64,000 nucleotides of DNA from Centroscyllium fabricii (Eukaryota), in contig JBNRSN020000025.1 in NCBI GenBank assembly GCA_051313645.2, positions 84,940,001-85,004,000 on the forward strand, read 5' to 3'. The number at the start of each line of letters is the position of its first letter. Position 1 is the first letter of the stretch. The position numbers were made by a program, and so were the translations under genes. This document shows positions 1 through 64,000 of this stretch, piece by piece. The notes under the pieces were generated by a model that saw only the letters and a program-made list of their open reading frames with translations, was not told the origin of the DNA and ran no database searches.

Positions 1-66
1 TCGTCTCGTTGTATTGTACTAGTACTCTGCAATGACAATAAAACTTGAATTGAATTGAATTGAATT
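1..66 (+). mobile_element. 3' tail of a non-LTR retroposon (caatgacaataaa + (TTGAA)n; Rex1/Babar-like)
   Basis: PolyA signal followed by pentanucleotide repeats; same tail type as 42140-42208. Confidence 0.5.
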
Positions 67-69
67 ATC

Positions 70-1095
70 TATCTAATCGTAGCCAGGGAATCACCTACAA
101 TGGCTTCTCTTCCCGCTCCCGCACCGTTACCTCTGGTTCCCCCCAAGGATCTATCCTTGACCCCCTCCTATTTCTCATCTACCTGCTGCCCCTTGGTGAC
201 ATCATCCGAAAACACTGTCAGTTTCCACATGTACGCTGACGACACCAAACTCTACCTCACCATCATTTCACTCAACCCCTCCATGGTCTCTAAATTGTCA
301 GACTGCTTGTCAGACATCCAGTTCTGGATGAGCAGAAATTTTCTCCAATTAAATATTGGGAAAACCGTAGCTATTGTTTTCAGTCCCCGCCACAAACTCC
401 GTTCCCTAGCCACCCACTCCACCCCTCTCCCTGGCAACTGTCTGAGGCTGTTCACAACCTTGGTGTCATAGTAGACCCTGAAATGAGCTACCGACCACAT
501 ATCTGCGCCATAACTAAGACCGTCTATTTCCACCTCCATAACATCGCCCGATTCCGCCCTGCCTCAGCTGTTCTGCTACTGGAACCCTCATCCATGCCTT
601 TGTTACCTCTAGACTTGACTATTCCAACCCACTCCTGGCCGACCTCCCCCGTTCTACCCTCCGTAAACTTGAGGCCATCTAAAACTCAGCTGCCCGTGGC
701 CCCTCCATGGCCTCGTCCCTCCCTATCTCTGTAACTGCCTCCAGTCCATCAGGCGTGATCTCATTGAATGGCGCAGCAGACTCGAGGAGCCGAATGGCCT
801 ACTCCTATCTTCTATGTCCCACAACCCCCCCCCACCCCGAGATATTTGCGCTCCTCTAATTCTGCCCTCTTGAGCTCCCTGATTATAATCACTTCACCAT
901 TGGTGGCGGTGCCTTCTGTTGCCTTGGCCCTAAGCTCTGGAATTCCCTGCCTAAACCTCTCTACCACGTTTTCCTCCTTTAAGACGCTCCTTAAAACCTA
1001 CAACTTTGAGCAAGCTTTTGATCACTTGCCCTCATTTCTCCTTATGTGGCTCAGTATCAAATTTTTCAAGTTGTTGTTGTTGAGTCTGCTGTGAA
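70..1095 (+). mobile_element. Degenerate L2-clade LINE, RT to 3' end, interrupted by a CR1-type tail at about 748-818
   Basis: [10 protein letters not shown]...LSDCLSDIQFWMSRNFLQLNIGKT RT motif, frameshifts, L2-type 3' region. Confidence 0.8.
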
Positions 1096-1619
1096 TTCTA
1101 CCTCATGAACTGGGAAGTCTGGATTGGGATTTAGTTGTGTTGTGAGTAGATACATTTTGAAGGGTCAGCAGCTTCTCGGAGTTCACAGTTATTACCGCCT
1201 GCTTCTTACTCAAACACCGGTGATTTTTTAAGTCACAATTTTTGTTCTGGTGGCAGTGCCATGAGAAAGACTAAGAAACCCAAAGGCTGTGTGATTGGAC
1301 TGGGAGGAGAAGAGAATCGCCAATCCCCTCATTGCCTCCCCTTGGTCTAGTTAGCTTTTGTTGGCTTAATTTCTGGATCCGTCTTAAGAGTTGAACTTTG
1401 GGTCGCTCAGTGGAGAATCCAATATTCCAGTTTTGCAGCCACTAGACTTGGTGCTGGCTCCTTATATATTTAGGACACGTGACTTTTACCAGTCCACACA
1501 CTTTAGTGTGAATTACTATTCGAAAAAATGTTTAGTCAGATTTGACACATGACTAACAATAGACCAATTATAACTTCACAGTACTGAAAGCCCAATGTAA
1601 TCTTGATGGAATTACATAC

Positions 1620-1733
1620 CAAACCATTCCAAGGTTGGAGGAGGATTCCCAGTTGCAGTGCATCGGAATTCTGCTGTCTGTCCCTGCTTGACTGTTAGGA
1701 TGGGAGGCTCGATTGTCGCTACTGGTGCTGTTG
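1620..1733 (-). CDS. HSPG2: HSPG2 exon, first half of Ig repeat ((A)TAPVATIEPPILTVKQGQTAEFRCTATGNPPPTLEWF), 114 nt, phase 1-1
   Basis: Acceptor ttttgccttgccatag|CA, donor G|gtatgt. AEFRC.ATG.P.PTLEW matches perlecan. Confidence 0.95.
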
Positions 1734-2859
1734 CTATGGCAAGGCAAAACATAATTTTATTCAATTTAAATACTTTAATAACAATCCTTTTGCGAGGCCC
1801 TCCAGCTTGCTTGGAACTGTATAGAAGCTCTTCTCCAATTCTCCGTTGTCTGGGATGGCCAGAGAATGAGAAACCAAATAGATCCATTAAATGAGTGAGT
1901 AACATTCTTTACATAACAAAAAGAAATGATTCAGAGGTAGGCCAGTTAAACAAACGGACACATTTTTAATCCTGGCATTATCAGACTAGAGTGCAGTGGT
2001 GGAGTAGTGAAATAGTAAAAGATTGTTGGTTACAGATATATTGAACAAACCCCAACATCTCCACAAGTTCTGTTTCATTCATAGCGGGCACAGACACTAT
2101 TTACTAATGAATCAAGGAATCTAAGTAATGACAGTGATGAAGTACATAGCCTCTTGCAATTGAACGAGGGATAATATGCCCTGTGGGAATGCCAACTTAT
2201 CGGGCTATATTCACAAACTAAACCAATGGCAGCACCAAGATTAGAGAACTTTGACCCTATTTGAAGCCCTTTTCTCATGTGGTAGCCCGTGATTGGATCC
2301 ACAGATTCTTTGGATAAGAACAGGAAATAAAATAATTTATCATAGTTTGGCCATTGCATCTCAATTTTACCAATTCAACTGACCTGCTCGCAACACACCA
2401 TGTCACAAACTTTTGATTGTCACTTGCACCAGGCTATGCACTGGGGAAGGGCAGTGCCAACAACATATTTACAGCCACCGGTTTTTCCTTTGAGTAACAT
2501 AGTTAAGAGAAACATGCACTGGTTCTGAAAGATACTCCAATTCTGAGTCTAAAGAAACTTGTCATTGGCAGTTGCCCAGATGACTGACCAGATCCTAATC
2601 ATTTTCTTCACTTCCGCACATTAGTTTACTTAGAGACAGAATAGCAATGATTAATTTATTTTGCCTGATTTAAATAAAGCCAGTTTGAAACTTATGGAAA
2701 AAACAGGTTATACTCAAAGTCACTGATAGCAAATAATGGAACCCCTAATTTTCTTGATCTCCTTGAAGGAGGCAAGCTTTCCTTTTTTGAATTCTCCCGA
2801 GTCTTCAATAAACAGTATGGGGTCCTCTGCAGTGCACAAGTGGCACGCCAGCCCATCTT

Positions 2860-3020
2860 CATAGAATCATAGAATCCCTACAGTGCAGATAGAGGCCATT
2901 TCGGCCCATCGAGCCTGCACCGACACATATCCCACCCTATCCCCGTAACCCCACATATTCAATCCCCCTAACACTAAGGGGTCAATTTATCATGGCCAAT
3001 CAACCTAACCCGCACATCTT
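2860..3020 (-). mobile_element. 5'-truncated HE1-like (V-SINE) copy with original tail
   Basis: Reverse complement of the 3' half of the full SINE at 23428; (CATAGAAT)n tail. Confidence 0.8.
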
Positions 3021-5846
3021 GAGCTTTCCTTTCAGATCTAGGAAGAGGAGGAGGCCATTCAGCCCTTCGAGCCTGCTCCATCATTCAACCAGGTCACGGT
3101 TGATCTGCACCTCCACTCTATTTACTGCCGTTGTTTCAGACCACTCCATACCCTCATCTAATAAAAATCCATCCAACAGTCTGGAAAAGTTCAATTGTCC
3201 TAGCAACTGCTTCATAATGATTAACGGGAGCGTAGAGCAGCCCATTTTCTGCTGAACAGCCCTGAACAGATCTGGAAACGGCATTATCAAACACCTGCAC
3301 AGCAAGATCCATGTACAGTTTTAACTTGGGGAGTTTTGAGAAATAAAATCGAGATATGGTTTCAACAGAACCGTTATTTACCCCATGTTTGGAGGGGTTA
3401 CATCAGCCAGCGTAATACCACGGCAATGTTTCCACCAAATGGTTCCTAATGTATTTGAAGTTGGGCGCTGAAATTATTGCCGAAATCGAAGTATCCCAAT
3501 TAACAGGTTGCCAGTGAATTGGTTAATCAGCTCGGTTTGTAGGTGCTGGAACCCTCCCTGAACCAGTCCCAGCTCAGTGTCTGTAGTGCTGCGGACACAG
3601 CACAGAAGCCTCTCACTCACTCGCTCATTATATTGGTGCAATATTCATTCTTGCTGGGGTCAAACAATCCCAAATACTTTGAGCCAGATATGCAATGATG
3701 AGCAATATTGAATTCTACAATCTCAATCTCTAGTTTCATTTTTAGTTGCAGGACTTGAAGTGGGTTAACTTTCATACTTGGGCAGTCTTCATTTCTCTCA
3801 AGTCTAATACATTTATGAACTTATTTTTGCTTCTGGTAAATTCTAGCAAAGGGGTGGGAGGATTCAGAAAAGGGTAACTTCAAAAGCGAGAGAAATGTCA
3901 AGGCTGTAGAACAGAGTAGTGACTGGGATAAAGGTAAGCAGAGTGGGCCAGGAAGGGACAGAGAGAGTAACAATGGTAATAGGGCACTAGGTACTAAAGT
4001 GACATCAGGGAAAAATATTTAAAAAGTTAAAGCTAAGGGCACTATATCTGAATGCATGAAGCATTTGCAACAAAATAGATGAATTAATAGCGCAGATAAA
4101 AATAAATGGGGTTGATTTAATAGCCATTACAGAGACGTGGTTACAGAGTGCCCAAGGTTGGGAACTAAATATTCCAGGATATTTGACTTTCAGAAGAGAC
4201 AGGCAGAAAGGAGGAGGGGTGGTCCTGGCAATAAAGGAGGGAATAAAGACAGTAGAGAGAAAGGATTTTGGCTTGGAAAAATAAAATGTAGAATCAGTTT
4301 GGGTGGAGCTTAGAAACAAGGGACATAAAACACTAGTGGGAGTAGTCTATAGGCCCTCTAACAGTGGTTGTAGTGTGAGGCAGAGTATAAATCAGGAAAT
4401 TAGAGATGCATGTAACAAGGGTAATACAGTGATCATGGGGGACTTTAACTTTCATATAGTCTGAGCAAACCACATTTTCAGAAATAGTGCAGAGGAAGAG
4501 TTCATGGAATGCATTCAAGATAGTTTTCTAGATCAGTATGTCAAGAAACCGATGAGGGATTTGGCTATTTTAGATCTAGTACTATCCAATGAGACAGGGT
4601 TAATTAATAACCTTGTAGTAAAGGAGCCTCTGGGAGCAGTGATCATAATATGATAGAATTTTATGATGATGAGTTTGAGAGTGATTTAGTTAAGTCCGGA
4701 ACTAGGGTCCTAAACCGGAACAAAGCAAACTACATAGGTATGAGAGGCGAGTTGGCTAAGGCAGGTTGGGAAACTAGATTCAAAGATATGGCAGTAGAAA
4801 AGCAATGGCAGCCATTTAAAGAAATAATTCAGAATTCGCAACGAATATCCATTCCCTTAATAAAAACACCATGGAAAAAATGGTCCAACAGTGGCTAACA
4901 AGAGAAATTAAAGATAGTATTAGATTAAAGGAAGAGGCTGATAATGTTGCCAAAAAGAGTAAGCCTGAGGATTGGGAGGATTTTAGAATTCAGCAAAGGA
5001 GAACCAAGAAATTGATAAAGAAAGGGAAAATAGAATGAGTGTAAATTATCAAGAGGCATAAAAACAGACTGCAAAAGCTTCTATAGGTATGTAAAAAAGA
5101 AAAGATTAGCGAAAGTAAACGTGGGTCCCTTACGGGCTGAGACAGGAGAAATTATAATGGAATATGGAAATGGCAGAGAAATTAAACAAATACTTTGTGT
5201 CTGTCTTCACGGAAGAAGACGCAAAAAACCTCCCGGAAATAGTGGAGAACCAAGGGTCGAGCGAGAATGAGGAACTGAAATAGATTATTAGTAAAAAAAA
5301 GTACTGGAAAAATTAATGAGACTGAAGGCCGATAAATTCCCTGGATCAGATGGCCTACATCCTAGGGTTTTGAAAGAGGTGGCTATAGAGATAGTGAATG
5401 CATTGGTTGTCATTTTCCAAAATTCCATAGATTCTGGAACATTTCCACAGATTGGAAGGTAGCAAATGTAACCCCACTATTTAAGAAAGGGGGGGGAAGA
5501 GAGAAATCAGGTAACTACCGACCAGTTAGCCTGACTTCAGTAGCAGGGAAAATGCTAAAATCTATTAGTAAGGACGTAGTAACAGGGCACTTAGAAAATA
5601 ATAATTAGATTGGGTAGAGTCAACATGGATTTAGTAAAGGGAAATTGTGTTTGACGAATCTGTTAAGAGCTTTTTGAGGTTGTAACTAGCAGGATAGATG
5701 AGGGGGAACCAGTGGATGTGGTGTATTTGGATTTTCAGAAGGCATTCGATAAGGTGCCACACAAGAGGTTATTAAACAAAATTAGGGCTCATGGGATTGG
5801 GAGTAATATACTAGCATGGATTGAGGATTGGTTAACGGACAGCAAA

Positions 5847-6073
5847 CATAGAAGATAGGAGCAGGAGTAGGCCATTCGGCCCTTCGAGCCTGCTCCGCCA
5901 TTCAATGAGATCATGGCTGATCATCCAAACCCAGTACCCTGTCCCTGCCTTCTCCCCATATCCCTCGATCCCCATCGAGCCTGCACCGACACATATCCCA
6001 CCCTATCCCCGTAACCCCACATATTCAATCCCCCTAACACTAAGGGTCAATTTATCATGGCCAATCAACCTAA
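5847..6073 (-). mobile_element. 5'-truncated chimeric HE1-like SINE (CR1 tail swapped) inserted in the CR1
   Basis: Interrupts CR1 at ...gacagcaaac|agagtagg; SINE body joined to a CR1 3' UTR tail at about 5971. Confidence 0.8.
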
Positions 6074-6828
6074 CAGAGTAGGAATAAATGGGTCATTTTT
6101 GGGTTAGCAGGCTGTAACTAGTGGGGTACCGCCAGGATCAGTGCTTGGGCCTCAGCTATTCACAATCTACATCAATGGTTTGGATGAGGGGAACCAAATG
6201 TAATATATCCAAGTTTGCTGATGATACAAAGCTGCGCGGGAATGTAAGTTGTGAGGAGAATGCAAGGAGGCTCCAAGGGGACATAGATAGGCTAAGCGAG
6301 TGGACAAAAACATGACAAATGGAATATAATGCGGAGAAATGTGAAGTTATCCACTTTGGTAGGAAAAATAGAAAAGCAGAGTATTTTTTAAATGCCGAGA
6401 GATTAGGAAATGTTGGTGTTCAGATGGACTTGGGTGTCCTTGTACATGAATCACTGAAAGTTAACATGCAGGTACAGAAAGCAATTAGGAAAGGAAATGG
6501 TATGGTTGACCTTAATTACAAGAGGATTTTAGCACAAGAGTAAAGACGTCTTACTGCAATTATATAGGGCCCTGGTGAGACCACACCTGTTGTATTGTGT
6601 ACAGTTTGGGTCTCCTTGCCTAAGGAAGGATCAACTTGCCATAGAGGGAGTGCAACAAAGGTTCACCAGACTGATTCCTGGGATGGGGGGAATTGTCCTC
6701 TGAGGAGAGATTGAGTTGACTGGACCTATATTCTCTCGAGTTTAGAAGAATGAGAGGTGATCTCATTGAAACATATAAAACTCTTACAGGGCTTGACAGG
6801 GTAGATGCAGGGAGGCTGAGGAGTCTAG

Positions 6829-6966
6829 GGTAGAGTGTTCAACACATCGAGACAGAGACAGGATTGTGTGTGTGTTCAGCCATTGCTCGAGGCCTTGTTT
6901 AATCTGGTCTCACTTCCTGTTAACCCTCTGTTGCCCCCTACTGGGCAGAGGGTAACTATCACCACA
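6829..6966 (-). mobile_element. 138-bp solo-LTR-like insertion with TCTAG target-site duplication
   Basis: TCTAG at 6824-6828 and 6967-6971 within the CR1. Minus strand starts TGTGG, contains ATTAAA and ends ctacc (degenerate CA). Confidence 0.55.
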
Positions 6967-7133
6967 TCTAGAACCAGGGGTCACAGTCTCAGAATAAGGG
7001 GTCAGCCATTCAGGACTGAGATGAGAAGTTTCTTCACTCAGAGGTTGGTGAATCTTTGGAATTCTCCACCCCAGAGGGCTGTGGAGGCTCAGTCGTTGAG
7101 TATATTCAAGACAGATAGATAGATTTATGGATA

Positions 7134-7728
7134 CAGGTTGAGCACCGTTAATCCAGCACGGGCGGGACCAGGCCCGTGCCGGGCAAGTGAAATCGCGAAC
7201 AACTGAAGCTTCGGCGAGCGCATACCATTCAAAATGGCCACCGCGAAAGACCGGCAGCCATTTTGAGTGGTCTGCACATGCGCTTATCGTTCGGCGAGTC
7301 CCGGCCCAGCCCGCAATCGGGGAGTCCCGGCCCAGCCCGCGTTCGGGGAGTCCCGGCCCAGCCCGCGTTCGGGGAGTCCCGGCCCAGCCCGCGTTCGGGG
7401 AGTCCCGGCCCAGCCCGCGATCGAGGAGTCCCGGCCCAGCCCGCGATCGAGGAGTCCCGGCCCAGCCCGCGATCGGGGAGTCCCGTCCCAGCCCGCGATC
7501 GGGGAGTCCCTCGATTGGGGAGTCCCGGCCCAGCCCGCTATCGGCTCGGAGAGACCATTGTGAATGATCTGCGCATGCGCTCGGCGTTCAGCAGTGCATA
7601 CGCAGATCATTCGCCGAAGCATGAATCGCGGCAGCCATTTTGTGCATGCGCGGGGCAGTCGGGGAAATTATTGCCGGACGTTCGAAGTTGCCGATTTTTC
7701 GGGTAACGGATTAACGGTGCTCAACCTG
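7134..7728. mobile_element. Tigger/pogo-like (Tc1-mariner) MITE
   Basis: 21-bp TIR CAGGTTGAGCACCGTTAATCC / GGATTAACGGTGCTCAACCTG, TA duplication, no transposase. Confidence 0.9.
7292..7545. repeat. 26-bp GC-rich minisatellite (GGGGAGTCCCGGCCCAGCCCGCGWTC), about 9-10 units, inside the MITE
   Basis: Direct tandem units visible; source of the repetitive ORFs at 7187-7706. Confidence 0.9.
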
Positions 7729-9123
7729 TATTAAGGGAATCAAGGGTTATGGGGATAGTGCAGGAAAGTGGAGATGACATAGAAGATCAGCTGTGATCAT
7801 ATTGAATGGCGGAGCAGGCTTGAGGGGGCGAATGGCCTACTCCTGCTCCTATTTTTTATGTGGCCTTTTCTTTGTGAATTCTGAGATCAAGGCGAAGGAT
7901 GTTAGTGGTGGAAATGACTCAGGCACCCAGTGTCAGCATTAAGCGTGCAGGTCAGGTGTAGCACAGTTAGATTTAGAGTAGAGCAATTTCTATTCTGCCG
8001 CAACATTATAATACCCACTACTGCACCAGTACAACATTGTCCCATTTCCCACACATCCTGTGGCTTCGCTGGACGAGACTGCCAATTCGGAGCAGTTTTA
8101 TACAAGCCTGTGGATAGGACTCGTGAAACTCATTTCACATACAACTTATCAGACAAGAGACTTCCACCCCATCAGTCTGGGCTATCCCTTACTTAGAACT
8201 TTTCAATTTCCTTTTCACTATCCATATATTCTTCTTTCCTTCAAGTTTGTTTTCCAGATTTTCTTTCCCCAAGATCCTTCGATCCATATCTCACTCCTGC
8301 AGCTATCGGCAGCAATTTTACTGCAGGAACTACCAACAGAAGGCCAATCCCTATTCACGGGTGCAGCTATTTATTGTAGCCTGTACCAAATCTGGTTATA
8401 TTATTCCTATCATGGTCAGTTTATAGCACTCACGTCACTGAGAAAGGTATCTAGAGCTCATGCAATTAAATGCATTAAACACAATTGATAGGTTTGAAAA
8501 AAATACTGAAAGTCTGAGTTGAGTTGAATAGCTGACCCTATTTATTGAACAAGTTCCAATGTAACAAAGTCCCTTGGCACTATGGAAAAGGGTCTGAATA
8601 GAGAATCCTGGACACATTATTGAGGCCCAATAGAAGGGTAACATTAAAGTTTTCATTTGGCATTGCTGAAGGCAAAACTCCTCGTGATGAATAACTGGGG
8701 GGCATCATTCCCCTAAACAATACTCCTGTACTAATTTATATTCTCAACATAAGTTACGAGAATCAGATTAGGTGTCTGAAAACACAATCGAGCTCTGAAT
8801 CAGGCGAAGTTGGCAGGGTATCATGGCCGAGTGCTTTGAAGAACTTGGCTGTTTCCAATGTCTTTAATTATCTGTGGCATTGGTTGGATTTTTTTTGGTG
8901 GGATTTCTATCCCGGTCAGTCTAGTACATGAATACTGTAATAATATATTTGAACCCCTTGTTTTAGCTGACAATTTCACTTCAAGGTTTGTTTTTAAAGA
9001 ATCTGATTTGCAATTGTTTGGGGAAAACCATAAAGAAAATGTAAAACGCCAAGAAATAAAAGTCACCCGAGAACTGAAGTAACTTTCAAGAAATTCTGTT
9101 ATTTGGACAAATCCCAGTTATAT

Positions 9124-9412
9124 TGCAGGGAATGGCAGTCCCCTAATCTTCGAAATCGATAATAACATCGAAAGGACGTGGAGCAAACGTAAACAGGTCT
9201 TTATTGGTTTCGATCCAGAAACGACTGAGTTACAAAAGGCGCTAAAATGCAAAGCATCATGGGGCTTTTGTTGGACAGCCTGCAGGACCAATCAAGGACC
9301 GGAACTGTTGATCCAACTAACCAATGAGGAAACAGGGGCGGGACCAACTCTGGAATGTGGATTCTAACATCCTGGGGGAATCGGAGTGTTTCCCCCTCGT
9401 GGCTCTGCTACA
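9124..9412 (-). repeat. 3' LTR of the Gypsy element
   Basis: Direct repeat of 12754-13042, preceded by the polypurine tract. Confidence 0.93.
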
Positions 9413-12400
9413 TACGCCCCCCCAGAATCCTCATGAACATGATACGTCAACCTCCGAGGCGGCCGCTACGGGTACGATAGGCCGCCGGTGCAAGGGGCAC
9501 TAGCGGTGAGCCGCGAACAGGACTGGAGGGCGGCTGTGCCGCAGGAGTAGGAGGCGAGACCAGAGAGCAAGATGTGGAGTTGTACCCGAGGGTGTAAACA
9601 GCGCGGGACCCGCTGGGGGCACGCTCGGGACAGAGAAACGCTCCTGGCGCGGTGCCCGGGAAAACTGTTCAGGCAAGGCAGGATCCAAATGGGCTGGTTT
9701 AAGCCGGTCGATGGAAACGCGGTCCTGCCGGCCCCCAACCGCAAGGAGGAAAGATTTGTCACCAGCCTCCAGCACACTGAAAGGGCCGGTATAAGGCGCC
9801 TGTAAAAGAGTTCTATGGGTGTCACGATGCACAAAACCAAATTGTGCCCAGCGGAGCTCGGTGGGTATGTGGGACTACCAGGCCCCGTGCCGAGAGGTGG
9901 GCACAGGAAGGAAACGATGCGCGGCGTCATTGTGCCGAGTGAGCTGCTCACCGGCTGACCAATTCTCGGTGACGGAGGGGAGGAACTCTCCTGGAATGCG
10001 CAAAGGTTGCCCAAACACGAGTTCGGTGGAAGACACGCCGAGGTCGTCCTTGGGAGCGGAGCGTAATCGCAGAAGGACCCAAGGGAGTCTGTCCAACTAG
10101 TTGGCGTCGACCAGGCTTGCATGAAGTGAGGCCTTGAGGGCGCGGTGGGACCCCTCGCAAATACCGTTTGCCTGCGGATGATAAGCAGTCGTGCAGTGCA
10201 ACTGCGTCCCCAGGCCAGTGGCGATTGCGCTCCACAGCTGGGAGGTAAACTGTGGGCCCCTGCCAGAAGTGATGTCCGACGGAACCCCAAACCGGGCCAC
10301 CCATGAAAAAATAAAGGCGCGTGCCACATCAGCCGAAGTGGTGGAAGCAAGGGGTACGACCACCGACCACCTGGTAGTGCGGTCCACGATGGTAAGGAGA
10401 TGGGTGAAACCCTGTGATGGGGACAAGGGGCCAACCAAATCAACATGGATATGATCAAACCGCCGCTCGGGCACCGGAAAATTTTGCAGGGGCGCCTTAG
10501 TGTGCTGATGGACCTTAGCGCGTTGGCAGTCCTGGCAGGTGTTATTCCAGTTCCGGCAGGTGTTATTCCAGTTCCGCACATCTTTGTGTAGGCCTGGCCA
10601 GACAAATTTGGCGGACATGAGCTTCTGAGAAGCTCGCATGGCCCGGTGTGAGAGCCCATGGACCAAACCAAAAATGTGCCTGCGCCAGGAGGTGGGCACT
10701 AAGGGCCATGGGGTGGAAACGGAAATGTCACGCAAGAGGGTCGTACCGGCTGCCTGAAAATGAACATCCGCTAGGGTCAGTCTGGTGGATGCAGAACGAA
10801 GAGCCTGCAGCTCGGCATCCGCCCGCTGGGCGCGCGCCATCTCTGCATAATCAACACCAACGTGGACCGTGTGGATGGAAGGACGGGAGAGGCAGTCGGC
10901 AATGACATTATCCTTACTGGACACGTGACGAATGTCCATAGTAAATTCTGAAATGAAATTCAGGTGGCGTGGTTGGCGACATGACCAGGGTTCTGTGACC
11001 TTGGACATGGCAAAAATTAGGGGCTTATGGTCCACGTAAGCAGTGAACGGACGGCCCTCCAAGAGAAAACGAAAATGCCACACTGCGAGAAAAAGAGCTA
11101 GCAGTTCCCGGTCGAACGTGCTATACGAGAGCTCACTTTTCCGCAGTTGGCAGCTAAAAAATGCGAGGAGCTGCCAGGCACCATCAACCCATTGTTGCTG
11201 AACGGCGCCAATGGCATGATCCGAAGCGTCCGTCGTGAGCGACAGTGGGGCGCCCAGGATGGGGTGGGTCAAAAGGGTGGCTTCGGCCAGGGCTGACTTA
11301 GTGAGGCGAAAAGCCTCAGCCATTTTGGCCGACCACTGAAGACTATCTTTGCCGGTCTTGCCCCTAGTGGCCTCGTACAGGGGCCGCATGATGGCGGCGG
11401 CCTTGGGAATGAACCGGTGATAAAAATTTACCAGTCCCAGAAATTCCTGTAGTGCCTTAACCGTGCTGGGCTGGGGAAAATCTGTGACCGCTTCGACTTT
11501 AGAGGGTAAAGGGATGGCTCCCGCCGGGGAGATGTGATGTTGGACGGCATGTTTGGCTGCCACCTTGGAAAAGGTCGGCTGTGTAATGGTCGGGAACTTG
11601 GCCAGTAGTCACGCATATTTGTCGCGAAGAGGAGGAGAGCAGGAGCCCACAAGGGGTTGGCTGTCGCTCCGCTGGCAGGGCAGGGAGGTAAAGATAGACA
11701 CGTCCATGAGGCGTCTGCCCCGGACGTCCATGAGCAGGCCATGGGCACACAGGAAATCCACGCCCAGCAATGGATGTTCCACATGGGTCGTAACGAAATC
11801 CCAGGTAAACCATTGGCCACCCAGGCGAATCTCTGCCCGCCGTTTTCCAAAAGTGGCTATGGCTGTGCCATTCACCACCACGAGGGGTGGGCCACTGCGG
11901 CCTGCTTGTCGATCGAGCTGCGTAGCTGGTAGAATGCTGCATTGAGACCCGGTGTCGCAGAGGAACTTTCGTCCAGAAAGTGAGTCTGTGACGTACAGCA
12001 CTTTCCCGTTATGCCAATGGCATTAGCAGCGGCTGGGCTTTGGCGGCTGGGCCTTGGCGGCGGTGCGGGGTCGGAGCGTGGGGTTTGGACACAACCTCTT
12101 TGCCGTCGAATGAACAAGGTGGTCGGCAGCGATGAGCCTTCTGGCCGAAACATGCATGGTAATAACAGCTGCGTAGGGGCAGAGAGACTCGTGGATGCAC
12201 AGTTAGTGGGTGCACAAAGGCAAACACGGTCCGCAGCGGTGGCCAACTCGGCGTAGGTCCCGCCTTTAACGTTTGCTAAAGCCGATTGCACAGGCTGTGG
12301 GAGCAGACTGATGAATAGCGCCCGAAACAAAGGGCAGTCTTTGTGGTCCCCGAGGAGGGCTAGCATGCGATTCATCAGGCGCGTAGGCGTGGAGTCGCCT

Positions 12401-12753
12401 AGGTCCGAGAGTTCGAGGAGTTTCCGGGTCCTTACATCTTCCGGTAGGTCGTGAGCCTGGAGCAGTCGGCTCTTAATGGCAGCATACCTGTTAGTTTGAA
12501 GCAGGTCCTGCAGCAGGTCCACGATGTCCGTGGCAATGTGGCTAGGCAGAGCCGAAATGACGAGGAGGTAGCAGTCCTCAATTGCTATCGAGGCGCTTGA
12601 GCTGGAACTGGGCCTCTGTTTGCAAAGACCAAGCGGCTGCCTGGTGCTCCCAAAAGGTGGGGAGGCTGATGGTCGACGGCCTTTCGCGTTGCCCAGCCTC
12701 GGGGTTCGCGTTCTGGTCAGCACCTTCTGGTTCTGACATTCAGGGTCACCAAT

Positions 12754-13042
12754 TGTAGGGAACGGCAGTCCCCTAGTCTTCGAAATTGCTAATAACGTCG
12801 AAAGGACGTGGAGCAAACGTAAACAGGTCTTTATTGGTTTCGATCCAGAAATGACTGAGTTACAAAAGGCGCGAAAACGCAAGGCATCATGGGGCATTTG
12901 ACGGACAGCCCGCAGGGCCAATCAAGGACCGGAACTGTTGATCCAACTAACCAATGGGGAAACAGGGGCGGGACCAACTCTGGAATGTGGATTCTAACAT
13001 CCTGGGGGGATCGGAGTGTCTCCCCCTAGTGGCTCTGCTACA
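12754..13042 (-). repeat. 5' LTR of the Gypsy element
   Basis: Direct repeat of 9124-9412, followed by the PBS on the minus strand. Confidence 0.93.
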
Positions 13043-13852
13043 ATATGATAAAAACGAGTTACTTAGCAAAAAATTAAACAAAGTTTTGCGATTCACAATG
13101 AACCAAAGTAATAAATGATCACAAAGTGGTTTTAGATGAAGAAATGACTTGGAACTTCCAGCTATGCCACAGTGATGGTCTCACCCTACGATGCTGAAGC
13201 TAACTGACAGTCTCAACAAAGCCACTAAGCTGGTTTTGCACTTTCTGTGCCAGCTTGGCAGCAGACGAGTTCAAACAATAACGTTGTGTAAAATAAGGGG
13301 AGATAATTCAGAGTTCTGGTGAAAGGGCCTGGGATTATAGCCAGCTTTTGAATGCATTACCGCAACAGTGCGAGGAGTCAGTTTTTGTTATTTATGCTGA
13401 TGGCTGCAATGAAAAGTGAGAACATACCGGCAACAGTACAATGAGTTAACGCTCTTCAGTCTACAAGCTTCCAGTTCTCACCCAATTCTCCCACAGTCAG
13501 GCTGTTACCACAGGTCACAGGCTTAGGTACTGTAACTATTTTAACTTTATCTAAAGGGTATCTTTGGAGCCAGACATTAAAGTTAGACATTTTGAGGGAC
13601 TTGTTTGATGACAGTAGTGATGAGGTGATATATGGAGCAGCGTATGGAGGGATGCATGAAAAAGATTCATGGACATCAATGGGACACAGATTAGAATAAC
13701 CATGGAACCCAATATAGCAGAAACATGATCGGGAATATTGCCCTTTAGTTGCAGTACCTATAGAGCCTTGCTGTTGAAAAAGCATTGGATAAATTGAAAT
13801 GTATCATATAATTTCAAAGCCCCAAAAAGATTTGCATGTGTTTTCCATTGTT

Positions 13853-14465
13853 AGGAATGTAGAACAGGAGGAGGCCATTCAGCCCCTTGAGCCTGTTCCC
13901 GATCATGGTTGATCTGAATCGAACTCCATTTACCCGTCATTTATCCCTTACCAAACAAAAATCTATCACTCAGTTTTGAAATTTTCAATTGTCCCCCCGG
14001 CCTCAACAGCTTTTTGGGGCAGAGAGTTCCAGATTTCCCCCACCCTTTGTGTGAAGAGGTGCTTCCTGACATCCCCCCTGAACACCCTGGCTCTAATTTT
14101 AAGATTGTGCCTCTTGTTCTGGACTCTCCCACCAGAGGAAATAGTTTCTCTCTATCGACCCCATCAACTCCTTTAATCATCTTAAACACCTCGATTAGAT
14201 CACCCCTCAATCTTCTAAACTCCAGGGGACACAAGCCCAGTTTGTGCAACCTGTCCTCATAATTTAACCCTTTTAGCCCCGGGATCATTCTGGTGAATCT
14301 GCGCTGCCCCCCCCTCCGAGGCCAAGATATCCTTCCTGAGGGGCGGGGCCCAGAACTGAACACAGTGACTGCAGGTGGAGTCTGACCAGAGCTTTGTACA
14401 ACTGTCCCATAACATCCACCCCTTTGTATTCCTGCCCTCGAGAGAGAGAGAAAGGCTAACATTCC
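13853..14465 (-). mobile_element. CR1 LINE 3' fragment
   Basis: QRRFTRMIPGLKGLNYEDRL...RRLRGDLIEVFK C-terminal ORF2 motif plus tail. Confidence 0.88.
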
Positions 14466-15570
14466 ATTCTTATATTGTTAATAAAGTTCAGTATTCAATT
14501 TGTATAAATCTATTCATCAGGCAAATTCTCCTCCTCCTGAAAACATGCTCTCTTACTCTGCTGGAATGGTTGAACTGGTGATGTCACTTGCACAGTATTA
14601 TAAATCCCACTAGTTGAACTTCTGTTCAGTGGTTTGGGATGGAGAATGGCGCTCCCCATGATCAATATATGCAGCCATGCCAATTTCACTCACATCCCAA
14701 AAACAAATACTAAAAAAAGATCAAGTTCAAAATTGCCATCAATTGACAATAAAGCAGATTGATGAATCAGATTGTGCATAAAAATGTCATCTCATGCTGA
14801 CCCAATCTCTGGTCTGATATTGAAGCAAATGAATGATTCAGGCAGGTTCATGCATAAAACTTTGGGAAAAACATGCCAGAAATAGATCACATGAAAATTG
14901 TCCAGTCTTCTGTCTGCATGCACTTTTTGTTTTAAATATCATTATACACAGACACAATGTGTGAGAATTAACTGCACCCAATCAAACATCTCATTACATC
15001 CCAGATCAAGGACTAATGTTGGTGTACACACTCCATTTGAAAATACAGGGAGGGCTGGGTGACAAGGAGCTGCTACTTTTGGGATGGTTCTTTTTAAATT
15101 CATGTAGTCTATCTCCTCACCTTGATGGAAGCAGTGAAAAACCTGAAACACAGTGGTACCTTCTCACACATCCACTACCTACATGGTGCTTCAGAATCCC
15201 ACTCATCTGCTGCAACGGGACAGGGCCTAATAGGAATGGATGAAAGTACCCTTACTTTATATATTCACAGAAGGTATGGCGGCACATGGAAATTGTACAT
15301 TCACTGGTGGCGAAAGGGTGAGAATGGGGTGAAAGGTCTTGCATAGCTTATTTAAAAAAATCTATTTTTATACTGGGAGAGGGGGATGAGAATTCACCAA
15401 ATGCTATTAGCCTTGGGTCATTATTGAATGTTACCCTGCTTGGCTTATGAAAAATGTACACCAACACTGTGCTAACTTTGGTATGAGAATATTGGAGATA
15501 GATATGTAAATGAGAGAGAGAAAGATTCCAGCAAAATACGATACATCAACATCACACCATGCCAACTTAC

Positions 15571-15624
15571 ATTGTCTGTTTCCTTCTAGTGTTTCAAATG
15601 TCTGAAAATGGACCTGTGAGGGAG
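15571..15624 (-). CDS. HSPG2: HSPG2 putative alternative cassette exon, inter-Ig linker ((A)PSQVHFQTFETLEGNRQ(S)), 54 nt, phase 1-1
   Basis: Acceptor catgttaactccacag|CT, consensus donor T|gtaagt. Open in the required frame and symmetric in phase with the flanking exons. Resembles a short insert I recall in non-mammalian perlecans (APS...F...E..EGHR). Confidence 0.72.
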
Positions 15625-16239
15625 CTGTGGAGTTAACATGTCAGATTAAATATCTAGCGAATAAGTACCCATTACATGATGTGAGCACAAACATACCCCA
15701 CTCTTCTACTGACAGTGGAGGATCTGTAGCCAGATTAAAAACCACAGTGCACAGCTTGATTCAGACTCTGGAGCCCATGCAATGATCTCGTTGAAGTTGT
15801 TATGCTAAGAACCCACTATCGTAAACTCCTTTGCTTGCAACAGAATCCAAATGATCAGACATCACAAAATACAAGAGAATGAGCACGTGCAGTTAAACTG
15901 CAACCATCTGGAACTAAAATACATCGATTGATTAATTCACCCAAGGGATCTGCACTGAGCTAGGGTGTAAGATACCGAATCTGGTTTTTCAAGACATCAT
16001 TTCACTGTAAACGGATTGTCCAGTGAGGCTTCTCTTCAAGAAATGTCGAAAGTATCAACAAGTTTGTGCCATTGATTCAAAGATTAAATATATACTGCAG
16101 TCCAGAGGCTTACCTGAAAATAACTGCATCATTTGCAAGGCTACTTCCAATTAATAATGCTTTTAAAAGGGCTACTACCAGAACCAGCTTCTATTCAGAT
16201 CAAATCTAAATGATGTGCATGGGTACAGAATCCAGAGAG

Positions 16240-17290
16240 TTATGGTACTGAACTAGCAACCCCAAAGTCTCGAGTTCAAATCCTATCACGGCAAACTGTG
16301 AATCTGAATTAAAGAAAACTGTGGTAACTTGTGAGTTGGCACCAGTTAACGACCATGAAAGCTGTCGGATAATCATAAATACCGAACTGCCTCCCCTACC
16401 GGCATGTGACTCCAATCCCACACTATAGGGGGTATTTTCGGAGGGCCGTGAGGACGAGTTTCCAGTGGGGCGGGGCTTAAAATCACGAAACCGTGGGGTC
16501 CCGACCCCTCCCGCCGGATCCCCACCGCTTTGCAGTTTTCGGCCGGTGTCTCTTGCCAGCCCGAGTCTTTCCCGCCCGTCACCAGCGGGGTTGATCATTA
16601 TGCTCGTTAGGGGCCCTTAACTGCCATGGGTAATCCCATTTTAAGGGCCCCTTGCGATTTCTGAGCCCTTCCCACCCATACTCCGCCATCCTGAAACCCC
16701 GCCGGTGGAACCTAGCGGGATCACAGTCAGCTTGGTCACTTTCACCTTCAAGGCATTGAAGGACCTGTAGCAGAATGCCTTCCAGGCCTTCAACACCCTG
16801 GAGATGTAAGTGACTCCCTTGTCTGAAGAGCAGTTGTGGAAAAAACCTTACAAACACTTACCTAACAGATGAATGGAAATGCATCATAGAGGGACAGCCC
16901 CTAACTGTGAGCTTTCCAGCGAGTCCTTAGACCTGTCACTCAACCCACTTGTGCTTTGAAATTGGTTACACTCCATTGTGATGTCATAATGCACTGTTTC
17001 CATAGAAACTAACACACAGTCCTTACCCCTTGAATCAAACCTCTAGCTGTCAGTTGCAGCTCTGCCGTTTTCTGACTGGAATCAGTCAATTGGCAGGGGC
17101 TCTGACACGCGGGCAATTAATTGGCCAATTAAGCCAAAATTGCGTGGGGTTCTTGAGGCCCTTGAACATTTGTGTCAGAAACCTGATCCGTCCAAAACCC
17201 ACCAGGTTCCCACAGCTTTGCGAAAATCCCCCCCATGTGCTTGACTCTTAAAGCCCTTGGGGCAACTGGAGATGGTCAATAAATGCAGAC
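16240..17290 (+). mobile_element. Old shark SINE-like element split by the MITE at 16428-17233
   Basis: B-box-like gagttcaaatcc, body gaccatgaaagctgtcgga...tgtgactcc, and tail ggggcaactggagatggtcaataaatgc related to the LINE tail at about 62790-62843. Confidence 0.5.
16428..17233. mobile_element. Non-autonomous DNA transposon (MITE, possibly PIF/Harbinger-like)
   Basis: Imperfect TIR GGGGGTATTTTCG / CGAAAATCCCCCC; the host SINE resumes on both sides. Confidence 0.6.
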
Positions 17291-17511
17291 TTCTCACTCA
17301 GTGCTGCCCACATTTAAAAAAATTATGATGCACCAGTTCTTAACATTAATGGGGTACATTTCACATCTGCTGTAAACATTATAAGCATATGAGGACGTTA
17401 CCATAAAGGTGTGTCTTCTCACTGAGTTACATAAATTAATTGGAACAGTAACTTTTTTCCCATATAGATTACTTTCACATTCCAAGTTCACCTTGATGGG
17501 CTCCAATGTAA

Positions 17512-17904
17512 ACATAGAAACTAGGAGGAGTAGGCCATTCGGCCCTTCAAGCCTGCTCCGCCATTCAATGAGATCATGGCTGATCATCCAAACCCAGTAC
17601 CCAGTACCCCGCCCCAGCCCTCTCCCCATATCCCTCGATCCCCATCGAGCCTGCATCGACACATATCCCACCCTATCCCCGCAACCCCACACATTCAATC
17701 CCCCTAACACTAAGGGTCAATTTATCATAGCCAATCAACCTAACCCGCACATCTTTGGACTGTGGGAGGAAACCGGAGCACCCGGAGGAAACCCACGCAG
17801 GCACGGGGAAAATGTGCAAACTCCACACAGATAGTACCCGAGGCTGGATTTGAACCCGGGTCTCCAGTGCTGTGAGACAACAGTGCTAACCACTATGCCA
17901 CCCC
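17512..17904 (-). mobile_element. Full-length HE1-like V-SINE with swapped CR1 tail
   Basis: tRNA-derived head (A box GGCATAGTGG, B box GGTTCAAATCC), V-domain GGAGTTTGCACAT...GTGGGTTTCCTCCGGGTGCTCCGG, chimeric tail junction at about 17641. Confidence 0.88.
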
Positions 17905-18304
17905 AACTAAACAGTATAGGAGTTGAAAGAAAACTGTAATTACTGAACGAACATTGGCAAACTGGTTTTGGGGAGCCAGCACACTGTCTGTAACTATATA
18001 TAACCAGCGTCCTCAAACTTTCCAATTAGAGACAAGCACACCCTCAAAATGCAGTACGTTCCAATGAATGGCTGACTGCCCAGCAACATTCAGCACAGTC
18101 CTTAGTGCAAGGTGCAATTCATGGATATCGGGATTTTTCCAATGTTGGGAATAATGTACATCATCAGTGACCCTATAAAGGCCAGAGCGCAACAAGTAGC
18201 CAGCAGGAGGAGCATAGTTAAAGATAGGGAAATTCAGCAAGGCACAAAAAATCTGCTGAAGTCAGTGCAAAGGAGATGCAGTGAGAGACTAAGAAGCAGA
18301 AACT

Positions 18305-20358
18305 GAAGGAGAGAGCAAGGCAAGACTAGAGGAACTGGAGGAGAGAGCAGGGAGGCTAGAGAAACTGGAGGAGAGAGCAAGGCAAGACTAGAGGAACTGG
18401 AGGAGAGAGCAGGGAGACCAGAGGAACTGGAGGAGAGAGCAGGGCAAGACTAGAGGAACTGGAGCAGAGAGCAGGGAGACCAGAGGAACTGGAGGAGAGA
18501 GCAGGGCAAGACTAGAGGAACTGGAGCAGAGAGCAGGGAGACCAGAGGAACTGGAGGAGAGAGCAGGGCAAGACTAGAGGAACTGGAGCAGAGAGCAGGG
18601 AGACCAGAGGAACTGGAGGAGAGAGCAAGGCAAGACCAGAGGAACTGGAGGAGAGAGCAAGGCAAGACCAGAGGAACTGGAGGAGAGAGCAAGGCAAGAC
18701 CAGAGGAACTGGAGGAGAGAGCAAGGCAAGACTAGAGGAACTGGAGGAGAGAGCAAGGCAAGACTAGAGGAACTGGAGGAGAGAGCAAGGCAAGACTAGA
18801 GGAACTGGAGGAGAGAGCAAGGCAAGACTAGAGGAACTGGAGGAGAGAGCAAGGCAAGACTAGAGGAACTGGAGGAGAGAGCAGGGAGACCAAAGGAACT
18901 GGAGGAGAGAGCAAGGCAAGACTAGAGGAACTGGAGGAGAGAGCAGGGCAAGACTAGAGGAACTGGAGGAGAGAGCAGGGCAAGACTAGAGGAACTGGAG
19001 GAGAGAGCAGGGAGATCAAAGGAACTGGAGGAGAGAGCAAGGCAAGACTAGAGGAACTGGAGGAGAGAGCAAGGCAAGACCAGAGGAACTGGAGGAGAGA
19101 GCAAGGCAAGACCAGAGAAACTGGAGGAGAGAGCAGGGAGACTAGAGGAACTGGAGCAGAGAGCAGGGAGACCAGAGGAACTGGAGCAGAGAGCAGGGAG
19201 ACCAGAGGAACTGGAGGAGAGAGCAGGGCAAGACTAGAGGAACTGGAGGAGAGAGCAGGGCAAGACTAGAGGAACTGGAGGAGAGAGCAAGGCAAGACTA
19301 GAGGAACTGGAGGAGAGAGCAAGGCAAGACTAGAGGAACTGGAGGAGAGAGCAAGGCAAGACCAGAGGAACTGGAGGAGAGAGCAAGGCAAGACCAGAGG
19401 AACTGGAGGAGAGAGCAGGGAGACTGGAGGAGAGAGCAGGGCAAGACCAGAGGAACTGGAGGAGAGAGCAAGGCAAGACCAGAGGAACTGGAGGAGAGAG
19501 CAGGGAGACTAGAGGAACTGGAGGAGAGAGCAAGGCAAGACTAGAGAAACTGGAGGAGAGAGCAAGGCAAGACCAGAGAAACTTGAGGAGAGAGCAGGGA
19601 GACTAGAGGAACTGGAGGAGAGACCAGGGCAAGACTAGAGGAACTGGAGGAGAGAGCAGGGCAAGACCAGAGAAACTGGAGGAGAGAGCAGGGAGACTAG
19701 AGGAACTGGAGCAGAGAGCAGGGAGACCAGAGGAACTGGAGGAGAGAGCAGAGGAACTGGATGAGCGAGCAAGGCAAGACCAGAGGAACTGGAGGAGAGA
19801 GCAAGGCAAGACCAGAGAAACTGGAGGGGAGAGCAAGGCAATACTAGAGGAACTGGAGGAGAGCGCAGGGCAAGACCAGAGGAGCTGGAGGAGAGAGCAA
19901 GGCAATACTAGAGGAACTGGAGGAGAGAGCAGAGCAAGACCAGAGGAACTGGAGGAGAGAGCAGGGCAAGATTAGAGGAACTGGAGGAGAGAGCAGAGCA
20001 AGACTGGAGGAGAGAGCAGGGAGACTAGAGGAACTGGAGGAGAGAGCAAGGCAAGACCAGAGGAACTGGAGGAGAGAGCAAGGCAAGACCAGAGGAACTG
20101 GAGGAGAGAGCAGGGCAAGATTAGAGGAACTGGAGGAGAGAGCAAGGCAAGACCAGAGGAACTGGAGGAGAGAGCAGGGCAAGACTAGAGGAACTGGAGG
20201 AGAGAGCAGGGCAAGACTAGAGGAACTGGAGGAGAGAGCAGAGCAAGACTGGAGGAGAGAGCAAGGAGACTGGAGGAACTGAAGGAGAGAGCAGGGAGAC
20301 TGGAGGAACTGAAGGAGAGAGCAGGGCAAGACTAGAGGAACTGGAGGAGAGAGCAGGC
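18305..20358. repeat. About 2-kb purine-rich minisatellite, 32-bp unit GGAGAGAGCAAGGCAAGACTAGAGGAACTGGA with 30-bp variant, about 65 units
   Basis: Tandem units directly visible; source of the low-complexity L/S/P ORFs. Confidence 0.97.
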
Positions 20359-21931
20359 ACATGGAGCCTTACCAAGTATGAAGACAAGGATAGATCCATG
20401 GTGCAAAGGTGGTTAGAGCTGGACATCGAAAATGTTGCAACACGAACTGCAGAAACAGGTCCCAGAACGGCAAAGAATATTAAGTAGAGGAAACCAAAAC
20501 AATCTTATAACAGCGCAAACAGAATCCCAGTTGAAAAGGTCATTAAAGATCAGTTAGTTAAAAAAAAATGCAGAAGGACGGAGATGAAATCTCTGTGAAC
20601 TCGAAACAGCAGATACTTCACTAACGGAAGAACTAGGAACAATCTACAAGTTCAACTGACTTTACGTAACTTGAGGCATTAGTATGGTTCCATTTTTAGT
20701 TTATATAAGTAAGTATAGTATTAGGGAAGGTCATTCTGCCCATGAAGTATATCCTCCCCACTGACCAAGTGCAATCTGCCCTTATTAAGGACTCTCCAAC
20801 CTACTCAACCTATTGAATGAGGCAACCGCAGGAAAATCCCCAACAAATTCTCTCTGAACTACAAGCTTCAGATTACCGATCCTGCTTATACCCACATTTC
20901 TAGTCAGACCCACTGAAACAAAAACTGAGATTTCTAAAAACATACTGTAAGTCAGTCAGCATTTGTGGGAATCCTCTTAATGGGCTCATCCCTTCTTCAG
21001 AACCAGTGTGAAGAAATGTGCAAGCCCCCAAAAAATCGACTATTCTCTCCACTGCAACTGACTGACCTGCTCGTCCTAGTTGGGGAATTTCTTCAGTTCT
21101 CTATTGAAACATTAGGTCACAGGATAGGAATACACAGAACTATTTAGATTGTCTACCCAATCCCTCTTGAATTTCGTCTGTCTGTTGGCCTATCACAGAA
21201 CACCAAAAGCCATGAATGTACAATCTTTAACTGCAGAAGGTGGTAATTTGCTTGTACAATTCTCCAACCAGAAGTGCTCACATTTGATCCCCAGCCACCC
21301 TACAAAGTGGTGATGAGAAGCTTGCTGGATTAATTTCAAGGCCATTTTGTAGTGCCAAGGTATTCCTTCGGAAGTGTCTGGTCAGGACAATAATGGCTCC
21401 TAATAGCACTGCAAGTCACTTCGAGAAGCTACTTAAATATTGCCCCAAGGTGTGGCACTAACTTAAGACCTCAAATTTTCCTGGTGGTTCATAACAGATA
21501 AAGAGCAACCTAAACAAAATAAAAAAGTAAGTCCTGCTACCCATCTCGCCATTCTGGGCTTAGTGAAGGGTTTAATGAAGGGTTTTCTTCCCAAAACAAG
21601 AGACTGGCCTAGATCGGCGAGTGTCCTTAGTTCTATTAAAAGGAAAGTCAACAAGGTGATCCTTTCATCAAAATAGGGCAATGTGGTAGTGGGTATACTT
21701 TTGGTACCATGATTTCCTGAGGGGGGGAAAAAGTGAAAATTTAGGTATTAACGTCTGATATAGCCTCTGAATATTAAATAAACTAAGGTCGATCCAGTGC
21801 CACAGTTTGAAGATCACAATCGCTACATGCAGGAACAAGAGAAGGCAAAATCAAATGAAAAAAACCCTATGACCACTGTCAACACATGCAAAAAAATCTT
21901 GGCAACCGTTTGATCCAAAAAGTTGTCATGA

Positions 21932-22215
21932 CAATTCAATTCAATTCAATTCAATTCAATTCAATTAGCTTTATTGGCATGAATGGTATCAACCGTTGTT
22001 GCCAAAGCATTACAAAAAATGGTACATCAATAACAACAAGACATCTATCTGCCAAAGACTTGATGAGTTCTATCGGAATTCTCCACATGGTTGCACGGCC
22101 CCCCGCCCACCCCACACTGCTCAAGATGTCCACTGTGACATTCTGCGCCTGCGAAGTGTTTAGCAGAAAGGGTCATAATCTGACGACACCAAACCAGATG
22201 TGGACGCTGTCCTGA
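21932..22215 (-). mobile_element. 3' end of an unclassified non-LTR retroelement with (AATTG)n tail
   Basis: Minus strand tgctttggcaac...catgccaataaagc followed by (aattg)x7. Confidence 0.5.
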
Positions 22216-23427
22216 CAAATTCAGGAATAGCTCGCCTCCCCTTTGCTTATACACCTCTCTGTAGCTGCAAGATGAACCAACTTACAAGGCTTTACTAGTG
22301 TTTCTTGAAATTCTCCAACATTGTTCCAAGGGTTTCTTAAACAGATATGTCTTTGCAAAGAAGATTTCTGCAAACTTTGTTTGCATTATGCCAGTAAACC
22401 TGAAAATTCTAAGCTAGGTATACTAGTGCCAGCCTGTATCGTCGGAACTCCAGCATTTTCTGTTAGATTTCCAGCATCTGCAGTATTTTGCTATTGTATC
22501 ATCGGCACTCCCTGAACGTCAGGCTGCACCCTCATCTAGAGGGAATGATTTACAGATTGTTGCAAGAGTTTTGTGGCTTGAATTAGGTTGCCCACATTAG
22601 CTCAAAAGTTATCATTGAATTTAAACCACTTGCTTGAGCATGCAGATAACCTAGTTGGGTTGAAGAAGATCCATCTTCCGTTAGAGTGTGGTTTGGGCAA
22701 ACATCCCTTGTCCAGGTATCCAACTTTTTGGATTCTCTCCCAGGATGTATGATTTACTGTGCTTTGTCTATACAGAGAATATCAGAGGAACTTGATCTTA
22801 ACTAAAGCTAAATCATTCTGAAGACCATTCCTTCTCTCAAGCAGCCTGAGTGGTGATCCACATGGTCAGTGGGGCAGTGAAAGCTGGGCAGCTGGAGGCT
22901 GCGATTGGGTCCACAAGGGCCAGAACAGAGTCCAATGACAAAATTCAATTACTAAAGATACAAATCACCAGTTTTGAGGCTACGCAAATATAACTGAAGG
23001 ATAAAGCTTGTGGAATTTCCCCTCCTCTCACCAAAATAGCATGCGTTTTTGTAAAGTATTACACAGCTTAAGAAACTCCTAGAGGGACGCTTAGCCTTAA
23101 AGTGTTGGGGGGGGGGGGGGCGCAGGGGGTTAGCAGATGATATTCACTGTTGCAAAAAGTTAAGAGTTCAGAAAAGAATCCTGGGAACTGTCAAAGAGCT
23201 CCACTATTTGATCTGTAATGGCAGGTTGCGAGTCTTTAAGTTTATGCGGTGTGACCAGTAAGGCCAGGTATGAGTTGAAGCTCCCATCAAGACTTCCTGG
23301 TGGTCCTCAATGCCAGATATCATTTTTACTTTAAAGCAAGACCTAGAAAAGGTTGTTTAATTCCTGGAGAACCCAGATGTCATTTCCCTGGACACTAGAG
23401 TGTAAATAAAAAAGCATAGTTTAGCTA

Positions 23428-23745
23428 GGGTGGCACAGTGGCATAGTGGTTAGCACTGTTGCCTCACAGCGCTAGGGGCCCGGGTTCAAATCCAGCCTCG
23501 GGTACTATCTGTGTGGAGTTTGCACATTCTCCCCGTGTCTGCGTGGGTTTCCTCCGGGTGCTCCAGTTTCCTCCCACAGTCCAAAGATGTGCGGGTTAGG
23601 TTGATTGGCCATGATAAATTGACCCTTAGTGTTAGGGGTATTAAATATGTGGGGTTACAGGGATAGGGTGGGATGTGTGTCGGTGCAGGCTCAATGGGCC
23701 GAAATGGCCTCTATCTGCACTGTAGGGATTCTATGATTCTATGAG
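23428..23745 (+). mobile_element. Full-length HE1-like V-SINE with original tail
   Basis: tRNA head with A/B boxes, V-domain, tail aatggcctctatctgcactgtagggattctatgattctatg. Confidence 0.9.
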
Positions 23746-23796
23746 ATTCAGTCCATTCCGGAGAATAGTCTGATCGGTGCTTAATTTTATATTTCG

Positions 23797-24103
23797 TAGA
23801 GGGGTCAATAACCAGGGGGCATAGTTTCAAGGTAAGAGGCAGGAGGTTTAGGGGAGATTTGAGGAGGAACATTTTCACGCAGGGGGTGGTTGGAGTCTGG
23901 AACTCGCTGCCTGGAAGGGTGGTGGAGGCAGGAATCCCCACAACATTTAAGAGGCATTTGGATGAGCACTTGAGATGCCATAACATACAAGGCTACGGAG
24001 CAAGTGCTAGAAAATGGGATTAGAATAGACAGGGCTTGATGGCCGGCATGGACACGATGGGCCGAAGGGCCTCTTTCCATGCTGTATTACTCTATGACTC
24101 TAT
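23797..24103 (+). mobile_element. CR1 LINE 3' fragment
   Basis: TRGHSFKVRG..FRGDLRRNIFTQ.VV.VWN.LP motif plus tail. Confidence 0.85.
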
Positions 24104-25030
24104 CTGGAGCTCTTTCTGAAGTTGGATTTCAAGCACTGTCCAATCATAAGATGGCCCACAATGGGAGAGAAACGTTTGAACCTAATCTGAAGACCATGCT
24201 TACACTGTGACTGGAGATTTGCACGTGAGGTTTAAAACCCAGAGCTTCTCAGGGTTTCACTTTCCAGTTCTAATTTTGATCTGGATTCAGATCGCTCAAC
24301 TAAATCTCGCTTTACACTCCAATTTTGTTGTAATGCTAAACTCCATGTGTAAATGTACTCTTAGATTACCATCAGCATCTTGAGTAGTCCCAGTAAGGTT
24401 TACTTGAGTGTGGAAGAGAACATTTATCTATTTGTATAACTAATGAATCCCCCATAGTGTTGCTCATTGCAAGTCGGATGATGTGCTATTTAATAACGAC
24501 AGGAGTATTATTTTATGAACTGTGTCCCTCCAAGATCTAACTGTAAAGTGAACATAGGTTTAAAGGTCATTCAGAGCTTAATTATTGTTTGGTCAGGAAA
24601 CTCTGAAATTGGAATCTGCATGGCAATTTCAGCCTGCAGCTGAGAAGCATTTTCAAGGTTGTTTTCTCTTGAAGCTGTAAGTCAGAACCCAAGATGGCCA
24701 CCTGGTTTTCAAATGATTGGTCTCCTTTCTTGTCCATATTGTTGGAAGAAATCTGTATCTGGGCTAATCAGCTGCGAGAAATTTGTTCAAATTTGCCGAC
24801 CCTTGCATGTGACATCTGAAATAGGATAGCCAAGAAATGGGTACAGACACATCACTATCATCGCAGCAGATCTCTCATAATGCTGCTCACTCTGCTCAAT
24901 ATACCGGGGTCCCGAGTGACTTAAATACCATTGTTCACCCAGAGTTTAGAAGAACTACTGTTTGGCCATATAGGAAATACTTGGCCCTGAAAGAGACAGG
25001 GCAAGTTGACAACTAAGTATCATAATTGCC

Positions 25031-25961
25031 CCGGGCTACCATGGGGATCTACTCATATCTGAGATACATAAACAGACCTGGGCTACCATGGGGATCTACT
25101 CGTATCTGAGATACATAAACGGAACTGGGCTACCACGGGGATCTACTCATATTTGAGATAGATAAATGGACCTGGGCTACCATGGGGATCTACTCGTATT
25201 TGAGATACATAAACGTACCTGGGCTACCATGGGGATCTACTCGTATTTGAGATATAAACAGGCCTGGGCTACCATGGGGATCTACTCGTACCTGGGATAC
25301 ATAAATAGACCTGGGTTACCATGGGGATCTACTCGTATTTGAGATACATAAATGGACCTGAGCTACCGTGGGGATCTACTCGTATTTGAGATACATAAAC
25401 GTACCTGGGCTACCATGGGGATCTACTCGTATTTGAGATATAAACAGGCCTGGGCTACCATGGGGATCCACTCGTACCTGGGATACATAAATAGACCTGG
25501 GTTACCATGGGGATCTACTCGTATTTGAGATACATAAATGGACCTGGGCTACCGTGGCGATCTACTCGTATTTCAGATACATAAATGGACCTGGGCTACC
25601 ATGGGGATCTACTCGTATTTGAGATATAAACAGGCCTGGGCTACCATGGGGATCTACTCGTACCTGGGATACATAAATGGACCTGGGCTACCATGGGGAT
25701 CTACTCGTATTTGAGATACATAAATGGACCTGGGCTACCACGGGGATCTACTCGTATTTGAGATACATAAATGGACCTGGGCTACCACGGGGATCTACTT
25801 GTATTTGAGATACATAAATGGACCTGGGCTACCATGGGGATCTACTCATACCTGGGATACATAAACAGACCTGGGCTACCACGGGGATCTACTCGTATCT
25901 GAGATACAAATGGACCTGGGCTACCATGGGGATCTACTCATATCTGAGATACATAAATGGA
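25031..25961. repeat. 47-bp minisatellite, 20 units (CCTGGGCTACCATGGGGATCTACTCGTATTTGAGATACATAAATGGA)
   Basis: Head-to-tail units with no unique spacers. Confidence 0.97.
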
Positions 25962-28696
25962 GAAAGAACACCAGCACTGGCTGCTAGTAACAATCATTAC
26001 TGGAAAAGATTGCAGTAAAAGTTTTGAATTTGGAGGCAATAAGCTAACAAGGATTCAGCTGGAGATTTTTGACCAGTGTATCACCGGCCAATGCAGGCTC
26101 CAGCCAACAGACATCCCAAGGCTGGAAATCAATGTCAAACAATACACAGAATGGCAAAAACGTGTTAAGAACTGTTACAATTGTGTGGAGCACAAACCCT
26201 GCATGGACCTGTTGGGCCAAATGGCCGGTTTCTGATACTATGTCAAACTATATCACCTTTATGAATGACTTTTCAATAGAATTATTATATGTAACATGAC
26301 TTTTCAGAGAAGAACCAAATTAAGCAAATGTTTTTCTTGTGCTGGCTATAGAATGCAACTGAGGTAAGAGCAGAGATACAAAACCAGAGCAAGACCTTAA
26401 ATGTAGTTGGAGCAGGGAAACATTTAACATGGCTCCTGTGTGACATCAAAATCTCCAAGGGACAATGTCTCAATGGTACATCTCCCCGTTACCTGAAATT
26501 AGATGTTAGATTATTGAGGGAATGAGGAGTTGATAATATATAAAGGGACGAGGTTCTCGTGGTCTTTTCTTTGTCAAGCATGCCCGGTTCCTTCCTGTAA
26601 CCTCCACTTGGGTCGTTCTTGTGCCTGCACAAAATGGTTTCCTGTACAGGGCATCGTGAATGGGCAGATCACATGCTGTCCTAACCTAGGTTAATTTATT
26701 GATTTATCCAGGAGATCCCTTCTAATGTCACCTCCAGGATCCTTGAAATTGAGAGCACTGCACTCCAATGGACCATCAAGCCTGATTTCAGGCAAGAAAA
26801 TGAATGACTGAAAGAAAACCATTGAAACCTTTACATCAACACACACATTGTTGAAAATGAGATACTGGTCGAGAGCGGTGAATGAATGTATGCAACAAAT
26901 GGTAAAAAGCAATGATGCGTAAACAGCAGGGTTTGAAAGCTCGTGATTACAAAAAAAAGGCTAGGCACACACATGCATGTTAGTATATGCAAAAGCTTTA
27001 CTTCTGTACAAGATACAATAAACAGATTTACATGGCTTTTTAAAAACTTGTTTCACCATCTAGACTGGTGGAAGGAGAGGGAAGTAATTCCAGGCAAGTA
27101 GTTCACATTGTATCACTTTAATCACCAGTAACAGCTGCGGTAAGAAACACTGGTGTCATCAGGAAATTCGCGATTGTAAGCAGAAAATTCTGGTTGAAAA
27201 ACTGCTCACAGAGCGAGCTACTGAGTAATAGCAAAGATTGTACAAGACGGTTTTGAACGGTTTCAATAGTATGATCAAAAACATCGGCTCAGATCATGCT
27301 TTAAATCAAGATTCTGCCATTGTGACAATGTTGTTTGTAAAGCCGTAAAGGACCCAAGTTGTCTGTGACTATCTTTGGTATTACTGCAAGGATTGCTCCA
27401 TAAAACACATCTCCTGATCGTGTGCATGGGAGAAATCCCCATTACCAGCCCTTTAAAAGATCTCAGCAGGTCCAAGTTTGGGACTCTGCACACAACTCTC
27501 CAATTGTGTAACGTGCTGGAATTCTTCATTATTGTTGTTAATAGAATTCTTGTTGCCAATTTGACAGATAAGAAATGTGCAGTCAGCATTTGAATGAGTG
27601 CCTGCTTTCTGTGTAGAGAATAACATAACGTGACATTAACCCATCCTCTACATGTCCCTTCCTACAGGCGATGGCCATTAACTGGGCTATTCTATTGCAA
27701 AATAAATGTTCCCAGACAACTACCAATTCTCAATATGTTTAAATTGACATTAGTTAACGGAGTTTCATCACTGGATGCTGACTATTAGGGTTGACCATTC
27801 CAATCTATTATTCTCCCCGATATTCCCCATTACTTTTCAGCACAGGGTCAATTGCCTGCATGAATTATCCTTCAGTTGGGAGGGTAGAGTGGGGTTTATA
27901 CCACTGACCGCTGCCGAGGTCTCTTTTTCATCAAAGCAGCCTGAGGCATGATCGTTCAAAAGAAGCATCACCTGGCTGTCCCTCCTGAAATGAATGCTGC
28001 AGAATCATTGCCAGCTAGCCCCAATGACCTGACCAAACACTACCAATGCTAATTAGCACGCAGTTCTAGATACCTTGCTTTTTACAGTCATTTCCTGGGT
28101 TTTCACCAACCCGGCCAAAGTTTTGAAATGCCATTGGTTGCTGGATTTAATTAGCAATACAGTTATCATTTAAGATTACACTGAAGGCTGTATTGTGTAT
28201 TAAAATATATACCACTACATTGCCATTGAAAATTGTCAGCTAGCAACTCGCGGCAGTTTCAAACCCCAGACTGAAAAGGCCAGGTACAATATAACCACTC
28301 CTGGACCTCAAACAGAAGTCATCCGAATCGTGAGGCAAGAGGTCTGCTTCTACTGCGATGCACCTGGCCATTAATACTATCATCAATTTCTCTCCACCAT
28401 TCATGCAAAGTCAGTGAATCTGTTAGAAATCGACAACTATACTCCCATTGCCTCACAGTCTCTAACTGAAACATACCAAGACCAGCTATCCCTGATGACA
28501 CCTCGGTCAGGTGAAGAATGAATTGGGAAAAGTGTGAAACTACACTGAAGAACCCCAATAATAGGTCTTAATCTGAGAAAGCACCTTACAATTAAACTTC
28601 CATTCCCCACACTAGCCAGCCTTTCTGCCATTCCCCCTGCCCAGCCCCCAAGTGACTGCCAGTTCTGGCTCTTTTTGTGAGGTGGGCTCCTATCTA

Positions 28697-28876
28697 CTGA
28701 GAGGTCAGAGCAGGAACGGGACCCACGATGATGGCGCCGGAGAATGGTTGACATCTTGCGGGCTCATGCGTGCCGGGCAGCTTAATGTCTTTGTTGCGCG
28801 GTGCGTTCAGGTAACAGGAAGCATTTCACTGTCTAGATTGTATTTAGCACATGTGACAATAAACTTGAACTTGAAC
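28697..28876 (+). mobile_element. Short bipartite non-autonomous retroposon (GATGGCG 5' motif + gtgacaataaa(CTTGAA)n tail)
   Basis: CpG-rich, candidate TSD CTATCTA at 28690-28696 and 28876-28882, no tRNA head. Confidence 0.5.
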
Positions 28877-31614
28877 TATCTAAAAGGAACTGTGTGAATC
28901 AAAACCATTTCAACACACAGAATTTGGGATCTTTATAGCCATCAGCACCAGCTTCCTTTTATTCAGTCAGTGTTAGCTGGACTCGAACCCTCTGCTGAAA
29001 GAGCAAGCCTCTCACTGACTATAGAAATCAGAATTTGAAATGGGAAAACATAAGTGGGAGGGACTGTCAGAGACACTTTGGAGAAATGGCTGCTGCCAGT
29101 CATTTCAACCACTGTTATTTTGTTCTTTCCATTGAGCAATGTGATCATGATGAACAGTGCCATTCTGTTCTAGTGCATAAAGAATAGTTTACAACTCAAT
29201 TTTTCACTTTGGTTACAGTTCTTGGTAAGTCTCAGACCAACGTTAACCTTCCCATCCTTGGTGATACACCACATCCAGAACACAATCCTTCACACAAAAA
29301 CCCCAGCTAACTCCACAAGCATGTAGCACTTCCATATACAACTTGTTGAGTATTCACAGAATGCATCAACCATGCCGGCACCTCATTCTCTGCTCACCTT
29401 ATATGGATTCTGGATGTTCTGCTCACCATCCCTCACCATCCCTTGAACAATTAACCTCCCCAAGTAAGTGATGGATGGTTGGGAGTTGTGCAAACATTGT
29501 CCGACCAGAAAAGCTACAATCTATCTTACGATGGGTATGACTATAACCGAGTGCCCACACACTCACTTTTAAAACAGAAATCTTTAATGAGACTCAAGCT
29601 GGCATTGCGTTAATAATGGCCAACGAGCGACTGGCTAGTTATGCAGAGTCAGCCCTTAGAATGCTGGCTGATGTCCAGTGATTTCCAATATAACATGCAC
29701 TGTTCATGGCAGTAAATTGGGAAAATATAGTTTCTTTTCTGAAGAGCCTAAGGAACAGTGTCGTAGGGGGTAATCGGGTAATACTCAAATAACAAAATTC
29801 ATTTTCAAACAGCACTACTGTCCCTCAACGATCAGACACCCATAGAACCAGCGATTCTGCTTTTGTTGATTCTCTATCAATCTCATTGAATCTCTTACTA
29901 CCGATATTGAGCACGCAAAAGCTAGCATGCAGCAAGTTCTCATTGTGCAAATCTCTGTACAGAAAGCAGGCAGACTCTTCATCCTTCTCAGTACAGACAC
30001 CGATCAGTCACGTCTGTAGCTCAGTGCTGCTTTGCTCAAGGGCTCAAACAAACAGCTGATAAAAGTCACAAATAATACTTTTCAGGACGATCCCTGCCCC
30101 TTAAAACAGGGTGTCATGGGGCGTGGAGCATCACGGGGCGTGGGGCGTCACGGGGCGTGGGACTTTACAGTGCACAGCAAGTGAATCGAGTTTTCAGCCT
30201 TGCATTATTTTAATCCCAGTAATTCTAATTAGTAAAATCAGAGCACAACAACATCTGAACTAATTACAGTTTATTTATTAGTTTTGTTTAAATGGCAAAA
30301 AAGAATCTTGATTGACGTGAGTCAGTTATTCAGTGTGTTACAATTCTTACAAATAATGAGCTCATTCAGAATTCACCTGGAAAGCTTTGCGATTGTGGCT
30401 AATGCAAAATTATACATTTGCAGGGATTTATGGCGGGATTGAATTAGTTCGAGGCCGAGTTCATTGCTGCTGTGATGTCCTGTGGGAACAGTAGTGTCAG
30501 CATAAGGGCATAAAACAATGTGCATGGATTATACAATCTTGCAGTGCAGGCGGAGGCCATTCGGCCCATCGTGCCTGTGCCGGCTCTTTGAAAGAGCTCT
30601 CCAGTTAATCCCACTCCACCCTGCTCTTTTCCCACAGCCCTGCACATTATGGGGCAGTTTATTTGAGATCTACCATTGCTGTGGTGATAGAGCCAGAAGA
30701 AGGGGAAAAGACGAATCTCATTATGTCATTATTCACAGCCTGGGCGTCTGCTCAATCAACCTTTAAAGCTGGTTTTCAGCCAATGACAGCCCTTTCTAGA
30801 AATAGTTCCTCCAAACATGGATGATAGGAGCAGGAAGGCTGAAGAAGAAAGGTAAGTGACAGATTACTAAATGAAAAGAAACAGCACAAAAGGGAAAGAT
30901 AGCTGGATAGCACACTTTCACAATCTCCGCACCTCCCAAAGTGCTTCACTGCCAATTAAGTTCAGCAAGATGGGGAGGAAAAAGAGATGACAAAGAAAGT
31001 ACAAGCAAAACGGATTTTTAATTTTCTGATTGCATTTCAGGTGCTTATTTAGCCATTATTCCCCAGTCCCTGGAACTTCCTCTGCCTGGCCACTTCCCTC
31101 CACGCTTTCAAAAGCTTCTTTAAAAGCTTTCCCTCAGACCCCAGCTTGGCCCCTCCCTCTCGCCCTCGGTTTCCTTCCTTCATGTCTGTGCAGTGTTTCT
31201 TCCTCAATATAAAATGCTCTGAGTTTCCTGTACACAAGCAGACCTATCGAAAGCAAGCTGCCACTGACTTAGTACTGGGTTAATGCTGGGCAATAAAAGC
31301 TGCTCCTGACATTTCAGTAGGTTTATCATTGTAATATTGGTGCTCATTTCAGCATTGCGGAGTGTCTGGCTGTGTTTGGAGAATGGGGAAAGTCCATTAC
31401 GTTGTCAAAAATAAGCTTGAAGGTAATAAATTTCATGGTGGGGCTTTGAGAACAGTCCCTCTGAATATAGTCACTTGGAACTTTACCTCATATTTCCTGA
31501 ATTAACTTTTATTGATCCAACACCATTCTCCCAGGACAGGTCTTCTCCACGAACTATTCTGTTTATGACGATTGTGACTGTTTTCATTGTTGAAGAAACC
31601 GGTTAGAATTGGGT

Positions 31615-31960
31615 CTGGCAAGTCCGAGGTTGTGGGTTCAAGTCCCCCGAGGACTTGATCAGAATATCTAAGCTGACAGTCCAGCACAGTGCCAAGGGAC
31701 TGCTGAATTTTGGTTAAACAGAAGCCTCGCCTGTTTGTTCCAGTGGTTCAAATGAACATTATAGATCCCTGGCTGCAAGTTAAAGAAGAGCGTGGCCTGC
31801 TCGTGGTGTCCTGGCTGAACGTTCCTCACTCAACCACCACCAAAAACAGGTGGACTGGTCATTGCTGTTTCTGGGATCTTGCTGTGTGTAAAATGGATGT
31901 ACATGCAGTGCTTTGAGCCATTTCCGAAACGTGATAATGCACTATATAAATCTGTCTTTT
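31615..31960 (+). mobile_element. Degenerate Deu-domain SINE
   Basis: Diverged match to the copy at 35855 (gggttcaagtccc, ttaaacagaagcctcgcctg, gcactatataaat tail). Confidence 0.6.
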
Positions 31961-33470
31961 CCGTTAACTAACTTGTTCATTTCACTTGCTGCTTACTGTG
32001 CAATCCCAACAAATGCAATTGGACTCCTGCAAAACTTCAATAAGTGTATCCTTCCACCTCTTTTTAGAGGGATGGAGGGGTTTAAAATTAAGACGGGTGC
32101 CTAATTTTGTTTGAGCCCCATTTATTAGCAATAGTTAAAATCCAGTGATTTCCAATGGGGTACAGTGTATAGAGTACAGGTAAACAGGCCATCAGCAACA
32201 GAACTAACAGTTCAATCAAACACAAAATTGTACAGTCATTGTTTTAGATAAAAATACACAAGGTCAAAAGAAAAAAATTCCACAACTTTTCAGATCATTT
32301 AGTAGCACCAGGTCTGAAACAAGCACCTTTGGAATCTGAAAACTTTGCTGAAATCCCGATGGGGATCTAGATTTTCCTGTTTGTTTAAAACTAAACCGGA
32401 TACAATTCTGTAATGTAGAAAACCTACAAGCCAACCCCGGCAATAATATATACAGGCACATGGGAGGGGCCGAGGGAGCAGGAACTATTCTGGATTCCAG
32501 TTTAAGAAAGGGACGTCATTGTTCTCAGGTCCGTGACATTGCCATGCATTTACAGGAGCATTATGGGAGAGAAAGGTCATGCCTGGGCTGTAAACGACAT
32601 GAAAGTACCAATAACGGCCCAGTGAGATTGACCTCTTAGAACTTCAAAAGGAAAGATGCATCTCAAACAGGTGAACCAAGCATTTCTTCAACACAGCCTT
32701 GTATCTAAACAGATACCGTTGGGTATATATTACCGGTGGGGTTGACTTCAACACGCTGTCTGCTTTGACATTTTATAACAAAATGATTCTAGTGCTAGTG
32801 AAAAAAACAATTGATCAGTGCTTTCCAAGGATGGACCGGTCAACTCTAGTGTTAAACAATCACTCCAGTGTCAGCTGAATAAGTTAAAACTACTAATGAA
32901 ATATTATCAGATAAGGAGTCCAGCTTTTAAAAAACACACGAAACATCCTGCTTTGACATGGACAATTTCCCCAGCGGTTTTAAGCAATGTCCATGATGGT
33001 TCCTAAGATGACAGACTCTCTCTGAAGGACGAGAGAAGGGGTTGGATCTTGATTTTCGAATGCCAAATAGGCTCGCTGCACCACCAGAATATGACTGGTT
33101 ACCTCATCACCCACGGCTACCCTGGTGTCTTAGAGTGTCAGAAGAAATAAACCTCACACCGTTGGAAAGAAACACCAAGACCAAGACCCACTGATACAAC
33201 AGAAGCACTGGGGAGGGAAAGAGAGGGGGCCGAGGTAACCTGTAATCACTTTATAATGCAATCATCTGGACTTCTAAATAATCCAGGGGGGTGGGGGAAG
33301 AAAGAAAATGTTTTCAGGAGAAGGCACGATGGGCCGAATGGCCTCAATTCTGTGCTGTAAGATTCTATGCGTGATACCAGTAGTTCTACCTTCAACCTTT
33401 ACATAGGCACTGCTAAAGCCTCAGTGGAAATGGAAGGATGATGTGGTACAAGGAGCCCAAATTAGATGCA

Positions 33471-33908
33471 TGGAGCACCAGGGCCATGACCTGGAGCACG
33501 GGGACCATGACCTGGAGCACGGGGACCATGACCTGGAGCACCGGGGACCATGATCTGGAGCACCGGGGACCATAATCTGGAGCACCGGGGACCATAATCT
33601 GGAGCACCGGGGACCATGATCTGGAGCACCGGGGACCATGATCTGGAGCACCGGGGACCATGATCTGGAGCACCGGGGACCATGATCTGGAGCACCGGGG
33701 ACCATGATCTGGAGCACCGGGACCATGACCTGGAGCACCGGGGACCATGACCTGGAGCACAGGGAACCATGACCTGGAGCAACAGGGAACCATGACCTGG
33801 AGCACAGGGACCATGACCTGGAGCACAGGGACCATGACCTGGAGCACAGGGACCATGACCTGGAGCAACAGGGACCATGACCTGGAGCACCAGGACCATG
33901 ATCTGGCA
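33471..33908. repeat. 21/22-bp minisatellite (TGGAGCACCGGGGACCATGAYC), about 20 units
   Basis: Tandem units visible; source of ORFs at 33413-33921. Confidence 0.95.
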
Positions 33909-35434
33909 CTTTACCCATCAAGACTCGGAGACTACCCGACCAACTCTACCCCAGCTTTTACAGGTAGACGGTTTCACATCACAAAGCTCAATATTCCAAC
34001 TGGGTTTTAACTGTCTGGCTAAAGTATCAATTCCTACAACTAGGGTCTGCCACGTGGAACTAATCTTATTGGAGGGGTAGGGTTCTGTAAATCGAATGGT
34101 TGTGCAGCCGGGTTTCATTCGCTAGCAATTATAAGGTACTACAGCTGGATTTTTCTTGAGTTGTTTCTATGACCCCACAAGCTACAAATATATAAAATAT
34201 ACAGTATGTAAATTATCTACAAGTTACAATGTGTGGTGTTAACAATGATTGTGTAAATGAAGGAAGTAGATTTAATAAAAAGTAAAAATATTGAAACTAC
34301 ATATATTTTGATTTTCACACTTCAAAAGGGGCATAAAAATGATTTGAATTGCAAGAGACTCTATTTTCCAAAGCTCTGACCTACATGTGTAAGGAGCAGT
34401 AGATTATGATGAGCTACAGTCCTGGAGTTCAGACCATTTCATGCCAATGTTCAATTATAGTCAGGTCGCAGAACAACTACTGCACAACCTGTTCCGCCAT
34501 TCAATGAGATCACGGCCGATCTGGATCTGAACTCCATCTACCCGCCTTGGTTCCGTAACCCGCAACACCTTTGCCCAGCAAAAATCTTTATAGATGGCAC
34601 TGCTACGGCACTAACCCCTACGGCACTGAATTAATGAGTGACTCGACATGCCTGCTACATGAATGGCTCTTGCTAAGCCCTTTAAGGATGACCTACAGAG
34701 ATGATCTCGATATGGTCAGTAGAAGTCTACAGGTGAGGACATTACAGAAAAACAAATCAGTTCAGGGCCTCCAGTGCTCCTCTATTTTTCCCCTTCATAT
34801 TGCAGCTGTGGCAGAATGTTAAGACAGGCCTTACCGAGACCCTCTGGAGATAGCCTGTTCCCAAATGGAGATGGCTATGACCCAGAATTGAGGTCCAGCT
34901 AACGCTGCACAGAAACTACAGACCAAGGATTTCCGTGGGGACTCACAGCCACGTTGAAACTAACTAGCGTCCTTAAAGCTCTGAGCGGGGCGAACAAAAA
35001 TGAAAACGAAACTGGAGAACAAAGAAAGTTAGCTAAAAAAAACTCTTCAACTCCCCCTGCCCCCCTCAAAAAAAGTTCCTATTATTTACTAAAATCAAAT
35101 TCACTCACTATAAATATCTCAATTGAATATATTTAACAAGGCCAGATTGTACTAAAGGGGTCAATTAAAAGAAAAAGGGGGAAAAAAATGACAAACTAGA
35201 TCAGAAAAGTCTAACACAAAGCTGCAGCTAGAACATTGAAATAGGTGAAGCAAGGGATCAGCCACAGCACAGTGAGAGCAGGGGGTGGAAGAACAGAGTA
35301 GAGATGTAATGTGTCGGTCAAAGTGCAGTGCTGTTTGCAGGTCACAGGGCAAAGGGCACAGGGGGGCAGTAGGTGGAATGCCATGCACCATGGGAGGAGA
35401 GGATGATGAGTACTTAATGGTGCAGATCACGAAC

Positions 35435-35615
35435 CTGGCACGTGTAGGACAGCAGTCCCCTCGTCCATTGCAAACATGTTGGAACCTGTGCAGACGTAGA
35501 CATCAGCATCCTCCGGGCGAACATTGCGGATGGTCAGGATTCCATTGAAGTCCACAGCGGTGTTTGGGAGTTTACCCCCGAGCTGGCGGGTCCACACCAG
35601 CGTGTACGCTGGGGA
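35435..35615 (-). CDS. HSPG2: HSPG2 exon, second half of Ig repeat (SPAYTLVWTRQLGGKLPNTAVDFNGILTIRNVRPEDADVYVCTGSNMFAMDEGTAVLHVP), 181 nt, phase 0-1
   Basis: Acceptor ttttgatttctag|TCC, donor CCAG|gttcgt. Very close to recalled human sequence. Confidence 0.96.
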
Positions 35616-35852
35616 CTAGAAATCAAAATGACACCAAACGTCACATTCCGCGCCTGAATCTGCAAATACCGCCAAAAATTTATTGCCAAACATTTATCAA
35701 GTCTATAATCAGTGCTATAGTTAAAAAATACAGGTAGCAAGAAATTTCCACTGGTAACAATGTCCAAGTGTAAAACCACTAATTACCTATTGCACAGACG
35801 CTTTTCAAATTGAGCGGTAAAAAAAAAAGTTCAGAGAAATTATAAATGTAGG

Positions 35853-36290
35853 TGTCCGGTGTGGCTCAGTGGGCAGCACTCTTGCCTCCCAATCAGAAGG
35901 TCATGGGTTCAAGTCCCACTCCAGCGACCGGAGCTCGAAATTCAGGCTGACACTCCAGTGCAGTGCTGAGGGACAGCTGCACTGTCAGAGGTGCCGTCTT
36001 TCAGATGAGACGTTAAACCGAGGCCCTGTCTGTTCTCTCAGGTGGATGTAAAAGATCCCATGGCACTAATTTGAAGAAATCGGAGTGTCCTGGCCAATAT
36101 TTCTCCCTCAACTAACATCACTAAAAACATATTATCTGGTTATTAACTACCTGCTGTTTGTGGGTCTTTGCTGTGTGCAAACTGGCTGCCGCATTTCCTT
36201 ACAACACTGACTACGCTTCAAAAGTACTTTATTGACTCTGAAGCACTTTGGGATAGTCAGAGGTTGTGAAAGGCGCTATATAAATGCTAT
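35853..36290 (+). mobile_element. Deu-domain SINE (SacSINE1/AmnSINE-like), near full length
   Basis: tRNA head (TGGCTCAGTGG; GGTTCAAGTCC), Deu core GCCGTCTTTCAGATGAGACGTTAAACCGAGGCCCTGTC, L2-type tail tgaaaggcgctatataaatgc. Confidence 0.82.
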
Positions 36291-36882
36291 TCCCACTATT
36301 GGTTTATATTGCTTATCTTTTTGAAGAGTCATGGCCTTCCGTGTAACGACTCAGTATCTGAATAGTAACTGACTGATTATTCAGGGCTCCTGTGTACTTT
36401 CTAATACCAGTGGCTCTCAGTGTTTGGAGACAGTTTCTCACTGAGTACTGAATAATCGAACTTGAGGTTTTTAGTTTAAACTGTATATTTTATATGATTC
36501 TGGGTGATTTCCATGCTTTATGTCTCATCTCCATATATCAGTTTCTGCAAATCCTTTGCACTGAGCCCCATTCAGTGGCCAAGATGGTGAGCAGGTGACC
36601 TGCTCCCAGGCCACCAGGGGGAGCACCAGGACACCCCAGGGAGAAAGTTCTGTCATTACTGTCCTGGGGTAACACTCCCAAAAAAAAACCACACTATTTT
36701 CTCTAGTTGATAATTTCTAACATCAGAGCAAGACTTTCTCTAATTTTTGCTCCAGCTCATGCACGAACTAAAGCTGGGAAGATGAGTGACAGGCCCCCAG
36801 GCATTTACTTCCATTACTCGAAACCGGAGCGGGCTCCCCGACTCGGAGCGGGGTCGATGCGGAGCGGCTGAGGGATGTTTAC

Positions 36883-36983
36883 CTGGCTCTTTGCTGTACA
36901 GATAAAATTGACTGTGACGCCAGATCTCACTGTTTGTGTTTTCGGTTCTTCCACAGTCACTGTTATGGCTCTGAAAGAGGGGA
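36883..36983 (-). CDS. HSPG2: HSPG2 exon, first half of Ig repeat ((V)PSFRAITVTVEEPKTQTVRSGVTVNFICTAKSQ), 101 nt, phase 1-0
   Basis: Acceptor ttttatccacag|TC, donor CAG|gtaaac. ITVTVEE and FICTAKS match perlecan. Confidence 0.93.
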
Positions 36984-37611
36984 CTGTGGATAAAACAGGT
37001 AGATGCACATCACAGACATCCTTTCAGCAAGATCAGAAACATCAACACACTGAAAAGCCCAATCCTAAACAGGCTACAAAAATAGAATAGGAAAATCAAC
37101 ATATGGCGGCTCGGAAAGTGTTGAATCATAAACAAAGGAAAGACTTTATTTAATACAAAAAAAAGGAAATCATAAAGGGATAAAACACATACATGTGAGG
37201 AAAACCTGGTAACTCAGGAGTGATGTTGTCATCTGGGAACCTTGCAGGCCTTGAACTGTCACACGTTGTATATTCTGCCGGTGTCGACACACTGATTAAT
37301 TCAATTTTGCTTTTTGCTCAAGAAAATTTGAATTATCCAGTTAACCAAATAAATCAATAAAAAAAAAACAATGCAGAGGTTTTTTTAGTGCTCAATCAAA
37401 AGTTGAATTAATAATCGAAATTGAATGACTTCCGGTTAAAAGGAGTGAACTGTACATTTTTTCCAACTTGGTTTGTGAGGAATCGCTCTAAGCAGAGTGT
37501 TTAATGTGCCACAGGCTCTCTGTCCAAACGCTGTTTTGAAAACCACGCAAGATGGGGCTGTTCAAACCAGACGATTAATTAGCTCGGAGTAGCTCATAGA
37601 TCTGCTGTGAA

Positions 37612-38092
37612 TAGAGTCACAGAGCTATTCAGTACAGAAAGAGGCCTTTCAGCCCCATCGTGTCTGCGCCGGCCATCAAGCCCAGTCTATTCTAATCCCA
37701 TTTTCCAGCACTTGGGCCGTAGCCTTGTATGCTATGACGCTTCAAGTGCTTCTTGAATGCTGAGAGTTCCTGCCTCTGCCACCCTTTCAGGCAATGATTT
37801 CAACCACCCTCTGGGTGAAAATGTTTTTCCTCAAATCTCCTCTAAACCTCCTGCCCCTTACCTTGAGACTATGCCCCCGGTTATTGACCCCTCTACTAAG
37901 GGGAAAAGTTCCTTTCTATCTACCCTATCTATGCATCTCATAATTTTGTACGCCTTAAACAGGTCCTCCCTCAGCCTTCTCTGCTCTAAGGAAAACCCCA
38001 GCCTGTCCAGTCTCTCTTCATAGCTGAAGCGCTCCAGCCCAGGTAACATCCTGGTGAATCTCCTCTGCACCCTCTCCAATGCAATCACATAG
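37612..38092 (-). mobile_element. CR1 LINE 3' fragment
   Basis: LERVQRRFTRMLPGLERFSYEERL motif plus tail. Confidence 0.88.
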
Positions 38093-38260
38093 CTACCTAC
38101 ATACCTTAGCACGCAGTCTGTTTAGAATATATTATCGAGAAAGGAATATCACGCTGCACAGTTTCCATTATATACAGTGAGACTACTGCAGTAAAGCCAT
38201 TGTTATAGTAGATTTATGGTCGTTCAGAGTGAGAAGCACTCCCATGATTCAGTAAATTTA

Positions 38261-39027
38261 CAATGGCCCAAAAATGAGCCTAGGAGCCTTCCTGCGAGTG
38301 TATGCCTCTAAGGTACACTTGCCCTACGCTCCTGCCGTTCTACAATTCTAGGATGTGAAATCCCGAGTTGTACAGCTGCTGAAAGCTCCAGGCGCCCTGC
38401 TGGTGCAACTCAACGTCGTAGTTAGAGGGAGATCTCGCATGAGACCACGTGATCTGCAGGGAGCCAATTAATGGAAGCAATCCTCCATTCATAACTTACA
38501 CGGAGAAATCTGTGTAAGTTATGAAAAGGAAGAGCTTCAAAAACACGTCTAAACACAAAAATAAAAATAAAAAATACCACATTTTTAAACAATAATCTAA
38601 CTAACATAAATTACCTATTTTAAAGAAAAAAGAAAGATTTAGATTTAAAAAAAAAAGTTTTTAACAGGCCTAAAAAATACTTACCTGTCTTTAAAGTTTA
38701 AAAAAATTAAAAACCTGTAAAAAACACTTAAATTCTATAAAATAAAACACCTTATTGATAAGAACGGGTCATTGCGGCTGATATTTTTCAGCGTAAAATC
38801 TTCAATACTTACCCCGATAAAAAAACAAAAAAAATCAGAATTCCACTGTGCACCTCCTGGTGCGCAGGCGAACGCGATACAGCCGGCTGCAGCTCGCGAT
38901 CCCCCGCTGGCTGTCATCAGAATTAGAGGTAGCAGCGGGAAACGGCTGCTACCTGCAATTCGGAGCCCATGTGCGTGAGTACCCGGCTCCAAATCCTCCC
39001 GCGGTCACCCTAATTTTTGGGCCATTG
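38261..39027. mobile_element. MITE-like element
   Basis: Perfect 17-bp inverted repeat TACAATGGCCCAAAAAT (38259-38275) / ATTTTTGGGCCATTGTA (39013-39029), GC-rich subtermini, AT-rich core. Confidence 0.7.
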
Positions 39028-39513
39028 TATTTCAGTGCAGCACCTGTTAATGTGACAGGGTATCTCAGAGCGGGTGTCTCAGAGCACCACCTGTATATGT
39101 TTTGGGAACTGGGAATATTATTTGATTTTGAACACAGGAGTAAATCAAAGGTCTACTGATGTTTGAGAAATTACACACACACAAATGAGGATCGTGCTTC
39201 ATAAATTATATACAAGGAAATTTAAAAAACATTTCTGAATCAAATAATGCTTCTTGCTTCCCAAGGTGCAGTTCTCGTAGCTACGCAAACATTAGCTTCT
39301 CAACACCTGATGTGTAGTATTAAAAACTCTCAACATTTGGAACAATAAGTTAACAGAAAATATGGCAAGAAATAAAGCTATACAGGAAACTCTCGTTTAA
39401 ATGGCACCTAAATATCTGGTATTCTCTATTTACCGGCAAAATTCAGGAGTAGGTTCAAGTAAGTTTTATTTCATAATCGTGGCAGTTCCTGGATCTGTGG
39501 CCATGTAATCGGG

Positions 39514-39848
39514 ATGTGGAGGTGCCGGTGTTGGACTGGGGTGGACAAATGCAAGAAGTCACACAACACCAGGTTATAGTCCAACAGTTTTATTTTAAAT
39601 CACAAGCTTTCGGAGCGTCTGCCCCTTCGTCAGGCGAAAGATATGTTAAAATATGTTAATACGCCTTGGTGTGCTCTGTCTATCTCTGCTAAGGTGAGAT
39701 GTGGGAGATCAGATTTCTCTCTCCCTTCCATATGTGCATTCTTAAAGTGAGCTTCTCTTTCGCCTGACGAAGGGGCAGACGCTCCAAAAGCTTGTGATTT
39801 AAAATAAAACTGTTGGACTATAACCTGGTGTTGTGTGACTTCTTGCAT
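39514..39848. mobile_element. Penelope-like element remnant: inverted pseudo-LTR pair
   Basis: About 95-bp inverted repeat (39548-39640 vs 39756-39848), 12-bp duplication CATGTAATCGGG (39502-39513, 39846-39857), hammerhead motifs. Confidence 0.8.
39600..39637 (-). ncRNA. Minimal type I hammerhead ribozyme motif (Penelope-type), sense to HSPG2 pre-mRNA
   Basis: UCGC-CUGACGA-A-GGGGC(AGAC)GCUCC-GAAA-GC-UU-GUGA: core boxes, stem II, 4-bp stem I, palindromic AAGCUU stem III. Confidence 0.65.
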
Positions 39849-40458
39849 GTAATCGGGTTCCTGTACATGTTGCTAAGCAACAGGGAAGCCTACATTTCAC
39901 TGCAGTCTTTGGTTACACATGTTGCTAAGCAACAGGGAAGCCTGCATTTCGTTGCCATCTTTTGTTACACATGCTGCTAAGCAACAGGGAAGCCTCTCGT
40001 AACTTTTAACAATACCTCTCTGTAATCCGGACATTTTGATGAACCGTCACGACGCCGGATAAAAAAAGTTTCCTGTAATATATACTCTGGTTCAGAAACT
40101 ACTGCAGACAGATTTAGTTCTTTTATCGACGGGCTGGAACACGCGTTATTCTCGATGGGAAGAGAGGAAGACACAGTGGCATAAATCGGGGGAGCAGGAC
40201 ATTAATTTCAAACTCAGACAACTGATTTTTTTTTAAATTTCATAAAAAACAAAACATCACAGAAACAAAACACAATAAAAAGATGTCAAATTTTGGGGAG
40301 GAAGTGGACCCAGTAAAATACAAGAGCCCTCGATCTCCCGGGGACTGTCAAAGTGAGCAGCGAGGTTCGAATTGTTTCTGTACTGCAGTGATCGGTTCAA
40401 AGCATAGAGTGATCGCATTGGATTTTGATTTGGATTTGAGTTCTTTTCTGCAACTCAC

Positions 40459-40569
40459 CAGTAACAATGACCTCAACCCGACTTGAATTGGTACTTTGCA
40501 TGTTGCGACAGGTACATATGTAAATCCCACCATCAGATGATTTAATCTCCCGGATCAACAGCTCTTCGC
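40459..40569 (-). CDS. HSPG2: HSPG2 exon, second half of first domain-IV Ig repeat ((G)EELLIREIKSSDGGIYICTCRNMQSTNSSRVEVIVT), 111 nt, phase 1-1
   Basis: Acceptor ttcttctcttccag|GC, donor G|gtgagt. DxGxYxC Ig motif with the YICTCRN seen in perlecan. Confidence 0.94.
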
Positions 40570-41165
40570 CTGGAAGAGAAGAATGCAAAAGTAACTGTTA
40601 GTCACCTCATGTTACTTATAGCAGCGGATAGCCAAACCCTTTGTTCCTAAACTCAATCTAGCTCTAAGCCATTGACAGCCAATGGATGGGACGGGCAGAT
40701 GATCTATTCGGTGCCACGGCTATCCTCTACAACATCAAAGATCAATGGCTACACCGTCAGTCCACTGGAGATCAGCACCACAAGCTTGCAAGTGCTCAAA
40801 TCCAACCTGTCTCCCCACCGGTAACACTGTCACAACAAATCTCATCCTTCCTCGCTAAACCGAAAAGCCTGCATTCAACATGTGAATTCTGCACGTTTCT
40901 TTTCAAGTCTATCTTTTATCTGGACCTTCAAATAGTTAAATATGGACTTTAGTCATCACTTGTTTGGCCTCGATTGTTCGATCAAGTGCGACCACAAGAG
41001 TGATCCAAACAGGAGTGGTCACAAACCCCTTAAGGGCACAGTCTCTTTTGTGGCCACTAATGAAACAATTCTCCCAAAAACAAGAGTGTGGCACAGTTCA
41101 AACAGTGGAATCCAACAGCTAAACTAAATTATTACAAGGTTAAGGGCAAACCCAGAGCAGTCTCT

Positions 41166-41365
41166 NNNNNNNNNNNNNNNNNNNNNNNNNNNNNNNNNNN
41201 NNNNNNNNNNNNNNNNNNNNNNNNNNNNNNNNNNNNNNNNNNNNNNNNNNNNNNNNNNNNNNNNNNNNNNNNNNNNNNNNNNNNNNNNNNNNNNNNNNNN
41301 NNNNNNNNNNNNNNNNNNNNNNNNNNNNNNNNNNNNNNNNNNNNNNNNNNNNNNNNNNNNNNNNN
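41166..41365. other. Assembly gap (200 N)
   Basis: Run of N. Confidence 1.
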
Positions 41366-42518
41366 GAAGGATGTTCTTGCCATGGAGGTAGTTCAGCAAA
41401 GATTCACCAGGCTGATACCTGGGATGGCAGGAATGACGTATGAGGAGAGATTGGGTCGATTGGGCTTATACTCACTGAAGTTTAGAAGAATGAGAGGGGA
41501 TCTCATTGAAACTTATAAAATTCTAACAGGACTAGACAGACTAGATGCAGGAAGGATGTTCCTGATGGTCGGGGAGTCCAAAACATATTGTCCAGGTGAC
41601 CCAAGATGGCGGCGCGTGTACACGCAGCGGCTTTGCGTCTCCCGGGATGATGCTGTCCGCTGGTAGTTCCGGGTTTGTTCGCTCGGCGGGGTCGGCGTGT
41701 TAGTGCACTGAGGCCAGTGCAACGGACTTGTTGGAGCAACGGGATGTCTGCGTTGGGGATGCACCGAGGCGTGGTCTCTGAGGAGCGCCAGTGTTTGTGT
41801 GGTCTCCGAGGTCGGAGCGCCGGAGGTCGGCAAGTTCGGAGCACCGGGGCCTGCAGAGTCGGAGTGCCGGTGCCTGCGTGGTTACCGAGGTGGTCGTAGC
41901 GTCGGAGGTCAGCGAGTTCGGAGCGCCGGAGGTCGGCGAGTTCAGAGCACTGGGGCCTGCAGATTCGGAGTGCCGGTGCCTGCGTGGTCACCGAGGTGGT
42001 CGTAGCGTCGGGGGTCGGCGAGTTCGGAGCGCCAGAGCCTGCGTGGTCGGAGCACCAGGGCCAACATGGAGTTGAACAGTCTGGGACTTGAAGCAATGGA
42101 CATTTTAACATCTGCATCGTTTTTTGGGTAGTTTGCAAGTATGCATTTCGTTGTATTGTGTTTCACTATGCAATGACAATAAAATTGAATCTGATCTGAT
42201 CTGATCTGAGAACCAGGGGTCACAGTCTAAGGATAAGGGGTAAGCCATTTAGGACAGAGATGAGGAGGAACTTCTTCACCCTGAGAGTGGTGAACCTGTG
42301 GAATTCTTTACCACAGACGGCAGTAGAGGCCAATTCATTAAATATATTCAAGATGGAATTGGATACATTTCATAAGACTAAAGGGATCAAGGGATATGGG
42401 GAGAAAGCAGGGACAGGGAACTGAATTTGGATGATCAGCCATGATCTCATTGAATGGCGGAGCAGGCTCGAGGGGCCGAATTGCCTACTCCTGCTCCAAT
42501 CTTCTATGTTTCTATGTT
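41366..42518 (+). mobile_element. CR1 LINE 3' portion, interrupted at about 41580-42208
   Basis: KDVLAMEVVQQRFTRLIPGM motif; the CR1 resumes at agaaccaggggtcacagtc and ends in a (TTCTATG)n tail. Confidence 0.9.
41580..42208 (+). mobile_element. Non-autonomous bipartite retroposon (CAAGATGGCGG 5' end, internal GC-rich tandem repeats, caatgacaataaa(ATCTG)n tail)
   Basis: Clean insertion into the CR1 at ggggagtcc|agaacc; internal repeats GAGGTCGGCGAGTTCGGAGCGCC. Confidence 0.72.
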
Positions 42519-43799
42519 TAAAGGAGAGAAAGGAGGTGGTGGAGAGGCAGCGGAGTATCGGGAGGAGGTGGTGGAGAGGCAGCGGAGTATCGGGAGGGAA
42601 TCAGAGCTACATGGCCTAAGCCATGGCCATCAATGAGGAGCCAGAATGAGGGGGAAATGCACAAGTTTATAATAATTTGTATTCTATTTTCAAAATAATA
42701 GGGGGTTTTCCAATTTCCAGGAGCAGGAAAGATGAAAAAGCGGTGGGGGCGCATTACACCAGCTGCCTGCCCCTTTGTACAGCCTGGCACACTCTGGGAC
42801 CTTCCCACAATCTGCAGCAGGAGCAGGGCCAGTCCTCCCGCCTCAGTGCCAGGCCCCCAGCGATTACTGGGTGCAACGATCTGTCCTCGGATCCCCAATA
42901 TCGCATCTTTCACATCCTCAGGACGGTGCAAAGCTCTTCACAGCCAATGAGGTACTTTTTAAGTATAGTCACTATTGTAATGTAGGAAACACGGCAGCCA
43001 ATTTGCAAGCTCCCACAAACAGTAGTGAAATAAATGACTGGTTAAGTTTTGATGGTGTTGGTTGACTGGAAGATCTGTAAAGGTTCAGGGACAGGTCGAA
43101 GACTCATGAAGCAAGTCTTAAATTATTTTATTCAACATCAGTGGGAAAATATGAAGCACGGCCACTGCCCTGAGAATCCTGCAGCTTCACACAGATGTCC
43201 CCCACCAATTTTCAGTGGTATGTGGGGAAACCATGGACATGGGGCCACGGTGGAGGAGGGGAAGGGGAAACCATGGACAGGTGCCTCCTGCCAGGTTCAG
43301 TGAATCATTGAGGAAAATCTACCCTAATCTTCCTGTACGTGTGTGATAGACCGCTAGTCTTGAGATGATCCTGTTTAAGGGAGGGTCTCCTACCCAGCCT
43401 CTTGGTTGGGATCCTTATAATATCCACCCTTAACTTGGCCTCCTTCATTCTATGAAAGTTCTTCGAGCTCCTCATCCAACTGGCGGGGGAGGGGGGCGGC
43501 AAGAAGAGGGAATCGATGGCAACTAGTGTCTTATGTGTTTGCTCAATACATTTGACTACATTGCTTGTTTCCTGGTCGATCTCAATGCCTTAGAATTATA
43601 GAATGTTATAGCACAGGAGGAGGCCACCTGGCCAATTGTACCTGTGCCAGATCTCTGAGTAAGCGAGCTACTTATCTTGGGTCAGTGCAGGGCATCTTCA
43701 GGAGCATGCACCAGGCGTAACAGATTATTTACACAAAGGCATGTTCTTCAGCTTTTGAATGGAGATCAACACCCACATACACATTAAATGCCTTCTCCA

Positions 43800-44125
43800 C
43801 CCTCCTCATCTCTAACCTCCAGCCCCAAAACCCTTGGTGAACTCTGCGTTTCCCACACTCGGGCCACTTGTGCATCCCTGCTCCCCCCCTCTTACCGCCA
43901 TTGCCGACAGTGCCTTCAACTGTCTAAGACCCGCGCTCTGAAATTCCCTCCTTAAATCACTGCCTCTCTCTCTCTCCTCAATAAAACCTACTTCTTTGAC
44001 TGAGATTTTAGTCATCCTCCCTAATATCTCCTCCATTGGCTCACTGCCCTTTTGATCCGATTAGGCATCTGTGAAACACCGTGGGACATTTTCCGACATT
44101 AAAGATGCTGTATAAAGACAAGTGG
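43800..44125 (+). mobile_element. L2-type 3' fragment
   Basis: Diverged match to the L2 3' regions at about 840-1095 and 57290-57650. Confidence 0.55.
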
Positions 44126-45039
44126 GTGACGATGATGAATAATCTCTCATCAATTTGAGGAGAGACATCTCAGACATTGCCTTTTGAAGAGCTTTATGCT
44201 ACGTGGAGCTGGTTCAAGAAGGCAGTCTTTACTACTCTGGGATTATATCCGGCTTTGGTTAGAGGGTCAGGTACAAGCAGAGTTGGAGCAATTGGAGAAT
44301 GTATGAGTAGAAAGCTTCTAGTTGTCGGAAGAGAAATGCAGGGTGAGGGGGAGGGAGGGGGAAGGATACAGCTTTGTATACGCGGGTGGAATATACTCAA
44401 AGGATTAAGACAGCAAAAGGGGAGAGTGACCGGGTGATATAAATGTTAAAGCCAGCTTGCTGCATCAGATTGTTTGAGGTCCTCAACTGTGGTCAAACCG
44501 TGCGCGTCACTGTGCTGCTGCCCTGGAGATGGTGTTGAGATATGCCTTCTGCACCTTGTGTGTGTGAGAGAGAATGAGAGACAGAGACTCAGATGTGAAA
44601 CGTGGTTAGAAAAAAATATTAAAATGGGGTGGGTGAGCATAAGGTGTACAGGATCGAGGACCCAGATCAGCTGCGCACTTGGAGTAATTTAAAGAGCTTG
44701 CGGTTTTCCTAAGATTAGGTTTCTTCAGCAGCAGCCAATGACACACAGAAATTGGAGAAGGGGATTTATCAGAGGGCAGGGTGTGAGTGGTGAATTTTAG
44801 TGTTCAGGATTAAGAATTCCAACTGGTTTAGGAATCAGATCCATGTTCTGAGACTGCTTTTGCTAACTGCAAATCCAGGTCCTTGGAGTGGTTTGGTTTG
44901 GTTTTCCAAATTAATTGTGGACGTGGAGAATTATCCTACAGATCCTTTGCATATTGATTGTGCTCAACAACTACATGTAGATAGTGTGAAAATATAAAGC
45001 TCAGAGCCCTTGGTCTCCCAGGGCTTATTGCCAACGTAC

Positions 45040-45098
45040 CGACTGGATGACACTTCTGGCCTGGGATTCTTGGATTCCCAGAATACCCGGAAGCACAG
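45040..45098 (-). CDS. HSPG2: HSPG2 exon, last LE of domain III ((R)CASGYSGNPRIPGQKCHPV), 59 nt, phase 2-1
   Basis: Acceptor tttccttttcag|C, donor G|gtacgt. C..GY.GNP...G..C pattern. Confidence 0.92.
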
Positions 45099-45410
45099 CT
45101 GAAAAGGAAACCAATAAGTTACCACCAGAGGGAATATAACGAGCAGTCTGTCAGTATCACTCATTCCATATCATGCGCTACACCAAACTAATCAAGGCTA
45201 ATGGAGAGTTACACTGCCCCTGTACCAGTGCACTTCTCAGCTCAATTACAAGGGTGAAAACTATAATCATCTTCGTCCCAACATGACCTCTTGAAGCATA
45301 CATGGCAAGCTCCACTCTGTGCTATTGTTACACAAGCATGAACCCATTAAAGCCATTTCTACCCAACAGCCCCGTATCACCAGGAAATTTAAGAAGTCTT
45401 TACTAAATCA

Positions 45411-45703
45411 GAGAAGTCACACAACACCAGGTTATAGTCCAACAGTTTGATTTTAAATCACAAGCGTTCGGAGCGTCTGCCCCTTCGTCAGGTGAAAGAG
45501 AAGCTGACTTAAAGAACACACATATGGGAGGGAGAGAGCAATCTGATATGTGCGTTCTTTAAGTCAGCTTCTCTTTCACCTGACGAAGGGGCAGACGCTC
45601 CGAAAGCTTGTGATTTAAAATAAAACTGTTGGACTATAACCTGGTGTTGTGTGACTTCTTGCATTTGTCCACCCCAGTCCAACACCGGCACCTCCACATC
45701 ATG
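45411..45703. mobile_element. Penelope-like element remnant: inverted pseudo-LTR pair (same family as 39514)
   Basis: Internal inverted repeat; 12-bp TSD TTTACTAAATCA at 45399-45410 and 45704-45715. Confidence 0.82.
45576..45613 (+). ncRNA. Minimal type I hammerhead ribozyme motif (Penelope-type), antisense to HSPG2
   Basis: UCAC-CUGACGA-A-GGGGC(AGAC)GCUCC-GAAA-GC-UU-GUGA. Confidence 0.65.
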
Positions 45704-46410
45704 TTTACTAAATCAAGCATGCTCATGGAAGGACGATTTTCCAGCTCTTCTCCCCTGCCCCCCAAGCACAGGACGGGATCAGCAAACCCAAAGCGAGCAG
45801 TGTTTGCCCAGGCCAGGGGGCACCGAGAATTCCTGTCTGGAACTCCTGTTTGGAGAAACCCTCAGTGAAGGCTTTACCTGGGCCAGGCCTAGGACTGGAA
45901 AAGGGGGCAGCGAACAGAGAGCAGGTGCAGGCCTGAATACCCATTGGGAAACTCTAATCTTACCCTGGAGCTCCTCTTCAACTTGTTGCCGGAGCTCTCG
46001 GAGGACTGCTCCGGCATAGGCCTCCTACTCTGGTTTTTTGGGATGTCCCTGCATTTGCACACGCCATGGGCACAGGGTCAGAAACTGAGGCAGGAGGACT
46101 GGTTGCATCACCCACCTCACCAGCATGGCATTGTTGGGCCTGTGCCCATTGACTGCTCTGCCCCCACCCCCACCCTTTGGGGGGTGGGGGTGCCTGTATC
46201 CTGGGCAGAGACCTTGGGGAAAATATGTGGTCTCTGCCCACTTTTTCCTGACCTTTGCACCTGGGGAGTTGGCATGCCCTGGAGCCAAGGGTCAAGAAAA
46301 TCAGCCCTTGTAACGCAAGAGATGGGGCAGAGGATTGTACAGAATCTTGTGCTAAGATCCTCCTATTGATCATTTAAGCCGCGAAGAACTTGATGATCAG
46401 ATCCACTTAC

Positions 46411-46497
46411 CGTTCACAGTACTGGCCTGTGTACCCAGGGAGACAAGCAGTACACCTGTATCCACCGACTCCATTACTTTCACAGGTGGAAGAAAAC
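46411..46497 (-). CDS. HSPG2: HSPG2 exon, laminin-EGF ((Q)FSSTCESNGVGGYRCTACLPGYTGQYCE), 87 nt, phase 2-2
   Basis: Acceptor cattttctgctag|G, donor CG|gtaagt. GGYRCTAC.PGYTGQYCE motif. Confidence 0.95.
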
Positions 46498-46898
46498 CTA
46501 GCAGAAAATGACAGAAAGTGACACACCCTTTAGAAAGTTTTCCAGTTACAAAGGTCTCAGCCCACACGATCAGACGCCAAAACATCTTACAACTGTGATG
46601 ACCCACAAGGGTATTGCTGCACACTTTGACAATGTTACTGTCGGGAATAATGGCTATCAGCAGCTAAGGGACATTGGCTGCTCTGCCACTCCCAATGACC
46701 CTCTGACAGCCAATGCCTCTCCTACAGTTTTCACTGCAGCGAGGCGCGTGGCTTCACTCAGTGTCTCACGATAGTGTCAGAGTGCTGGAAGTCCGAAAAT
46801 AGAAACAGGAAATGCTGGAAACACTCAGTAGGTCAGGTAGCAGTCAACGTTTCGAACCGCTGGCTCTTTCTCAAGCCCAGCAATTCTCACAACGGTGA

Positions 46899-47932
46899 CA
46901 TAGAAACATAGAAGATAGGAGCTGGAGCAGGCCATTCGGTCTTTCGAGCCTGCTCTGCCATTTAATGAGATCATGGCTGATCATCCAAATTCAGTACCCT
47001 GTCCCTACCTTCTCCCCATATCCTTTGATCCCTTCAGCCGTAAGAAATATATCGAACCCCTTCTTGAATATATTTAATGAATTGGCCTCTACGGCCTTCT
47101 GTGGTAGAGAATTCCACAGGTTCACCACTCTCTGGGTGAAGATATTCCTACTCATCTCTGTCCTAAATGGATTACTCCTTATTCTTAGACTGTGACCCCT
47201 GGTTCTGGACACCCCCACCATCAGGAACATCCTTCCTGCATCTAGTCTGTCTAGCCCTGTTAGAATTTTATGTTTCAATGAGATCCCCTCTAATTCTTCT
47301 AAACTCCAGTGAGTATAAGCCCAATCGACCCAATCTCTCCTCATGCGTCATTCCTGCCATCCCAGGTATCAGCCTGGTGAATCTTCGTCACACTCCCTCC
47401 ATGGCAAGAACATCCTTCCTCAGATAAGACGACCAAAACTGCACACAATACTCAAGGTGTGGTCTCACCAAGGCCCTGTACAACTGCAAGACATCCATGT
47501 TCCTGTACTCAAACCCTCTCGCTACGAAGGCCAACATGCCTTCTTAACCGCCTGCTGAACCTGCATGCTTACCTTCAGCGACTGGTGCACAAGGACGCCC
47601 AGGTCTCGTTGCACTTCCCCTTCTCCCAATCTATTGCCATTCAGAGAATAATCTGCCTTCCTGTTTTTGACACCAAAGTGGATAACCTCGCATTTATCCA
47701 CATTATACTGCATCTGCCATGCTTCTGCCCAATCACCCAACCTGTCCAAATCACACTGGAGTTTCTCAGCATCCTCCTCACAGCACACACGCCCACCCAG
47801 CTTTGTGTCATCTGCAAACTTGGAGATATTACATCTAGTTCCCTCGTCTAGATCATTAATATATGTTGTGAATAGCTGGGGTCCAAGGACCGATCCCTGT
47901 GGTACCCCACTAGTCACTGCCTGCCACTCAGA
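46899..47932 (-). mobile_element. CR1 LINE 3' about 1 kb (RT end plus 3' UTR)
   Basis: SGVPQGSVLGPQLF...KFADDTKL motif; tail catagaaacatagaagatagg on the plus strand. Confidence 0.92.
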
Positions 47933-48712
47933 AAGACACATGGCAGATGAAATTCAACAGAGAAGAAGTGTGAAGTGATACATTTTGGTATGAAGAACGA
48001 GGTGAAGCAATATAAATTAATGGAACAATTTTAAAGGGGGGGCAGGAACAGAGACACCTGGGGGGTGTGTATATACACAAATCTTTGAAGGTGGCAGGGC
48101 AATTTGAGAAGGCTGTTAAAAAACATATGGAATCCTTGACTTTATTAATAGAGGAAGGGAAGGACAAAAGAAAGTAAGTTCTGCTAAACCTTTATAAACT
48201 GGTTAGGCCTCAACTGGGGTATTGTGTTCAATTCTGGGCACCACACTTGAAGGATGTCAAGGCCTTGGAGAGGGTGGAGAAGAGATTCACCAGAATGGTA
48301 CCAGGGATAAGGGACTTGTTATGTGGAGAGACTGGAGAAGCTGGGATTGTTCTCCTTGGAGGAGAGATGGGTAAGAGGAGATTTGATAGACGTGTTCAAA
48401 ATCATGAACTGTTTTGATTCAATAAATAAGGAGAGATTGTTTCCAGTGGCAGAAGGGTCGGTAATCAGGGGACACAGATTGAAGGCGAAAGAACTAGAGG
48501 TTACATGAGGAAAAACGATGTTGAAAGGGTGGTGGTAGCAAACTCAATAGTTACTTTCAAAAGGGAATTGGATAAATACTTGGAAGCGAATAAATGTGCA
48601 GAGCTATGGGGAAAGAGCACGGGGGTGGAACCAATTGGAGAGCTCGCTCAAAGAGCCAGCATAAGCACAATGGGCCAAATGGCCTTCTGTGTTGTATCAT
48701 TCTATGATTCCA
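47933..48712 (+). mobile_element. Older CR1 LINE 3' fragment
   Basis: WQMKFN...CEVIHFG and ERLEKLGLFSLE motifs with frameshifts. Confidence 0.82.
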
Positions 48713-48840
48713 AAAGCATTTCATTCATCTCAGTAGAATATAAAAAATAATCTGTTAACACAGCCCTGGATAATGAAGGGGGGGAAGAACTAACAAGGGG
48801 AGACCGAGAGGAAGAGAACTCGGATACCAGACCAGAAGAG

Positions 48841-49380
48841 GTGGTACAAAAAGGAGGAGGGGGAAGGTTGAGAGCAATAGTTATGGGCGACTCAATGGTG
48901 AGAAGGATGGAGAGGAGGTTTTGCGGAAGCAAAAGAGACTCAAGGATGGTTTGTTGCTTCCCAGGTGCCAAGGTCCAAGACATCTCGGACCGTGTTTACA
49001 GAACTCTAAAAGGGGAGAGCAAACAAGTGCAAGTCGTGGTACACATAGGTACGAACGACATAGGGAGGAAAAAAGAGGAAGACATTAAGCGGGAATTTAC
49101 GGAACTCGGAAGGAAACTGAAAGACAAAACGAACAAGGCCACGATTTCTGGGATCCTACCAGTGCCACGGGATAGGGTGTGGAGAAACGAAAAAAGAAGG
49201 CGAATAAACGTGTGGCTAAAAGACTGGTGCGGAAGGGAGGGCATGGGGTTCGTGGACAATTGGGGATCGTTCGGGGGAAGGTGGGATCTGTATGATGAGG
49301 ACGGCTTGCACCTGAACCGAAAGGGCATCAGCATTCTGGGTGGTAAACTCGATTCAGCCATAAAGGGGGATTTAAACTAA
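48841..49380 (+). CDS. CR1 ORF1p C-terminal SGNH/GDSL esterase domain (partial)
   Basis: All four SGNH blocks present (GDS, G, GTND, DGLH); open to the stop codon. Confidence 0.85.
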   Translation: MVQKGGGGRLRAIVMGDSMVRRMERRFCGSKRDSRMVCCFPGAKVQDISDRVYRTLKGESKQVQVVVHIGTNDIGRKKEEDIKREFTELGRKLKDKTNKATISGILPVPRDRVWRNEKRRRINVWLKDWCGREGMGFVDNWGSFGGRWDLYDEDGLHLNRKGISILGGKLDSAIKGDLN

Positions 49381-49480
49381 TTGGCCAGGGGGATGGGGAA
49401 ACGGGCAGGGAAACACAGGGGAGACCGGGGAGCAACGAGGAAAAGGGGGGAGAACCAAGGACACAGGGAAGGGAAAGGGG

Positions 49481-52247
49481 TCTGAAATGCGCCTACTTCA
49501 ATGCAAGAAGTATAAGGAACAAGGCAGGGAGTTAGGGGCATGGATGGCGGCATGGGACTACGATGTGGTGGCCATTACAGAGACATGGCTGGAGCAGGGA
49601 CAGGACTGGATGCTTGGGGTCCCGGGATACAGAAGCTTCTGGAGGAGCAGGGAGGGAGGAAAGCGCGGGGGGGGAGTAGCACTGCTGGTCAAGGATAACG
49701 TGACGGCTACAGAAAAAAAAACTTTGAGGGGGACACACGAACGGAGGTAGTATGGGCGGAGCTTAGGAATAGGAAGGGGGCGGTAACGTTAGTGGGAGTC
49801 TTCTATCGACCACCAAATAGTAGCAGGGAGGTGGAGGAGGAAATTGCGCGACAAATAAAGGAAAGATGTGGGGGACAGAGGGTAGTTATAATGGGAGATT
49901 TCAATTTCCCTAATATAGACTGGAATCTAGGTAGGTCAAAGAGTGCAGAGGGTGAGATTTTCCTACAATGCATACAGGAAGGGTTCCTGACACAATACGT
50001 GGAGGAACCAACAAGGGGGGGGGCAACGTTGGACCTGGTTCTGGGAAATGAACCAGGCCAAGTGGTAGAACTGGGGGTAAGGGAGCACTTTGGGGACAGT
50101 GACCACAATTCGGTGACGTTCACAATAGTAATGGAGAAGGATAGGAGCAGGAGGCAGGGTAAGGTATACAGGTGGGGGAGGGGAAATTACAACAGGGTTA
50201 GGCACGATTTAGCTAACACCAATTGGGAACGGGAACTTGCGGGGAGAGGAACGGAAGAAAAATGGAGAGTGTGTTCAGGGAGAAAATTTTGAAAGCCCTG
50301 GATAAGCATGTCCCGAGTAGGATGGGAAAAAAGGGTAAGATGAGAGAACCATGGATCACGAAAGAGGTAGAACAATTAGTAAAAAAGAAGGAAGCATATG
50401 ATAAAATGAGAAAACAGAGTACAGAAGGGGCGGGAAGGGAGTACAAAGAAGCAAGGAAAAATCTGAAAAATGGGCTAAGGAAGGCAAAGGGAGGGCACGA
50501 GAAGGCATTAGCGAGAAGGATAAAAGAGAACCCTAAGGCTTTCTATGCGTACGTAAGAAACAAAAGGATGACTAGGGTAAGAGTAGGGCCGATCAAAGAC
50601 AGCAAGGGAGAAACGTGCACGGAGCCAGAGGAAATTGGGGAAGCACTAAACGAATATTTTGCGTCCGTGTTCACAAGGGAGAGGGAACAAAAAGTAGAGG
50701 GGGAGTTCAAGATACAAGGGGAAAGGATGGGGGAAGTAAATATCCAGAGGGGGGAGGTATTAGATATTTTGGAGAAACTAAAGGTAGACAAATCTCCTGG
50801 GCCAGACGGGATATATCCAAGGATTCTCTGGGAGGCGAGGAACAAAATCGCAGAGCCACTGACCTCTATCTTTAGATCATCGCTATCCTCGGGGATAGTC
50901 CCTGAGGACTGGAGAGAGGCGAATGTGGCTCCCATATTTAAAAAGGGGAAAAGGGACGTGCCAGGGAACTACAGACCAGTCAGCCTCACCTCAGTGGTTG
51001 GAAAGATGATGGAAAGGGTCCTGAGGGACAAGATCTACGACCATCTAGAAAGGGGCAAACTAATCAGAAGCAGTCAGCACGGTTTTGTTAAGGGTAAATC
51101 GTGCCTGACCAACCTGATAGAATTCTTTGAAGAGGTGACCAAGAGTGTGGACGAGGGAAAGGCGGTTGATGTCATATATATGGACTTCAGCAAGGCGTTC
51201 GACAAGGTCCCGCACGGTCGGCTCATGAAGAAAGTAAGGAGTTGCGGTGTGAGCAGCAAAGTGGTGGGATGGATTGAGAACTGGCTGGCTCAGAGGAAGC
51301 AGAGGGTAGTGGTAGAAGGCCAATACTCGAGCTGGAGACCGGTCACCAGCGGGGTACCACAGGGGTCGGTGTTGGGGCCACTACTGTTTGTAATCTTCAT
51401 CAATGACTTGGAGGAGGGGGCTGAGGGGTGGGTCAGCAAATTTGCAGATGACACAAAGATTGGGGGAGTAGTGGATGAGGAGGAAGGGAGTAGAACGATT
51501 CAGAGGGATATAGACAGGGTGCAGAGCTGGGCTGAAGAATGGCAAATGGAGTTCAACACGGGGAAATGCGAGGTGATACACTTCGGCAGGGCAAATAGGA
51601 AGAGGGAATATAGGGTCAACGGCAGGATCCTGAGTGAAGCAGAGGAGCAAAGGGATCTGGGAGTATATGTACACAGATCACTGAAGGCTGCCACCCAGGT
51701 GGACAAAGCAGTAAAAAAGGCCTATGGTGTATTGGCCTTCATCAACAGGGGAATAGAGTTTAAGAACCGGGAGGTCATGCTGCAGTTGTACAGGTCACTG
51801 GTGAGACCACACGTGGAGTACTGTGTGCAGTTCTGGGCACCGTACTACAGGAGGGATGTGGAGGCACTGGAAAGAGTGCAGAGGAGATTCACCAGGATGC
51901 TGCCGGGAATGGGGGGAAAGTCATACGAGGAACGGTTAAGGGAACTGGGACTCTTCTCCCTGGAACGAAGAAGGAAGAGGGGGGACCTGATAGAGATGTA
52001 TAAAATGATGAAGGGGATCGACAGAGTAAATGTGCAAAGACTGTTTCCCCGGGCGGGAAGAACGACAACAAGAGGACACGAGCACAAGATTCAAGGAGGA
52101 AGATTCAGACGGGATGGCAGGGGCAAGTTCTTCACACAAAGAGTGGTCGGGGAATGGAATAGGCTACCATCTGAAATAGTGGATGTGGACAGTCTGGGTG
52201 CTTTTAAAAGGATGATAGATAGGTACATGGAGGGGAAGGAACAGTAG
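49481..52247 (+). pseudogene. CR1 ORF2p (endonuclease + reverse transcriptase) with three frameshifts in the N-terminal third; RT half is a 674-codon open frame
   Basis: ORFs 49487..49750, 49792..50292 and 50223..52247 join into one protein after single indels. Confidence 0.88.
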
Positions 52248-52547
52248 GGGGGACAGGAAAAATCAGAGACGGAATAAGGGCGGCACTACATTGAGGGCCC
52301 AAGAGCCTGTACAGTGCTGTATGTTCTATGTTCTATGTTCTATGTTCTATGGCTGAGATCAGGAGCTCAGGGCCCTGTGGCATTCACTGAAGTAAAACCA
52401 ATCGATTCAGTTGAAGCTTACACCTTAACATTTCACAAAAACTTCACAAGGATGCACAACATCACTAATCCTACATATAGCAACGCGTTACTGGGGTGTA
52501 ACGACAGCAGCACAATGCACCAGAGTTTTGTAAAGTCGATAACTTAC

Positions 52548-52675
52548 TGGTTTTCCTGAATTGTCAGTGGACAGGCACAAGTTTGGCAATCTTCTGGAGT
52601 ACCTGCTGTGGCATCACCATAATATCCAGGGGTGCACTGGTCACAGAACTCCCCAGCCGTGTTATGTAAACAGCT
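52548..52675 (-). CDS. HSPG2: HSPG2 exon, laminin-EGF ([42 protein letters not shown]), 128 nt, phase 0-2
   Basis: Acceptor ctcttaaacag|AGC, donor CA|gtaagt. [15 protein letters not shown] matches perlecan. Confidence 0.95.
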
Positions 52676-53744
52676 CTGTTTAAGAGATTTAAAAAAAAAA
52701 TCTTGCTTTAGTTCAGCACTCTCTGTACCAGGGTTGCTACTATGGTTAATCAGTGCATTAGTATCAAGATGTATAGGGGGGGAAAAAAATCACTCAGCTT
52801 AATGCACTTTCAAGTAGTGTTACATACTTCTTGTGTGATGCTCTTAACTCATCTCAGCTTGTTGCCACCACCAGTAACATGCAACCAACTCATCCAACAA
52901 TAAACTAATAATTTGTCTGGGTGACAGCGCAGCAGGCAACAGCCAATCAGTTGCTGCGTTTGCACCCCGCCTGATTGAAGTAGATGGGAAAAAACAATCA
53001 GGCAGCGTGTAAAAGAAGCTGGCGATTTGCTATTGTCTGTTCTGTGCTACGGCCCAGGATGAATTTCACCCCGTGATATCTCCGGGTGTTAGAATCAGTA
53101 CGGACACTGAAAGAGGTTTTGCTTTGGCCCAGTGAATGGGCCTGTCTAAGTGCTATAAAGTTCCAAATGTTCTCCCAAGGAAGTACCCAACAGTGGGCAA
53201 GGCAAATCTAGAAGTGTATAGCTGCGTGTGTTCCTCCACAGTGGTCACACCCAGCATTACGCTCTACTGAAAAGCTGATGGCATCCCTGCTGCTGGGCCC
53301 TGCACTCGCTGCCCAGCACTGGTTCAGTGTGGGTTGTTGGCCAAATCGCGACATGTGCGTTGATTCAGCCTTCCAGGGTAAACAAATGCAAAGAATGATT
53401 AAAACCGTTTTCTTCACAGAAGATGCAGCTGTTCACAAACGAACGTCCATATTAATAAGAGCATGAAGTGAATTCAAAATGAACATCAAATAATGCCTTT
53501 TTTTTTTTAATACATGCATCACTTTACAAAACATCCAGGAAGTAGAGTGTGTCTGAAGAATGTCCAGACTTTATTTCACATTCACATTGTTGCTGGTTTC
53601 GATTGTGTTTCAGTACATTGCCATCCAAATCTACTAGAAACCATTTGATATGCAGCTTACTTTCTCAAGACCCCAGGCACAGCCTCCTAACACTTCCTAT
53701 GCTAGTGAATATAATGCAAATTCCACAGGGAAAAGGTTCACAAT

Positions 53745-54380
53745 CAAGAGGGTTTGAGTATAGGAATAGGGATGTCTTGCTGCAGCTGTACAGGGTCTTG
53801 GTGAGGCCACACCTTGAGTATTGTGTGCAGTTTTGGTCGCCGCATCTGAGGAAGGATGTTCTTGCCATGGAGGGAGTACAGCGACGATTCACCAGGCTGA
53901 TACCTGGGATGGCAGGAATGACTTATGAGGAGAGATTGTGTAGTCTGGGCTTATACTCGCTGGAGTTTAGAAGATTAAGAGGGGATCTCATCGAGACTTA
54001 TAAAATTCTGTCAGGCGTGGACAGGTTAGATGCAGAAAGGATGTTTCCGATGGCCGGGGAGTCGAGAACCAGGGGGCATAGTCTAAGGATAAGGGGTAAG
54101 CCTTGTAGGACTGAGATGAGGAGGAAATTCTTCACACAGAGTGGTGAACCTGTGAAATTCCTTGCCACAGAGGGCGGTGGAGGCCGGTTCATTGAATATA
54201 TTCAAGAGGGAACTAGATATATTTCTTCAGGCTAAAGCGATTAAGGGATATGGGGAGAAGGCAGGGACGGGGTACTGAACGTGTAAAATCAGCCATGATC
54301 TCGTTGAATGGCGGAGCAGGCTCGAAGGGCCGAATGGCCTACTCCTGCTCCTATCTTCTATGATTCTATGATTCTATGAA
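53745..54380 (+). mobile_element. CR1 LINE 3' fragment (same subfamily as 41366 and 46899)
   Basis: RPHLEYCVQFWSP...QRRFTRLIPGM motif; (TTCTATGA)n tail. Confidence 0.9.
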
Positions 54381-54842
54381 TCTACAGCGGTTTAATTCAT
54401 TTGAAGCACTTTGCGACCTGTGAAGGACTGGGAAAGCCATGTTTGAGAATAAAATGGAGCAACACTGCGGAATAACTCAAGGGTGCAGCTGGGGGAGATT
54501 TGCCTCGTATCCAGCAAGCTTCCCAATACCACAAACTGAAATACTCTGCTGCATCCCACAGCTTAATGTTGGTCGGTCCATACATACCACATACAATGTG
54601 GTAAAATCTACAGTAACATACAACACTGGTGCTTTAAGATTGAGTAAAATGATCAGCACTAATTCCAGATTGGTATCACACACATGCACACCTCACTGAC
54701 TGTGCCACACGTGTAGTGAAAAGGCTAACTATCCATTCCTGTCTCACCATCAGCCAGAATATACACCACAACTTCACCCTTCGACACCTCCTTTTACCCC
54801 AATGCTTCCTCCATTTCTCTTCTCCTTGCTAGAGCACAGTTC

Positions 54843-55650
54843 ATGGAATTATATGACGCAGGAGGCCATTCAGCCCATCATGCCTGTGCCGGCTCTTTGA
54901 AAGAGCTCTGCCATTAGTCCCACTCCCCGCTCTTTCCCCACAGCCCTGCAAAATCATCCTTCACAAGTAGTTATCCAATTCCCTTTCAAAAGTTACTACA
55001 GGTTGAGCACTGTTAATCGGGACACCGTTAGTGCGGCAACTTCTGTCGTACGGAACTAATCCGGCCGAATGGTGTGCGCATGTGCAAACTGACCGCCGCG
55101 CTTGGCTGCGCATGCCCAGGCCTCTCCCCGACTGGTCTGCGCATGCGTGAAATGGCCGCTGCGCTTGCGGGCCGCTCCCCGACTGGTCTGCGCATGCGCA
55201 AAATGGCCGCGCATGCCCGGGCCTCCCCGAACAATTGATGCTTCGGCGAGCGCATGCACAGATCACTCAAAATGGCCGCCGGCCTTTCGCAGCAGCCATT
55301 TTGAATGGTCCCGAACGATTGATGCTTCAGCGAGCGCATGCGCAGACCATTCAAAATGGCCACCAGCCTTTCACGGCAGCCATTCTGAATGGTCCGTACA
55401 TGCGCTCGCCAAAGCTTCACTCGTTCGGCTTTTTCAGTAATCCGGCATGGGCCTGGTCCCGACCGTGCCGGATTAACGGTGCTCAACCTGTATTTAATCT
55501 GTTTCCACCTCATTCCAGATCATATCTCGCTATGTAAAAAATATCTCCCCTCTGGTTCTTTTGCCAATTATCTTAAATCTGTGTCCTCTGGAGACAGTTT
55601 GTCCTTATTTATTCTATTAAAACCCATCAAACTTTTGAACACTATCATTG
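54843..55650 (-). mobile_element. CR1-type 3' tail fragment split by a Tigger-like MITE
   Basis: Matches the uninterrupted tail copy at 56495-56715. Confidence 0.7.
54999..55490. mobile_element. Tigger/pogo-like MITE (family of 7134-7728, opposite orientation)
   Basis: TIR CAGGTTGAGCAC(T/C)GTTAATC with TA duplication. Confidence 0.9.
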
Positions 55651-56131
55651 AAATATTATCTGGGAACATAAGGTACCCTTCAATACCTCAGCTAAGTAAC
55701 TCTTCACCAAGTGTGTCAGCAATGGGCGGATCACCACTTCCAACAGGGCACCCTCACCCACTGAGATCAGTACAGGCTGGGGATCAAACCCAGAACCTCT
55801 CTGGTCTGCATGTTTAGCTAGCACTGGCTGACCAGCAGAACCACTGGGAGAGCAGTGACACACTTTTGACAAAGAAAACACTTCGAAGAATTAACACTTA
55901 AGAGTGATTGTGCTGCAGGCATTAAAACTTTCACCGTGAATGGGCCATCTTTCACTTTCCAACTCTTTGTTCAAATGACTCCATGGCAACCTTAAAAGGC
56001 CTTTGTAAACGAGAACTTACTCCTGCAAACATGGGACGGAGATACCTGGAGATCATTACTGATGGAGACATTACACTGCTCAACCTTTGCTGAATGACTA
56101 ATACACTGAAGTGGATCGTGAAAGTATGTAC

Positions 56132-56245
56132 CGAGCAAAGGCCAGTCTCTGGGTGACAGGTGTCGGAGTGCCCATTGCATTCACACAGCTCGCAGTGTCC
56201 CAGGTACAGGCCTCCTCCGGTCCTCGTGTAGCCAGGAGCACAGTC
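56132..56245 (-). CDS. HSPG2: HSPG2 exon, laminin-EGF (DCAPGYTRTGGGLYLGHCELCECNGHSDTCHPETGLCS), 114 nt, phase 0-0
   Basis: Acceptor tttctttcctag|GAC, donor TCG|gtacat. LE-type cysteine spacing. Confidence 0.96.
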
Positions 56246-56494
56246 CTAGGAAAGAAACAAAACACAAAGAGATTCACACATTGTCCTTTTTTCAGTTATC
56301 TTTGATTGCACTGGATTTTATTTTACCCGAGCAGAAACCAGAGAAATCAAAAATGACAACTCTGAGATTGGCATGAAAAGTACTTGCTGACCGACTGAGC
56401 CAACAGCAGCAGTCCTGGGTCCAAATCAACATTTCCAATACTCCCAACCCAAAGGACTCGTAGAGTCCAGCGTACAGAAGTCTTTCATTGGTTT

Positions 56495-56715
56495 ATAGAA
56501 TCATACAACACAGAAGGCGGCCATTCGGCCCATTGTGCCTGTGCCGGCTATTTGGTCGAGCTCTCCAATTAGTCCCACTCCCCGCTTTCTCCTGTAGCCC
56601 TGTAAATTTTTCTTTCTCTAGTATTTATCCAATTTCCTTTTGAAAGTTACTATTGAATCTGCTTCCAGTCCCCTTTCAGGCAGAGCATTCCAGATCACAA
56701 CTCAGTGAGTAAAAA
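56495..56715 (-). mobile_element. CR1-type 3' tail fragment
   Basis: atagaatcatacaacacagaaggcggccattcggccc tail. Confidence 0.7.
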
Positions 56716-57289
56716 ATCACTTTAATTCTCCCATCTTCACAATTTTCATTTATCTTTATACAACTTCAAACATTAGGGAAAGTGCTGAATTATGTTAAAA
56801 AGAAATAATCTGTAGATGAAGTGGGTATTGCATCATTCATACCACCACAGTCTATGCAATGTAACTTAGTTGTGCAACCTGCTATAGTAACTCGAATTAT
56901 AAATCCATGTATTCTAGGTGAGAGCCGGGTGGAGTTTGGTTGTCATAAACCTCATGGCTGAATCCCATCGGCTAGGGTTACTCACAGATGAACAGTGAAG
57001 TACTGAGGGCTGCCTCTCCTCACTGTAGAGTACTCCGCATACTAACGGCGAGCATGGGTGGGAACACAAGGCTTTAAGCACTGTGCCAGGAGCCTTGATT
57101 TCCAATAGTTACTCCAGTCACCTCGATCAGTGGATGCCCAGGTCTCCTGCTGTTTTTCACTGCAGAGTGGATCACTGTGCAGGACTTATCGCTTTACTGA
57201 TCATATACAGTACAACCTAAAAACAAAAACTAAATTAAAAGGTAAAGCGAAAGGAAAGTGTTAAGAGGAGATAGTGTGTGGACCTCATC

Positions 57290-57652
57290 CTTGTGTTCAA
57301 ACCCCTCCATAGCCTCTAACCTCCTGCAGCCCCACAACCTCCACCGAGATCTCTGTGGTCCTCTAATTCTGGCCCCTTGCGCATCCCTGATTTCAAATCG
57401 CTCCACCATTGGCGGCCGTGCCTTCAGCTGCCTGGGCTCTGAGCTCTGGAATTCCCTCCATAAACCCCTCCGCCTCTAGTTCCTCCTTTAAGACGCTTCT
57501 TAAAACCTCCCTCTTGGACCAAGCTTTGGGTCATCTGCCTAATATCTATTATGTGGCTCGGTGTCAAATTTTGTTTGATAATCGCTCCTGTGAAGCGCCT
57601 CGGGACATTTTACTATGTTAAAGGCGATATATAAATGCAAGTTGTTGTTGTA
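57290..57652 (+). mobile_element. L2 LINE 3' fragment
   Basis: GGRAFSCLGSELWNSL motif; tail aaaggcgatatataaatgcaagttgttgttg. Confidence 0.75.
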
Positions 57653-57714
57653 AATGACATTACAATAAGTTACAGTTTCATAGAAAGACCATGGGCCAAT
57701 TCTGCTGTAATCAC

Positions 57715-57945
57715 CTGACAAGACAAGCCGTGGTATGCCAGGGGGCAGCGACATTCTTCCACTTGCAGTGCCTGCCCCAGATTGGTGTAGAAGGGCACTG
57801 CAATCTCCATGCTCACATCGGAGAGGCTGGCGGAGATCATGTCAGTCGAGTAGGTGGCACGGATGAGAACTTCATCCAAGTCAGCGAGGACCATCAGGAG
57901 ATGTTCTCGGGTGGCCTGCTGACCATCCGGCCGCTTCCAGAATTG
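57715..57945 (-). CDS. HSPG2: HSPG2 exon, laminin IV-B end plus LE start (QFWKRPDGQQATREHLLMVLADLDEVLIRATY...VEECRCPLAYHGLSCQ), 231 nt, phase 0-0
   Basis: Acceptor ttttatttcag|CAA, donor CAG|gtgatt. Lies within ORF 57670..57993. Confidence 0.96.
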
Positions 57946-58079
57946 CTGAAATAAAAGAACAGATTCAGATTGTGTGACTGACTCCTGAGTCACTACTTAC
58001 ACTGCCATATGCACCAGGAGTAAATGTGCAGCTTTGCTGTTTGTTGTACTGTCCTGTACACTGAACAGAGTTTATCGTC

Positions 58080-60088
58080 ATCAAACAATCGTTTCCAAGA
58101 CTGTCACTGACCTCATCACCTCTGGAGATCTTCCCTCCATGGCTGCTAACCTCAGTCCCCCAACCTTGCTTCTACCTCCTTCCCAAGATCCAACAACAGG
58201 GCTGCCCTGGTAGACCCATTGTTTCAGCATGTTCTTGCCCCACAGAACTGATTTCTTCCTATCTCGACTCTATTTTTTCTCCCCTTGTCCAGTCCCTTCC
58301 CACCTACACTTGAGGCTCTTCGAACGCCCTCCGCCACTTTAACAGTTTCCAGTTTACTGGCCCCAACCGCCTCCTTTTCACGATGGGCGTACAACCCCTC
58401 TACACCTCCATCGCCCACCAGGATGGCCTGAGGGCACTCCGCTTCTCCCTTGAACAGAGGCCCAACCAGTCCCCATCCACCACCACCCTCCTCCGCCTGG
58501 CTGAACTTGTTCTCACATTGAACAACTTCTCCTTTGACTCCACTCACTCCCTGCAAATCAAAGGTGTTGCTATGAGAACCCGCATGGGTCCTAGCTATGC
58601 CTGCCTTTTCGTGGGATATGTGGAGCACTCTTTGTTCCAGTCCTACTCGGGTCCCCTCCCTCACCTCTTTTTCTGGAATCTGATGATGTATCGGTGCCAT
58701 TTGGTGCTCTTGCCCTAAACTAGACAATTTCATTCACTTTGCTTCCAATTTCCACCCTTCCCTCACCTTCACATGGTCCATCTCAGACTCTTACCGTCCC
58801 TTCCTCGATTTCTCGGTCTCCATTTCTGGAGACAGGCTATCGACCAACATCCACCATAAGCCAACCGACTCCCACAGCTACCTGGACTACACTTCCTCCC
58901 ACCCCGCTTCCTGTAAGGACTCTATTCCATTCTCCCAGTTTCTCCGTCTCCGCCGCATCTGTTCTAACAATGGCACCTTCCATCCGAGTGCTTCTGGTAT
59001 GTCTTCCTTTTTCCCTCAACCGAGGATTCCCTTCTACCGTGGTCGACACGGCCCTCGACCATGTCCGTTCTATCTCCCGCACATCTGCCCTAGCCCCTTC
59101 CCCTCCCTCCCAGTACCATGATAGAGTTCCCCTTGTCCTCACCTTTCACCCCACCAGCCTCCACATTCGACGGATCATCCTGCGCCATTTCCGCCATCTC
59201 CAGCGTGATCCCACCACCAAACACATCTTCCCCATCCCTCTCAGCATTCTGAAGGGAGTGCTCCCTCCACGACACCCTAGTTCACTCCTCTATCACCCCC
59301 AGCACCTCTTCCCCTTCACCCGGCACCTTCACATTCAAGTGCAGGAGATGCAACACCTGCCCTGTTTACCTATCCCTTCCCACCGTCCAGGGCCCCAAAC
59401 ACTCCTTCCAGGTAAAGCAGCGATTTACTTGTATTTCTTGCAATCTAGTATACTGTATTCGCTGGTCATGATGTGGTCTCCTCTACCTTGGGGAGACCAA
59501 ACACAGATTGGGTGACCACTTTGCGGAACACCTCCGTTCAGTCCGCAAGTGTGACCTCGAGCTTCCGGTCGCCTGTCACTTTAATTCTCCGCTCCACTCC
59601 CACTCTGATCTCTCTGTCCTCGGCCTCTTACACTGCTCCAATGAAGCGCAACATAAGCTCGAGGAACAGCACCTCCTCTTTCGATTAGGCACTTTACAGC
59701 CTTCTGGACTCAACATCGAGTTCAACAATTTCAGACTATAAACTCGGCCCCTGTATTTCTTGATATATTTTTTTCTCTTGTTTTCTCACATGGTAGCTGT
59801 TAATGTTGCTGCCATCATCATTCACGCCTCATCTAGAGCCATCTTTTGTTTCTTACCTTGTCCCATTTCCTCTCCTTTTGCCTCGCACCATCATCCCATT
59901 GTCCGTCAATCTCTCCTGCCTTCCATCCTATCACAGACCTTCCCTTGGTTCTTTCCTCCCCGCCCCTGCTTAAAAATCTCTCCTTGAACCTTTTCCAGTT
60001 CTGATGAAGGGTCCCCGACCTGAAACATTGACTGTTTCTCTCTCCTCGATGCTGCCTGACCTGTTTCCAGCATTGTCTGTTGTTATTT
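58080..60088 (+). mobile_element. Penelope-like element (RT + GIY-YIG endonuclease), degenerate and 5'-truncated
   Basis: LYTSI.HQDGL, G.AM.TRMGPSYACLF and YCI...CGLLYLGET...FAEHLRSV motifs; 14-bp TSD CAGAGTTTATCGTC (58066-58079, 60089-60102); hammerhead-like 3' end. Confidence 0.88.
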
Positions 60089-60627
60089 CAGAGTTTATCG
60101 TCGACGGTTTCCAATTATAACAGAACTCCATATATTTTTTTTTAATCATGTTAATCTATTTATGGCGCAAATTGTTTCGCTACATTACTCAGCACGGCAA
60201 AGGGTCCAAATATCTATAGATCCAAGTCCAAAATTAGGAAGTTAGGAGTAAAAGGGAACTCGGGCAGAACCCCTGCACCCCAAGAGCAACAGTCCTGTGG
60301 AGAAAGCTACCAGGCAAGGGCACTGACAGCACCAGTATCAATGGGATTGGGAAGCTGTGAATGTGTTTCTGGAAAGAAAAGGGACACCAGGCTATGATGA
60401 GGTCGATAGTTGGGTTAACCCATTGAAAAGGGGCAGGCTTGTTGTATTGACTCACCTTTTTCATTCCAGAAAATGTCCGTTCTCACTACCCAATGTACCT
60501 TCAGATGTTCCTTTCCCCATTCCCATAATCTAACTCATCTTCAAGATGCTAATGGTCTTCATTTTACCATTAGCAAAGATAGTTAGTGAAGGAATGTTGC
60601 AATGGAACTCAAAATTTAAGCCTTTAC

Positions 60628-60711
60628 CTCCTTGAACATGACCTCGATGGATTTGGTCTCCCTCGGCCGCAGCTGGAGATGGTGGTAGCTCACCAGTGTG
60701 ATGTCATTACC
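60628..60711 (-). CDS. HSPG2: HSPG2 exon, laminin IV-B domain (GNDITLVSYHHLQLRPRETKSIEVMFKE), 84 nt, phase 0-0
   Basis: Acceptor atctttcag|GGT, donor GAG|gtaaag. Similar to recalled human GNNIMLVASQPALQGPERRSYEIMFRE. Confidence 0.9.
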
Positions 60712-60994
60712 CTGAAAGATCACACAAGCAACATTTTCAGATAAACAATCTACAGATCTGTACACTGCAATCCAATAATCACTCATGCAAAAAGGGTTGG
60801 ATAATGATTCTTTTTATACTTTAAATAAAAACAACCATCACTAAATCAGGAGAGTTCTCTCTTTAACAGAGAATGCTCTTGCCGCGGTGCTGAGCCCCTT
60901 CAACAGCTGAAGTTGTGGAGTGGGTTCCTCCAAGAATTTCAACAAATTGAAATATGTGCCAACAGTATGCCTTCAAACTTGAGTAACGTATCAC

Positions 60995-61355
60995 AGAATC
61001 ATAGAATAGTACAGCACAGAAGGAAGCCATTCGGCCTATCGAGACTGTCTCTTCCAAAGAGCAATCCAGTTAGTCCCACTCCCCCGCTCTTTCCCTGCAA
61101 CTTTTTCTCCTGCAAGTATTCGTTCAATTCCCTATTGAAGGCTTCTATTGAATCAGTATCCACCACCCTATCAGGCAGCGCGTGCCAAACCCTAACCACT
61201 CGTTGCGAAAAGGGTTTTCCCGCAACTCGCCTCTGGTTCTTTTGCCAATCACCTTAAACCTGTCCCCTCTGGGTACCGACCCTTCAGCCACTGGAAACAG
61301 TTTCTCTTTATTTACTCAATCAAACCCCTTCACCATTTAAACACCTCCATCAATT
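60995..61355 (-). mobile_element. CR1 LINE 3' fragment
   Basis: VVRVWHALPDRVV..DSIEAF.RELNEYL motif plus tail. Confidence 0.75.
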
Positions 61356-62779
61356 CCATCAAACCAATTTTCAGGTAGTTTGAAAAATGTCAGTATTAGT
61401 GAGTAATACATTATTTGATAAAAAGACTCCCACCTGGCAGGGAGAGGAAGATTCACCTTTGAAATTTCCCAAATTGTGGAATGCTTCACATTGTCTCATC
61501 CTTGCCCCTTGGCCAGACTCTTCAGCTGGGTGCGGCCTGCTCACCACCTGCTATTGTCCGCCTGCAGGCAGCTCTCAGACCATGCTGGGAATCCCTGAGC
61601 ATGACGTTCCTCCCATTCTCCCCCCCCTCCCCCCGCTTTTGCTGGGAGATGCTGCAGTCCGTTACTAATTCGAGTAACAGTGTGCTGGTATTCCAGTCTC
61701 CAGGCTGGCACACTTTATAACCTGAATGATCTGAGCTGGTTACCAGGCAGATTAGCCAGGTTTCTTTTTGTACTTTATTAGATGCACTAAGCTGAGGCTG
61801 CTGGAGTAATGATGTGACGAAGATGACATGAGGTCTCCAAGGGCTCACTTTGTGCTCTGGGTTAAGCTCAGATTTTTCTGCCCATCTGCTGCGGAAAAGC
61901 TCACCTGCAACCCAGTGAGCTGATTGTCCACAATTTTGAGAGATCAGCTCATTGGACTAATGACTGATCGGTGCCTATGCAGCTGTGGCCTTGTGCAAGG
62001 AGCGAGTTTAATCAGGGAGGCAATGTTTTCTTTAGGCTGCGCGGCCATACAGTGATCCAGGGGTCCCGCGCAGCCAGTGAGTCAGCTTTTAAATTGGAAA
62101 AAACCACGTATGCGCAGACTTTGAGGGTCTGTGCAGCCCATTAAAGGGGTCATGCATCCCAAAAGATTACAGGGCAGATTGAGGGGGATGTACATAATTT
62201 AACCAGCATCTCCGCTTTCTGTACGCTGGACCCTTGAAATTTAAGTGGCTGCATTCGGGACAAACACTATTTCAGCTTTTATACAGCTACAAAGATAATT
62301 CTGAATACTTGTCAACCTTTGTCGAGGGCAGAGGACGTATAGTGAAAAGTGAAAGGAAAGCCAATGAGAAGGCACAAAACACCTTCTGTAGGCAAATGAC
62401 ATGAATCCTGATGGCTGGCAGAGTGGATATATAGCTGTGAAGGGAGAGTGGTCCATTTCGGCACTTCAGGGTACTCGACAAAGTAAGACCATACATTGGA
62501 CAGATGGCCCAAGATTCTGTCTCTCAAATTTCTGCCTGTCAACCTGTCAGACAGTAACTCCTCATCCCTATTCACAGCTCCTATCCTGCACCTCATACCT
62601 CCCACATGCCTCACTAGAGCCTATGCTCAATGGCAACTGAAAGCCTGGTCCTCACACACACAAGACATGACAAGTCACTGTAATGCAATCACGCTGCATG
62701 ACACTTGCCAACACCCAGGTTGGCCAGTAGGATGTGAACCTATCTATCAACGTGCACGGCTCCTTCAATGTTATTTCTC

Positions 62780-63545
62780 ATTTGTTTATGGGATCTGGAC
62801 ATCGTTGGCAAGGCCAGCATTTAGCGCCCATCCCTAATTGCCCGTGAGAAGGTGGCGGTGAGTCGTCTTCTTGAACCGCTGCAGTCCGTGTGATGAAGGG
62901 ACTCCCAGAGTGCGGTTAGGAAGGGAGTTCCAAGATTTTGACCCAGTGACGATGAAGGAACGGCCGATATATTTCCAAGTCAGGATGGTATGTGACTTGG
63001 AGGGGAACCTGGAGGTGGTGATGTTCCCATGCGCCTGCTGCCCTTGTCCTTCTAGGTGGTAGAGGTCGCAGGTTTGGGAGGTGCTGTCGAAGAAGCCTTG
63101 GCGAGTTGCTGCAGTGCATCTTGTAGATGGTGCACACTGCAGCCATGGTACGCTGGTGGCGGAGGGAGGGAATGCTTAAGGTGGTGGATGGAGTGCCAAT
63201 CAAGCGGCCTGCTTTATCCTGAATGGTGTCGAGCTTCTTGAGTGTTGTTGGAGCTGCACCTCATCCAGGCAAGTGGAGAGTATTCCATCACACTCCTGAC
63301 TTGTGCCTTGTAGATGGTAGAAAAGCTTTGGGGAGTCAGGAGGTGAGACACTTGCTGCAGAATACCTAGCCTCTGACCTGCTCTTGTAGCCACAGTATTT
63401 ACGTGGCTGGTCCAGTTAAGTTTCTGGACAATGGTGATTCTCAGGATATTGATGGCGGGGATTCAGTGATGGCAATGCCCTTGAATGTCAAGGGGCGGTG
63501 GTTAGACTCTCGCTTGTTGGAGATAGTCATTGCCTGGTATTTGTG
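62780..63545 (-). mobile_element. LINE 3' portion (C-terminal ORF2 plus 3' UTR; clade not firmly assigned)
   Basis: HQRTMAAVCTIYKMHCSNSPRLLRQHLPN motif; tail gggcaattagggatgggcgctaaatgctggccttgcc. Confidence 0.7.
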
Positions 63546-63799
63546 TGAAAAATATGAGCAAAAACCCCACAAAATTCAAAGAATTTAAAAACAAAAGAAC
63601 AAACGCACCCAATAAATATAAAAATAGGACCCAATAAGTAAATAATGTGAGAACCAATCCCGAAGCAGCATAACCCAAAGGACAAAAAGGGCCTTCTACG
63701 GCCATCATGTGTTTCCCTAGAAAAGGTTCAGAAATCATGAGTCAGGTACATTGCAACAATTGGGCTTAAAAAGGGGAGGGCGACACCATGGAGCTGCCG

Positions 63800-63988
63800 A
63801 CTGTGACCCCTGGTTCTGGACTCTCCGACCATCGGGAACATCCTTCCTGCGTCTAGTCTGTCCAGGCCTGTTCGAATTTTATAAGTTTCAGACCCAATCG
63901 ACCCAATCTATCCTCATACGTCATTCCTGCCATCCCAGGTATCAGCCTGGTGAATCTTCGCTGCACTCCCTCCATGGCAAGAACATCC
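63800..63988 (-). mobile_element. CR1 fragment, apparently interrupted at the window end by another CAAGATGGC-headed element
   Basis: Reverse complement of the CR1 ORF2 3' region; the window ends aaacaagatggc. Confidence 0.7.
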
Positions 63989-64000
63989 AAACAAGATGGC

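Follow-up and report, generated by a model that had tools for sequence, protein, structure and literature searches.

Does a 54-nt segment buried in a long intron of the perlecan (HSPG2) gene of the shark Centroscyllium fabricii act as an optional exon, and if so, what might control its inclusion and what might the peptide it adds contribute to the protein? The segment was proposed in a preliminary description of the window (the whole 64,000-nucleotide stretch of DNA analysed here, to which all positions refer) as a hidden cassette exon that inserts a short linker between two Ig domains. Below, we lay out its genomic setting, phyletic pattern, peptide and flanking signals, as a platform to weigh a mechanism for its use.

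The exon and its genomic setting

The window carries part of the perlecan gene of this cartilaginous fish on the minus strand. A tblastn search over the window recovered ten exons collinear with the perlecan of Mustelus asterias at 78–95% identity. The exons flanking the segment are orthologous to domain III–IV with their order kept, as seen from this search and from the match to PDB 1GL4_B (Table 1). The upstream exon is 181 nt in length and ends in phase 1. It is followed by an intron of 33,701 nt, which holds the cassette, whereas the gaps between the exons further upstream are only about 1–6 kb.

Within this intron, 15571–15624 is bounded by AG and GT, has a length divisible by three, keeps the same phase on both sides and contains no stop codon. 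When joined in silico by script to 35435–35615 and 1620–1733, both the inclusion and the skip forms remain open. Thus, the 54-nt length, the GTAAGT donor, the 1-1 phase and the in-frame skippability put forward earlier all hold in the sequence, and the joined peptides are identical to those originally given. Because orthologs of this exon exist in other vertebrates, we regard it as almost certainly real; going by its sequence, it would also very probably be skippable in C. fabricii.

Table 1. Features of the perlecan cassette exon and its surroundings (offsets with a plus sign count from the exon into the downstream intron)
Feature	Position	Strand	Details or basis
Cassette exon, perlecan (HSPG2)	15571–15624	-	54 nt in phase 1-1; encodes 18 aa placed between IG3 and IG4
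Upstream exon: IG3 second half, nidogen-binding Ig domain	35435–35615	-	phmmer to PDB 1GL4_B, E 1.3e-28
Downstream exon: first half of IG4 (next Ig domain)	1620–1733	-	92% identity to Mustelus perlecan 2119–2157
Acceptor region, weak: CAG, short pyrimidine run	15625–15649	-	Sequence; rough score -0.5 vs 2.0 for the downstream exon's acceptor
Candidate branch points CTGAC and TTAAT	15640–15644; 15645–15649	-	Putative
Donor GTAAGT, consensus	15565–15570	-	Sequence
Proximal element, +9 to +16: GCATG overlapping TGGTG	15555–15562	-	Sequence, motif count
Distal cluster, +650 to +1027: six GCATG (two being TGCATG), candidate RBFOX cluster	14544–14922	-	Motif count
Lone upstream TGCATG	15776–15781	-	Sequence; not enriched, p 0.12
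Predicted long-range helix, 5' arm	15455–15466	-	Prediction only
Predicted long-range helix, 3' arm	15017–15028	-	Prediction only

Other features of the window

An exon of about 55 residues from the first domain-IV Ig (Mustelus residues 1915–1969) was not found between its neighbours (40570–45041), and a sensitive search for this missing first-half IG2 exon returned nothing; it probably lies inside a 200-N assembly gap (41166–41365). The intron holding the cassette contains an LTR-retrotransposon-like element (9122–13042) with minus-strand ORFs resembling gag/pol and direct repeats of 291 nt that are 93.5% alike (9122–9412 and 12752–13042), which we take to be a member of an LTR-retrotransposon family. 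The same intron carries tandem arrays of a 32-mer (63 copies, 18301–20256), a 47-mer (20 copies, 25033–25961) and a 22-mer (20 copies, 33471–33906). Further, a perfect 24-bp inverted repeat (7131–7154 and 7708–7731) surrounds a 26-mer tandem array in an arrangement resembling a small transposon. On the plus strand, antisense to perlecan, 48751–52247 holds a LINE-like element that includes pieces resembling an endonuclease and a reverse-transcriptase-like ORF of 676 aa.

Phyletic distribution of the insert

An insert at the same junction is annotated in perlecans of a shark and skates (18 aa) and of ray-finned fish, frogs and sauropsids (20 aa). It is the sole difference in all ten isoform pairs that were compared; thus, both forms have been modelled for the orthologous exon. 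The claim that the exon is hidden was therefore overstated, as the ortholog is already part of RefSeq isoforms modelled for a second shark and two skates. These XP_ isoforms are automated models that carry no tissue or level. The expectation that an orthologous exon should be present in other sharks or fishes was borne out at the same junction in Mustelus, skates and ray-finned fish, and protein comparisons agree with the earlier statement that fish, amphibian and bird perlecans have an insert that the human protein lacks.

An initial protein search yielded 67 matches. Just 11 of them read cleanly into the next Ig, six (four teleosts, a turtle and a kiwi) carrying a 20-aa insert and five lacking it, and the remaining 56 end at the intron, run into it or are garbled. 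Among the best 120 of 830 full-length matches, the insert was found in 97 ray-finned sequences, two cartilaginous fish and one crocodilian-like sequence, while three catfish and all 16 therian-type sequences are without it and one sequence is unreadable; this sample is biased toward inclusion because the query carried the insert. A sequence named 'Gavia...' is probably crocodilian rather than avian, as it is 98% like a crocodile sequence over the region.

Both forms recur among the listed members of sequence clusters. The models with and without the insert number 12 and 3 of 15 in Mustelus, 10 and 2 of 12 readable ones in skates, 9 and 1 of 10 in sturgeon, 14 and 1 of 15 in gar, 11 and 2 of 13 in Conger, 9 and 4 of 13 in arowana, 12 and 3 of 15 in stickleback and 14 and 1 of 15 in catfishes. 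The corresponding figures are 12 and 3 of 15 in a frog-like RefSeq cluster, 14 and 1 of 15 in turtles, 13 and 1 of 14 in pythons, 5 and 2 of 7 in vipers, and 0 and 2 in alligator. Models of the frogs Ascaphus and Hymenochirus also bear the insert. Such counts are not levels, since most RefSeq models follow the longest path through the exons. With an insert-centred query, all 120 listed sauropsid matches contain it. In birds, 15/15 and 10/11 listed members include the insert and no pair with and without it occurs within one species among them; hence, judging from these models, its inclusion in birds may be close to constitutive. None of the 15 eutherian (human included) and none of the 15 marsupial listed members has it, and the exon was, as read from protein models only, likely lost on the lineage to therian mammals. 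No match could be assigned to a monotreme, lungfish, coelacanth, chimaera or cyclostome.

Is the shark exon the same as that of bony vertebrates? The C. fabricii insert shares only 5/17 residues with the teleost form, 7/17 with that of Ascaphus and 10/17 with that of Mustelus. The insert thus drifts faster in cartilaginous fish than the next exon, which retains 92% identity over the same comparison with Mustelus; C. fabricii and three other cartilaginous fish all retain its frame, length and donor. Scored with a profile of 36 distinct inserts from bony vertebrates, with no shark sequence, the cassette ranked first (z 6.6) among 430 candidates in the 33,701-nt intron (open AG..GT segments of 48–72 nt), a score reached by none of 2000 shuffles. 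When the intron was translated in six frames and searched with plain hmmsearch, the cassette came third of 1407 fragments without reaching significance (E 3.2). The profile rank, together with the agreement in position and phase, dates the exon to before cartilaginous and bony fish separated, about 450 million years ago. The proposal of an ancient skippable perlecan exon is therefore supported by orthologs that share its position and phase, in sharks through to birds.

A comparison of four contig sets with 1500–16400 at 80% likeness showed no joint at the cassette among the 15 of 3088 joints listed, the table being swamped by repeats. Two RNA-like runs from a relative covered the downstream exon at depths of 58 and 94, versus 3–10 for the listed intronic pieces; in one such run the cassette bin had no extra cover, which proves nothing. 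A contig of a relative spanning 14376–16400 differs at 121 positions in about 2014 nt, which resembles other parts of the intron, so there is no raised conservation at the 2-kb scale.

The peptide and its place after IG3

The upstream exon aligns with 1GL4 chain B, named as the Nidogen-1 G2/Perlecan IG3 complex in PMC8763633, and hence the insert directly follows the nidogen-binding domain. This identification of the preceding domain as IG3, made by sequence match, had escaped the preliminary description. Two AlphaFold2 models were computed from small alignments (10 sequences with Mustelus first and 12 with a teleost first). Both Ig domains are folded in each, the insert has a pLDDT below 50, and 19 and 26 residues separate the flanking strands when the insert is present. 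A folded structure for the insert itself was predicted in neither model.

The insert is nevertheless well conserved within bony vertebrates. Across 64 ray-finned segments its identity is 88% (94% for the core); IG3 stands at 90%, the beginning of IG4 at 79% and the constitutive linker at 67%. Across 55 tetrapod segments, the insert reaches 89%, compared with 81% for the beginning of IG4 and 60% for the constitutive linker. Between fish and tetrapods the identity falls to 56%, no higher than that of IG4 (57%). The conserved stretch can be written as Q-[VM]-[HF]-[FY]-x-x-hydrophobic-E-x-x-E-G-[HNY]-R and is not invariant, but an aromatic and acidic pattern with E..EG.R is retained from skate to bird. 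Predicted disorder combined with conservation above that of the surroundings is the profile of a short linear motif, clear in bony vertebrates and weaker in cartilaginous fish. This combination suggests that the insert may harbor a short interaction or cleavage motif; perlecan domain IV has been described as MMP-sensitive (PMC9010944).

A search of 1.84 billion representatives with the insert profile returned 27 matches: 4 spliced perlecans, 19 genomic read-throughs and 4 unrelated weak ones. Thus, among these matches, the motif was not met in other protein families, barring one weak phosphatase resemblance. The phosphatase in question is a fish receptor tyrosine phosphatase that resembles the insert core weakly but repeatedly (residues 1107–1139); we treat this as chance because the score sums ten stretches. 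A degenerate pattern had no matches in metagenome contigs.

The peptide could instead be a mere spacer within a regulated exon, with its length rather than its sequence uncoupling IG3 from IG4 and its conservation reflecting exonic splicing signals. Plain linkers drift in sequence, and the cartilaginous fish do show such fast change, with 10/17 residues identical between C. fabricii and Mustelus; the ray-finned core, in contrast, is 94% identical, above IG4 and far above the adjoining linker. Similarly, while the predicted disorder, the lack of the motif in other families among the 27 matches (the weak phosphatase resemblance aside) and the fact that therian mammals manage without the insert would all suit a spacer, an aromatic and acidic pattern held from skate to bird is unusual for a plain linker. 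We therefore consider the spacer explanation rather unlikely and lean towards a sequence-specific role for the peptide, as its pattern of conservation would imply.

Splice signals and candidate regulatory elements

The sequence 5' of the exon ends in ...CTCCACAG, and that on its 3' side starts with GTAAGT. By a rough matrix the donor scores 5.2 and the acceptor -0.5; a splice-signal scan alone did not recover the cassette, its acceptor falling below the threshold used. In other vertebrates, all 19 genomic read-through ORFs continue with [R/G/C]-K after the exon, i.e., with a GT AAR donor. The acceptor of the preliminary description stands with respect to its AG, but the 'ttaac' included in it, at -12 to -8, lies nearer the AG than is usual for a branch point, and CTGAC at -20 to -16 is a better candidate. 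Within the cassette, two internal CAGs (15614 and 15602 on the minus strand, after 11 and 23 nt) could, from their sequence, serve as frame-shifting alternative acceptors. Neural microexons of the SRRM4 type are at most 27 nt (loosely, at most 51) with a UGC just upstream of the acceptor. This class was rejected for the present exon, which measures 54 nt (60 in bony vertebrates) and has no TGC within the 60 nt before the AG.

The downstream intron showed a marked concentration of GCATG. First, seven copies (the +9 site and the six distal ones) occur in its first 1.1 kb versus 1.2 expected, which makes this the intron's densest such span; the density was matched in only 1 of 1000 shuffles, and the antisense maximum is 4. 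This constitutes the downstream (U)GCAUG enrichment of RBFOX-activated exons, albeit in a 1.1-kb span picked after seeing the data. GCATG is not enriched in the first 250 or 500 nt (p 0.24 and 0.42), nor is the hexamer TGCATG alone (2 in 1.1 kb, p 0.11–0.20), and the GCATG sites are predicted to be mostly paired (unpaired 0.11–0.56). The sites noted originally (GCATG at 15558–15562 and TGCATG at 15776–15781, 14917–14922 and 14849–14854) are correctly placed, and four further downstream GCATG sites had been overlooked.

Second, the proximal element appears, from read-through ORFs, to be common to C. fabricii and teleosts. Ala-Trp (GCN TGG) is encoded at +9 to +14 in 9/16 fish-type ORFs, where C. 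fabricii reads GCA TGG, and in 0/3 sauropsid-type ones; Trp (TGG) at +12 to +14 is retained in 12/16 fish-type ORFs, better than the preceding Ala codon. GCATG itself is inferred in teleosts, because the third base of the Ala codon is unreadable from protein. Downstream (U)GCAUG is known to enhance inclusion (PMC2777236), and in mouse Ntrk2, distal clusters of at least four sites have proved functional (PMC12435732). The earlier proposal of RBFOX control thus gains from the seven-copy cluster and the apparent conservation at +9; it remains something that we infer, and we hold it to be moderately probable on these motif patterns.

Third, a predicted helix (Table 1) has 12 perfect pairs, 15 with G-U, at a pair probability of 0.98, and would loop out 426 nt. 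If formed, it would bring the GCATG cluster nearer the exon. Comparable 12-bp stems arise in 18/1000 shuffles of 650 nt and 62/1000 of 1100 nt, the intron holds five of them, and taken as a whole the region is predicted to be no more stable than its shuffled versions. We therefore treat the RNA bridge as a lead only.

Regulators other than muscle or neural RBFOX1 also merit consideration, namely ESRP or CELF acting via a GU-rich stretch (epithelial), or RBPMS or MBNL together with RBFOX2 (smooth muscle). TGGTG, which we take to be the ESRP/CELF-type motif of this stretch, is present in three copies within 250 nt downstream of the exon (p 0.005 relative to the intron rate), one of which overlaps the +9 GCATG, and the better retention of TGG than of the Ala codon (12/16) would sit well with it; over 1.1 kb, however, TGGTG is not enriched relative to shuffles (227/1000). 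QKI, NOVA and MBNL-type motifs showed no clear enrichment in the downstream intron. In rat, RBPMS, RBFOX2 and MBNL activate another Hspg2 exon (PMC10570038), which lends the smooth-muscle version a precedent, whereas in six supplement files of an Esrp study hspg2 was seen only in sea-urchin tables, though it might appear under other gene names or beyond the portions covered (PMC5703972). Overall, we judge control by these other factors to be improbable.

A proposed mechanism

With the exon, its frame, its orthology, the paired isoform models in other species and its position after IG3 in place, we propose the following path. The weak acceptor and strong donor would render the exon skippable. 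The proximal GCAUG and the distal six-site cluster would recruit RBFOX and favor inclusion, which would extend the IG3–IG4 link from a few residues to about 19–26. The longer link might loosen IG3 from IG4, and inclusion would expose the conserved stretch of the insert beside the nidogen site. Taken as a whole, this reading (an alternatively usable 54-nt exon with RBFOX-promoted inclusion and a disordered, motif-bearing peptide after IG3) is one that we favor slightly.

That the exon is instead near-constitutive in non-mammalian vertebrates with noise skipping, or a decaying relic in C. fabricii, is very improbable: most listed models do include it (birds almost always), its acceptor in C. fabricii is weak and its sequence is divergent in sharks, but models lacking it turn up repeatedly, in shark, skate, sturgeon, gar, teleosts, frog, turtle and snakes, and C. 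fabricii and three other cartilaginous fish keep the frame, length and donor.

A bolder extension of the preferred RBFOX-based reading, which we offer as speculative and unlikely to hold in full, is that an RBFOX switch about 450 million years old, aided in sharks by the RNA bridge, sets a ligand-binding peptide by the nidogen site and so tunes basement-membrane attachment per tissue, and that therians lost it. If this were true, perlecan-disease models in zebrafish, frog and chick would express a form of the protein that humans cannot make, because therians lost the switch.

Relation to known systems

Paired forms at this junction with an 18-aa insert of related sequence have been modelled in Mustelus asterias (XP_078095295.1, X1, and XP_078095301.1, X6) and Amblyraja (XP_032903831.1 and XP_032903833.1). 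These RefSeq forms are automated only, with no tissue, regulator or function attached. No paper on the perlecan cassette exon was found in full-text searches of a mostly open-access literature; it may be catalogued in splicing atlases or bioRxiv supplements. The exon is already in automated annotation and apparently unstudied in the literature. Few vertebrate HSPG2 splice variants have been described, and their function is unclear, according to PMC6266596. While the exon does not represent a new kind of mechanism, an optional peptide right after the nidogen-binding IG3 offers a small, testable target. The mouse construct in 1GL4 ends at IG3, and the insert, which comes after it, is hence outside that structure. 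The apparent absence in therians matters when work on fish, frog and chick perlecan is set against human Schwartz-Jampel and related disease.

Among regulated perlecan exons, unc-52 of C. elegans provides one comparison: it skips whole Ig-coding exons, whereas the cassette described here adds a short inter-domain peptide. Its splicing is tissue-regulated, by mec-8 and others (PMC6266596). Another is a 51-nt exon of rat Hspg2, which, like the cassette, is frame-preserving, optional and at a domain boundary, and is RBFOX2-dependent in rat (PMC6613909, PMC10570038); the activation by RBPMS, RBFOX2 and MBNL was reported in vascular smooth muscle cells (PMC10570038). The two differ in that the rat primers map near residue 190 and its 17-aa insert is Pro/Ala/Thr-rich and present in mammals; identity with this RBPMS-regulated exon (PMC6613909) was rejected on its different place and its 51-nt length. 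Mammals have an optional perlecan exon near residue 192 (17 aa, Pro/Ala/Thr-rich) that matches the regulated rat exon.

No sequence relation to the y and z exons of agrin is claimed, and the insert's own ligand is only a putative one. These agrin exons nonetheless offer a parallel: they are small, conserved and in-frame, belong to a basement-membrane proteoglycan, and act as a proven ligand switch.
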